Shown here: piece by piece, positions 1 through 32,000 of the stretch
Layout: the number at the start of each line of letters is the position of its first letter
Position numbering within the stretch: the stretch's first letter is position 1
Source of the DNA: Acaryochloris marina MBIC11017
GTDB taxonomy: Bacteria > Cyanobacteriota > Cyanobacteriia > Thermosynechococcales > Thermosynechococcaceae
Length of the DNA: 32,000 nt
Reading direction: 5' to 3'
Assembly (NCBI RefSeq): GCF_000018105.1
Contig: NC_009925.1
Location: 3,210,001 to 3,242,000 of the forward strand
Program-made: the position numbers and the translations under genes
The notes under the pieces: generated by a model
What the model saw: the letters and a program-made list of their open reading frames with translations, nothing else
What the model was told of the DNA's origin: nothing
The model's database searches: none

Positions 1-73
1 AATAGGGTTAGCAGTGTCGAAATGAATATCTTGGTAATGCTTGGAACTGCCTTGTGAAAGTTACATCTTCTCA

Positions 74-106
74 GAAAGAAGGGTATGGTAACTATACTCT
101 TCCTTC
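74..106 (+). terminator. Imperfect stem-loop (13-nt arms GAAAGAAGGGTAT / ATACTCTTCCTTC, 7-nt loop). It may be the terminator of an upstream gene outside the window, or a 5' leader structure.
   Basis: Arms pair at 11 of 13 positions plus one G-U. The stem is followed by the T-rich run gtttatcctttc. No ORF lies in 1-192. Confidence 0.25.
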
Positions 107-192
107 GTTTATCCTTTCATCTGTTTTATTCCTATAGTCTCTAGATTGATCTTTAGACTTGAATAACTCTCTCTATTAAGAGTATTTTTGAT

Positions 193-945
193 ATGATCTC
201 TGCTCTACCGATTGTGGATAAAACTGTTCAACCCTCTGATTTAATTCCTTTACTTGGACAGTATCAGCTTCTGCCTCAGTTGCTGAAAGAACTGATTATT
301 GACCAAGTGATTCAGGATGTGCAATTAAGCTCAGAAGAAGTTGTTCAGGCTGTAGAGCAGTTCTATCGCCAGTATCAAATTGGTGAGGAAGCTAGGCGTG
401 AGGCCTGGCTAACGCATTACCGGATGACGCCTCAGCAACTGGCGGCCCAAGCTCAACGGCAGATGAAGTTGTATAAATTCAAACTCCAGACTTGGAATAA
501 CCAGGTAGAGTCTGATTTTCTGCAGCAGAAAGGGCAGTTCGATCAATACGTTTATTCCTTGATCCGAGTCGCAAGTGCTGAAGTGGCTCAAGAGTTGTAC
601 TTTCGGCTACAAGCGGGTGAACAAGCATTTGCAGATTTGGCAACCAAATATTCTCAAGGGCCTGAAGCACAAACAGGTGGTTTGATTGGTCCTGTCACGG
701 CTGCTAATCTGCACCCCACATTAGTGCAAATTCTGACCAGCGCTCAACCGGGGCAAGTACGCCCACCCATTCGTTTAGGTGAATGGTTTGTGATTGTCAG
801 CTTGCAAAAATTGATCTCGGCTCAACTAGATGCCCCACTTCGACAACAATTGCTAGAGCAGCGCTTTAATGAGTGGCTGCAATTGCAACTGCAATCTGTT
901 GTTGTATCTGATGATTCTATTGCTGTTTCTGCGCAAACACCATGA
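193..945 (+). CDS. Parvulin (PpiC)-type peptidyl-prolyl cis-trans isomerase with a SurA-N-like helical N-terminal part. No signal peptide is visible.
   Basis: 250-aa ORF. The C-terminal half (FADLATKYSQGPEAQTGGLIGPV...GEWFVIVSLQKL) looks like a rotamase/parvulin domain. Its stop overlaps the next start (ATGA at 942-945). Confidence 0.8.
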   Translation: MISALPIVDKTVQPSDLIPLLGQYQLLPQLLKELIIDQVIQDVQLSSEEVVQAVEQFYRQYQIGEEARREAWLTHYRMTPQQLAAQAQRQMKLYKFKLQTWNNQVESDFLQQKGQFDQYVYSLIRVASAEVAQELYFRLQAGEQAFADLATKYSQGPEAQTGGLIGPVTAANLHPTLVQILTSAQPGQVRPPIRLGEWFVIVSLQKLISAQLDAPLRQQLLEQRFNEWLQLQLQSVVVSDDSIAVSAQTP

Positions 946-3899
946 CTTCAGCTATCCTTGCCCTAGAATCTTTTCTCAAAGATCTGCCCGGTTTTGACCA
1001 GCTGTCAGAAGCGGTTTTATCTTCGGTGGCGAAAGAGTTTCAACCGTTGCGCTATCCCATGGGCCGTCCGCTGGTCTCTAACCGGGCTATGCCCCAAGAC
1101 TTTACCCTCATCTATCAAGGGCAGGTGCGGCTATTAGGCTATGATCCCCGAACCGATGCTCCAGTGACCCTCAGTCTATTGGGACCAGGTGCTGCAGTGG
1201 GATGGATTAGTCTCGTGCGCCAAATTCCTTGTGAGACAGCCATTGCTTCGGTAGAAACAGTGGGCTTGAAGTTGCCCGCTGCGACCTTTTTAGAGCTGCT
1301 AGACCATGAACCGAGCATTGCCCAAGTCTATGAGCAGCAGCCCAGTGTCTTAGAAGCGTTTGAGGTCCTTGGTCAACAGTTATTGATACGGGCGGATGGT
1401 TCGACGGACCTCAAACGATTGGCAGAACGAGCGTTACCCGACAGTTTGATTCAAAACCGCCCCATACGAGATATCTCCATTGCCCAATTACAACCGAATT
1501 TGGAATGGTTTGTGAGTGGCGGGTCTATTCCTGACTTAGAAGTTGGGCAACCCTTGGAAACTTGTCTAGAGCAGCTCAATGGCACGGTCTCACGTTCAGA
1601 AACGCTCCGGTTGATTGGCTTATCGCCCATCAAGGCCCAGCAGCCAAAGATTGAGCCAGTGGCATCTGCTCCGCAAACCGATGCGTGGGAGGAGATTCCA
1701 GAAGCACCGACGTTGCTGCCTACGGTGGATGAAGCCCCGGTCAAGCATGGCAAATATCCCTTTAAATCAGGTCGGGGTCCTGTTGATGCTCCGCTGGCCT
1801 GTTTTCAAATGCTGGCGCTGCATCTCAACTTGCCATTTCGCAAAGATGTGATTCGACGGATTCTCAAAAACCAAACGGAGCGGAATGGTCCGGGAATTTC
1901 CCTACCGGTCTATGGTGCGATCGCAGAATCGATGGGCTTGCGTGCTCAACTCGTGGAAACTCCTGCCTCAGCTTTTCCTCGCCTTCCCGTTCCTGCTTTG
2001 ATCAACTGGCAGGATCGCATTGCGCTGGTGTATGAAACTGGCTCAAAAGAAATTGTGTTTGCGGTGCCAGAGCAAACCATGCTCCGCAAGCATCCAGATG
2101 ATTTTCTAGAAGCTTTTGATGACAAGGTGCAGGTGCTGCTGTTAGAGCGCACCCATGATACGCCTCAAAGTCGTTTTAATCTGAGTTGGTTTTGGCCGTC
2201 GATTAAGAAGCACCGTAAGGTTTTGATTGAGGTGTTGATTGCCTCGTTCTTTGTGCAATTGTTTGGCTTAGCGAATCCGCTGATTACGCAAGTCATTATC
2301 GATAAAGTCCTATCCCAAGGGGCTCTTGGAACCCTGAACGTGCTGGGTTTGTTACTGGTTGGTGTGGCTATTTTTGAAGCCTTGCTGACGAGTTTTCGAA
2401 CCTATCTGTTTGTGGATACCACCAATCGGATTGATATGTCTTTGGGGGCAGAGGTCATCGATCACTTGGTGCGTTTACCCCTACGCTATTTTGATAAGCG
2501 GCCTGTGGGAGAGCTAGCCACCCGAGTCAATGAATTGGAGAATATCCGTAAATTCTTGACGGGGACTGCCTTGACGGTGGTATTGGATGCGGTGTTCTCT
2601 GTGGTGTACATCGTTGTCATGGTGTTTTACAGCTGGCTGCTGACGATTATTGCCCTAGGCACAGTGCCGCTGTTTGCCTTGCTAACGTTTATCTTTGCAC
2701 CGATTATTCGCCGCTTGGCTCGGACCAAGGCTGAAGAAAATGCCAAAACCCAGTCTTACCTGGTGGAAGTTGTTTCGGGTATTCAAACGGTTAAGGCCCA
2801 GAATATTGAGCTGAAATCTCGCTGGCAGTGGCAAGATCGCTATGCTCGCTATGTCAGCTCCGGATTTAAGGCGGTGGTGGCGTCTACCACGGCGGGTTCC
2901 ATGAGCGGCTTTTTGAATAAATTATCCAGCTTGCTCCTGCTGTGGGTTGGAGCCTATCTATTTATTCAAGGGCAACTGACCGTGGGCGAATTGATTGCTT
3001 TTCGTATCATTGCGGGTTATACCACTGGTCCTTTGCTCCGCTTAGTGCAGCTATGGCAGAACTTCCAAGAAACGGCGCTTTCTCTAGAGCGCTTGAGTGA
3101 CATTCTCGATTACCCCCAAGAGGTGACTGAAGCGGACCGAGATTTAATTCCCATGCCGCTGATGGAGGGGGCGGTTAAATTTGATGAGTTATCTTTCCGA
3201 TTTAAGGACCATGGACCGATGCAGTTGCAGCAGGTGTCTTTGGAAGTCCCTGCTAAGACCTTTGTGGGTATTGTCGGTCAGAGTGGTTCAGGTAAGAGTA
3301 CCTTAATGAAGCTCTTGATGCGGCTTTATAACGCGAATGGAGGACGGATTTTAGTCGACCAGTATGACATTAGTAAGGTCGAGTTATATTCTCTCCGGCG
3401 TCAAATTGGCATGGTGCTACAAGACAGTTTGCTGTTTGATGGCACGGTCCAAGAGAATATTGCTTTATCCTCTCCCGATGCAACGGCGGAAGAAATTGTG
3501 GAAGCCGCCAAAGTGGCCTATGCCCATGATTTCATTATGGAGCTGCCCCAAGGCTATAACTCCCGAGTCGGTGAGCGGGGGTCATCTTTGTCTGGTGGCC
3601 AACGGCAACGGATTGCGATCGCACGTATGGTATTGCAAAATCCCCAGCTCATTATTCTGGATGAAGCCACGAGTGCACTAGATTACAACGCTGAGCGCCA
3701 AGTTTGCCTTAACTTAGCAGAAGCCTTTGGCGATCGCACCGTCTTTTTCGTCACTCACCGTCTCAAAACGTTGGAATCTGCGGATATGATTCTGATGATG
3801 GATCAGGGCAATCTAGTAGAACAAGGTACCCATGCTGAATTGATGCAGCAAAAAGGTCGATATTACTGGCTATACCAGCAACAGGAGATTCAATCATGA
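942..3899 (+). CDS. Type I secretion ABC exporter (HlyB-like). Domain order is cNMP-binding-like, C39-like (apparently non-catalytic), 6-TM ABC membrane domain, then ATPase.
   Basis: 985-aa ORF. Walker A is GQSGSGKST, the ABC signature is LSGGQRQRIAIAR and Walker B is LIILDEATSALD. A CNB-fold segment lies around aa 30-125. A C39-like segment (aa ~270-380) aligns by eye to ComA/HlyB N-domains. ATGA overlaps occur at both ends. Confidence 0.92.
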   Translation: MTSAILALESFLKDLPGFDQLSEAVLSSVAKEFQPLRYPMGRPLVSNRAMPQDFTLIYQGQVRLLGYDPRTDAPVTLSLLGPGAAVGWISLVRQIPCETAIASVETVGLKLPAATFLELLDHEPSIAQVYEQQPSVLEAFEVLGQQLLIRADGSTDLKRLAERALPDSLIQNRPIRDISIAQLQPNLEWFVSGGSIPDLEVGQPLETCLEQLNGTVSRSETLRLIGLSPIKAQQPKIEPVASAPQTDAWEEIPEAPTLLPTVDEAPVKHGKYPFKSGRGPVDAPLACFQMLALHLNLPFRKDVIRRILKNQTERNGPGISLPVYGAIAESMGLRAQLVETPASAFPRLPVPALINWQDRIALVYETGSKEIVFAVPEQTMLRKHPDDFLEAFDDKVQVLLLERTHDTPQSRFNLSWFWPSIKKHRKVLIEVLIASFFVQLFGLANPLITQVIIDKVLSQGALGTLNVLGLLLVGVAIFEALLTSFRTYLFVDTTNRIDMSLGAEVIDHLVRLPLRYFDKRPVGELATRVNELENIRKFLTGTALTVVLDAVFSVVYIVVMVFYSWLLTIIALGTVPLFALLTFIFAPIIRRLARTKAEENAKTQSYLVEVVSGIQTVKAQNIELKSRWQWQDRYARYVSSGFKAVVASTTAGSMSGFLNKLSSLLLLWVGAYLFIQGQLTVGELIAFRIIAGYTTGPLLRLVQLWQNFQETALSLERLSDILDYPQEVTEADRDLIPMPLMEGAVKFDELSFRFKDHGPMQLQQVSLEVPAKTFVGIVGQSGSGKSTLMKLLMRLYNANGGRILVDQYDISKVELYSLRRQIGMVLQDSLLFDGTVQENIALSSPDATAEEIVEAAKVAYAHDFIMELPQGYNSRVGERGSSLSGGQRQRIAIARMVLQNPQLIILDEATSALDYNAERQVCLNLAEAFGDRTVFFVTHRLKTLESADMILMMDQGNLVEQGTHAELMQQKGRYYWLYQQQEIQS

Positions 3900-5491
3900 C
3901 CAGTACTCAAGATTTCGCTGGCGACCCCACCAAACTGAATGGGACGAATGGAAATAACGGCAATGGATCTGAGCCAACGGTCCTGTCCCTGACTAAATCA
4001 GAGCCCAAAAAAGAAAAACCCTTTGATCGGCCAGTTATTCTGCAGCAATCTCCGTTTTGGTCTAGAGCCATCATTTATGGAATTGTAGGGGCGGCTGCAG
4101 CAGCATTGGCATGGGCCTGCTTGTTTGAAATTGAAGAAGCTATTCCTGCCACGGGACAGCTCGAACCCAAGGGGGCCGTTAAGGCTGTACAATCCCCTGT
4201 GACTGGTGTGGTTAAAGAGATTAAGGTCGAAGAAGGAGACCTGGTGAAGAAAGGGGACGTTTTAATTGTTCTCAATCGTAAAGCAACGCGATCAGAGATC
4301 AATTCCCTAAAACGCCAGCGTCGTAACCTAGTGCAAGTCAACGAGTATTATCGCCAACAGCTGAAAGGACAAACCGATACCCCCTTGCCGGATTTAATTG
4401 ATCCCGAGTTGATTAATTCCACCCGCGATCGCCAATCTTTAGTGGCGGAAAATAAATTATTTAGAGCCCAGCTGAATGGTGCTAATAATGCTCAAGCCTT
4501 TTCCGCAGAAGAGCGGCAGCGTTTAAATTCAGGTCTGCTGCAAGGAAAAACAAGCGTGGCGGCTGCCCAAGCCCGAGTCATGCAAGGGGATAAACAGCTT
4601 CGCCAAATTGAGGTCCAGCTAGAACAGACCAAAATTCAGCTGGCGAGTGCCCAACAGACTTTAGCCCTCAACAAAGAAATTGTCGCAGATATTGAAGATG
4701 CCCATAAGAAAGGGGCTATTGCTCGGGTTCAATTCAAGCGCCAAGAAGATGAAGTGCAGTCTGGTGAAGCCGAGGTCTCTCGCTTACAACAGGAACAGAT
4801 TCGCCTCTTGCGGCAAATGGAGCAGATTGGACAAGAAAAACTACAGTCTCAAGCCCAAGCGCTTAATACGGTAGCGACGAATCAGCGAGATTTACTAGAC
4901 CGAATCGCCGCTAATCAACAGCGTATTACTGAAATTGACAGTCAGCTGACCAAGGCCATTGTCGATAATCAGAGAACCATCGCTGATCTTGAAAATCGGC
5001 TACAGCAAGCAGAATTAACCCTGGATTACCAAGAGCTGAAAGCACCAGTCGCTGGGGTTGTGTTTGATTTGCAGCCCAGTTCACCGGGCTTTGTGGCAAA
5101 TGCGAGTGAACCCATTTTAAAAATTGTCCCTGAGGATAATTTGAAAGCCAAAGTTTACATTACCAATAAAGATATTGGCTTTATCCAGACTGGTATGCCT
5201 GTAGATGTCAGAGTAGATTCCTATAACTTTAGTGAATTTGGTGACATTAAAGGCACCATTGAATCCATTGGCTCAGATGCCTTGCCTCCTACAGAAGTGC
5301 GACAGTTTTATAGTTTTCCCGCCGTTGTTAAATTAGATACTCAAACTTTGAAGACCAGGGGCCGCCGTGAATTAGACTTGCAATCTGGAATGTCGGTCAG
5401 TGTCAATATCAAAGTCCGCGATCGACCGATTATTAGCTTGATTACTGATCGCTTTTCCAGAGAAGAGGATGGCATTAAGCATTTGCGCTAA
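3896..5491 (+). CDS. HlyD-family membrane fusion protein (periplasmic adaptor) of a T1SS.
   Basis: 531-aa ORF with an N-terminal TM helix (AIIYGIVGAAAAALAWACLF), a lipoyl-like motif (GVVKEIKVEEGDLVKKGDVLI), a long Q/E-rich coiled coil and a C-terminal beta-barrel part (LKAPVAGVVFDL...). It is translationally coupled to the ABC gene. Confidence 0.9.
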   Translation: MTSTQDFAGDPTKLNGTNGNNGNGSEPTVLSLTKSEPKKEKPFDRPVILQQSPFWSRAIIYGIVGAAAAALAWACLFEIEEAIPATGQLEPKGAVKAVQSPVTGVVKEIKVEEGDLVKKGDVLIVLNRKATRSEINSLKRQRRNLVQVNEYYRQQLKGQTDTPLPDLIDPELINSTRDRQSLVAENKLFRAQLNGANNAQAFSAEERQRLNSGLLQGKTSVAAAQARVMQGDKQLRQIEVQLEQTKIQLASAQQTLALNKEIVADIEDAHKKGAIARVQFKRQEDEVQSGEAEVSRLQQEQIRLLRQMEQIGQEKLQSQAQALNTVATNQRDLLDRIAANQQRITEIDSQLTKAIVDNQRTIADLENRLQQAELTLDYQELKAPVAGVVFDLQPSSPGFVANASEPILKIVPEDNLKAKVYITNKDIGFIQTGMPVDVRVDSYNFSEFGDIKGTIESIGSDALPPTEVRQFYSFPAVVKLDTQTLKTRGRRELDLQSGMSVSVNIKVRDRPIISLITDRFSREEDGIKHLR

Positions 5492-5540
5492 GTCATAAAA
5501 GTCTCGGCTGAGTAGCCCCTGGTGACGAGATCAGTGAGTC

Positions 5541-5571
5541 AAATAAAAACCCTAACGAAATACCGTTAGGG
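5541..5571 (-). terminator. Rho-independent terminator for the minus-strand small ORF.
   Basis: 8-bp stem CCCTAACG / CGTTAGGG (5550-5557 and 5564-5571) with a 6-nt loop. On the minus strand the stem is followed by TTTTTATTT. The plus strand has no T tract after it. Confidence 0.6.
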
Positions 5572-5620
5572 CCAAGAGATCGATATTGGATTCAGAATAG
5601 TTCAAGCGTTATGGCGGAGC

Positions 5621-5848
5621 TTAAGCTGCTATCCTCGCCAATTTATTGCTGGATAACTCTTCTAGGGTTTCGAGCTCTAGAGACTCGTTCATGCTATCTA
5701 CATCTAGATCGAGCAGTATAAAACTGTTGATTTCTGCGTCAGATAAAAAGAGAGACTGTTCAGAATGGAAAACAGTGGTGTTTAACGTGTTAAGAAGAGT
5801 CATAGTCTGAATATTTTGGAGAAGTGCCATCTGAGAGGTCATGGTCAT
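5621..5848 (-). CDS. Hypothetical small acidic protein (75 aa), convergent with the T1SS operon.
   Basis: The ORF has 11 Asp/Glu against 2 Lys/Arg and no Gly, Pro, Cys, Trp or Tyr. A dedicated minus-strand terminator lies downstream and a palindrome lies upstream. I recognise no homology. Confidence 0.4.
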   Translation of the reverse strand: MTMTSQMALLQNIQTMTLLNTLNTTVFHSEQSLFLSDAEINSFILLDLDVDSMNESLELETLEELSSNKLARIAA

Positions 5849-5898
5849 TGGGGGAGTGTGGGTTGGTTGCTTATAGATATAGACTAGCCATTACAGTA

Positions 5899-5915
5899 AG
5901 CTTGAGAGTCAAGCT
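5899..5915. promoter_or_regulatory. Perfect 7-3-7 palindrome AGCTTGA-GAG-TCAAGCT upstream of the small acidic ORF. Candidate operator.
   Basis: Read directly from the sequence. It lies 51-67 nt upstream of the ATG at 5848 on the minus strand. Confidence 0.25.
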
Positions 5916-5996
5916 AAATTGGTATAAGAATAAGTTATACTTTGAAACTCAATCCTATACTGATCGTTAAAACTATTGATCTACAAAGCTTTTATG

Positions 5997-6954
5997 TATA
6001 GCAGTCGCCATTCTATTCAGGACACTAGATGTAGAACATGTTCCATTGCTTCTCTGAGAGATCCAAAATGTTCTAATTGGTGACGGATGCGACTTTTAAT
6101 CCAAGACCAAGACCGCTCAATCTTGTTCAAGTCAGGGGAATAAGGCGGTAAATACCAAACCTCACATCCTGCTTTTTCCACTAATTCCTGTATTTGTCCT
6201 CCCTTGTGAAAAGTGGCATTATCTATCACCAGCTTCTGCCCAGGCTTGAGCACGGGTATCAAGCAACGCTCTAGCCAAAGTTCAAACACAGTCCGATTGC
6301 AAGCTCCTTCGATCGTGAACGGTGCCATCAACTGCTTTGCTCTCAACGCCGCAATCATATTGACTCGGCCGCTTCTACGCCCAGTCTTCAAAGCATAAAC
6401 CCGCTCACCTTTGGGGCCATAAGCATAGTCATACTCGTCTCGATGATCCATGCCCGACTCATCCGCATAGACGATATCGTCTGGGTCCACGGTACTCAGA
6501 CGTTTGATGAACGCTGCCCGTTTGTGCTTATCTCGTTCTCGGTACCCATATGTTTTTTTTTCGAGTAAATCCGATTTTCTGGAGGGCTCTTGAGATGGTT
6601 CGATCACTAATCTCTCCATCCCATAGTTGAGCCATCTGAGCTTGGGTTTTATGACGATGCTTGTGGGCAAACGCTCGAAACTTGTCCCAGTCAGTGATTT
6701 TATGGCTATGGCCAGGATGATGGACTGGCTTGGGATGCAAATCACCCGTTTCCGCCTTGAGGTGTTGCCATTGGTTAATGGTGTTACGACTGATATCGAA
6801 CAGCTCACTAGCCTCAGAAGGGCGCATCCCATCTAGCTCAATCGCATCTATCACTTTGCAACGTAGGTCGTAACTATAAATTTTGGGCATCACACAGGAG
6901 AAGGAATAAAATACTTCTCTAGTTTAAGTCCTTCTCAATATGGCGACTGCTATA
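5997..6954 (-). mobile_element. IS630/Tc1-mariner family insertion sequence (ISY100-like, about 0.95 kb) with terminal inverted repeats and flanking TA.
   Basis: TATAGCAGTCGCCAT at 5997-6011 is the exact reverse complement of 6940-6954. The imperfect inverted repeat extends to about 27 nt, ending in AGGAC on both sides. A TA dinucleotide lies at each outer edge, consistent with TA target duplication. The element encloses a DDE transposase. Confidence 0.85.
6017..6893 (-). CDS. IS630-family transposase (HTH N-domain plus DD34E catalytic domain), split into two frames at an A9 tract.
   Basis: orfA (6528-6893) ends ...QKIGFTRKKNIW. orfB (6017-6832) continues ...KKTYGYRERD with DESG, DNATFH and, 34 residues on, the E of NKIE. 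The frames join at the A9 run (T9 on plus, 6553-6561). Removing one A gives one continuous ORF of about 291 aa. Confidence 0.85.
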
Positions 6955-6992
6955 TGTGTAATGTCTATTTTGACGATATACATCGTATAAAT

Positions 6993-7032
6993 AAAAAAAC
7001 TGCTCTGGCATAACCAGAGCAGTTTTCGTTTT
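6993..7032 (-). terminator. Bidirectional Rho-independent terminator downstream of the giant RTX gene.
   Basis: 9-bp perfect stem CTGCTCTGG / CCAGAGCAG (7000-7008 and 7014-7022) with a 5-nt loop. It is flanked by A7 (6993-6999) and TTTTCGTTTT (7023-7032), so a U tract follows on either strand. Confidence 0.75.
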
Positions 7033-7065
7033 AAGCCTTATGGATTAAATGATGTAGATTCAACG

Positions 7066-10000
7066 CTAGATATAGCTGAAAGAACTATCTGTCAGGCTAA
7101 ATCCAGAGTCACCCATAACATTGGCAATTAACTCATCAGCGCCGCCAGCACTGCCATCACCATTAGAATCTAGATAGATTCCAGTTCCGCTCATGCCAGG
7201 GGCTGAAGCTCCTAAGACGTAATCAGATGCAGAACCACTGAGTTGAATCGTATCCTCGCTGCCATTGAAGTCAGTAATGACGGCAAAGTCAGTGAGACCT
7301 GCTGATGTTTCATCGCCATCGTTGTAGTAGGCGACGTCACCGCCAAGGACAAAATAATCTGCCCCTTCATCCCCAGTCATATAGTCGATAGAGCCACTGC
7401 CTTTAAGGGTGTCGCTGTTGGCACCGACTAATACATCGTCACCACTACCGCCTAGTAGAGTGTCATTGCCTTCTTGACCAATTAGGGTATCGTTGTTAGC
7501 GCCCCCGTCAAGGACATCATTACCTGCGCCAGCATAGAGGCCGTCGTTTCCGGCATCGCCAAAGAGCTGATCATCACCACTGCCACCATATAAGGAGTCT
7601 AGACCTGCACCACCCTGTAGATTATTAGATCCGTTGACTCCATAGAGAGCATCGTTACCGTCTCCACCCAGCAGTTGGTTATCCCCAGTGCTGCCAAACA
7701 ACTCGTCGTTGCCAGCGCCACCATCTAAAAGATCATTATCGCTATCGGCATACAGGGAATCGTCCCCTTCTCCCCCTAAGAGAGTGTCAACACCAGACCC
7801 ACCGTAGAGCTGGTCATTGCCACTGCCTCCTTCGAGGAAGTCATTTCCGCTACCGCCTTTGAGGATATCTGCTCCTGCACCAGCATTGAGGATATCGTCA
7901 TTGCTGCCGCCGTCCAGGGTGTCTTTACCATCGCCACTGGAGAGGGTATCGTTCCCAGATCCACCCTTGAGGGTGTTATTGCCACCCGTAGTGGTCAAAA
8001 CGTCATCCCCGGCACCGCCATCTAAGCGGTCGCTGCCGCTGCCACTAGAAAGGGTGTCATTGCCTCCTTGGCCGTAGAGCTTCACTTTTGCCCCGTTGGT
8101 GGAGGTAATTTCGTCATTGCCGCTATTGGCATAGAGCGTTTCAATGCCGGCTGCATCGATATCCATATTTAGGTCAGAGGTGCTTTGATAGTAAGCCGTA
8201 TCTGTACCAGTGCCGCCTTCAACCACCGTATCGTCAGCGTCGAAGTAGAGTTTATCGTTACCAGCGCCCCCGATTAATTGATCTGCACCTGCATCTCCTT
8301 TCAGGGTATCGTTGCCAGACCCACCATCTAAGAGGTCATCGCCACTACCGCCAAGCAGACTATCGTTGCCGTTACCAGAGCTTAGAGTATCGTTACCAGA
8401 CCCACCATCTAAGGTATCTTTGCCTCCGGCAGTCGTCAGGCTATCGTTACCGTCGCCACCGAATAGAGCATTGTTGCCACCGCTAGAGGATAAGACATCG
8501 TCGCCGCTGCCACCATCTAAGCGATCGCTACCGCTGCCACTGGTAAGGGTGTCATCGCCAGCTAGGCCATACATCTTAATGTTGGTGCCATTGCTGGAGG
8601 TGAACTGGTCGTTCCCAGCGTTACCGTGAATTTCTTCGATGCTGACATCATCAATATTGAGGGTTAGACCGTCGCTACTTTGGAGTTTGGCAACGTCTGT
8701 ACCGTCGCCACCATCGAAGGTGTCATCACCATCGAAGTTCAGGGTGTCGTTACCTGCACCGCCCATGAGGGTATCGGCCCCGGCATTGCCCGAGAGCACA
8801 TCATTGCCTTCTTGGCCTTCTAATAGGTCATCACCCGCGCCGCCGGAGAGGATATCATTGCCTGCTCCTGCGAGAATGGTGTCATTGCCATCACCGCCAT
8901 CGAGGTTCTCATGGCCGGTGCCGCCCGTGATACTGTCATCGCCAGCTTCACCATGAATTTCGACATTCTCGGTACCGGAATTGGTAAAGACATCATCGCC
9001 GCCAGAACCGTAGGCTAGCTCAATTTGGCTGGTGCCCAGGTCTAAGGTGACCGGTTGGTTGCCTTGGGCGCGAGCGATGTCATAACCGTCGCCGCCATCG
9101 ACTACGGTATCGTCCGCGTCGAATAGCAATGTGTCAGAGCCTTCGCCTCCATACAGTGCGTCTGCACCATCGCCACCGACCAACATGTCGTTCTCGGTAC
9201 CGCCTTCGAGGGTGTCATCCCCAGCACCCCCATCCATGTAATCATGGCCCGCTTCCCCAGAAATTAGGTCGTTGCCTTCACCTGCGATCGCAGTATCTTC
9301 ACCGGCTCCACCGGCTAGGGTATCGTCGCCCGTGCCGCCTTCAAGATAGTCATTGGCTGAGCCACCGGATAACTGGTCATTACCGCCGTTACCGAATAAC
9401 GCCACTGTGGTCGAAGCGGGAGTTCCAGCACCATTGGTATGGGTGAAAACATCATCACCACTGTTGCCGTGGGCTTCATCAAAGCTGTTGGCCCCTGCAT
9501 CAAAGACGACGCCTTCTGCAGACTCAACAATGGCAACGTCATAGCCTTCACCACCGAGGATTTGAGTGTCGGCAGCGTCAATAAAGACAACATCATTTCC
9601 GTCTCCACCTAGGAGGGTATCAGCCCCTTCACCTCCACTTAAGAAGTCATTGCCGCTGCCGCCATCAACGATGTCATTCCCGGCGTTCCCGGACAGCCAC
9701 TCGTCATTGCCGGTATTACCAGAAATAACGTCAGCTCCTGCACCACCTTCAATGACATCCTGGCCTTCGCCACCACTGAGTTGGTCGGCCCCTTCACCAC
9801 CACTTAAGTAGTCGTTTCCGGCATCACCAGAGAGGACGTCATCCCCGGCATCGCCCATGAGAACGTCTTTTTCTTCGCCACCGAAGAGGGTATCATTGCC
9901 AGCACCACCTTCTAAAATATCTGAGCCAGCTTCACCCTTCAGTAAGTCAGCATCATCACCGCCGCCTAAGGTGTCGTTACCAGCCCCACCGTATAGGGTG

Positions 10001-12594
10001 TCTAGTCCAGCATCGCCTTGGAGAACATCGTTTCCTGCATCACCAGTTAGTAAATCCTGGTCAGCGCCACCCAGAACGGTATCATCGTCTTCACCACCGG
10101 AAACAATGTCGTTCCCCCGGCCACCAGAAACGATGTCGTTGCCTGTACCGCCGGAAATAACATCGTTGCCCGTACCACCGTCGACCCAGTAGTCATCACC
10201 TGTTCCGGCGTTGAGAATGTCGTTGCCAGCCCCGCCAGTCAGAACGTCGTTGCCTTCATCCCCTGCCAAGGTGTCGTTACCCGTACCACCGCTGATGATG
10301 TCACTTTCTAAGCCACCGCTTAGCTCGTCATGGCCTGTGCCCCCATCTAGGGTGTCCTTGCCTGCGCCGCCGAAGAGCGTGTCGTCGCCGAGACCTCCTT
10401 CTAAGATGTCGTCGCCTTGGTCGCCAGAGAGATAGTCATTACCGCTGTTCCCCAAGATGGTGTCGTTGCCTTCACCCCCCATGAGGACATCATTCACAGA
10501 TGAAGCCGTGCTCGCGTGCACCGAGACGCTATCTAGATATCCACCCAAGCTATCGTCGGTGCCCACGGCTCTAAACTCAAGGGCAGTCGTATCACCATTG
10601 CCACCTTGGAGCTTATAGGTATAGGTTTGCCATTGTTCGCTTTGGCTTTCACCGTGAATGGTATCGATGAGTTCGCCATCCCAGTAAACTTCAATTGGTG
10701 TACTGTTGAGATCTACACCGGGTCTGGGAGTGTAAGCAAAAGACAGCTCGTAGGTTTGTCCTGCTACCGTGTCTAATTGCTGCATCATGCCACTGTTGTT
10801 GTGGCTATCGAGTTCTACTCGGGCTTGGCCGTCATCAGCGACCCCTATCTGCTGAACTTCGATGCCGGACCCTTGGGTACTTGTCCAACCGGATATGGAT
10901 TGGAAAACATCCCAACTCTTATTGCCCAGAGGATTGTCTTCGAAACTGCCATTGACGACGAGATTGATTTGACCCAGGCTATCTTCTTGACCGCCATCGA
11001 TAAAGTCGTTCCCAGTGCCCCCGTAGATGGTGTCGTCTCCGGAACCCCCATCCATAATGTCGTTGCCAGCATTGCCTGACATTAAATCGTTGCCGGAGTT
11101 ACCCAGAACGATGTCTTGGCCTTCACCACCGCTAACGGTATCTTCACCAGCACCGCCAGCAACCACATCATTGCCGAGGCCGCCTTCTACGAGGTCATTA
11201 CCATCGCCACCGTCGACCCAGTAGTCGTCGCCTTCACCTCCATCCAGGACATCATTGCCCGCGTCGCCCATCATGACATCGTTACCGGTGTTACCCAGCA
11301 GGGTGTCTGTCCCTCTACCGCCAGACAGCACATCTTCTCCAGCGCCGCCATCGATTAAATCAGCGCCTTCACCACCCGAGAGCCAGCCATCATTTCCAGC
11401 GCCACCGTCGATGGTGTCATTGCCCTGGCCGCCTTCAATGGCATCCATGCCTTCATCACCGGAGAGCAGATCATTCCCGACCCCACCATCGATAAAGTCA
11501 TGACCCGCACCACCGCTGATGGTGTCTTGCCCAGCATCGCCGTAGAGAACGTCCTGGTCGCCTTCGCCGGAAATGAGATCATTGCCTTCGCCGCCATGGA
11601 TATTGTCGTCTCCATGTCCCCCGTAGAGGGTATCTGTACCGGTGCCCCCATCCATATGATCGATATGTTCACCACCAAAGAGAGCATCGTCGCCCGCTCC
11701 CCCCATCATGGTGTCATCATCTGCGCCGCCGTAGAGGATATCGTTGCCTTCGCCACCATCCATGATGTCGTGGCCTTGCTCACCGTAGAGGGTATCGCTG
11801 CCTTCGCCGCCAGACATCCAATAGTCGTCACCGGCACCCCCGATTAGCTCATCGTTACCAGCTTCTCCCATGAGAATGTCATTGCCAGACTGGCCCAGGA
11901 TTTTGTCATCCCCTAGACCGCCTTTAAGGGTGTCAGCGCCTTCACCCCCATCCACTAGGTCATCCCCAGTACCGCCATCCACATAATCCGCGCCAGAGCC
12001 GGCTAATAGGCTATCTTGGCCTTCATTTCCGAGTAGATTGTCGTTGCCAACACCGCCGGTGACAAAGTCATTGCCTTCGCCGCCGCTGAGAATATCATCG
12101 CCTGCGTCCCCATGTAGGGTGTCGTCACCTGCTTCACCGGCTAGCCAGTAATCATCGCCTTGGCCGCCAATAATCATATCTGCGCCTTGGTCACCCATGA
12201 TGGCGTCTTTACCTAAGCCACCAATGAGGACATCATTACCAATGCCGCCTAAGAGAAGGTCATCATTCTGGGTACCGCTGCTAATAGCGTTGGGATCGGC
12301 GAAACCTGCACCGCTTTCATCGATGGGACCGGTATAGGTGTAGTTACCGCTTGCATCTTGTTGCCAGTTTTGGGTACCCCCTTCATCACCATGCATCCAG
12401 TCATTGCCTTGGCCGCCAGAGAGCGTATCGTTGCCTGTGCCACCTTTGACGACATCATCGCCTTCATTACCCGATAGCCAAACATCATCGCCTTCGCCGC
12501 CGATAATGGTATCGTCGCCTTCCTTGCCGACAACGACATCATCTGCCTCGGAGCCGAATAGAGCTTCGCTGCTGTCAGTACCAAATACTTGCAT
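7066..12594 (-). CDS. Giant RTX-type calcium-binding protein (1842 aa) and likely T1SS substrate. It has dozens of GGxGxDxxx nonapeptide repeats, an embedded DUF642/CBM-like beta-sandwich domain and a C-terminal secretion-type domain.
   Basis: The hemolysin-type nonapeptide repeat is pervasive. A non-repeat segment around aa 543-695 (NGSFEDNPLG...GWTSTQGSGIEVQ...YELSFAYTPRPG...) lies at nt ~10510-10970. The C-terminal ~110 aa (GADYFVLGG..YYNDGDETSAGLTDFAVITDFNGSEDTIQLSGSASDYVLG...) resembles T1SS C-terminal target domains. There is no N-terminal signal peptide. Confidence 0.92.
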   Translation of the reverse strand: MQVFGTDSSEALFGSEADDVVVGKEGDDTIIGGEGDDVWLSGNEGDDVVKGGTGNDTLSGGQGNDWMHGDEGGTQNWQQDASGNYTYTGPIDESGAGFADPNAISSGTQNDDLLLGGIGNDVLIGGLGKDAIMGDQGADMIIGGQGDDYWLAGEAGDDTLHGDAGDDILSGGEGNDFVTGGVGNDNLLGNEGQDSLLAGSGADYVDGGTGDDLVDGGEGADTLKGGLGDDKILGQSGNDILMGEAGNDELIGGAGDDYWMSGGEGSDTLYGEQGHDIMDGGEGNDILYGGADDDTMMGGAGDDALFGGEHIDHMDGGTGTDTLYGGHGDDNIHGGEGNDLISGEGDQDVLYGDAGQDTISGGAGHDFIDGGVGNDLLSGDEGMDAIEGGQGNDTIDGGAGNDGWLSGGEGADLIDGGAGEDVLSGGRGTDTLLGNTGNDVMMGDAGNDVLDGGEGDDYWVDGGDGNDLVEGGLGNDVVAGGAGEDTVSGGEGQDIVLGNSGNDLMSGNAGNDIMDGGSGDDTIYGGTGNDFIDGGQEDSLGQINLVVNGSFEDNPLGNKSWDVFQSISGWTSTQGSGIEVQQIGVADDGQARVELDSHNNSGMMQQLDTVAGQTYELSFAYTPRPGVDLNSTPIEVYWDGELIDTIHGESQSEQWQTYTYKLQGGNGDTTALEFRAVGTDDSLGGYLDSVSVHASTASSVNDVLMGGEGNDTILGNSGNDYLSGDQGDDILEGGLGDDTLFGGAGKDTLDGGTGHDELSGGLESDIISGGTGNDTLAGDEGNDVLTGGAGNDILNAGTGDDYWVDGGTGNDVISGGTGNDIVSGGRGNDIVSGGEDDDTVLGGADQDLLTGDAGNDVLQGDAGLDTLYGGAGNDTLGGGDDADLLKGEAGSDILEGGAGNDTLFGGEEKDVLMGDAGDDVLSGDAGNDYLSGGEGADQLSGGEGQDVIEGGAGADVISGNTGNDEWLSGNAGNDIVDGGSGNDFLSGGEGADTLLGGDGNDVVFIDAADTQILGGEGYDVAIVESAEGVVFDAGANSFDEAHGNSGDDVFTHTNGAGTPASTTVALFGNGGNDQLSGGSANDYLEGGTGDDTLAGGAGEDTAIAGEGNDLISGEAGHDYMDGGAGDDTLEGGTENDMLVGGDGADALYGGEGSDTLLFDADDTVVDGGDGYDIARAQGNQPVTLDLGTSQIELAYGSGGDDVFTNSGTENVEIHGEAGDDSITGGTGHENLDGGDGNDTILAGAGNDILSGGAGDDLLEGQEGNDVLSGNAGADTLMGGAGNDTLNFDGDDTFDGGDGTDVAKLQSSDGLTLNIDDVSIEEIHGNAGNDQFTSSNGTNIKMYGLAGDDTLTSGSGSDRLDGGSGDDVLSSSGGNNALFGGDGNDSLTTAGGKDTLDGGSGNDTLSSGNGNDSLLGGSGDDLLDGGSGNDTLKGDAGADQLIGGAGNDKLYFDADDTVVEGGTGTDTAYYQSTSDLNMDIDAAGIETLYANSGNDEITSTNGAKVKLYGQGGNDTLSSGSGSDRLDGGAGDDVLTTTGGNNTLKGGSGNDTLSSGDGKDTLDGGSNDDILNAGAGADILKGGSGNDFLEGGSGNDQLYGGSGVDTLLGGEGDDSLYADSDNDLLDGGAGNDELFGSTGDNQLLGGDGNDALYGVNGSNNLQGGAGLDSLYGGSGDDQLFGDAGNDGLYAGAGNDVLDGGANNDTLIGQEGNDTLLGGSGDDVLVGANSDTLKGSGSIDYMTGDEGADYFVLGGDVAYYNDGDETSAGLTDFAVITDFNGSEDTIQLSGSASDYVLGASAPGMSGTGIYLDSNGDGSAGGADELIANVMGDSGFSLTDSSFSYI

Positions 12595-12623
12595 GGTTTC
12601 CCCCTGGTTTGTAATTCTTCTTA

Positions 12624-12690
12624 ACGCTAATTGTTCAAGTTCACTAGAGTGTCAATAGGTAAAGCTATAAAAAAAACTTATGTATTGACA
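12624..12690 (-). promoter_or_regulatory. Candidate promoter/operator region of the RTX gene. It has an inverted repeat TGTCAATA (12650-12657) / TATTGACA (12683-12690). A minus-strand TTGACA (12655..12650) is followed by a 20-nt spacer and TAGCGT (12629..12624).
   Basis: Read directly. The over-long spacer is the geometry typical of MerR-activated promoters, and a MerR-family gene lies immediately upstream. The -10 match is weak. Confidence 0.2.
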
Positions 12691-12765
12691 TGGATAGGCA
12701 GGACGGTTTGTGGACTTCACCCATTGATGGAGTCCAGTAGATTAGAAATGAGGGTTTAAATGGAG

Positions 12766-13722
12766 TTAAGGAACAGGCTGTGGATAGCTAACGGTTGAGG
12801 TATCCACAACGATGGGTTCATCCACAATCACATCGTCAAGATTGGCATCAATTAAATTGCTGCCAAATAAGTTGACCCCTCGTAAATCTGCTCCCTGTAA
12901 ATTGGCTCCCATAAGGATGGCTTCGCTGAGGTTGGCACCTCGCAGGTCGGCTTCACATAAGCAAGCGCCACCCAAATTACTGCCAATTAAACTGGCGTCT
13001 GTTAAGGTGGTTTCACTTAAATCTGTACCAATCAGAACCGCATGGGATAAATCGGCCTGTTTGAGGTAAGCACCAATCATATCGGCTCCACTCAGATAGG
13101 CTTCGCGAAACGTGCATTGTTCTAGGGCAGTTTCGTTTAAACTCGCCAACATCAGTTCAGCCCGATTGAAATTGCTATGGCTGAGGAGAGTGCCGCTCAA
13201 TTTAGCTCCAATCAGCTTCATACCTGCGAAATGGCGTTCACCTGCTGCATATTTTGCCAATATGCTTCGGCTAATATCTTCATCTCCTTCCAGATCTGCA
13301 TGACTATGCTCTTCAATTGTTTGTAGCAATTTGAGAAGAGATTGAGATTGGGGGCCGACCGTACTCAGCTGCTGTAATTGTTCAAAACGACGTCCTAGTT
13401 GTTGTCGAGAATGGTTGAGTTCTGCGAGCTGTTGGTCTAATTCTTCGACATGGTGGGCTACCATTTGCTGCATGCGCTGTTGTGCATCTTTGGAATGTTC
13501 ACCAAGGTCTAGCAGTTCTTTAATTTCGTGTAGGGAGAGGCCAAAATTTTGGGCACTGCGAATGATTTGTAATCGGTTTTGAGCGGCTGTGGTGTAGAGA
13601 CGATAGCCGGATCGATTCCGTTCGGGTTGTTTCAGGAGTCCAAGTTGCTCATAATAGCGAATTGCTTGAGGCGAGACACCAAATTTACTGGCTAATTGGC
13701 CAATGAGCAGTCCAGTCGTCAT
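12766..13722 (-). CDS. MerR-family HTH transcriptional regulator fused to a C-terminal pentapeptide-repeat domain.
   Basis: The N-terminus LLIGQLASKFGVSPQAIRYYEQLGLLKQPERNRSGYRLY...LQIIRSAQNFGLSLHEIKELL is a classic MerR HTH followed by a coiled coil. About 125 C-terminal residues carry A(D/N)LxX pentapeptide repeats (ADLSHAVLIGTDLSETTLTDASLIGSNLGG...ADLRGANLSEAILMGANLQGADLRGVNL). I chose the ATG at 13722. The track start at 13791 is a TTG. Confidence 0.85.
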   Translation of the reverse strand: MTTGLLIGQLASKFGVSPQAIRYYEQLGLLKQPERNRSGYRLYTTAAQNRLQIIRSAQNFGLSLHEIKELLDLGEHSKDAQQRMQQMVAHHVEELDQQLAELNHSRQQLGRRFEQLQQLSTVGPQSQSLLKLLQTIEEHSHADLEGDEDISRSILAKYAAGERHFAGMKLIGAKLSGTLLSHSNFNRAELMLASLNETALEQCTFREAYLSGADMIGAYLKQADLSHAVLIGTDLSETTLTDASLIGSNLGGACLCEADLRGANLSEAILMGANLQGADLRGVNLFGSNLIDANLDDVIVDEPIVVDTSTVSYPQPVP

Positions 13723-13783
13723 TTCATTATCAGGGATTAGAAATCCAAGTTTTTTATCGGTTATTCTTAGGATGCCCAAATAA

Positions 13784-13834
13784 AAAGGCAATTTAGCGGA
13801 GTAAAGACGACAAGCTCCAGCAAAAATTGCCTTT
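13784..13834 (-). terminator. Long hairpin with 11-bp perfect arms (AAAGGCAATTT / AAATTGCCTTT) and a 29-nt loop, between the 105-aa gene and the MerR-PRP gene. Possible terminator or operator.
   Basis: The arms lie at 13784-13794 and 13824-13834. On the minus strand the second arm is followed by TTATTTGGG. Confidence 0.3.
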
Positions 13835-13879
13835 GACTGATATAAGGTTTAAGAGGAATAGTTCGGATTTGACTGTTAG

Positions 13880-14197
13880 TTAAGCCACGGCAGCCACTAA
13901 ATGATTTGTGGTTTTTGGGCCAACTTTTTCTTTGAGAACATCTTGGATTTGGCGCAAATAATCTTCGGCAACTTCTTGAGGAAAATTGAGGTGAATGGTG
14001 AGATTAGGATTGCTGCTATAGATGTGTAATGAACCATAGGTGGGTAACCAGCCTGAGAAGCCAGCGACCTGTGTATAGGCGATAAATTGGAAAGCCCGAG
14101 TGCTGGGGTTAGAGTACTCAATCCCGCTTTCTGTAAGGGTAATAATGACATCGCTGTTTGCATCTTTGGGATGAAAACCTTTGAATTCCATTCTCAT
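13880..14197 (-). CDS. Hypothetical protein (105 aa), soluble, no recognised domain.
   Basis: Clean ORF with coding-like composition, flanked by AT-rich non-coding DNA. It is on the same strand as its neighbours. Confidence 0.5.
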   Translation of the reverse strand: MRMEFKGFHPKDANSDVIITLTESGIEYSNPSTRAFQFIAYTQVAGFSGWLPTYGSLHIYSSNPNLTIHLNFPQEVAEDYLRQIQDVLKEKVGPKTTNHLVAAVA

Positions 14198-14596
14198 GAC
14201 AGACTCCTAGACATGGGTCAATTTAATGTGCTCAATCTGGTGTTTGCGGAGTATTCTTTTATAGAATATTTTTGCTAAAAAAGAGTAAGTTTTCTATTTG
14301 TCGTGAGTACGAAAGCAGAAAAAGAATGACTCTTTAGTCAGATTGGATATTTCAATATTGCCCAAAAAGTAGTTCTATCTAACTTGATAATGTTGTGGTG
14401 TTTAAGTAAAAAATTTTAGACTGTATTTAATTTTTGTCGGAGATATATGAAGACTCAAACAATTTATTTTTTGTGTATACAAAATAGACAGAAAGATATA
14501 CATCCTAAACGGTGTTTTTGGATGCTCAGCAGATGGGACAGAGTCTTACTGGAGGTCCGTCTGCAGGCTGCTATTGTAGGTCTAGCACGAGCAAGT

Positions 14597-16267
14597 CTAC
14601 GGTTCCCTAGCCATCACAGCTTGCCCTTGGGCAGGAGGGTTCTTTTGGTCCCAGAGCAGCCGGTATAGCTGAATGGGGTCTTGAATGCCTTTGACTTGCA
14701 CAGGTGTCAGCTGCTGGAGCGGTACGTCACACTGATGCAGTTCATTTAAGGTGCTTTGGGAGATCAGGATTTCGCCAGCACGGGCCACGTCACATATACG
14801 ACTACTGACGTTAGTGGTATTGCCAATGGTGCCGTATTGAAACAGTTGTTCAGACCCAATATTGCCAGCGGCAACGACGCCAGTGTTCACCCCAATATGA
14901 ATCTGAATGTTAAAGTTCCACCGCTTGGCCCAGCGTTGATTCAGTTTGGAGACGGCTTTTTGCATGGCGATGGCGGCTTTCACTGCCCGCTCTGCATCGT
15001 TGGGATGTTGATAGGGGGCTCCCCAGACGGCCAATAGGGCATCGCCAATATATTGTTCTAAGGTGCCTTCGTATCGGAAGACGATTCCCTCCACCATGAC
15101 GCTAAAGTATTCGTTGAGCATGGTGATGACTTGGCGGGGTTCGAGGCGCGAAGAGAGCTCTGTAAACCGACTGATGTCAGCAAAGACGACGGTGACTTTG
15201 GTGTCAATGACCTCTAATTGGCTTTCCTCACTTAATTTTCGCCAAACGTTTTGTGGGAAAAAGCGTTCTAATTTGGTACGCAGAACGGCTTCAGTTTGAA
15301 TCTTTTTGTAGAGATGGGCATTGTCGATTGCGATCGCAGCCTGATTCGCTAATCCACCTAAAAATTCCAGGTCTTCTTCCGAATAAATGGCCCGCACAGA
15401 CAGGTTGTCTGTGTACAACACCCCAATCACCTCATCCCTAGGCTTCAGGGGGACGCACATGGCGGCATGGATGGCCTGCTGGACGATGGATCGCGATTCG
15501 TGAAATCTGCGATCGCGGGCGGCATCATCCGTGAGGATGCCTTCGCCCGATCCATAAACAAAATTCGTGATGGTGGTGCTGTAAAAGCGAAGTCCCGTGG
15601 GAATACCACTCCGGAATTTGATCGCTTTTTGTTCTAGCTCCTGGGTGTGAGGATTGACCAAGAGAATTAAACCCCGGTCAACGGTCATAATCTCAAACAG
15701 CAAATCGAGAATTTTATCGAGCAGCTCTTCTAACTCTTTGGGAGAAGACAGCTGTTGACTGACTTCGAGCAGAATTTTGAGCTTATCAACCGAGCGGGTT
15801 TGATCATCCTGTTGTTTGAGCTTCAAACCCACCCCGGATTCGCCGGGGGCTTCGGGTTCTAGTAAATCTTGGAGTTCAATCCGAGTATTTTCCGGGGCAA
15901 AACGACTAATGATGGAAAGGGATTGATCTGGGGGTGGACTGGGGGGACTCAGATCTGGGATGGTGGCCGTCAAATTCCAGGTGATTTGCATATCAATGGT
16001 CCCGAACCGGACCCGATCACCATCCTTGAGATGGCATTGCTGAATCGGCTGATCGTTAACGTAGGTATGGTTGAGGCTATCTAAATCCTTGAGGACAGCC
16101 TGACCATTTTCTTGGACCATCAGCTCCGCATGATGACGCGATAAGCTTGGGTGCATCAGCACAATATGATTGTCTAACCCCCGGCCAATCGAATTGGATC
16201 CTGTAACCAAGGTGTAGGATTTGGGATTTGGTGCATTGGGGGGAGCCACTAAGTACGGCACATGCAC
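14597..16267 (-). CDS. FHA domain - GAF domain - class III adenylate/guanylate cyclase.
   Basis: FHA: IGRGLDNHIVLMHPSLSRHHAEL...LKDLDSLNHTYVND. GAF: aa ~190-320 (VDRGLILLVNP...GVLYTDN). Cyclase: VTVVFADISRFTELS...YIGDALLAVWGAP...GNTTNVSSR, with both metal Asp and the catalytic Asn/Arg present. Confidence 0.9.
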   Translation of the reverse strand: MHVPYLVAPPNAPNPKSYTLVTGSNSIGRGLDNHIVLMHPSLSRHHAELMVQENGQAVLKDLDSLNHTYVNDQPIQQCHLKDGDRVRFGTIDMQITWNLTATIPDLSPPSPPPDQSLSIISRFAPENTRIELQDLLEPEAPGESGVGLKLKQQDDQTRSVDKLKILLEVSQQLSSPKELEELLDKILDLLFEIMTVDRGLILLVNPHTQELEQKAIKFRSGIPTGLRFYSTTITNFVYGSGEGILTDDAARDRRFHESRSIVQQAIHAAMCVPLKPRDEVIGVLYTDNLSVRAIYSEEDLEFLGGLANQAAIAIDNAHLYKKIQTEAVLRTKLERFFPQNVWRKLSEESQLEVIDTKVTVVFADISRFTELSSRLEPRQVITMLNEYFSVMVEGIVFRYEGTLEQYIGDALLAVWGAPYQHPNDAERAVKAAIAMQKAVSKLNQRWAKRWNFNIQIHIGVNTGVVAAGNIGSEQLFQYGTIGNTTNVSSRICDVARAGEILISQSTLNELHQCDVPLQQLTPVQVKGIQDPIQLYRLLWDQKNPPAQGQAVMAREP

Positions 16268-16616
16268 TCCTGTCGTGGATAACGCATCTTGATCACAACT
16301 TTAGAGATAGTTTAACGGTTGCCAATCGCTAAATTAGGGAAAGTTAAACACTATATTAATGTCTAAATTCAAGAACTCCCAATAATTAGGTGAGTTTTAG
16401 GTCGGCTTTGGCTCCAGATGTCGCCTGACTTATTTACACAATAAGAAAGCTCAATCACAATAAAAGGGAGGTTACCGTTTCGGCAACGACTGATGTTCTG
16501 AGTCAGTCGGGGACTCGCAAGTTTTGGCAGCGATGGGGGCAGACTGACACATATACAGATGGCGCTTGAGGTCAGACTCAAGTTATGACTGAGAGGCAGG
16601 TTGAGACTGAGCTGTT

Positions 16617-18146
16617 ATGACCAAACTCTTAAATAACCGTTATCAAGTCCTGGATGTGTTAGGGGGCGGTGGCTTTAGCACCACGTTTTTGGTCGAAGAC
16701 ACCCATATGCCGTCTCGGCGTCGCTGTGTCTTAAAACAGCTCAAGCCCGTGAGCGTTGACCCCTCGATTCAAACGCTGGTGCAAGAGCGGTTTCAGCGGG
16801 AAGCGGCCATTCTAGAAACCTTAGGAGAAGTCTCGGATCAGATTCCCCGACTGTATGCCTACTTTACGGAAGCCCATCAATATTATTTAGTCCAAGAGCT
16901 GATCGAAGGGCGAACCCTAGCAGAAGTGATCCAGACGCAAGGCGCGCTCAGTGAAGCGACGGTCCTCGATATTTTGATGAGATTGCTGCCGATTATCGAT
17001 CTGATTCATCAACGAGGCATTATTCATCGAGATATTAAGCCAGAAAATATTATCTTGCGTAACCAGGATGGCAAACCGGTCTTAATTGACTTTGGGGCGG
17101 TGAAAGAGACCCTAGGGACGGTGATGAATCCCCAGGGCCAACCCACTAGCTCGGTGGTGATTGGCACTCCTGGATTTATGGCGACTGAGCAATCTCGAGG
17201 TTTTCCTACTTATGCCAGTGATTTGTATAGTTTGGGGCTGACCGCGATTTATTTGCTCACGGGTAAGTTTCCCCATGAGCTGAATATCGATCCCCAAACC
17301 AGCCAGTTACGCTGGCATCAATCGGTGCTGAATGTATCTCCTGGGTTCGCGACGGTTCTCGATCGATCTATTAACCTGGCAGCTCGTGATCGCTATGGGT
17401 CAGCTCCTGACTTTTTGCAAGCGCTCCACGATAGCACGATCAAACCTGTGGCTGATGCGGTGCAGCCGCCCGCCGCACCTGCCTATGCTGAGCCGCCCCC
17501 GATCATGCAGCCAGAGGGATTGCCCACGAATACCGCTGCACCTACGCCTGTGCCTAACTTTACTCCTAAGAAAGTTGGGATACTAAGTGCGATCGCACTC
17601 GCGTCTGCGGTGGTTAGCTTTGTGGCCGTCCAACAGCTATGGCCAGTGATGGCAGGACTTGTAGCGGGCCGTACTGATGATCCTAGCCCCACGGAACTTA
17701 GCCCTGGCGTATCGCCCACTGATACACCTGAGGCATCATCCAGCCCGACTCCAGAGGTATCGCCTAGTTTAACCCCAGAGGTATCACCCAGTGTGACGCC
17801 GGAGGCATCGCCGCCACCGACGACCCAATTTGCTGCGATTGCCTACTCCATCCCCACAGGTACTTATGGGTATGGGTTGCGGTACCCGTCTCAGGCGGCT
17901 GCCGAACAACGGGCTCTTCAAGAATGTAATCAGCGTGTCCCGGCACAAGATTGTCAAGCCTTGTTTTGGTTTAAAAATGCCTGTGGGAGTTTAGTCCGGG
18001 CCACATCGGGAGCCTATGGCTGGGCGTGGAGTGAAACTATTCAGGAAGCAGAGCAAGAAGCGCGCAAGCAATGTTCTAGCTTTGGGGGCACCGATTGTCA
18101 AATTTTGCTGAACCTGTGCAGCGATCGCGTGATCCAATCCAGCTAA
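16617..18146 (+). CDS. Hanks-type Ser/Thr protein kinase with a TM helix, a Pro/Ser/Thr-rich linker and a C-terminal Cys-containing DUF4189-like domain.
   Basis: Motifs include GGGGFSTTF, VLKQL, HRDIKPENIIL, DFG and GTPGFMATEQ. The TM helix is GILSAIALASAVVSFVAV. The C-terminal segment is AAIAYS..GTYGYG...ECN...DCQALFWFKNACGSL...GAYGWAWS...CSSFGGTDCQILLNLCS. Confidence 0.9.
   Translation: MTKLLNNRYQVLDVLGGGGFSTTFLVEDTHMPSRRRCVLKQLKPVSVDPSIQTLVQERFQREAAILETLGEVSDQIPRLYAYFTEAHQYYLVQELIEGRTLAEVIQTQGALSEATVLDILMRLLPIIDLIHQRGIIHRDIKPENIILRNQDGKPVLIDFGAVKETLGTVMNPQGQPTSSVVIGTPGFMATEQSRGFPTYASDLYSLGLTAIYLLTGKFPHELNIDPQTSQLRWHQSVLNVSPGFATVLDRSINLAARDRYGSAPDFLQALHDSTIKPVADAVQPPAAPAYAEPPPIMQPEGLPTNTAAPTPVPNFTPKKVGILSAIALASAVVSFVAVQQLWPVMAGLVAGRTDDPSPTELSPGVSPTDTPEASSSPTPEVSPSLTPEVSPSVTPEASPPPTTQFAAIAYSIPTGTYGYGLRYPSQAAAEQRALQECNQRVPAQDCQALFWFKNACGSLVRATSGAYGWAWSETIQEAEQEARKQCSSFGGTDCQILLNLCSDRVIQSS
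17724..17819 (+). repeat. Four tandem 24-nt coding repeats that encode TPE(A/V)S(S/P)(S/P)x units of the kinase linker.
   Basis: The units are 17724-17747, 17748-17771, 17772-17795 and 17796-17819. They translate to TPEASSSP, TPEVSPSL, TPEVSPSV and TPEASPPP. Confidence 0.8.
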
Positions 18147-18670
18147 GCCGTCGTTTTCTCCAAATATCGGCGAACCCCTACCCCCATTTGGGTGAGGTTG
18201 GGGCCAATCTTTTGACTCAGTAACTCTTCTACAAACCCTGCCACTTGACTCCTTAAAAAGTCAGGAATGCCGTCAATTTTGCGGGGATAGATAATCAACT
18301 CTCCCCGGTTCTCGACAATCGTGGTGTCCCCCTGCTCGCGAAAGAGATTTTTGCCGGAACAAGACACGGCTTCTGTGAACGCATGGGTTGTAATCCGCCA
18401 CTCCAATGAAAAATCGGCTTCATTCCAAATGTTATGTTCAGTCCAAGACAACATTTGCTCGTCAATAAAGGCCTTGGCAATGGTGGGAATATCACCGCCC
18501 CCATGCCATTCATTGGTACAAATCACCCGCTGATCTTCCTGCTGGTAACTCTTGGGCTCAATATGATGCACATTGTCCATATAGGGTAAGAGTTCTTGTA
18601 ACTTATCCCGGTAAGTTGCAAATACAAGGGATCTAGGAAATGGGATGTGGGCATCTACAGAGATGTTCAT
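18143..18670 (-). CDS. SRPBCC/START-like superfamily protein of unknown function.
   Basis: ORF of about 175 aa, soluble, with a mixed beta/helix pattern. The assignment is by general resemblance only. I preferred the ATG at 18670; the track start at 18694 is a GTG. Its stop overlaps the kinase stop. Confidence 0.45.
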   Translation of the reverse strand: MNISVDAHIPFPRSLVFATYRDKLQELLPYMDNVHHIEPKSYQQEDQRVICTNEWHGGGDIPTIAKAFIDEQMLSWTEHNIWNEADFSLEWRITTHAFTEAVSCSGKNLFREQGDTTIVENRGELIIYPRKIDGIPDFLRSQVAGFVEELLSQKIGPNLTQMGVGVRRYLEKTTA

Positions 18671-19081
18671 GTTGAGCTGACCGATAACAAACACATATAA
18701 GCAACCGAATGGGAGTCAATGGATGATGGATTTACAAGCTTCTATGTAGATATCGCATTTATATGGCTTCTGCGTTTAGATGTAGTAAAAATCAATGAAA
18801 TTAAAGTGTTTGTTGAACAGTTTTTTTATAGGTTCACATCATGTTAGTGTAGGGTGTTGAAAACTCTTAAACCCTTGATGGGTAAGCTTTATCTCTACCT
18901 CGCTGTTCAATAGCTTGGCGTAATCTCTGCCTATTCTGGCAGCATCTTAACCTGAATGCTCAAATCAGAAGTTTTAAGACTCCAAGAGGGTGAGACAATT
19001 GTAAGCAAATAGAGTGATAAATGCTCTAGCCAAAGTATTTTTTAGATTCGTTAACGTTTTAGCTCACTTCTCATCAAAACC

Positions 19082-19103
19082 CTTCCTAAATCGGTTTAGG
19101 AAG
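19082..19103 (+). promoter_or_regulatory. Perfect 9-bp stem / 4-nt loop hairpin or palindrome (CTTCCTAAA tcgg TTTAGGAAG) just upstream of the DMT transporter start.
   Basis: Read directly. It lies 33 nt upstream of the ATG at 19136. No U tract follows. Confidence 0.3.
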
Positions 19104-19135
19104 CACCAGTGTGTGTTGAAGCCAAGGTTCACCTT

Positions 19136-20092
19136 ATGACATTCAAACTATCGCAGGCTAAACAGCCTTGGAGACTTTCGGCGGAACTATTCCCGTTTTT
19201 AGCCATGTTAGCGGCGATTGTGGCTTTATCCTTAGCTGCTATTTTTATCAAGTTAAGCGAACGCGAGTTGGGACCCTTTGCGACCATCTTTAATCGCTTT
19301 TGGGTGGCCTATATTGTTCTATGGGTGTGGCATGAGTGGGAGAGTCTTCGAGGGTCGAAAGAAGCAGTCAAAGAAATTGAATATACTCAACGGGATCAAG
19401 GATTACTGGTTGCAGCAGCCCTGATGTTTTGGGGGTGTATTGCCTTATGGGCTTGGTCTCTGACGCGCACAGAAGTGGCAAACTCAACGCTACTGCATAA
19501 TCTCACCCCTTTATTTACCACCCTGGGGGGATGGTTACTGCTACAGCAGCGCTTTGATCGTCGCTTTGTTGTGGGACTGGTGGTAGCAATCATTGGGGCA
19601 GTGGCTTTAAGCGTTGGGGATTTCCAAGTGTCAACTTCTCATTTAACAGGCGATCTGGCCTCCCTCTTATCAGCCGTCTTTTCTGCAGCCAATTTGATGA
19701 TTATTGAGCGACTGAGGGCTAAGTTCTCTGTCAATACCATTCTCCAATGGTGCTGCTTTTGGGGGGCAATCTGGACATTACCCGTCGTGTTACTGACCGA
19801 AGACCGCCTATTTCCGGTCTCAGCCTCGGGTTGGCTATCGGTAATTTGTCTAGCCATTGTTTGCCAAGTGTTAGGCCAAGGACTACAAGCCTTTAGTTTG
19901 AAACGGCTGTCGTCAGGACTGGTGGGTATTTTGTTGCTCCTTGATCCAGTGTTAGCAGCCCTGACCGCTTGGGTGCTGTTTGCCGAGAGCTTGACCCTAT
20001 TGAAGTGGACGGCCTTTTTTGTGGTTCTATTGGGTGTCTATTTGGCTAAGTCAAGTGATGCCGCTACCCATCCTGTTGAAGAAGGAGCTTGA
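19136..20092 (+). CDS. DMT-superfamily (EamA-like) transporter with 10 predicted TM segments.
   Basis: Hydrophobic two-fold repeat architecture typical of EamA. I preferred the ATG at 19136; the track start at 19109 is a GTG. Confidence 0.8.
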   Translation: MTFKLSQAKQPWRLSAELFPFLAMLAAIVALSLAAIFIKLSERELGPFATIFNRFWVAYIVLWVWHEWESLRGSKEAVKEIEYTQRDQGLLVAAALMFWGCIALWAWSLTRTEVANSTLLHNLTPLFTTLGGWLLLQQRFDRRFVVGLVVAIIGAVALSVGDFQVSTSHLTGDLASLLSAVFSAANLMIIERLRAKFSVNTILQWCCFWGAIWTLPVVLLTEDRLFPVSASGWLSVICLAIVCQVLGQGLQAFSLKRLSSGLVGILLLLDPVLAALTAWVLFAESLTLLKWTAFFVVLLGVYLAKSSDAATHPVEEGA

Positions 20093-20182
20093 CAGCTGAT
20101 TGAGGCTTAGACCCTGGGCTAAGACATGCAATGCACTGGAAGCGTTGCTCCCAAGATTGGATCCAAATGGGGAAGGGAGCTG

Positions 20183-20214
20183 TGTACAAATAACTTTACA
20201 GATACTGTTACAAA
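20183..20214 (+). promoter_or_regulatory. Three phased direct repeats TGTACAAA / TTTACAGA / GTTACAAA with an exact 12-nt period, resembling HLR1-type (G/T)TTACA(A/T)(A/T) half-sites.
   Basis: The repeats lie at 20183-20190, 20195-20202 and 20207-20214, in the DMT-hli intergenic region 268 nt upstream of the hli ATG. Confidence 0.3.
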
Positions 20215-20407
20215 CATCTCAAAATAGAGCTGACTGGGGATGGATAACAGAAGTGTAAATCTCTGCTGAGCAGAGTATGGGCCAAGATTTTAGAGTGAAG
20301 ATTGAAACTTATAATTTTTGTAGAGAAAGGATTTGAGCCTACTTTTACCTGGTTCCGTAGCTATCGATACATAGAGAATATAAATGATCAACATTGTCAA
20401 ATAAACA

Positions 20408-20436
20408 TTGTTATTTCTTATGATTCTCGTTACAAT
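20408..20436 (+). promoter_or_regulatory. Candidate sigma70-type promoter of hli: TTGTTA, 17-nt spacer, TACAAT.
   Basis: The -35 is at 20408-20413 and the -10 at 20431-20436, which implies a leader of about 40 nt. The direct repeat AACATTGT (20390-20397 and 20404-20411) overlaps the -35. Confidence 0.35.
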
Positions 20437-20481
20437 CGTATCCATCGGGCTAAACGCCTAGCAATTACGGAGTCACATGTC

Positions 20482-20634
20482 ATGAGCACACAAAATCAAA
20501 CTTTCGGATTCACTAGCTTTGCAGAGACCCTAGGTGGTCGCCTTGCAATGGTTGGTTTTTCTCTGGCCGTAATCACTGAAGTTCTAACTGGACAAGGGAT
20601 TGTAGGTCAAATTGCAGCTTTACTGAGCTTCTAA
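20482..20634 (+). CDS. hli: High-light-inducible protein (HLIP, CAB/ELIP/HLIP family), a single-helix chlorophyll-binding protein of 50 aa.
   Basis: MSTQNQTFGFTSFAETLGGRLAMVGFSLAVITEVLTGQG carries the E-x-x-(N/G)-G-R-x-A-M-x-G-F motif. The upstream 60 codons of the track ORF are AT-rich and start at a TTG. Confidence 0.85.
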   Translation: MSTQNQTFGFTSFAETLGGRLAMVGFSLAVITEVLTGQGIVGQIAALLSF

Positions 20635-20687
20635 TCTGAAGCTGCTGACTAAACCGCATAGTTTTGAGTAGAATAGTTCGCGCTTTA

Positions 20688-20716
20688 AGCCCCCAGCATT
20701 GCTGGGGGCTTTTCTT
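20688..20716 (+). terminator. Rho-independent terminator of hli.
   Basis: 10-bp perfect GC-rich stem AGCCCCCAGC / GCTGGGGGCT (20688-20697 and 20701-20710) with a 3-nt loop, followed by TTTCTT. Confidence 0.8.
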
Positions 20717-20746
20717 ATATCTATCTACCCAGGGGAGGTTTTTTGA

Positions 20747-23029
20747 TTAGACAAAGACAAACCCTTGGCTAAAGTCATTGAGAGTAACTTGGGAAACAAC
20801 CCCAATCAACTCATTAGTGGCTTGCTCATGCCAGATTTCTGTGGAGACTCCATCTTGAGCCAGTCCCAACACATAATCTGCAGCACTCCCTTGGAGCTGA
20901 ATCACATCATCACTGAGGGCAAAATCAAGAATATTGGCATAATCTGTAGCTCCACTGGTGTTGACATCACCATCGTCATAAAACAGACCGCTGGCATCAC
21001 CCAAGATAAATTGATCCAGACCAAGGCCACCCATCATGGTGTCGAGCCCTTCACTGCCCCAGAGCATATCGTCTCCAGCGCCGCCATCCAGGTGATTGTC
21101 GCCAGTACCACCCGTCAAGGTGTCGTTGCCTGCTTCTCCAGCTAGGTCTCCTAAGTCTTTACTTAAGACATCATCCGCTAATCCACCATGAAGAATGCCA
21201 GAAGCATCTTGGTAGACTCTCACATAGTCAATATTGAGAGAACTTTGGTCTGGAGTATTGGCAGTGGGCTGCCCGGGCCAATCGCCTCCAATCGCTAGAT
21301 TGGAGATCAGGTACATGGGGACATCAGGAATATCATGGGTGATTTCATACAGGGCTTGACCATCGACAAACCAAGTAATCTTATCGGCATCCCACTGGGC
21401 ACCAAAGGTGTGAAAGTCAGCGCTGAAGTCAATATTGCTGAACACTTGCTCTCCACTTTCTGAGGCAATATTAGATTGACCATCTGTATAGTGCAAGGAG
21501 GTGAAGATCCGATCTGTTTGGTCACCCAGCACTTCCATCACATCAATTTCTGGGGGCCAGCCACCATCGGTGGGTAGCATCCAAAAGGCGGGCCATAAGG
21601 CTTCACCACTCGGAACTTGAGCCCGAATCTCCATATAGCCATGGGTAAAGGCTTGCTTGTTGTGGCTGGAGATCATCCCGGAGGTGTAGCCAAAGGTCTG
21701 GGTATCGGCATAACCTGTAAGGGGGTCGATGATGTCAGCCGTAATACCCTGGTCGAGTTTTTGACCCAGCAGTTTAAGAGTCCCGTTCTCAATGTCCATG
21801 CCGTCATAGGTGACGCCATCAATGACCTCGTTGTCGCCGACATAGTATTGAGCTTCGTTATTCCAGAGGTTGGTGCGACCGTTGTAGTGATTGTGGTGGG
21901 TATAGCGAGTATTCCAGAAAGATTCATCTAAAGACGTGCCATTAAACTCATCTTGAAAGACCAGTTCCCAATTGGAATCATTCGCTGGATGCCAGTCAGT
22001 GGCATTGGGGTTATCGGTATAGTCAAAGTAATTGGCTGAAAGAACGACACTGTCAGCCTTTAAGTTTTCAACCACTGCGACCAATTCGTCAGTGCTATCC
22101 CAAGTACCGTTGTTATTGGTATCCAGATAGATACCAGCATTTTCACCGGAGAATTGAGATTGGAGGCTGGTGGGAATATCAGAGACCACGTAGTCACTAG
22201 CACTGCCATGGAGTTGAATGCTGTCTTGGAGGCGATTGAGATCCTGGATAACCGCATAATCGTTGTCGCCCTGGGTGGCGGCATTGCCATCATCGTAATA
22301 GGCAGAGATGGAATCTCCTAGGATGAAGGCATCGGCTCCTTCGCCGCCGAGCAAGGTATCGATGGTATTAACGCCACTGTGGCTGTTGTTGGAGGCTCTT
22401 ACGCCATCTAGGACATCGTCTTGAGCACCACCATTGAGGGAGTCGTTGCCTTTGCCGCCCCAGAGTTGGTCATTACCTGTACCACCGTCGAGGGTGTCAT
22501 GACCGTTGCCCCCTTCTAGGCTATCTTGGCCGGTATAGCCATACAAGACGTCTTTGCCGCCATTTCCATAAAGGACATCATCTCCGGCTCCCCCATCCAG
22601 GAGGTCAGCTCCGCCTCTGCCATAGAGCGTATCGTTATCATTTTCGCCATAAAGGGAGTCTTTACCTGCGCCACCGTCTAAGAAATCGACGCCATCAAAT
22701 CCGAAGATAAGGTCATCGCCATCGTTGCCGTAGAGGAAATCGTTACTGACGTCTCCAAAGATCAAGTCATTGCCACCCTGGCCACTAATCGTATCGTTTC
22801 CAGCACCGCCATTTAGGGTGTCATTACCATCGCCGCCATCGAGGGAATCATCCCCTAAGCTGCCGTAGATCTCATCATTTCCTTCTTCACCAAAGAGAGT
22901 ATCGTTGCCGTTATAACCGTAGAGTTTATCGTTACCTTTTCTGCCGTAAACGATATAGTCGACTAGATCTTCCCAGCCACCCCAAATGTCATCTCCATCA
23001 CTTAAAAAAAATGATTTTATAGTTCTCAT
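20747..23029 (-). CDS. Secreted RTX-repeat glycoside hydrolase family 16 (beta-glucanase/laminarinase-like) protein of 760 aa.
   Basis: The N-terminal ~210 aa are nonapeptide repeats. The GH16 core lies around aa 350-605, with catalytic E494-I-D496-V-M-E499 (nt 21533-21550) and WPAFWMLP. A second short RTX block and a C-terminal T1SS-type domain follow. There is no signal peptide. Confidence 0.9.
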   Translation of the reverse strand: MRTIKSFFLSDGDDIWGGWEDLVDYIVYGRKGNDKLYGYNGNDTLFGEEGNDEIYGSLGDDSLDGGDGNDTLNGGAGNDTISGQGGNDLIFGDVSNDFLYGNDGDDLIFGFDGVDFLDGGAGKDSLYGENDNDTLYGRGGADLLDGGAGDDVLYGNGGKDVLYGYTGQDSLEGGNGHDTLDGGTGNDQLWGGKGNDSLNGGAQDDVLDGVRASNNSHSGVNTIDTLLGGEGADAFILGDSISAYYDDGNAATQGDNDYAVIQDLNRLQDSIQLHGSASDYVVSDIPTSLQSQFSGENAGIYLDTNNNGTWDSTDELVAVVENLKADSVVLSANYFDYTDNPNATDWHPANDSNWELVFQDEFNGTSLDESFWNTRYTHHNHYNGRTNLWNNEAQYYVGDNEVIDGVTYDGMDIENGTLKLLGQKLDQGITADIIDPLTGYADTQTFGYTSGMISSHNKQAFTHGYMEIRAQVPSGEALWPAFWMLPTDGGWPPEIDVMEVLGDQTDRIFTSLHYTDGQSNIASESGEQVFSNIDFSADFHTFGAQWDADKITWFVDGQALYEITHDIPDVPMYLISNLAIGGDWPGQPTANTPDQSSLNIDYVRVYQDASGILHGGLADDVLSKDLGDLAGEAGNDTLTGGTGDNHLDGGAGDDMLWGSEGLDTMMGGLGLDQFILGDASGLFYDDGDVNTSGATDYANILDFALSDDVIQLQGSAADYVLGLAQDGVSTEIWHEQATNELIGVVSQVTLNDFSQGFVFV

Positions 23030-23152
23030 TGACCAATCCTTTTTGTGTGTATCCTTTGTGCCTTGGAAGACATTTTTGTGTTGTGTAAGTCGATTCTAAA
23101 TTCTCTATTTAGCTGTAATGTCAATAGATTGCTTGATTAGTATTTCTTATGA

Positions 23153-23193
23153 TTTTTTATAAAAATGAGTTGCATAAAACTTATGCAACTCAT
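23153..23193 (-). terminator. Rho-independent terminator downstream of the STAS gene.
   Basis: 12-bp perfect stem ATGAGTTGCATA / TATGCAACTCAT (23165-23176 and 23182-23193) with a 5-nt loop. On the minus strand it is followed by TTTTATAAAAAA. Confidence 0.55.
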
Positions 23194-23261
23194 AAACGAA
23201 ACATTCAATTGTGTGCTTCTTAGCTTTAATTGATGAATTGAATATGGCTTCAATCTATGAT

Positions 23262-23615
23262 TTAGAATGAATCAAATGGCGAATACCCAGTGATAGAATG
23301 ACAGCACTCTAGTTGAGTCGATAAATGGATACAACCTATGCCAACTGTGAAGTTGTAAGCTGTTTGAAAGAGTTCAGCAATAACTTTTGCACCATAACTA
23401 TCGATTAAGCGAGTATTCTGAAAATCTAATACAATATATTTATTTGAAGTGATAGCTTCACAGATTGTTTGAAATAGTTGTTCTGTGTATTCTTGATTGC
23501 TTTGTGTCACATATTCAGGCATGACTAATATACAAGGCTGATAGCTTTTGTGGGTAATAGAACTAGTTTTTAAAGAAGCGGAAACATGTTCTTTTAGTAA
23601 TGTGGCGTAAGACAT
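23262..23615 (-). CDS. STAS-domain protein (SpoIIAA-like anti-sigma-factor antagonist fold), orphan.
   Basis: YIVLDFQNTRLIDSYGAKVIAELF matches the vvlDls-v-fiDSsG core of STAS domains. The gene sits in an AT-rich islet. Confidence 0.45.
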   Translation of the reverse strand: MSYATLLKEHVSASLKTSSITHKSYQPCILVMPEYVTQSNQEYTEQLFQTICEAITSNKYIVLDFQNTRLIDSYGAKVIAELFQTAYNFTVGIGCIHLSTQLECCHSITGYSPFDSF

Positions 23616-23800
23616 GGTTTATCGTTCCAATGAGTCGAATTTGGCTCTCAGTAAAATACTTACTATGTAGGCCAACTCATCTACTATGGCAGTCCCATGT
23701 ATGCAAACATGTTTTTGCCAAATAAAAATAGGTATAAGTTTCGTATAACAATGGCGGGGACGCCAAAAAATGGGTGTGGATCGCTGGAAGCGTAACCGTT

Positions 23801-25069
23801 TTAGGCGGTCATTTGCAAAATATGCTGTTGATAGAGTTGGCTCAACTGCTGGGCTACACCTTGCCAGCTAAAAGTTGTTTCTACTCGTTTGCGGGCGGCG
23901 AGTCCCCATTGTTCTCTGAGAGAGGGATCTGCCAAAATTTGATCAATGGCTCGGGAAAATCCAGGAATATCTTTGGCCGGGATGAGTAAGCCCGTTTCAT
24001 GGGGTAGAACGGTGAACTGCAGCCCCCCTACATCGCTGGCAATCACGGGTGTTCGGCTAGCCATTGATTCTATGGCAACTAGGCCAAAGGGTTCATAGTG
24101 ACTCGGAACGACACTGACATCAGCTGCTGCATAGTAGTAGGGCAAGGCGTCATTGCTAATTCGCCCCGGGAATTGTGTATGGTCGGCCAGATCGAGGTCT
24201 TGAACGATACCTTCGATGCGATCGCGTTCCCAACCATCTTTTTCTCCCGGACGACTACCGCCCCCAATAATCAATTGTAAGGTGTCATCTGTCCTAAATT
24301 TAGACTGAGCCACGGCTCGGACGAGGGTTTCAATGCCTTTGCGAGGGTCAAAGCGACCAATATAGAAGACGACTTTAGCGTCTAGGGGAATTCCCAACTT
24401 TTGGCGGGCCTCGGCTCGGGTCATCGCTCCATAGCGACCAATGTCGGTGCCACAGGGAATGACTTGAATATTGCCACGGGATGAAAGATGCGATCGCATA
24501 TGGGCTTCTTCCTGGGGACTCGTGGCCACAATACAGTCCGCAGCTTCTAAGCACTGCTTTTCGATCGCGAGCCGAGTCGTCGCAATGGCAGGAATATTGG
24601 GAACATTGGCATACTTGATCGCCCCTAGGGAGTGGTAAGTATGCATTTGAACTAGAGGTTGGTGCTGTTTTAGTTCCATGCCGACCCAGCTGGACAGCCA
24701 ATAATTCGTGTGCACCAAAGGGTATTGACAGCTTTCTTGCTGTTGAAACCCTAGGAGTTCTCTGACAAATTGTGGTAAATACTCGAAGATTTCATCCCGA
24801 CTCACAAATTCAGTGGGGCCAGCAGTGAGGCGAATTGTGCGACAACCGGGACAATGTTGGACCTGCTCAGCTTGCTGGGGATGAGCCTTGCGGGTAAACA
24901 TATCTACCTGCCAGCCGAGATGAGCTAGCGCTTCACCCACTTGGCGGACGTAAACATTTTGGCCTCCTGCTTCTTCTGCACCGATCTCAACTGCAGGATC
25001 ACCATGTACAGAAATCAGTGCAACTTTGGTTGGCGGTCCATGGGGTGAGATTGGAGTAAATGGACTCAT
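23801..25069 (-). CDS. GT4-family (GT-B fold) glycosyltransferase, sucrose-phosphate-synthase/MshA-like.
   Basis: ISVHGDPAVEIGAEEAGGQNVYVRQVGEAL is a typical N-terminal donor/acceptor loop. The C-terminal E-x7-E region is PSHYEPFGLVAIESMASRTPVIAS. I chose the ATG at 25069; the 32-codon upstream extension is AT-rich. Confidence 0.8.
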   Translation of the reverse strand: MSPFTPISPHGPPTKVALISVHGDPAVEIGAEEAGGQNVYVRQVGEALAHLGWQVDMFTRKAHPQQAEQVQHCPGCRTIRLTAGPTEFVSRDEIFEYLPQFVRELLGFQQQESCQYPLVHTNYWLSSWVGMELKQHQPLVQMHTYHSLGAIKYANVPNIPAIATTRLAIEKQCLEAADCIVATSPQEEAHMRSHLSSRGNIQVIPCGTDIGRYGAMTRAEARQKLGIPLDAKVVFYIGRFDPRKGIETLVRAVAQSKFRTDDTLQLIIGGGSRPGEKDGWERDRIEGIVQDLDLADHTQFPGRISNDALPYYYAAADVSVVPSHYEPFGLVAIESMASRTPVIASDVGGLQFTVLPHETGLLIPAKDIPGFSRAIDQILADPSLREQWGLAARKRVETTFSWQGVAQQLSQLYQQHILQMTA

Positions 25070-25322
25070 GACCCTGCGCAGAACTAAGTAACACTTAGCA
25101 AGAATACTTCCAAAATTTGCAAAATAAATCAATAAATATTTATACAAAGCATAGCCTACAACCATCCCTTCCCTGATGAATTGCTGTGTTTCTCAACAAT
25201 CGCCCAGAAAAAAATGCTGAATGCGGAAATGATCCCCATTGTGATCCCTTTCCATAAGCTGGGGTTTTCGTATCCATTAGACATCAAAAACAGCAATTAT
25301 CCGTAAATGCTTTGTTATAGAT

Positions 25323-25357
25323 TTAATCCAATGTATATTGTTGTTAACATTGATTAA
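25323..25357 (+). promoter_or_regulatory. Imperfect inverted repeat TTAATCCAATG ... CATTGATTAA upstream of bicA. Candidate LysR-type (CcmR/NdhR-like) operator.
   Basis: The arms lie at 25323-25333 and 25348-25357, 23 nt upstream of the bicA ATG. The half-sites resemble the TCAATG/ATCAAT elements I recall for NdhR (from memory, unverified). Confidence 0.25.
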
Positions 25358-25379
25358 AGTCAACTAAAAGCGCTGACCT

Positions 25380-27059
25380 ATGCAGATAACGAACCGAATC
25401 CATTTCCGAAACTTTAGCGGTGACCTCTTTGGGGGGATCACCGCTGCTGTTATTGCTTTGCCTATGGCCTTGACCTTTGGGGTTGCTTCTGGTGCAGGTC
25501 CTGCTGCGGGACTCTATGGTGCCATCCTGGTGGGCTTCTTTGCGGCTTTGTTTGGGGGCACACCTACCCTCATCTCAGAACCCACGGGTCCCATGACCGT
25601 AATTATGACAGCGGTCATTACAAACCTAACGGCGGCAACGGATGATCCCGAGAAAGGCTTAGCAATGGCCTTTACGGTGGTGATGATGGCAGGGATTTTC
25701 CAAATTCTGTTTGGTGTTCTGCGCTTAGGGAAATATGTCACCCTAATGCCCTATACCGTTGTGTCGGGCTTTATGTCAGGGATTGGCATCATTTTGGTGA
25801 TCCTGCAGTTGGGACCCTTTTTAGGAGAGGCAGCGCCCAAAGGTGGGGTGCTAGGTACGCTCAGGGAGTTGCCGACTCTTTTGTCTGATATTAATGTCTC
25901 AGCCTTGTTTTTGAGTCTGCTAACGGTCGCCACCATTGTTTTGATTCCGATCCTTGTGCCGACGCAACTCAAGAAGTGGTTCCCACCTCAATTGGTTGCC
26001 CTATTAGTGGGTACCTTTGTCGCTCTGTGGTTGTTCCCAGGTGCCAGCGTGGATCGGATTGCACCGTTTGAGGCCGGGTTGCCCACGCTACGAATGCCTG
26101 TTTTTACCCAAAATGAGCTACAGCTTATGGTTGTGGATGCCATGATTTTGGCTGTTTTAGGGTGTATTGATGCCCTGTTGACTTCTGTGGTGGCCGATAG
26201 TCTGACCCGCACGGAGCATAATTCTAATAAAGAACTGATTGGCCAAGGGATTGGCAACCTAGTGTCTGGTTTGTGTGGTGGTATTGCGGGGGCTGGCGCC
26301 ACGATGGGTACCGTGGTTAATATTCAAGCGGGTGGGCGAACAGCCCTCTCTGGTTTGACTCGCGCTTTTATCTTGTTGATTGTGGTTCTCTGGGCAGCCC
26401 CTTTAACCCAGAATATTCCCTTAGCCGTACTGGCAGGGATTGCCCTCAAGGTCGGAATTGACATTATTGATTGGGATTTCCTAAAGCGGGCCCATCAGGT
26501 GTCTTGGAAAGGAACGGCCATTATGTATGGTGTGATTGCCCTCACCGTTTTTGTTGATCTGATGGTGGCTGTGGGCATTGGTGTATTTATTGCCAATATC
26601 GTCACGATTGATCGCCTGAGTACTCTGCAATCCAAATCAGTGAAGGCCATCACGGATGCAGACGACGAAATTCAACTGACGGAGGAAGAAAAACAACTCC
26701 TCGATCAGGGCCAAGGACGCATGTTGCTCTTTCATTTAAGTGGCCCCATGATTTTCGGTGTTGCAAAGGCGATTTCACGAGAACAAAAAGCCCTGAAATA
26801 TTGTGAGGCTTTGGTTCTAGACTTGAGTGATGTGCCTCATATGGGGGTTACCTCTTCCTTGACCATTGAAAATGCGATTGAAGAAGCTCTCGACAAAGGT
26901 TGTTCTGTGTTTGTGGTTGGCGCTGCTGGTCAAACTAGACGCCGTCTAGGCAAATTAGGGATTTGGGACCGTCTTCCCCCAGAAAATGTGTTGGCAGATC
27001 GCGTGGAAGCGTTGCGCAAAAGTGTAGCGGGTCTGGATCACTATGCGACCTCTGGTTGA
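25380..27059 (+). CDS. bicA: SulP-family Na+-dependent bicarbonate transporter BicA (membrane domain plus C-terminal STAS domain).
   Basis: The N-terminus MQITNRIHFRNFSGDLFGGITAAVIALPMALTFGVASGAGPAAGLYGAILVGFFAALFGGTPTLISEPTGPMTV closely matches my memory of Synechococcus PCC 7002 BicA. The protein is 559 aa with a STAS tail. Confidence 0.85.
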   Translation: MQITNRIHFRNFSGDLFGGITAAVIALPMALTFGVASGAGPAAGLYGAILVGFFAALFGGTPTLISEPTGPMTVIMTAVITNLTAATDDPEKGLAMAFTVVMMAGIFQILFGVLRLGKYVTLMPYTVVSGFMSGIGIILVILQLGPFLGEAAPKGGVLGTLRELPTLLSDINVSALFLSLLTVATIVLIPILVPTQLKKWFPPQLVALLVGTFVALWLFPGASVDRIAPFEAGLPTLRMPVFTQNELQLMVVDAMILAVLGCIDALLTSVVADSLTRTEHNSNKELIGQGIGNLVSGLCGGIAGAGATMGTVVNIQAGGRTALSGLTRAFILLIVVLWAAPLTQNIPLAVLAGIALKVGIDIIDWDFLKRAHQVSWKGTAIMYGVIALTVFVDLMVAVGIGVFIANIVTIDRLSTLQSKSVKAITDADDEIQLTEEEKQLLDQGQGRMLLFHLSGPMIFGVAKAISREQKALKYCEALVLDLSDVPHMGVTSSLTIENAIEEALDKGCSVFVVGAAGQTRRRLGKLGIWDRLPPENVLADRVEALRKSVAGLDHYATSG

Positions 27060-27132
27060 AGATAGCTCACCCTCGATCTCTAGATGCTTGATCAAGGATG
27101 TTTTTCTGATTTGACAGATTATTGTTCACTCA

Positions 27133-28536
27133 ATGTGGGATATGAATACATTCATCGATACTTTATCAATGTCACCGCTTCTCCAAGGCGGCATTTCTCA
27201 GCCTTGGTTAATCGCTGCAGCTAATGCAGATGAAGCGCCCCTCATCCTCTCAGGGGTACTCCTCAGCCTAGTGGTCATTTATCTCGCTAGTAAGCTTGGC
27301 GGTGAGTTATCACAGCTCTTAAACTTACCGCCTGTATTAGGAGAACTAGTCGGAGGGGTGGCGATTGGAGCCTCAGCCCTGCACCTGCTGGTCTTTGCAG
27401 AAGGTGGAACGGTTGCCGCTGATTCCGCCTTAATGCCAATTCTGCAGTTTATTGGCGGCAATCTCAGCGCCGAATCCATCACCTCGATTTTTGAAAGCCA
27501 GAGCGAAATCATTGAGATTTTGTCCGAGCTGGGGGTGATTATTCTACTATTTGAAATTGGCTTAGAGTCGGATCTCAGAGAACTAACGGAGGTGGGCTAT
27601 CAGGCAGTGTTAGTGGCGGTAGTCGGTGTAGTAGCGCCCTTTGCGGCGGGGACTGCCGGATTGGTGCTGTTGTTCCATATGCCCACGATTCCATCGATTT
27701 TTGCCGGAGCTGCATTGACGGCAACCAGTATTGGTATTACCTCCAAGGTTCTGTCTGAATTGGGCTTCCTTAAATCCAAAGAAGGGCAAATTATTGTTGG
27801 TGCAGCCATTATTGATGACGTGTTAGGCATTATCGTTTTGGCAGTGGTGGCCAGCTTGGCTAAAACTGGCGAAGTGGATATCGTTAATGTTCTGTATTTG
27901 ATTGGTAGCGCCTCAGCATTTTTGGTGGGCTCTATTCTGCTAGGTCGATTTTTCAATCAAGCCTTTGTGACCATTGCCGACCAACTGAAAACTCGCGGCA
28001 AACTAGTGATTCCTGCTTTGAGTTTTGCTTTTATCATGGCTTTTCTGGCCAATGCGATTCACTTAGAAGCGATTCTGGGGGCCTTTGCTGCTGGTTTGGT
28101 GCTCGATGAAACGGATAAGCGCAAAGAACTGGATAAACAGGTGGTTCCCATTGCCGATATTCTCGTGCCGATTTTCTTTGTGACCGTAGGGGCAAAAGCA
28201 GACTTGAGCGTCCTCAATCCAGCAGTGCCTGAAAACCGAGAAGGATTAGTGATTGCCGCTTTTCTGATTGTGGTCGCCATGATTGGCAAGCTGATGACGG
28301 GTTGGACGGTTGTCGGTCAGCCTGGCATTAATCGCTTTGCGATTGGCGTTGGCATGATTCCTCGAGGGGAGGTCGGCCTAGTCTTTGCCGGGATTGGTTC
28401 AGCCAGTGGTGTGTTGGATAAACCTTTGGAAGCAGCGATTATTACGATGGTGATTTTGACCACCTTTGTGGCGCCGCCATTGTTACGGGTGGCGTTTAAA
28501 GGCGGTGCGATCGCAATTGAGTCTCCAGCGAACTAG
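27133..28536 (+). CDS. CPA2-family cation/proton (Na+/H+) antiporter, NhaS3/NapA-like.
   Basis: 467 aa with about 12-13 TM segments and the Na_H_exchanger pattern (ELGVIILLFEIGLESD, AAIIDDVLGIIVLA, MIPRGEVGLVFA). Confidence 0.85.
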   Translation: MWDMNTFIDTLSMSPLLQGGISQPWLIAAANADEAPLILSGVLLSLVVIYLASKLGGELSQLLNLPPVLGELVGGVAIGASALHLLVFAEGGTVAADSALMPILQFIGGNLSAESITSIFESQSEIIEILSELGVIILLFEIGLESDLRELTEVGYQAVLVAVVGVVAPFAAGTAGLVLLFHMPTIPSIFAGAALTATSIGITSKVLSELGFLKSKEGQIIVGAAIIDDVLGIIVLAVVASLAKTGEVDIVNVLYLIGSASAFLVGSILLGRFFNQAFVTIADQLKTRGKLVIPALSFAFIMAFLANAIHLEAILGAFAAGLVLDETDKRKELDKQVVPIADILVPIFFVTVGAKADLSVLNPAVPENREGLVIAAFLIVVAMIGKLMTGWTVVGQPGINRFAIGVGMIPRGEVGLVFAGIGSASGVLDKPLEAAIITMVILTTFVAPPLLRVAFKGGAIAIESPAN

Positions 28537-28546
28537 CACCTTTCGA

Positions 28547-28577
28547 GAACTGCGATGCTGGGGTGATATCGCAGTTC
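28547..28577 (+). other. Stem-loop between the CPA2 antiporter and mrpC (10-bp perfect stem GAACTGCGAT / ATCGCAGTTC, 11-nt loop).
   Basis: Read directly. The T8 tract begins 26 nt downstream of the stem (28604-28611), so it is not a canonical terminator. It may be an attenuator or an RNA processing/stability element. Confidence 0.35.
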
Positions 28578-28630
28578 CCTCACCCACTTCTCTCACCCCC
28601 TTTTTTTAATTAACCCTTTTTAAAATCACC

Positions 28631-28966
28631 ATGTTAGAAGCGTTTATTTTTGCGACGATTCTCTGTGGCTTTTTCGGCATCATCCTTAAGCAAAATCTGA
28701 TGATGAAGATTATTGCAATGGATGTGATGAGTACTGGCGTTATTGCCTATTACGTCAAGATCTCAGCCCGACAAGGATTTTTCACCCCCATTCTCACGAA
28801 TAGTCATCAGGGGGCCTATGCGGATCCGGTCCCGCAAGCCGTGATTTTGACGGCAATTGTGATTGGGTTTTCAATTCAAGCGTTGATGCTGGTGGGCGTC
28901 ATGAAGCTCTCCCGCGACAATCCCACCTTGGAAAGCCGTGAGATTGAAAAGACCTACACACCATGA
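28631..28966 (+). CDS. mrpC: Mrp/Mnh Na+/H+ antiporter subunit C (NuoK-like).
   Basis: 111 aa with 3 TM segments, NuoK/MnhC-like sequence and operon context. Confidence 0.85.
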   Translation: MLEAFIFATILCGFFGIILKQNLMMKIIAMDVMSTGVIAYYVKISARQGFFTPILTNSHQGAYADPVPQAVILTAIVIGFSIQALMLVGVMKLSRDNPTLESREIEKTYTP

Positions 28967-30393
28967 ATACCCTAACGATTATTTGGATAGCCCTGCCGTT
29001 TTTCGTGGGGTTTGTAGGGTATCTGGTCCCTAAGGTTGATCGATACTTAGCCTTGGCCATGACCTTAGTGTCTGCCAGCTATGCCGCTCGAGTGTTGATG
29101 GAATCAACGCCGCTGACGGTAGAGCTGATGGATAACTTTGGGGTCACCCTCCAGATTGATAGTCTGAGTGGCTACTTTATCTTGACCAATGCCCTAGTTA
29201 CGGCTGCCGTGATTTGCTATTGCTGGGGGACAGGAAAATCCGCATTTTTTTATACCCAGACCATTATTCTGCATGGCAGCGTCAATGCCGTCTTTATTTG
29301 CGCCGACTTTATTAGTTTATATGTCGCCTTAGAGGTGATTGGCATTGCCGCCTTCTTGTTGGTGTCCTACCCGCGTACGAATCGGGCGATTTGGGTGGCC
29401 CTGCGCTACCTGTTTATCAGCAATACGGCCATGCTGTTTTATTTGGTGGGCGCTGTGTTGGTGTACCAAGCCAACAACTCCTTTGCTTTTGCGGGCTTGG
29501 AAAAGGCACCCCCAGAAGCCCTAGCCCTGATTTTCTTGGGACTGTTGACCAAAGGCGGCATATTTGTATCAGGGTTGTGGTTACCCTTAACCCATTCCGA
29601 GTCCGAAACCCCTGTCTCTGCCCTACTCTCCGGCGTTGTGGTCAAAACCGGGGTCTTTCCTTTGGCTCGGATGGCCTTAATGGTGGATACAGTCGCCCCA
29701 GTGATCACCCTATTTGGGATTGGCACTGCCTTTTTGGGGATTAGCTTGGCTCTCTTTGAGCAAGACACCAAGCGACTTTTGGCCCAAAGCACTATTTCTC
29801 AGCTTGGATTTATCCTGGCTGCCCCGGCTGTGGGTGGGTTCTATGCCTTGACTCACGGTTTGGTGAAAGCCACCCTCTTTTTAACCGCAGGCACCTTGCC
29901 TAGCCGAGATTTTCAGGAACTGCATAAGCAGCCAATCCCACGATCCCTATGGCTAGTCCTGTTGATGGCCAGCTGCTCTATCTCCGGTCTTCCCCTCTGG
30001 GCTGGGTTTGCCTCTAAGGCATTAACCCTAAAAAGTCTGCTGCCTTGGCAAATGCTCGCCCTCAATATTGCCACCGTAGGCACCGTGGCCACCTTTGCCA
30101 AATTTATCTTTTTGCCCCATCAAAGGGGCTCCAAGTCGATTCGAACTGGATTTTGGGTGGCGGTGCTGCTGCTGTTGGGGGGCTTACTGGCGGCCAATGG
30201 TGCTTATTACCAGGCCTATACCGTGGCCAATATCGGTAAAGCTTTAGCGAAGGTGGCAATTGGCTGGTTGGTCTATTGGCTAGTGATTCGACGGGTAGTG
30301 CTGAAACTGCCACGGGTGCAGGAGCAGCTCGAACATTTAATTGGGGGGATGAGCTTAATGTTGGTTCTATTGTTCTGGATGGTGTTGGCATGA
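28963..30393 (+). CDS. mrpD: Mrp/Mnh antiporter subunit D (NuoM/NuoN-like proton-translocating subunit).
   Basis: 476 aa, polytopic, with the Proton_antipo_M pattern (WLPLTHSESETPVSALLSGVVVKTG). ATGA overlap with mrpC. Confidence 0.88.
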   Translation: MNTLTIIWIALPFFVGFVGYLVPKVDRYLALAMTLVSASYAARVLMESTPLTVELMDNFGVTLQIDSLSGYFILTNALVTAAVICYCWGTGKSAFFYTQTIILHGSVNAVFICADFISLYVALEVIGIAAFLLVSYPRTNRAIWVALRYLFISNTAMLFYLVGAVLVYQANNSFAFAGLEKAPPEALALIFLGLLTKGGIFVSGLWLPLTHSESETPVSALLSGVVVKTGVFPLARMALMVDTVAPVITLFGIGTAFLGISLALFEQDTKRLLAQSTISQLGFILAAPAVGGFYALTHGLVKATLFLTAGTLPSRDFQELHKQPIPRSLWLVLLMASCSISGLPLWAGFASKALTLKSLLPWQMLALNIATVGTVATFAKFIFLPHQRGSKSIRTGFWVAVLLLLGGLLAANGAYYQAYTVANIGKALAKVAIGWLVYWLVIRRVVLKLPRVQEQLEHLIGGMSLMLVLLFWMVLA

Positions 30394-30776
30394 CTGGATA
30401 TCTGAATATTCTGCTGCGTTTAGCCATCTGGTTTTTGCTAACCGCCGATTTTGGTATTGCCAATACCATCATTGGCGTCTGTGTGGCTTTACTGTTGCCC
30501 CGTCGTGCCAATCCGGGGGCCTTAAAAGATTGGCTGCATGCGATCGGGGAAATTATTATTGCCATTCCCCAAGCCTTTATTGAAGCGATTGAAATTATGG
30601 TCCGTCCCCACCGTTATGAAGCGATGACGATGGAACATGTCAAACCGCAGCGCACTCCTGGACTGATTTTTCTCGATATTTTCGTGATTACCTTTACCCC
30701 GAAAACCATTGTATTGAAGTACCACGAGGAAGGGTTGTACGAAGTCCACCGGATTCAGCGGAGGAAGCAGTCATGA
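30390..30776 (+). CDS. mrpE: Mrp/Mnh antiporter subunit E.
   Basis: The start at 30390 gives an ATGA overlap with the mrpD stop. The 128-aa protein is MnhE-like (LRLAIWFLLTADF...). The upstream part of the track ORF overlaps mrpD out of frame. Confidence 0.8.
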   Translation: MTGYLNILLRLAIWFLLTADFGIANTIIGVCVALLLPRRANPGALKDWLHAIGEIIIAIPQAFIEAIEIMVRPHRYEAMTMEHVKPQRTPGLIFLDIFVITFTPKTIVLKYHEEGLYEVHRIQRRKQS

Positions 30777-31024
30777 ATATCATCCTGATTGCGATGATTC
30801 TGGCCCTGGCCATTCCCATTTATGAAGCCTGTCAGGACGAGGATGTGTGGCAGAAAATGCTGGCCTTTGCCAGTATCGCCAGCAAAACGTCGATCATGAT
30901 TTTGGTGATTTCAGTCCTGCGGGATGACTGGATGATTGGCGTTGTCGGGGTGCTGATTCTCAGCGTTGGTAATGCTGCCCTGATGCTGTTGGCCCATATT
31001 ATTAAACGGATTAGTGACGGATGA
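30773..31024 (+). CDS. mrpF: Mrp/Mnh antiporter subunit F.
   Basis: 83 aa with 3 TM segments and ATGA overlaps on both sides. Confidence 0.8.
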   Translation: MNIILIAMILALAIPIYEACQDEDVWQKMLAFASIASKTSIMILVISVLRDDWMIGVVGVLILSVGNAALMLLAHIIKRISDG

Positions 31025-31302
31025 TTAACGTAATTAGTTATGTCTGTATGGGCATGGGGATGGTCTTTTGGTTTTGGGGCACCTGGCCCTTAGTGGGTCA
31101 CCGCTCGGTGCTGTATAAGCTCCATAGCCTCTCTGTGGCCGATACCTTGGGTTCCATGTTAATTGTCGTCGGTTTGCTGCTGAAAATCCCCCGAGAGTGG
31201 CCCTTGCTGGTGCTGGCCATTCTATCCCTGGCGATTTGGAATACGGTGCTGGGATATGTGTTGGCCTATTGCTCAAGTAGTCCCAAGGAGGCAGAGACGT
31301 AA
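31021..31302 (+). CDS. mrpG: Mrp/Mnh antiporter subunit G.
   Basis: 93 aa, MnhG-like (LHSLSVADTLGSMLIVVGLLL), coupled to its neighbours. Confidence 0.8.
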   Translation: MINVISYVCMGMGMVFWFWGTWPLVGHRSVLYKLHSLSVADTLGSMLIVVGLLLKIPREWPLLVLAILSLAIWNTVLGYVLAYCSSSPKEAET

Positions 31303-31844
31303 TGGAAGATAGCTATGTTTACATCATTATTGCCCTGCTGCCTTTGACCGCAACGATGGTGGTGCTGCAGGTCAATCCCTACCATGCTCTGATTATTCGG
31401 GGGATTTTGGGTGCGGTAGCCGCTCTGGTCTATGCCGTCTTGGGGGCAGCAGACGTAGCTTTAACAGAAGCGCTCGTCGGAACCATGTTGGCGATAACCC
31501 TCTATGCGGTGGCGGTCCGATCCTCTCTAGTGGTGCGCTTGGGTGTGCTCCAGGCCGTTGAACCCCAAGGGTTTCAATCCTGGATTGAAGGATGTCGGAC
31601 GGTATTCTCTAAGCACTATATGCGCTTGGAACTGGTCAATTACCCCAATGACCAAGACCTCCGCCAAGCCTTGAATGAAAAGGAAGTGCATGCCATTTAT
31701 CTGCCTCAACAGCCTGCTGAAGCCCAGGATCAAGCCCTAATCCGCGTCCCTCGCTTATACGAAATTATGGAAGCAGAATTGACATCACCCGATACAACTC
31801 TGACCTGTGTAACGGTGGCTGAGTCAGCGGAGGTGAAGGTATGA
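31302..31844 (+). CDS. mrpA: DUF4040/MbhD-like membrane protein, corresponding to the C-terminal module of MrpA (the short cyanobacterial MrpA).
   Basis: The N-terminal ~75 aa have 2-3 TM segments (ALIIRGILGAVAALVYAVLGAADVALTEALVGTML), followed by a soluble tail. TAATG overlap with mrpG. Confidence 0.65.
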   Translation: MEDSYVYIIIALLPLTATMVVLQVNPYHALIIRGILGAVAALVYAVLGAADVALTEALVGTMLAITLYAVAVRSSLVVRLGVLQAVEPQGFQSWIEGCRTVFSKHYMRLELVNYPNDQDLRQALNEKEVHAIYLPQQPAEAQDQALIRVPRLYEIMEAELTSPDTTLTCVTVAESAEVKV

Positions 31845-32000
31845 AGTGGCTGTATATCCTTGCAGGCCTCGCCCTCTATGTCAAAATTTTGGTGATGCCC
31901 AATCCAGAATTGGATGTTGCTGATTTGTCGATGGTGCAGGCTGTCGTTGATGATAGTGGCGTTCCCAATGCCTTAGCAGGCATTATTTTCAGGAATCGCC
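31841..32000 (+). CDS. mrpB: Mrp/Mnh antiporter subunit B, 5' partial (runs off the window).
   Basis: ATGA overlap at 31841-31844. The translation MKWLYILAGLALYV...DDSGVPNALAGIIFRNR matches the MnhB motif GVxNxVxxILxxYR. Confidence 0.7.
   Translation, partial: MKWLYILAGLALYVKILVMPNPELDVADLSMVQAVVDDSGVPNALAGIIFRNR

Follow-up and report, generated by a model that had tools for sequence, protein, structure and literature searches.

A conserved parvulin-fold gene precedes a HlyB/HlyD-type secretion gene pair in Acaryochloris marina and may encode a cytoplasmic holdase or adaptor

The window, a 32-kb stretch of Acaryochloris marina MBIC11017 DNA, contains three forward-strand ORFs at 193-945, 942-3899 and 3896-5491, which encode proteins of 250, 985 and 531 amino acids, respectively. 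As the preliminary description of this DNA had stated, they are joined by ATGA overlaps; direct reading of the + strand placed the overlap between the stop codon of the first gene (PPIase-like) and the start codon of the second (ABC exporter) at 942-945, and the one that joins the end of the ABC gene to the start codon of HlyD at 3896-3899. The domain content given in that description, a PPIase followed by a CNB/C39-like ABC protein and HlyD, agreed with a Pfam run in which all three proteins were matched. The exact 4-nt ATGA overlap between the first two genes was also present in 20 of the 51 linked loci, spread over many genera and taxa that include Thermosynechococcus, Elainella, Oculatella, Leptolyngbya JSC-1 and Crinalium, and it is therefore no local accident. 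Among the linked loci compared, the ABC/HlyD overlap was confined to Acaryochloris (L003-L005). An Rfam scan of the whole window gave zero matches, a promoter and terminator scan did not rise above background, and GTA-N8-TAC (NtcA-type) sites occurred at chance frequency.

The second gene (942-3899, + strand) encodes a long-type ABC exporter of 985 residues of a type I secretion system (T1SS). The protein passed the HlyB model TIGR01846 (type_I_sec_HlyB) with 734.2 bits against a cut-off of 725.55, and it fell far under the cut-offs of the bacteriocin ABC models TIGR03796 (416 versus 853) and TIGR01193 (386 versus 524). Its transmembrane and nucleotide-binding domains span residues 428-698 and 762-911 (nt 2223-3674; PF00664, 9.6e-58, and PF00005, 2.4e-33). 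The C39-like domain (residues 282-395, nt 1785-2126) was matched by Peptidase_C39 with 22.7 bits (cut-off 22), and its best sequence match in the PDB was HlyB's N-terminal domain, with A283 and A361 corresponding to HlyB Y9 and H83, such that the position of the C39 Cys is an Ala in the window protein and a Tyr in HlyB. The catalytic Cys and His were missing from all 44 orthologues compared (the window protein and 43 others), in which position 283 is Gly, Ala, Ser, Val or Glu and position 361 is Ala, Val or Ser; the domain is predicted to be non-proteolytic. The invariant Cys287 was considered as a displaced catalytic residue and rejected because it sits four residues into a helix and has no His partner. 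C39 domains of the CvaB type carry a second, non-catalytic Cys at the corresponding place.

The cNMP-binding-like domain at the N-terminus of the exporter (residues 37-122, nt 1050-1307; PF00027, 30.2 versus 27.5 bits) appears to have a non-canonical phosphate-binding cassette. Where the canonical cassette (Gly-Glu ... Arg-Ser/Thr-Ala) has its phosphate-binding Arg, 40 of 44 orthologues have Cys97, inside a conserved PCETAIAS motif. The linker between this domain and the C39-like domain contains 13% Pro in the 44 orthologues, versus 4.9% overall. The same layout of cNMP-like, C39, transmembrane and nucleotide-binding domains is found in the long-type PCATs HetC of Nostoc and PteB of S. elongatus; these two, which process or export small double-glycine proteins, have retained the catalytic Cys, whereas the window ABC has lost it. 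The N-terminal domains of HetC were reported to be soluble, and its cNMP domain, which is essential for function, binds ppGpp/GTP rather than cAMP (PMC10986499). With its apparently non-canonical ligand pocket, the cNMP-fold domain of the window protein would probably serve as a regulatory input.

The third gene (3896-5491, + strand) encodes a HlyD-family periplasmic adaptor of 531 residues that was matched by Pfam HlyD_3, Biotin_lipoyl_2 and HlyD_D23; it passed HlyD_3 and HlyD_D23 and scored marginally under the cut-off of TIGR01843 (202.1 versus 208.65 bits). A domain scan detected no TolC-like outer-membrane factor in any ORF of at least 100 amino acids in the window, as had been noted before, and such a factor for the trio would have to come from elsewhere in the genome. 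The locus resembles E. coli HlyB/HlyD/TolC in having an ABC half-transporter whose C39-like domain is predicted to be non-catalytic, an adjacent HlyD adaptor, RTX proteins as its likely cargo, and a TolC that would be encoded elsewhere. It differs from E. coli in that the ABC protein carries ~270 additional N-terminal amino acids, made up of a cNMP-like domain and a proline-rich linker, in the translationally coupled parvulin-fold gene upstream, and in that no HlyC-type acyltransferase is present alongside the window trio. A cyanobacterial counterpart, likened here by description and not by orthology, is the HlyB/HlyD analogue pair Sll1180/Sll1181 of Synechocystis, which together with Slr1270 was reported to export the S-layer protein Sll1951 (Agarwal et al., 2018, as cited in PMC11594277 and PMC11053131).

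Two genes on the reverse strand encode RTX proteins, as described previously. The first (7066-12594, 1842 residues) contains 49 HemolysinCabind stretches and a DUF642 domain; it is very acidic, lacks Cys and has a Pro content of 0.49%. The second (20747-23029, 760 residues) contains 11 such stretches and a GH16 domain, with 1.84% Pro and again no Cys. The two proteins share a C-terminal module, and with their HemolysinCabind repeats this makes the earlier proposal that they are candidate cargoes plausible. A homologue of the larger protein is encoded convergently to HlyD in another locus (L002). RTX genes adjoin the trio at 10 of the 44 other loci, and at L067 they lie between the two genes; most trios have no RTX gene within 8 kb. 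We treat the two RTX proteins as putative cargo of the trio. A pattern scan of all window ORFs of at least 25 amino acids found no double-glycine leader precursor near the operon, and the sole match in the window falls inside an antiporter gene at 30253. Since the C39-like domain is devoid of the Cys and His, the HlyB model was passed and a double-glycine precursor is absent, the window ABC is, judged by its sequence, a HlyB-type T1SS exporter and not a peptide-processing system, in agreement with the T1SS assignment first given to it. By analogy with HlyB, the C39-like domain, unable to cleave, would dock unfolded RTX-type cargo.

The first gene (193-945, + strand) encodes a PrsA/SurA-like parvulin-fold protein of 250 residues. 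It passed the Rotamase model PF00639 with 45.3 bits against a cut-off of 21.7, and its AF2 model (pLDDT 85) consists of an N-terminal helical domain (residues 14-116, nt 232-540), a parvulin domain (residues 118-208, nt 544-816) and a C-terminal helix (residues 214-241, nt 832-915). Foldseek searches with this model returned PrsA first (6vj4, 4wo7 and 6vj6, E ~2e-9) and then SurA, at a sequence identity of only 12-20%, and the isolated parvulin domain gave target-normalised TM scores of 0.7-0.78 to SurA P2, the PpiD parvulin domain and Pin1. A profile comparison also matched the N-domain and C-terminal helix of SurA. The AF2 model, Foldseek and the profile agree on the build of PrsA (Bacillus) and SurA (E. 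coli), a helical N- and C-terminal module with an inserted parvulin domain. The best NCBIfam match was TIGR04500, annotated as a putative peptide maturation system protein. Like the members of TIGR04500 and NifM, which were its best matches in NCBIfam, the protein is a signal-less, parvulin-related protein, but it belongs to neither family, with scores far below both cut-offs (50.5 versus 180 bits for TIGR04500 and 38.6 versus 168.2 bits for NifM).

PrsA and SurA, being lipoproteins or periplasmic proteins, carry export signals, whereas the window protein lacks this extracytoplasmic mark. Its maximal Kyte-Doolittle mean over 19 residues is 1.08, with no hydrophobic N-terminus or segment, and none of the 23 homologues aligned has a signal peptide or a lipobox. 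We considered whether translation might begin further upstream, at an unannotated start, and so include a signal peptide, and rejected the idea: the ORF cannot be extended, since its start codon is the first to follow a stop, and the homologues share its start Met. The claim that the first product carries no export signal was thus upheld. The protein is acidic (pI about 5-5.8), and its C-terminal tail is variable, disordered and not conserved among homologues. Structurally characterised proteins of this architecture (PrsA, SurA, PEB4 and PpiD) all act outside the cytoplasm, an observation that counts against a cytoplasmic holdase.

Alignment of the canonical parvulin His/Cys/His positions (H59, C113 and H157 of Pin1, the middle one being Cys or Asp in parvulins) placed them at an invariant L123, an invariant G156 and the variable, hydrophobic F199. 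The reference sequences for this alignment were Par10, Pin1 and SurA P2, and PDB-derived SurA alignments agree with it. The protein has the fold and the Rotamase match of a PpiC-type isomerase and lacks the catalytic residues of one, and it is probably not an isomerase. The label of prolyl isomerase in the preliminary description did not hold up, given the missing residues and candidate cargoes with only 0.5-1.8% proline. Both histidines of Pin1 are reported to be dispensable for catalysis, and the SurA P1 domain and the PpiD parvulin domain are catalytically inactive. The surroundings of the lost active site (YSQGPEAQTGGLIGP, H174-P175 and W198) are almost invariant among the homologues and therefore leave room for non-canonical catalysis. 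Because the canonical His/Cys/His residues are missing, a binding protein is proposed here in preference to an isomerase.

Relatives of the first protein are encoded on 479 genome stretches. Orthologous ABC and HlyD genes were found downstream of its gene in 47 of 67 evaluable loci. The trio is thus a conserved unit, and the lack of synteny that the preliminary description had named as refuting its hypothesis was not observed. In the other 20 loci (30%), 16 of which are from Nostocales, the gene stands alone among unrelated genes such as those for RecJ, a hydrolase and an acyltransferase, and a wider or different client is therefore possible; the unlinked Nostocales orthologues keep all sequence motifs of the family. 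With RTX genes next to only about a quarter of the loci as well, the term dedicated, used earlier for the first protein, was too strong. A plasmid search retrieved only a paralogue truncated by IS630 (the 3' part of the ABC gene and HlyD) on pREC3 of A. marina MBIC10699, from which the PPIase gene is gone and which is uninformative.

A natural fusion bears on where the protein works. P0270, a protein of 972 amino acids encoded at full length on 7 independent contigs, is 37% identical to the window PPIase-like protein over residues 11-219 (E 1e-40) and 55% identical, over residues 259-969, to the part of the window ABC that begins with the C39-like domain; its gene is followed by an overlapping HlyD gene. 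The parvulin-like module stands in place of the cNMP-like domain, and no membrane segment separates it from the C39 domain, which has a Cys at the catalytic position, unlike that of the window ABC. The fusion supports a cytoplasmic, transporter-associated role for the module, and together with the missing signal it argues that the window protein is probably cytoplasmic. Alternatively, the protein could leave the cytoplasm, through the adjacent T1SS or by another route, and help secreted or outer-membrane proteins to fold in the manner of PrsA/SurA. Its structural relatives are without exception extracytoplasmic foldases, and the acidic pI and disordered tail loosely fit a T1SS substrate. This we consider very unlikely, given the lack of a signal peptide or lipobox in the 23 aligned homologues, the poor conservation of the tail and, in P0270, the tethering of the module to the cytoplasmic N-terminus of an ABC protein. 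Moreover, T1SSs release their cargo outside the cell and not into the periplasm.

The linkage might also be inherited gene order with no functional tie, the protein being a general cytoplasmic, NifM-like chaperone with other clients. The unlinked loci and their unrelated neighbours, the weak similarity to NifM, and the occurrence of the parvulin-like module in fusions to TPR or coiled-coil regions fit such an explanation. It nevertheless has a small probability in our estimate, because distant cyanobacterial lineages, at ~50% protein identity, still keep the linkage and the exact 4-nt overlap, and because the module was independently fused to the same ABC clade. Somewhat more credible, though still doubtful, is that the protein does isomerise prolines in a non-canonical way, or that it is an assembly factor with the transporter itself as its client, which might act, for instance, on the proline-rich cNMP-C39 linker or on HlyD rather than on cargo. 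The near-invariant cleft motifs, the proline content of the linker, the conserved translational coupling to the ABC gene, the place of the module beside the linker and C39 domain in P0270 and the scarcity of proline in the candidate cargo are all in its favour; however, an invariant Gly occupies the canonical Cys/Asp position, linkers rich in proline are common and require no isomerase, and the motifs are retained in Nostocales orthologues that are unlinked to the transporter.

The trio is not new as a gene arrangement, contrary to the initial view that it had not been described. Clusters with the same three genes and the same ABC domains (CAP_ED, C39, TMD and NBD) were published in 2011 as group I bacteriocin clusters (SurA (rotamase), long-type ABC and HlyD; 57 clusters; Wang, Fewer and Sivonen, 2011, PMC3140520), and the arrangement was reused in 2015 (PMC4558948). 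Group I is the commonest cyanobacterial bacteriocin cluster type; of the cluster-bearing cyanobacterial genomes studied, only one lacks it, and A. marina MBIC11017 has three such clusters (PMC3140520). Synechocystis has one group I cluster, and sll1180 is not listed in the supplements of Wang et al. (PMC3140520). The window trio fits the group I definition, with a SurA/rotamase gene, a CAP_ED-C39 long-type ABC gene, HlyD and no extra modification enzymes. The published reading, which came from genome mining, is that of a peptide modification and export system (PMC3140520), in which the ABC protein would remove double-glycine leaders, and modification or folding of the peptide would fall to the SurA rotamase. 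In addition to the exact match in gene order and domains, the TIGR04500 match of the first protein, the active Cys peptidases HetC and PteB among related long-type exporters and the Cys of P0270 speak for it. Against the published reading, the window has a C39 domain with neither Cys nor His (absent from the 43 other orthologues too), a rotamase that lacks the canonical residues, no precursor gene, and RTX genes. The HlyB model was passed and the bacteriocin models were not, the TIGR04500 score is far below its cut-off, and the published count is itself just 0.35 precursors per group I cluster (PMC3140520). A bacteriocin or RiPP cluster is accordingly judged quite unlikely at this locus. The SurA gene is also found beside long-type ABC genes in groups II and VI (PMC3140520); with the Cys in P0270, this suggests that the partner may serve a transporter type and not RTX cargo specifically.

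Taken together, we put at about even the chance that the trio provides the inner-membrane and periplasmic components of a cyanobacterial T1SS of the HlyB/HlyD type, with a conserved accessory gene in front that encodes a cytoplasmic pseudo-parvulin holdase or adaptor. The PPIase-like protein would remain in the cytoplasm and act mainly by binding rather than isomerisation, as a holdase or adaptor at the cytoplasmic N-terminal apparatus of the ABC protein, where it would hold RTX proteins, which are acidic, proline-poor and Cys-free, in an export-competent state or offer them to the C39-like domain. How large unfolded substrates stay export-competent and reach the ABC component is an open question for T1SSs. 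To our knowledge, SecB in HasA secretion is the only well-known chaperone case in type I secretion. This cytosolic anti-folding chaperone, which is required for secretion of HasA by Serratia HasDEF (PMC8277102), offers a functional analogy for the proposed role; it differs in being a general chaperone of unrelated fold that is not encoded with the T1SS, and the ABC protein it serves has no C39-like domain. A literature search for parvulins or PPIases linked to type I secretion in cyanobacteria returned nothing relevant beyond the genome-mining papers. More tentatively, and with a probability that we place below even, the pseudo-parvulin could be a dedicated cytoplasmic chaperone or adaptor subunit, the first of its kind in a T1SS. 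It would dock on the cNMP-like/C39-like apparatus and there hold unfolded RTX-type cargo or hand it over, such that most cyanobacteria would have a four-component, possibly nucleotide-gated T1SS.

Cyanobacteria export RTX-type S-layer, adhesin and motility proteins, and the accessory gene, so far filed as a bacteriocin modification enzyme, is almost universal among them. The dead peptidase domain, the missing isomerase residues and the natural fusion, which ties the module to the transporter's cytoplasmic face, make its role a hypothesis that can be tested in tractable strains. The same three features suggest that protein-secretion systems are among the cyanobacterial group I bacteriocin clusters counted by genome mining.

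The three plus-strand ORFs at 193-945, 942-3899 and 3896-5491 encode a PPIase-like protein of 250 aa (Pfam Rotamase), a long-type ABC exporter of 985 aa (cNMP_binding at aa 37-122, a weak match to Peptidase_C39 at aa 282-395, ABC_membrane and ABC_tran) and an HlyD protein of 531 aa (HlyD_3, Biotin_lipoyl_2 and HlyD_D23). All domain calls of the preliminary description were thus recovered with Pfam, and the 4-nt ATGA stop/start overlaps that it described were read from the sequence at 942-945 and 3896-3899 (+). It had also found no TolC-like factor, and none of the larger ORFs of the window carries an outer-membrane factor domain. The window's best protein match, 95% identical, is from Acaryochloris sp. 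'Moss Beach'. The gene arrangement proved to have been catalogued. In 2011, Wang, Fewer and Sivonen (PMC3140520) sorted 145 'bacteriocin' clusters of cyanobacteria into groups, and their group I, consisting of SurA (rotamase domain), a long-type ABC (CAP_ED, C39, TMD and NBD) and HlyD, is matched exactly by the trio in gene and domain content. Group I occurs in all but one cluster-bearing genome, with three in A. marina MBIC11017 and only 0.35 precursor genes per cluster (PMC3140520). The scheme was taken up again in 2015 (PMC4558948), and both papers assign the rotamase protein to secretion or modification without testing it. The trio is a further instance of this arrangement, and the association is 15 years old. 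What is new here is evidence that the catalogue label is wrong for this clade, with its apparently dead peptidase and its isomerase devoid of the canonical catalytic residues. A literature search returned no paper on a parvulin-type protein in type I secretion.

The window ABC passes the curated HlyB model TIGR01846 (734.2 against a cut-off of 725.55) and falls well short of the models for bacteriocin and NHLP exporters. Among solved structures, the sole sequence match of its N-terminal domain is the HlyB C39-like domain, with A283 aligned to HlyB Y9 (the lost catalytic Cys) and A361 to HlyB H83. Across 44 aligned orthologues, position 283 holds G, A, S, V or E and position 361 holds A, V or S, never Cys or His; at neighboring position 359 a His was found in only one of the 44. 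Four residues past the lost catalytic Cys, within the conserved motif A-C-F-Q-M-L, Cys287 (window 1800-1802) is invariant (44/44). The same site in CvaB-type domains is taken by a second Cys that is not catalytic, and Cys287 is probably structural. A pattern scan detected no double-glycine leader ORF near the operon, which together with the low precursor count of Wang et al. indicates a protein-secreting T1SS rather than a bacteriocin-processing system for this clade. With the HlyB model passed, the C39 Cys and His absent and no such leader ORF nearby, the published bacteriocin reading of the trio appears improbable.

The cNMP-like domain of the exporter passes Pfam. In 40 of the 44 orthologues it has Cys97, within a strongly conserved PCETAIAS motif, at the position where canonical cassettes have the Arg that binds the cyclic phosphate. 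In HetC, the homologous domain has ppGpp/GTP as its ligand and does not bind cAMP (PMC10986499).

The PPIase-like protein belongs to a family with approximately 50% identity across cyanobacteria and 1094 matches in one library; a 50%-clustered library yielded 2426 representatives with E<=1e-3, of which 188 reach E<=1e-30. Its best NCBIfam matches, TIGR04500 and NifM, are both far under their cut-offs. The AF2 model (pLDDT 85) comprises a helical N-domain (residues 14-116), a parvulin domain (118-208) and a long C-terminal helix (214-241). In structure it most resembles PrsA of Bacillus species (E ~2e-9), then SurA, with PEB4 and HP0175-type SurA-like chaperones lower, and a profile search also aligned the N-domain and C-terminal helix to SurA. 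The predicted architecture is that of a foldase-chaperone, and no characterized protein of this type is known to work inside the cytoplasm. As proposed earlier, the product nevertheless has no signal peptide. ORF 193 begins at the first start codon past an in-frame stop, and therefore no N-terminal signal can be gained by extension; the N-terminus is non-hydrophobic here and in 22 homologues, and the most hydrophobic 19-residue stretch averages 1.08 (Kyte-Doolittle). With the signal missing, and a natural fusion described below, we consider it very unlikely that the protein is an exported foldase like its structural relatives.

Its naming as a parvulin-type PPIase holds for the fold and the Rotamase match but not for the canonical catalytic residues. 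HMM alignments place an invariant L123 at the first parvulin His, an invariant G156 at the Cys/Asp, and residue 199 or 200, hydrophobic and variable, at the second His. Par10, Pin1 and SurA-P2 served as references in one of these alignments, and PDB alignments agree. The motifs around the lost active site (YSQGPEAQTGGLIGP, H174-P175 and W198) are almost invariant, which implies selection on the cleft. Its simplest reading is a binding site, although it may have a non-canonical activity.

Conservation of the trio was assessed with a profile from 23 homologues. Searching a species-representative collection gave 479 genome stretches, of which 80 loci were fetched and the 67 with at least 3.2 kb downstream were scored. 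An orthologous ABC (54-93% identity) followed by HlyD lies directly downstream on the same strand in 46 of the 67. The count becomes 47/67 with a Potamolinea locus (L067, 8001-16719), where two opposite-strand genes, for a 910-aa beta-helix/inverse-autotransporter-like protein and a 783-aa RTX and Calx-beta protein, separate the PPIase-like gene from an ABC with a C39-like domain. The trio is thus syntenic in related genomes. In the remaining 20 loci, 16 of them from Nostocales, no long-type ABC was present within 8 kb, so that linkage is strong, not universal, and the PPIase-like protein is 'dedicated' to the ABC/HlyD pair only to that extent. At one unlinked locus (L026) the neighbors are genes for RecJ, a hydrolase and an acyltransferase. 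In Altericista sp. CCNU0014 (L008, 8001-10885), where no long-type ABC was found within 8 kb, the PPIase-like gene is followed by an HlyD gene (51% identity). Of 51 linked loci, 20 show the exact 4-nt PPIase/ABC overlap, and these come from distant genera; the ABC/HlyD overlap occurs only in Acaryochloris. Mere inheritance of gene order would account for the linkage, but the conserved overlap and the fusion make this quite unlikely.

That fusion, P0270, is a 972-aa protein among the distant representatives (L082, 8001-10919) with Rotamase, C39, ABC_membrane and ABC_tran domains. Residues 11-219 of P0270 align with the window PPIase-like protein (E 1e-40, 37% identity), and residues 259-969 correspond to the window ABC from its C39-like domain through to the C-terminus (55% identity), so that the PPIase-like module replaces the cNMP-like domain. 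Seven independent contigs, drawn from three sources, carry P0270 at full length, and an HlyD gene overlaps it directly downstream. The stretch from the module to the C39 domain contains no membrane segment, and HetC, a related exporter, is reported to have soluble N-terminal domains (PMC10986499). These features argue that the module would work in the cytoplasm, close to the N-terminal apparatus of the transporter, and the fusion supports a probable transporter-bound role. The catalytic position of P0270 is occupied by Cys (GELDCALASL); the partnership therefore belongs to this transporter lineage, not strictly to its dead-peptidase members. Genes for a glycosyltransferase, a phosphodiesterase-TPR protein and a PEP-CTERM protein lie upstream. 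Elsewhere (the P0137, P0149, P0172, P0176, P0182, P0223 group) the module is fused to N-terminal TPR regions (765-897 aa) or carries a long C-terminal tail that is proline-rich, coiled-coil or membrane-anchored (about 500-830 aa), which points to a broader family of parvulin-like binding modules on scaffolds.

The linker between the cNMP and C39 domains (window 1584-1775, ABC aa 215-278) is proline-rich, with 14% Pro in the window ABC and a mean of 13% in the 44 orthologues, against 4.9% overall; it is 62-93 aa long and on average 28% identical. This composition speaks for a non-canonical isomerase or assembly factor whose client is the transporter's own linker, a possible reading that we regard as rather doubtful. 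With roughly even confidence, we instead read the trio as a T1SS cassette of the HlyB/HlyD type that includes a conserved accessory protein, PrsA/SurA-like, co-translated and cytoplasmic. This protein would bind, probably without isomerizing, and serve at the N-terminus of the ABC as a holdase or adaptor; the role of SecB in the secretion of HasA (PMC8277102) provides a functional precedent. The observation behind the preliminary description is confirmed and its interpretation partly supported. The question is real and easily testable, on a mechanism that we infer.

Both candidate cargoes were confirmed as RTX proteins: one of 1842 aa (7066-12594, -) with 49 RTX stretches and DUF642, and one of 760 aa (20747-23029, -) with 11 RTX stretches and GH16. 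Both are highly acidic, Cys-free and proline-poor (0.49% and 1.84%, respectively), a composition unlikely to require prolyl isomerization. Common to both is a C-terminal module of ~80 aa (..ITDF..D.IQL.GSA.DYVLG...ELI..V..., with a hydrophobic end; 7066-7310 and 20747-21000, -), of which the 760-aa protein contains a second, internal copy. Similar 'ITDF..D.I.L' C-termini occur on RTX ORFs beside the trio at other loci (L002, L027, L044, L057, L069, L073 and L075), also in other genera, and the module may serve this T1SS clade as its secretion-signal domain. Of 44 other linked loci, 10 have RTX genes no more than 8 kb from the trio. Synechocystis Sll1180/Sll1181/Slr1270 is reported, as cited in PMC11594277 and PMC11053131, to export the S-layer protein Sll1951.

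In another Acaryochloris (L002), a close homologue of the 1842-aa RTX gene is convergent to HlyD and the window's IS630 element is absent. In the window, this IS630-family transposase (6017-6893, -; overlapping HTH and DDE_3 frames at 6528-6893 and 6017-6832) separates HlyD from the large RTX gene. The spacer between HlyD and the element holds a 75-aa acidic ORF (5621-5848, -), with neither a family match nor a double-glycine leader, followed by a minus-strand hairpin and T-run at 5573-5548. The IS630-like ISAcma14 truncates a paralogous ABC on plasmid pREC3 of A. marina MBIC10699 (L081). Signaling genes occupy 12766-18146 between the RTX genes: MerR with pentapeptide repeats (12766-13791, -), an FHA-GAF-adenylate/guanylate cyclase (14597-16267, -) and a Ser/Thr kinase with DUF4189 (16617-18146, +). 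A cyclase near a cNMP-domain exporter is suggestive, but the exporter domain is without the canonical phosphate-binding Arg. Unrelated to the trio, 27133-31844 (+) encodes a Na+/H+ exchanger and then Mrp/Mnh-type antiporter subunits (Oxidored_q2, Proton_antipo_M and MbhD).

Follow-up and report, generated by a model that had tools for sequence, protein, structure and literature searches.

The exporter operon and its surroundings

The window analyzed is a 32,000-nucleotide stretch of Acaryochloris marina MBIC11017 (NC_009925.1, positions 3,210,001 to 3,242,000), and all coordinates given here refer to it. An open reading frame at 942 to 3899 on the plus strand encodes an ABC exporter of 985 amino acids (aa) that belongs to the HlyB/Sll1180 family and carries CNB-like, middle, and C39-like domains at its N terminus; its numbering and codons agreed with those of the original prediction. 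Immediately 5′ lies a parvulin (PpiC)-like gene (193 to 945, plus strand), recognized by the Pfam Rotamase model (45 bits) and showing weak TIGR04500 and NifM matches. Its stop codon and the exporter start codon share 4 nt (ATGA). The stop codon of the exporter gene likewise shares 4 nt with the start of a gene for an HlyD-type membrane fusion protein (3896 to 5491, plus strand; Pfam HlyD_3), the product of which scored 202 bits with TIGR01843, slightly below the cutoff of 208.65; the HlyD gene is thus translationally coupled to the exporter gene. Across related loci, the parvulin-like gene was found directly 5′ of the exporter in 73 of 81 and the HlyD gene was kept 3′ of it in 70 of 81. The conserved unit comprises the parvulin-like, ABC, and HlyD genes, in which the parvulin-like gene regularly accompanies that of the exporter.

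Downstream, on the minus strand (7066 to 12594), is a gene for an RTX protein of 1,842 aa containing 49 HemolysinCabind stretches. Neighboring RTX genes had been put forward as fitting a transporter of RTX substrates. An RTX gene is indeed present, but an IS630-family element (6017 to 6893) lies between it and the exporter operon, and most related loci have none. An RTX neighbor was present in one related locus (L004) and absent from two others (L006 and L007); counting of motifs identified RTX genes in 5 of 46 large loci, and homology clustering in 14 of 81. A second candidate substrate gene, whose product has an RTX-type C terminus, was located just upstream of the window, such that proteins with C termini of this type are encoded on both sides of the operon. 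In Nostocales loci, PPC-domain proteins were found in place of RTX genes, and the conserved neighbors across loci indicated no single substrate class. The RTX neighbor is lineage specific, a possible but nonconserved substrate gene, and counts for little as support for the HlyB-type reading.

Domain architecture and secretion-system class

The domains of the exporter follow the order cNMP-binding-like, small middle, C39-like, ABC membrane, and ATPase. The transmembrane domain (TMD; aa 428 to 698; 2223 to 3035, plus strand) matched ABC_membrane with an E value of 1e−57. The nucleotide-binding domain (NBD; 3162 to 3899, plus strand), delimited by ABC_tran and by alignment to HlyB, has intact ATPase motifs, namely, Walker A (aa 779), the signature motif (aa 883), Walker B and its catalytic Glu (aa 905), and the H-loop (aa 938). 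The middle domain (aa ∼150 to 230; 1389 to 1631, plus strand) appeared from AlphaFold2 (AF2) secondary structure and pLDDT to be a small folded α/β unit. Two of its residues, W189 and R223, are conserved in 83% and 99% of the family, respectively; the PDB search returned no significant match for it.

Using NCBIfam, the exporter passed the HlyB-type type I secretion system (T1SS) model TIGR01846 (734.2 bits versus a cutoff of 725.55; aa 290 to 981), while the bacteriocin/PCAT models were far under their cutoffs (TIGR01193, 385.6 versus 523.85; TIGR03796, 416.5 versus 853.3). The closest solved relative was E. coli HlyB (E value, 6e−165; PCAT1, 1e−103), with an alignment that spans aa 285 to 981 and includes the C39-like domain (CLD). 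The exporter also combines the intact ATPase motifs with a type IV exporter TMD and an adjoining HlyD-family gene, as expected of HlyB-type exporters. These results agree with the earlier assignment as an HlyB-type transporter and not a bacteriocin processor. At least 589 loci of this exporter family were identified in species-representative genomes, and the exporter is a typical representative of a family of protein-secretion pumps that is widespread in cyanobacteria. We regard the gene as probably encoding the inner-membrane ABC component of an HlyB/Sll1180-family T1SS, and assign the best explanation as a whole a probability of roughly 0.7.

The C39-like and CNB-fold domains

The C39-like domain (aa 270 to 410; 1749 to 2171, plus strand) was delimited by Pfam, a family profile, and the HlyB alignment, and lacks the Gln, Cys, His, and Asp of active peptidases. 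Its match to Peptidase_C39 (PF03412; aa 282 to 395) was just above threshold (22.7 bits versus 22), and a profile of aa 262 to 420 built from 22 sequences matched the PCAT1 peptidase domain with an E value of 1e−8. This profile placed G277, A283 (GCT, 1788 to 1790), R359 (CGC, 2016 to 2018), and V375 (GTG, 2064 to 2066) at the Gln, Cys, His, and Asp positions of PCAT1, exactly where an alignment by eye had put them. In the phmmer alignment with E. coli HlyB, A283 fell on Tyr9 and, in the gapless form, A361 fell on His83. No His occurs in aa 340 to 380. The pattern is family wide: in 126 family sequences, Cys was found at the Cys site in 1, His at the His site in 8, and Asp at the Asp site in 11, while the LACFQML helix and W356 (63%) are conserved. 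Foldseek matched the predicted domain to PCAT1, the HlyB CLD (3ZUA), LahT, and ComA with E values of 3e−7 to 1e−5 (3ZUA, 3e−6); at the sequence level, the profile gave no match to 3ZUA. The HlyB CLD is defined by a retained His83 stacked on the conserved Trp77 (PMC8277102). The proposal that the domain carries the hallmark of HlyB-type CLDs was upheld in part, in that the C39 fold has its catalytic Cys replaced and the Trp is present (W356 is plausibly the equivalent of Trp77), but the signature His is missing. From its residues, the domain is predicted to be a pseudo-peptidase that has kept the papain-like fold and lost the catalytic residues, as had been suspected.

The domain holds a single Cys, C287, conserved in 83% of the family, and might be imagined as an active peptidase that uses such unconventional residues to export processed double-glycine (GG) leader peptides. 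Cyanobacteria encode many GG-leader peptides, and by sequence profile the domain is nearer the PCAT1 peptidase than the HlyB CLD. C287, however, occupies the noncatalytic "AC" position one turn into helix 1, which is Cys in PCAT1 too; the other three catalytic positions are also substituted, and no GG-leader open reading frame was seen within or beside the operon. Together with the low scores against the curated bacteriocin and PCAT models, these observations make active peptidase function highly improbable.

The CNB-fold domain (aa 1 to 145; 942 to 1376, plus strand) matched cNMP_binding (PF00027) over aa 37 to 122 (30.2 bits versus a cutoff of 27.5), and a profile of aa 1 to 150 from 20 family sequences matched the CNB domains of PKG and PKA with E values down to 4e−16. 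The AF2 model had a pLDDT above 90 and was superposed by Foldseek on PKG CNB-B with a TM score of 0.86 and a root mean square deviation of 1.7 Å; the structural glycines G41, G60, G83, and G87 are conserved. Although fold and domain score are those of PF00027, the phosphate-binding cassette (aa 86 to 103, VGWISLVRQIPCETAIAS; 1197 to 1250, plus strand) is a variant without the Glu for the ribose 2′-OH and the Arg for the cyclic phosphate. Profile alignment against solved structures paired G87-W88 with the canonical G-E, placing W88 (TGG, 1203 to 1205) at the Glu site, and put C97 (TGT, 1230 to 1232), or P96 if a one-residue gap is allowed, at the Arg site, which bears out the original prediction. 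The only Arg or Glu residues in aa 80 to 110 are R93, E98, and E105, and no alignment restored the canonical Glu…Arg pair. Loss of the pair is likewise a family trait, with Glu at its site in 5 of 156 sequences and Arg at its site in 0 of 156. Because both residues are replaced, canonical binding of cAMP or cGMP by the cassette is predicted to be impossible.

The substituted cassette nevertheless has a consensus of its own. Across ∼150 sequence clusters, the most conserved stretch of the CNB domain reads G-x-x-x-L-x-R-x-x-P-C-E-T-A-I-A-S, in which R93 (89%), C97 (near invariant), E98 (94%), A102, and S103 stand out. R93, which precedes the canonical Arg site by four residues, could be a relocated phosphate-binding Arg, and the domain could bind a ligand that carries phosphate, conceivably including a cyclic nucleotide bound in an atypical pose. 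That it still senses cAMP or cGMP through such noncanonical contacts, with E98 as a relocated Glu, and that the automatic annotation is right, draws on the conservation of R93 and E98 and on an FHA-GAF class III cyclase gene that the window contains ∼9 kb farther downstream. The order of charges is reversed, though (R…E versus E…R), and a Glu beside the phosphate site would be expected to repel a cyclic phosphate. The cyclase gene directly follows the HlyD gene in one relative, but just 2 of the 80 related loci have it as a neighbor. The cNMP domain of HetC from Nostoc sp. PCC 7120, which is essential in vivo, bound ppGpp (Kd, 59 μM), GTP, and GDP but neither cAMP nor 2-OG (PMC10986499). We consider cyclic nucleotide sensing improbable.

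Both N-terminal domains have lost all of their textbook functional residues, and could on that ground be taken for functionless, decaying relics. Selection analysis contradicted this reading. Compared with the nearest orthologue, dN/dS was 0.055 for the CNB domain and 0.042 for the C39-like domain, and the variant cassette carried 0 nonsynonymous changes at a dS of 0.84. PCETAIASV and PLACFQMLA, one from each domain, ranked in the top three for conservation among 9-mers of the N-terminal 420 aa, family-specific motifs were kept across clusters that are only 25 to 45% identical, and AF2 predicted both domains to fold with high confidence. Decay is therefore extremely improbable. Strong purifying selection acts on both domains, which are hence repurposed, not dead. 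The CNB domain had been called degenerate, a term that does not fit, as the replacement cassette is its most conserved segment.

Conservation of the cassette alone cannot separate a ligand site from an interface. The CNB-fold domain might thus act without a small ligand, as a structural or protein-protein module that docks, for instance, the NBDs, the substrate, or the product of the parvulin-like gene, with the cassette as its interaction surface. The absence of the canonical ligand-contacting residues fits such a role, and the near-universal operon partner offers a candidate binding protein. On the other hand, the domain at the homologous position in HetC bound nucleotides in vitro, and conservation is focused exactly on the segment that forms the ligand pocket of every known CNB domain. 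We judge an interface role unlikely, with perhaps a one-in-four standing among the readings, and favor a sensor of a ligand other than cAMP or cGMP.

Proposed function and comparison with known systems

Residues required for cyclic nucleotide binding or peptidase activity are absent from this gene and from ∼150 related clusters, and the family should therefore be read as one of HlyB/Sll1180-type protein exporters. As the original prediction had stated, members are annotated automatically by domain match, and their public names include "cyclic nucleotide-binding domain-containing protein" and "CRP-like cAMP-binding protein." Many of these database names derive from the cNMP-binding or peptidase domain and can mislead readers into assuming that cAMP regulates the exporters or that they process bacteriocins.

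In the mechanism we propose, the exporter would be cotranscribed with the upstream parvulin-like protein and the downstream HlyD adaptor. By analogy with the HlyB CLD, which binds unfolded substrate on the side away from the peptidase groove, the C39-like domain most likely docks unfolded substrates bearing C-terminal secretion signals, without cleaving them. By analogy with HetC, whose reported binding of guanine nucleotides and ppGpp provides the one experimental lead, the CNB-fold domain is most likely a regulatory sensor of another ligand, tuning secretion through the conserved cassette R93-x-x-P-C97-E98-T-A-I-A-S. A more tentative extension, which we would not expect to hold in full, is that the R-x-x-P-C-E domain is a dedicated sensor of a noncyclic ligand, which might be ppGpp or another alarmone, a guanine nucleotide, or else a redox or metal signal read via Cys97. 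It would gate type I secretion across the Cyanobacteriota, with the cotranslated parvulin-like protein as a cytoplasmic chaperone keeping substrates secretion competent. If true, this would be a ligand-regulated, chaperone-assisted T1SS, as opposed to the constitutive HlyB paradigm. Conservation of both the substituted cassette and the parvulin-like partner throughout the phylum suggests that type I secretion of S-layer, adhesin, and biofilm proteins in cyanobacteria is regulated and chaperoned in a manner unlike that of the E. coli model.

Among known systems, the canonical CNB domains (PKG CNB-B, PKA RIα, and CAP) and non-cNMP sensors such as NtcA share the β-barrel fold of the exporter domain, but the canonical cassette Glu and Arg are Trp and Cys here, with an acidic residue right after. 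The CNB fold matches from Foldseek also included, at rank 50, a cAMP-independent trypanosome PKA regulatory subunit with guanosine bound, and substitutions in the cassette can therefore retarget the pocket. PCAT1, ComA, and LahT have the same papain-like fold as the C39-like domain (Foldseek TM score to target, 0.67 to 0.76); they differ in the four catalytic residues, all replaced here, and the A. marina protein did not reach the cutoffs of the bacteriocin exporter models. HetC resembles the exporter in its order of cNMP, C39, TMD, and NBD domains (PMC10986499), a comparison made by domain order and description, so that ppGpp binding could be carried over by analogy only. HetC differs in that C347 and H420 of its catalytic site are retained, it is active as a protease, and no gene for a membrane fusion protein lies next to its own.

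E. coli HlyB (7SGR and 8DCK; CLD, 3ZUA) aligns over the CLD, TMD, and NBD. It shares with the exporter a noncatalytic C39-like domain with the Cys replaced (Tyr9 in HlyB, A283 here) and pairing with an HlyD adaptor. HlyB keeps its stacked His83, whereas the exporter has no His there; HlyB also has neither a CNB-fold nor a middle domain, and here a parvulin-like partner gene is present and the substrate gene lies outside the operon. The family further includes a Synechocystis sp. PCC 6803 "HlyB family" protein of 1,011 aa, P0178 (BAA18265.1), which from its length and name we take to be the product of sll1180. It has the full architecture and is ∼40% identical to the exporter over the N-terminal 420 aa. 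Its cassette, IGDNNAIRNVPCETAIAS, and its CLD substitutions (DAGVACFQM, WQDSLALVY, and AVPE) correspond to those of the exporter. In that organism, a different species from the exporter host, Sll1180, an HlyB analogue, and Sll1181 export the RTX S-layer protein Sll1951, according to Agarwal et al. 2018 as cited in PMC11594277.

An HlyB-family transporter with two noncanonical N-terminal domains

The ABC protein encoded at 942..3899 (+ strand; 985 aa) is an HlyB-family type I secretion system (T1SS) ABC protein. It passed the curated NCBIfam HlyB model TIGR01846 (734.2 bits; cutoff, 725.55) and scored far under the cutoffs of the bacteriocin and peptidase-containing ABC transporter (PCAT) models, in keeping with the original prediction of an HlyB-type exporter over a bacteriocin-processing one. 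Pfam identified cNMP_binding (aa 37 to 122; 30.2 bits; cutoff, 27.5), Peptidase_C39 (aa 282 to 395; 22.7 bits; cutoff, 22), ABC_membrane (aa 428 to 698), and ABC_tran (aa 762 to 911) domains, and the ATPase motifs were intact. In the literature searched, no paper linked type I secretion and HlyB with a cyclic nucleotide-binding domain.

The cyclic-nucleotide-binding-type (CNB) domain had been proposed to lack its two ligand-contacting residues, with W88 at the ribose-binding Glu and C97 at the phosphate-binding Arg; all codons and residue numbers given for both N-terminal domains were correct when rechecked on the open reading frame. Using a single-sequence search against solved structures, aa 10 to 103 aligned with PKG I CNB-B, placing G87-W88 on the cassette G-E, and a 20-sequence family profile strengthened the match to CNB structures (E value, 4e−16). 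An AlphaFold2 model of aa 1 to 420 (mean pLDDT, 86.9) gave a PKG CNB-B-like fold for the CNB part (TM, 0.86; rmsd, 1.7 Å). The assignment of W88 stood, and that of C97 held in gapless form; with one gap, depending on the target aligned, P96 took the Arg site instead. The only charged candidates within aa 80 to 110 were R93, E98, and E105, so that no alignment yields a Glu...Arg pair, and profile alignment likewise did not restore one. The CNB-fold domain therefore lacks the canonical cNMP contacts.

In the cassette (aa 86 to 103), the family carries a motif of its own, G-x-x-x-L-x-R-x-x-P-C-E-T-A-I-A-S, in place of the canonical one. Conservation was high at G87 (99%), R93 (89%), C97 (79%), E98 (94%), and A102 (96%), and PCETAIASV was the most conserved 9-mer of the domain. 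R93 may have taken over, from a shifted position, the role of the phosphate-binding Arg, so that binding of a phosphorylated ligand stays plausible. The domain would respond to a ligand other than a cNMP, or to a protein partner, and modulate transport.

The second N-terminal domain has a C39 fold and is noncatalytic. A 22-sequence profile aligned to the PCAT1 peptidase domain (E value, 1e−8) set G277, A283, R359, and V375 on the Gln, Cys, His, and Asp of the active site, exactly as had been placed by eye, and the Cys/His pair was not restored. The sole Cys of the domain, C287, aligned to the noncatalytic "AC" position, which is Cys in PCAT1 too, and inspection of aa 340 to 380 found no His. 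In the phmmer alignment with HlyB, Tyr9 corresponded to A283 and, in gapless form, His83 to A361. The sequence profile of this C39-like domain (CLD) did not match the HlyB CLD entry 3ZUA; HlyB was instead linked to this protein by aligning the full-length sequences and by comparing folds, in which a second model (aa 146 to 420) matched PCAT1, the HlyB CLD (3ZUA), LahT, and ComA (E values, 3e−7 to 1e−5). The CLD would dock unfolded substrates bearing C-terminal signals. Its most conserved 9-mer was PLACFQMLA. The two domains are separated by a small alpha/beta module of ∼80 residues, predicted with confidence (aa ∼150 to 230; window 1389..1631) and conserved at W189 (83%) and R223 (99%), for which neither Pfam nor a PDB fold search gave a significant match.

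Family-wide residue loss and purifying selection

An exhaustive phmmer search identified 731 clusters (50% identity) with E values below 1e−3. The best 150 of the 731 cluster representatives were surveyed together with 31 closer homologues, giving 156 sequences usable in the CNB region and 126 in the C39 region. The canonical Glu occupied the ribose site (W88) in 5 of the 156, and none had Arg at the phosphate site (C97), where 121 carried Cys; the loss proposed for this protein is thus family-wide. At the C39 positions, Cys was found as the nucleophile (A283) in 1/126 sequences, His at the R359 site in 8/126, and Asp at the V375 site in 11/126.

Both domains are under purifying selection. Against the closest orthologue (L004), the one comparison in which dN/dS was dependable (dS was saturated for the relatives L006 and L007), the ratio came to 0.055 in the CNB domain and 0.042 in the CLD, and the cassette showed 0 nonsynonymous changes at a dS of 0.84. 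These values and the family-wide conservation of motifs show pseudoenzyme or pseudoreceptor modules with a selected function, not decaying relics.

Operon, neighboring genes, and candidate substrates

The ABC gene overlaps by 4 nt at its start codon with a parvulin-type rotamase (PpiC-like) gene (193..945, + strand), to which it is translationally coupled, and by 4 nt at its stop codon with an HlyD-type adaptor gene (3896..5491, + strand). In species-representative genomes, the family is encoded at 589 or more loci; every locus that could be identified belonged to Cyanobacteriota, nonphotosynthetic lineages among them, and the nearest relatives of the window were Acaryochloris genomes. Eighty loci were fetched for neighborhood counts. 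The sole conserved neighbors were the parvulin-like gene (immediately upstream; 73/81) and the HlyD gene (70/81), and the three genes form a conserved operon. Promoter and terminator scans gave background levels. The parvulin-like protein had no evident signal peptide; it may serve the T1SS as a dedicated chaperone, acting in the cytoplasm. It also matched NifM and TIGR04500 ("peptide maturation system") weakly. Modest leads open to experiment are this conserved partner and the cassette peculiar to the family.

The original prediction had also drawn support from neighboring RTX genes, a support that proved weak. Motif counts placed RTX genes in 5 of the 46 large loci, and homology clustering placed them in 14/81; they were rejected as conserved operon members. 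In the window, an IS630-family transposase (6017..6893, − strand) intervenes between the HlyD and RTX genes; its two overlapping ORFs (HTH and DDE_3) suggest a programmed or accidental frameshift. Beyond it lie a giant RTX protein of 1842 aa (7066..12594, − strand), a possible substrate in which a DUF642-like domain (aa 544 to 691) breaks up 49 HemolysinCabind stretches, a MerR-type DNA-binding domain fused to a pentapeptide-repeat domain (12766..13791, − strand), and an FHA-GAF class III adenylate/guanylate cyclase (14597..16267, − strand). One Acaryochloris relative lacked the entire 5.5- to 14.6-kb segment: in the MAG L007 (6016-7783, compared with window 5491..14597), the cyclase gene directly follows the HlyD gene, so the IS630 element, the 1842-aa RTX gene, and the MerR-pentapeptide gene represent a variable insertion. 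A cAMP link through the cyclase was rejected, as it adjoins the exporter in only 2/80 loci.

A further protein with RTX repeats and a glycoside hydrolase family 16 domain (20747..23029, − strand) has a T1SS-type C terminus and probably acts as a glucanase after secretion. It shares a C-terminal "...ITDFNGSEDTIQL..." motif with the giant RTX protein. Another candidate for export by the T1SS is encoded approximately 0.5 to 3.5 kb upstream of where the window starts (L084:5587-8529, + strand) and is also found in L006. This protein of 980 aa, with beta-helix-like repeats and without a Pfam match, carries at its C terminus two RTX nonapeptides and a tail of hydrophobic and acidic residues ("...LTADNFIL") typical of T1SS signals. 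In Nostocales loci (L019, L028, L034, L042, and others), one to three tandem genes for pre-peptidase C-terminal (PPC) domain proteins lie just upstream of the PpiC-like gene. These proteins (∼250 aa, ending "...FDHFTTPFA", without RTX repeats) may be what this exporter family secretes in that lineage.

Comparison with known systems

Three features define a CLD: the catalytic Cys is lost, a His is kept that stacks on a conserved Trp, and the exported proteins are large RTX proteins (PMC8277102; PMC6363468). As in the HlyB CLD, the catalytic Cys is replaced in the ABC protein and the Trp is plausibly kept as W356, but the stacked His is absent. The "HlyB family" protein of Synechocystis PCC 6803, presumably Sll1180, belongs to the same family and carries identical substitutions. 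For Sll1180 together with Sll1181, export of Sll1951, an RTX protein of the S-layer, has been reported (as cited in PMC11594277).

One metagenomic member, P0083, was the sole surveyed sequence with Cys at the catalytic position, plus nearby His and Asp; its CNB domain has the same PCE cassette as the rest of the family. This member may stand for a HetC-like branch whose peptidase is active. Neither a P0083-seeded search nor a profile search built on the CNB alignment recovered a named HetC; both yielded only fragments. The cNMP-like domain of HetC from Nostoc binds ppGpp, GTP, and GDP, but not cAMP or 2-OG, and is required in vivo (PMC10986499). HetC shares the domain order of the ABC protein; however, its peptidase is active, whereas the C39-fold domain of the ABC protein is noncatalytic.

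What the first reader, a model, noticed from the sequence alone, without database searches (positions are those of the whole stretch)
12766..13722. MerR DNA-binding domain fused to a pentapeptide-repeat (DNA-mimic fold) domain in place of an effector-binding domain
The canonical MerR architecture is HTH, then a coiled-coil dimerisation helix, then a small ligand-binding C-terminus. Here the C-terminus is about 125 residues of A(D/N)LxX pentapeptide repeats, roughly six coils of a right-handed quadrilateral beta-helix. Characterised PRPs such as MfpA and Qnr mimic B-form DNA and bind DNA-binding enzymes. A DNA-binding domain covalently tied to a DNA-mimic suggests either an auto-inhibitory or competitive switch, or a scaffold that recruits another DNA-binding protein. 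The gene sits between an unknown 105-aa gene and the giant RTX gene, on the same strand, and near a cyclase/kinase signalling pair.
Basis: partly seen in the sequence, partly recalled or inferred. Interest (0 to 1): 0.6.

Follow-up and report, generated by a model that had tools for sequence, protein, structure and literature searches.

The report
MerR regulator with pentapeptide-repeat sensor domain
A small, cyanobacteria-only family of MerR-type gene switches carries a pentapeptide-repeat beta-helix where the metal or drug sensor normally sits, and in this genome it lies beside three MerR-style promoters that drive giant secreted RTX proteins. That gives a testable handle on what such repeat domains do.

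Summary
Window 12766..13722 (-) encodes a 318-aa protein with a MerR winged-HTH, a long dimerisation helix, a linker and 27 pentapeptide repeats, predicted with high confidence as a beta-helix. It is not a frameshift artefact. About 36 clusters (at 90% identity) share the co-linear architecture, in Acaryochloris, Pleurocapsales/Xenococcaceae and Gloeomargarita, and the repeat domain is 145 aa with no indel in all 26 orthologues aligned.

There are no metal-binding cysteines. The repeat domain is closest to HetL, a transcription-factor-binding protein, rather than to the gyrase DNA mimics MfpA and Qnr. It lacks their C-terminal dimerisation element.

New here: the window holds three promoters of the MerR class (TTGAC-N21-TAnnnT, 20-bp spacer) with degenerate CueR/HmrR-like boxes. 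They lie upstream of the adjacent 1842-aa RTX gene, a second RTX-GH16 gene and a 75-aa ORF beside the type I secretion genes. The regulator, 20-bp-spacer promoter and RTX orthologue arrangement recurs in a lineage whose regulators are 43-46% identical.

Best reading: a MerR-class regulator of an RTX exoprotein regulon, with a protein-binding repeat domain as its input. The DNA-mimic autoinhibition idea is neither supported nor excluded. It is a new variant of a known kind, of moderate interest.

The parts
12766..13722 (-). MerR-PRP gene (318 aa plus stop)
   Evidence: ORF and translation. Pfam MerR_1, MerR-DNA-bind and Pentapeptide. Co-linear orthologues at 41-92% identity.
13507..13722 (-). 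Residues 1-72: MerR winged helix-turn-helix DNA-binding domain
   Evidence: PF13411 residues 7-72 and PF00376 residues 7-43. IRYYE, R35 and GYRLY are invariant. pLDDT 75-89. Closest solved relatives are Bacillus MerR 4ua1, CueR and CadR.
13360..13491 (-). Residues 78-121: long dimerisation (coiled-coil) helix
   Evidence: AlphaFold2 helix 78-121. PF09278 covers 49-109. The sequence is poorly conserved, with entropy 1.96.
13285..13359 (-). Residues 122-146: variable linker at the position of the metal-binding loop, with no Cys or His site
   Evidence: Low pLDDT of 50-68, disordered at 140-147. Orthologues carry 7-14-aa insertions and have no conserved Cys. The ZntR model aligns to 7-139 but below its cut-off.
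13228..13284 (-). Residues 147-165: N-cap helix of the repeat domain (LxxYxxGERxFxG motif)
   Evidence: AlphaFold2 helix 147-159. Y158, G161, R163 and F165 are invariant. Aligns to HetL from residue 25.
12823..13227 (-). Residues 166-300: 27 pentapeptide repeats, a right-handed quadrilateral beta-helix of about 6.75 coils
   Evidence: PF00805 at 1.2e-47. pLDDT 87-97. Foldseek hits to repeat-protein structures. No indels in 26 orthologues and net charge -6 to -16. Three faces are conserved and one is variable.
12769..12822 (-). Residues 301-318: non-conserved, disordered C-terminal tail
   Evidence: pLDDT 32-58. Length varies from 4 to 23 aa and entropy is 2.17.
12711..12736 (-). Conserved stem-loop about 30 nt after the stop codon, with no U-tract
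   Evidence: RNA fold of -11.9 kcal/mol, z -2.7, and similar in L002 and L083. The arms GGACT...AGTCC are conserved.
12624..12655 (-). Promoter A (MerR class): TTGACA, 20-bp spacer, TAGCGT. It lies 30 nt upstream of the RTX1 start codon.
   Evidence: Pattern hit. Conserved in L002 and L083-86. 11/18 matches to the literature HmrR/CueR box at fixed register, p=0.005.
7066..12594 (-). RTX1: 1842-aa RTX exoprotein, the putative primary target
   Evidence: HemolysinCabind in 47 stretches. Orthologues lie directly downstream of MerR-PRP in L002, L083, L009 and L082.
5881..5912 (-). Promoter B (MerR class): TTGACT, 20-bp spacer, TAGTCT
   Evidence: 12/18 matches to the HmrR/CueR box, p=6e-4. Nearly identical in L083-86 (1 of 32 bases differs in the spacer).
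5621..5848 (-). 75-aa acidic ORF driven by promoter B, followed by an intrinsic terminator (5540..5573)
   Evidence: ORF. Conserved as a 66-aa ORF plus a partial tandem copy in L083. Terminator of -15.4 kcal/mol, z -4.1. No Pfam match.
23093..23124 (-). Promoter C (MerR class): TTGACA, 20-bp spacer, TAGAAT. It lies 64 nt upstream of RTX2.
   Evidence: 11/18 matches to the box, p=0.005. An equivalent site is in L083 and L086.
20747..23029 (-). RTX2: 760-aa RTX protein with a GH16 glucanase domain, a putative second target
   Evidence: HemolysinCabind and Glyco_hydro_16.
13880..14197 (-). 105-aa PH-like protein, a recurrent neighbour and candidate partner
   Evidence: No Pfam or NCBIfam match. 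The family has 21 clusters, all cyanobacterial where a source names the organism. AlphaFold2 pLDDT 88.8, seven strands plus a C-terminal helix, with PH/PTB/FERM-F3 hits. Adjacent to MerR-PRP in window, L002, L083-86, L008 and L013. Adjacent to an RTX1 orthologue in L087.
942..5491 (+). Type I secretion genes convergent with RTX1: an ABC exporter with cNMP-binding and C39-like domains, and a HlyD-type membrane fusion protein
   Evidence: Pfam. Same arrangement in L083-85.

Best explanation
The gene encodes a genuine MerR-family one-component transcription regulator. Its N-terminal winged-HTH and antiparallel coiled coil should form the usual MerR dimer.

That dimer most likely sits on MerR-class promoters. 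These have a suboptimal 20-bp spacer between -35 and -10 and carry a degenerate CueR/HmrR-like box. Such promoters lie in front of the adjacent giant RTX exoprotein gene, a second RTX-GH16 gene, and a small 75-aa gene next to the type I secretion genes. As in other MerR proteins, activation would come from untwisting or kinking the spacer so that -35 and -10 are realigned.

What differs is the input. The cysteine metal loop is gone. A flexible linker of about 25 residues connects to a HetL-like pentapeptide-repeat beta-helix, which is as strongly conserved as the DNA-binding domain. I infer that this rigid, acidic helix receives a protein signal rather than a small molecule. By analogy with HetL binding HetR, it would bind a partner, and docking against the partner subunit's DNA-binding domain would change the spacing of the two recognition helices. 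The recurrent PH-like 105-aa neighbour and components of the RTX/secretion system are the obvious candidate partners.

Shown: the architecture, fold, conservation, synteny, and the presence and conservation of the promoters.

Inferred: that this protein, and not another MerR paralogue, occupies them; the direction of regulation; and the role and partner of the repeat domain.
For: Architecture and fold.

Real, conserved fusion: about 36 clusters at 90% identity, 41-92% identical and co-linear. Found in Acaryochloris, Xenococcaceae/Pleurocapsa and Gloeomargarita. The repeat domain is exactly 145 aa in all 26 aligned. Column entropy is 0.98 for the repeats and 1.01 for the HTH, against 1.96-1.99 for the coil and linker.

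Promoters:
- The a-priori pattern TTGAC-N21-TAnnnT occurs 4 times in the window against 0.8 expected; 1 of 100 shuffles reached 4.
- The three intergenic hits all point at genes and share yTmnAG...AnT..A.
- The same motif occurs in 1.25 Mb of fetched loci only at MerR-PRP loci and next to an unrelated MerR gene, L068.
- A PWM built from the cyanobacterial sites retrieves, in 924 kb of unrelated loci, only six hits. All are canonical CueR-type boxes in loci retrieved through their MerR genes: directly beside that gene in L033, L069, L078 and at L068 7140, and about 2 kb from it for the overlapping pair at L068 9491/9518.
- Against the published HmrR box ACCTTCCAG/CTGGAAGG (PMC1526738), extended by a terminal T and spaced by 4 instead of 3 to fit a 20-bp spacer, at a fixed register, the sites score 11, 12 and 11 of 18 in the window and 13-14 of 18 in L009 and L082. 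Background gives P(>=11)=0.005 and P(>=12)=6e-4. The chance hit inside the gene scores 8.

Conserved regulator-target synteny: MerR-PRP, then a 20-bp-spacer promoter, then a true RTX1 orthologue, in Acaryochloris and in L009/L082. The regulators are only 43-46% identical, and the RTX proteins are 47% identical from residue 1.

MerR-PRP is the only MerR-family gene in the 32-kb window.

MerR proteins act on 19-20-bp-spacer promoters (PMC8113463, PMC1526738, PMC9909328).

The repeat domain is closest to HetL, and HetL binds a transcription factor (PMC7476756).
Against: - The two half-sites resemble the CueR/HmrR consensus, but they are poorly complementary to each other: 5 of 12 pairs in site A, against 11 of 12 by my hand count for the canonical box of L069. 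In the 7-pair window that computed, site A scores 5 and L069 scores 6. Characterised MerR operators are strong palindromes.
- No such promoter was found within the fetched flanks of the Xenococcaceae and Gloeomargarita orthologues.
- In Acaryochloris MAG L001 the regulator is intact, but neither RTX gene is adjacent and the 105-aa gene is a pseudogene.
- The regulator is co-directional with its presumed target, not divergent as is typical. No box was found at its own promoter.
- Other MerR paralogues elsewhere in the genome cannot be excluded as the true regulator.
- The partner and signalling role of the repeat domain are pure inference. The conserved-face signal is partly explained by structural Gly and Asp/Asn positions.
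Confidence: 0.55

Rival explanations
1. Intramolecular DNA mimicry. The acidic beta-helix occupies the basic DNA-binding surface of its own or the partner subunit's winged-HTH and keeps the regulator off DNA until a signal displaces it.
For: The repeat domain is consistently acidic (net -6 to -16, pI 4.1-4.8). The HTH domain is basic (net +1 to +7 in 25 of 26 orthologues). A flexible, low-confidence linker of about 25 residues could allow docking. The fold is shared with MfpA, Qnr and AlbG. From general knowledge, the beta-helix diameter is similar to B-DNA, and 6.75 coils of about 32 A correspond to roughly one operator half-site.
Against: The closest relatives are HetL-type proteins, not gyrase mimics. 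There is no conserved C-terminal dimerisation element to build a long DNA-like rod. Acidity is generic for this repeat family, as far as I know. The most conserved surface includes hydrophobic positions (I171, M191, I231, M271) and aromatic ones (Y209, Y219), not only a charge pattern. No computation here addresses docking.
Confidence: 0.15
2. Promoter-tethered recruitment. The repeat domain binds another DNA-acting protein (DNA gyrase or a topoisomerase, RNA polymerase, or a second transcription factor). It concentrates or shields that protein at 20-bp-spacer promoters, so that activation depends on local DNA topology or on a co-factor.
For: Characterised members of the fold bind gyrase (MfpA, Qnr and AlbG structures among the hits) or a transcription factor (HetL-HetR, PMC7476756). 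Promoters with over-long spacers are intrinsically sensitive to twist (MerR mechanism, PMC8113463, PMC9909328).
Against: There is no direct evidence. Similarity to MfpA and Qnr is weak (E about 1e-8 to 1e-6, against 1e-22 for HetL). Qnr loops and the dimer interface are absent. No gyrase or topoisomerase gene is in the neighbourhood.
Confidence: 0.1
3. The three MerR-class promoters belong to a different MerR paralogue, for example a CueR-like protein encoded elsewhere. MerR-PRP regulates other, unlinked genes, or only itself and the 105-aa gene. Its position next to RTX1 would then be synteny without regulation.
For: The boxes resemble CueR/HmrR boxes generally. Orthologues in Xenococcaceae and Gloeomargarita have no adjacent site or RTX1 orthologue. 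L001 keeps the regulator without the RTX genes.
Against: The regulator, 20-bp promoter and RTX1-orthologue adjacency is conserved across lineages at 43-46% regulator identity. No other MerR gene lies in the window. Canonical metal-sensing MerR proteins use strong palindromes and control metal efflux genes, not exoproteins (PMC1526738).
Confidence: 0.2

Closest known systems
Metal-sensing MerR subgroup (MerR, CueR/HmrR, ZntR, CadR/PbrR)
   Same: The N-terminal winged-HTH plus dimerisation helix are the best sequence matches: 4ua1 MerR 1.4e-16, CueR and CadR about 1e-12. NCBIfam ZntR, MerR, CueR and CadR score 77-88 bits. The candidate target promoters have the 20-bp spacer and a box resembling ACCTTCCAG...CTGGAAGGT at the canonical register.
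   Different: All NCBIfam scores are below their cut-offs. There is no Cys or His metal loop. About 180 extra residues form a repeat beta-helix. The boxes are weak palindromes. The regulator gene is co-directional with its presumed target, not divergent. The targets are RTX exoproteins, not metal efflux genes.
MerR proteins with large C-terminal ligand domains (BmrR, Mta and TipAL types)
   Same: The same plan: DNA-binding domain, coiled coil, then a sizeable folded C-terminal input domain. According to the review PMC9909328 this is a GyrI-like domain in the multidrug group.
   Different: The input domain here is a pentapeptide-repeat solenoid with no pocket-forming fold, so a small-molecule ligand is unlikely. 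The review lists metal loops, redox clusters and GyrI-like domains but no pentapeptide repeats.
HetL (All3740) and HetL-like cyanobacterial pentapeptide-repeat proteins
   Same: HetL is the closest natural relative of residues 153-295, including the N-cap motif: NCBIfam penta_HetL 96.5 bits and 3du1 at 2.1e-22. HetL works by binding the transcription factor HetR without blocking its DNA binding (PMC7476756). That is a precedent for repeat domain to transcription factor signalling.
   Different: HetL is a stand-alone protein. The score here is far below the HetL equivalog cut-off (96.5 against 260). The organisms carrying MerR-PRP are not heterocyst formers, and no HetR link is known.
DNA-mimic pentapeptide-repeat proteins (MfpA, Qnr, AlbG, EfsQnr)
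   Same: The same right-handed quadrilateral beta-helix fold and overall acidity.
   Different: Sequence similarity is much weaker. There is no conserved C-terminal dimerisation helix or strand and no Qnr loops. The domain is half the length of the MfpA dimer rod. No gyrase context is present.
Other HTH plus pentapeptide-repeat architectures (HTH_VMAP-M9 with repeats, in cyanobacterial conflict-type systems)
   Same: Several repeat-domain hits (for example P0079, P0091 and P0115) carry PF26355 HTH_VMAP-M9 together with pentapeptide repeats. An HTH tied to such a solenoid is therefore not unique. PMC7159879 treats the repeats as scaffold or effector modules.
   Different: They have a different HTH family, a different domain order and size (about 450-470 aa), no MerR coiled coil, and no link to 20-bp-spacer promoters.

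Membership tests
MerR family of transcription regulators | N-terminal winged helix-turn-helix of the MerR type | tested here: met
   PF13411 at 60.1 bits (cut-off 21.6) and PF00376 at 55.9 bits (cut-off 28.2). Invariant IRYYE, R35 and GYRLY.
MerR family of transcription regulators | Long dimerisation helix following the DNA-binding domain (antiparallel coiled coil) | tested here: met
   PF09278 at 59.2 bits (cut-off 25.4). AlphaFold2 gives a single helix at 78-121. Dimer formation itself was not modelled.
MerR family of transcription regulators | Acts at promoters with a 19-20-bp spacer containing a palindromic operator | tested here: inconclusive
   Three 20-bp-spacer promoters with CueR/HmrR-like half-sites lie at the right register near the gene, and they are conserved in a second lineage. 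The palindrome is weak and binding by this protein is untested.
Metal-sensing MerR subgroup (CueR, ZntR, MerR, CadR) | Cysteine or histidine metal-binding loop at the C-terminal end of the dimerisation helix | tested here: not met
   No Cys or His is conserved in residues 73-165. The region is variable with 7-14-aa insertions. All NCBIfam equivalog scores are below their cut-offs.
Pentapeptide repeat family (PF00805) | Tandem A(D/N)LXX repeats | tested here: met
   PF00805 at 159.5 bits (cut-off 20.2). There are 27 in-register pentapeptides at 166-300.
Pentapeptide repeat family (PF00805) | Right-handed quadrilateral beta-helix fold | tested here: met
   Prediction only: pLDDT 87-97. The top 39 Foldseek PDB hits are pentapeptide-repeat proteins or designs derived from them, and the E3 ligase NleL first appears at rank 40.
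DNA-mimic, gyrase-targeting repeat proteins (MfpA, Qnr, AlbG) | Homodimer through a C-terminal element, giving a long DNA-like rod | tested here: not met
   The C-terminal tail at 301-318 is non-conserved, 4-23 aa long and disordered.
DNA-mimic, gyrase-targeting repeat proteins (MfpA, Qnr, AlbG) | Family-level sequence membership (Qnr and MfpA models), and Qnr loops | tested here: not met
   mfpA scores 43.8 bits (cut-off 360) and Qnr scores 42.3 bits (cut-off 240). No loop insertions, with zero indels in 26 orthologues.
DNA-mimic, gyrase-targeting repeat proteins (MfpA, Qnr, AlbG) | Binds or protects DNA gyrase; electronegative DNA-like surface | not testable with these tools
   Only the net charge could be computed (-8; -6 to -16 across the 26 orthologues aligned). 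That is compatible but not diagnostic.
HetL (heterocyst differentiation repeat protein) | Equivalog-level similarity to HetL | tested here: not met
   NF047416 scores 96.5 bits against a cut-off of 260. The domain is HetL-like but not a HetL orthologue.

The most novel reading that the evidence does not exclude
The repeat beta-helix acts as a tethered nucleic-acid mimic or topology adaptor. Either it plugs the MerR DNA-binding surface until a partner removes it, or it recruits DNA gyrase or a topoisomerase (or another DNA-binding protein) to over-spaced promoters. RTX expression would then be set by local DNA twist. This would be a previously undescribed way of switching a MerR-class promoter, and the first defined cellular job for a cyanobacterial pentapeptide-repeat domain outside HetL.
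Probability: 0.12. Interest if true: 0.85.

Novelty: new variant of a known kind. Interest (0 to 1): 0.55.

Why it matters
Pentapeptide-repeat proteins are very abundant in cyanobacteria, yet only a handful have any known function. MerR regulators are textbook allosteric switches whose known inputs are metals, redox state and drugs.

A conserved MerR protein whose input module is a repeat beta-helix would add a protein-sensing class to the family. It would also give a simple read-out for what such a domain binds and how it signals, namely the activity of defined 20-bp-spacer promoters in front of RTX genes.

It also points to a compact, testable regulon for giant RTX surface or exoproteins and their type I secretion locus in Acaryochloris and Pleurocapsales. 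The regulation of these proteins in cyanobacteria is, as far as I know, largely uncharted.

Tried and rejected
1. Frameshift or annotation artefact. Rejected: the ORF is intact and 26 orthologues are co-linear.
2. Metal sensor. Rejected: no Cys or His loop, and scores are below the NCBIfam cut-offs.
3. Searching for a strong shared palindrome in upstream and downstream regions of 14 orthologous loci (7-bp arms, at most 1 mismatch). Nothing was shared.
4. The standard sigma-70 promoter scan missed the sites, because it allows only 16-18-bp spacers.
5. The dyad TATTCT-N5-AGAATA upstream of the 105-aa gene was considered as the operator. It sits in a normal 17-bp-type arrangement and is only partly conserved, so I did not pursue it.
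6. Looking for MerR-class promoters or boxes near Xenococcaceae, Gloeomargarita, L001, L008, L013 and the PH-like-protein loci. None was found.
7. The 100-128-aa ORFs upstream of MerR-PRP in L082, L008 and L009 are small membrane proteins unrelated to the 105-aa protein.
8. The stand-alone 270-aa repeat protein downstream in L004 and L006 is a membrane-anchored repeat protein and gave no information.
9. Rfam scan of 5400-14700: no RNA family.
10. The profile search of 1.84 billion representatives was swamped by giant repeat proteins. It showed only that full-length relatives are rare, with four representatives in the top 150.
11. Literature searches for a described MerR plus pentapeptide-repeat fusion found none.
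Full report

Window 12766..13722 on the minus strand is an intact ATG-initiated ORF of 318 codons. Pfam finds MerR_1 (residues 7-72), MerR-DNA-bind (49-109) and MerR, all above their gathering scores. It also finds Pentapeptide PF00805 at 1.2e-47 in six stretches, plus Pentapeptide_3 and Pentapeptide_4.

Putting the C-terminus into register gives 27 consecutive pentapeptides at residues 166-300.

An AlphaFold2 model built on 26 orthologues has a mean pLDDT of 82.9. It shows:
- a winged-HTH at residues 1-75
- a single long helix at 78-121
- a poorly defined segment at 122-146
- a cap helix at 147-159
- a beta-solenoid with pLDDT 87-97
- a disordered tail at 301-318

The top 39 Foldseek PDB hits are pentapeptide-repeat proteins or designs derived from them, before the E3 ligase NleL first appears at rank 40.

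**It is not an artefact, and it is a small, old family**

A search of 5.8 billion proteins returns 36 clusters at 90% identity with exactly this architecture, 305-338 aa long and 41-92% identical. They come from Acaryochloris (so the window is from an Acaryochloris relative), Xenococcaceae and Pleurocapsa, Xenococcus, and Gloeomargarita. After these, only repeat-only proteins follow.

A scan of one genome per species finds full-length copies only in these cyanobacterial groups. A profile search of 1.84 billion 50%-identity representatives shows just four full-length representatives among the top 150.

In the alignment of 26 orthologues, the repeat domain is exactly 145 residues with no indel. 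It is as conserved as the DNA-binding domain, with mean column entropy 0.98 against 1.01. The coiled coil and linker are free to vary, at 1.96 and 1.99. Three faces of the solenoid are conserved and one is variable. The conserved faces include the motifs MLASLNE, NLGGACL and ANLSEA, surface aromatics Y209 and Y219, and a ladder of I/M residues. Part of that signal is structural, from Gly and Asp/Asn turn positions, so I treat it only as a hint of an interaction surface.

**What each half resembles**

The N-terminal half is closest to the metal-sensing MerR group: Bacillus MerR 4ua1, CueR and CadR, and the NCBIfam ZntR, MerR, CueR and CadR models. Every equivalog score is below its cut-off. The segment that would hold the metal-binding loop has no conserved Cys or His and carries 7-14-residue insertions in other lineages. 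This is not a metal sensor.

The C-terminal half, including its N-cap motif, is closest to HetL/All3740: NCBIfam 96.5 bits (below the 260 cut-off) and PDB 3du1 at 2.1e-22. MfpA and Qnr match far more weakly. HetL acts by binding the transcription factor HetR at the PatS site without blocking DNA binding (PMC7476756).

The features that let MfpA and Qnr imitate a long DNA rod are absent. There is no conserved C-terminal dimerisation element and there are no Qnr loops. The domain is acidic in every orthologue (net -6 to -16). That fits mimicry, but as far as I know it is generic to the repeat family.

**Context**

In the window and in four other Acaryochloris contigs the gene order is as follows:
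- FHA-GAF-adenylate/guanylate cyclase
- 105-aa protein
- MerR-PRP
- giant RTX protein (1565-1842 aa)
- convergent HlyD-type protein and ABC exporter, the latter carrying a cNMP-binding domain and a C39-like domain

The window additionally has an IS630-type transposase inserted after the RTX gene.

In Pleurocapsa PCC 7319 (L082) and a related MAG (L009), the regulator follows two DUF3131 genes and a cellulose-synthase-like GT2. In L082 it is only 46% identical. It is again followed on the same strand by a large protein. BLAST shows that protein is a true orthologue of the window's RTX1: 47% identity from residue 1, and it shares a non-repeat insertion.

The 105-aa protein has no Pfam or NCBIfam match. 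Its family has only 21 clusters, all cyanobacterial where a source names the organism. It is predicted with pLDDT 88.8 to be seven strands plus a C-terminal helix, a PH/PTB/FERM-F3-like fold. It lies next to MerR-PRP in three lineages in two different orientations. Elsewhere it lies next to an RTX1 orthologue or DUF3131 genes without the regulator. The three genes therefore look like members of one functional neighbourhood concerned with surface or exoproteins.

**The main new result: MerR-class promoters**

MerR proteins activate promoters whose -35 and -10 elements are separated by 19-20 bp and contain the operator (PMC8113463, PMC1526738, PMC9909328). The standard scan, limited to 16-18 bp, saw nothing.

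Searching TTGAC-N21-TAnnnT gives four hits in the window against 0.8 expected; 1 of 100 shuffles reached four. One is antisense inside the MerR-PRP gene. The other three are intergenic and point at genes:
- 12655..12624 (-), 30 nt upstream of the RTX1 start codon
- 23124..23093 (-), 64 nt upstream of a second RTX protein with a GH16 domain
- 5912..5881 (-), upstream of a 75-aa acidic ORF that ends in a clean intrinsic terminator and sits between RTX1 and the secretion genes

All three are conserved in other Acaryochloris strains. The same architecture (TTGACC, 20 bp, TATCTT) lies between MerR-PRP and the RTX1 orthologue in L009 and L082.

The sites share yTmnAG...AnT..A. That pattern occurs in 1.25 Mb of fetched loci only at MerR-PRP loci and next to an unrelated MerR gene. 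A PWM built from the cyanobacterial sites retrieves only six hits in 924 kb of unrelated loci. All are canonical CueR-type boxes in loci retrieved through their MerR genes (Actinomycetes and Anaerolinea). They lie directly beside that gene in L033, L069 and L078 and at L068 7140, and about 2 kb from it for the overlapping pair at L068 9491/9518.

As an a-priori test I scored the published HmrR box ACCTTCCAG/CTGGAAGG (PMC1526738) at the fixed register from the -35 element. I extended it by a terminal T and spaced the halves by 4 instead of 3 to fit a 20-bp spacer. The window sites match 11, 12 and 11 of 18 positions, and L009 and L082 match 13 and 14. Background gives P(>=11)=0.005 and P(>=12)=6e-4. 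The chance hit inside the gene matches only 8.

MerR-PRP is the only MerR-family gene in the window.

**Caveats on the regulon**

- The two half-sites are only weakly complementary to each other. In site A, 5 of 12 pairs are complementary, against 11 of 12 by my hand count for a canonical box. In the 7-pair window that computed, the scores are 5 and 6. The operator is therefore atypically asymmetric.
- No comparable site lies within the fetched flanks of the Xenococcaceae or Gloeomargarita orthologues.
- One Acaryochloris MAG (L001) keeps the regulator without the adjacent RTX genes and with a decayed 105-aa gene.
- Another MerR paralogue elsewhere in the genome could be the real regulator.

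**Mechanism I consider most likely (confidence about 0.55)**

A MerR-type dimer binds the 20-bp-spacer promoters of an RTX exoprotein regulon and switches them by the family's DNA-distortion mechanism. The HetL-like repeat solenoid replaces the metal loop or drug pocket as the input domain and receives a protein signal.

In solved MerR structures, the C-terminal module of one subunit packs beside the DNA-binding domain of the other. A rigid solenoid on a roughly 25-residue linker is well placed to alter the spacing of the recognition helices when a partner binds. The PH-like neighbour, the 75-aa peptide, and secretion or RTX components are candidate partners. None has been tested.

They are not favoured by the similarity pattern or by the missing dimerisation element.

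**Novelty**

Searches of 8 million full texts found no description of a MerR plus pentapeptide-repeat fusion. A recent MerR review lists metal loops, redox clusters and GyrI-like domains as inputs, and no repeat domains. Public annotations call these proteins only 'pentapeptide repeat-containing protein', 'putative transcriptional regulator' or 'uncharacterized protein YjbI with pentapeptide repeats'. Other combinations of an HTH with pentapeptide repeats exist, such as HTH_VMAP-M9 with repeats (PMC7159879).

I therefore rate this a new variant of a known kind. The fusion is real, rare and uncharacterised, and there is now a concrete, testable regulon.

Noticed in passing
window 5540..5912 (-): A 75-aa acidic ORF (MTMTSQMALLQNIQ...LSDAEINSFILLDLDVDSMNE...) has its own MerR-class 20-bp-spacer promoter and a strong intrinsic terminator. 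It lies between RTX1 and the type I secretion genes. In L083 it is 66 aa and is followed by a partial tandem copy. It has no Pfam match. The LSDAEI motif is vaguely leader-peptide-like, and the nearby ABC exporter has a C39-like domain.
   Followed up: partly
window 13880..14197 (-); L001 about 7540..7860: The 105-aa protein belongs to an unannotated family of 21 clusters, all cyanobacterial where a source names the organism, with a confidently predicted PH-like fold. In Acaryochloris MAG L001 it has lost its start codon and is frameshifted.
   Followed up: partly
window 942..5491 (+), 14597..16267 (-), 16617..18146 (+): The type I secretion ABC exporter carries an N-terminal cyclic-nucleotide-binding domain. 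A FHA-GAF-adenylate/guanylate cyclase and a Ser/Thr kinase with DUF4189 lie a few kb away. This suggests a kinase, FHA-cyclase, cNMP, exporter chain that controls secretion.
   Followed up: no
window 6017..6893 (-): An IS630-family transposase (HTH_Tnp_IS630 plus DDE_3, apparently in two overlapping frames) is inserted between RTX1 and promoter B. It is absent at this position in L083-L086.
   Followed up: partly
window 12711..12736 (-); L083 about 10989..11012: In L083, the stem-loop after the MerR-PRP stop codon is closer to the reverse complement of the window's copy (22/24) than to the direct sequence (17/24). The hairpin appears to have been inverted between strains. It has no U-tract.
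   Followed up: partly
window about 14245..14275 (-): A conserved block, TTAGCAAAAATATTCTATAAAAGAATACT with the dyad TATTCT-N5-AGAATA, lies upstream of the 105-aa gene in three Acaryochloris strains. It may be the promoter or operator of the 105-aa and MerR-PRP pair.
   Followed up: no
L008, L009, L082 (upstream of MerR-PRP); L089: There is a recurrent block of two or three DUF3131 genes plus a cellulose-synthase-like GT2 with a HATPase_c_2 domain, next to MerR-PRP. In L089, DUF3131 genes lie next to the PH-like protein. This hints at a link between the regulator and exopolysaccharide or glucan metabolism.
   Followed up: no
L009 about 7870..7940: A tandem heptamer repeat (GGAGTTA, about 9 copies) lies immediately upstream of the MerR-PRP gene in this MAG.
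   Followed up: no
L068 7109..7140 and 9491..9518; L069 5952; L078 2722; L033 7987: Canonical CueR/HmrR-type boxes in 20-bp-spacer promoters lie in the loci of unrelated MerR genes of Anaerolinea and Actinomycetes MAGs. Most lie directly beside the MerR gene, and the L068 9491..9518 pair lies about 2 kb from it. The PWM built from the cyanobacterial sites picked them up, and they served as positive controls.
   Followed up: yes
window 20747..23029 (-): The second RTX protein combines RTX repeats with a GH16 beta-glucanase domain. It is missing, together with RTX1, from the syntenic region of Acaryochloris MAG L001.
   Followed up: partly
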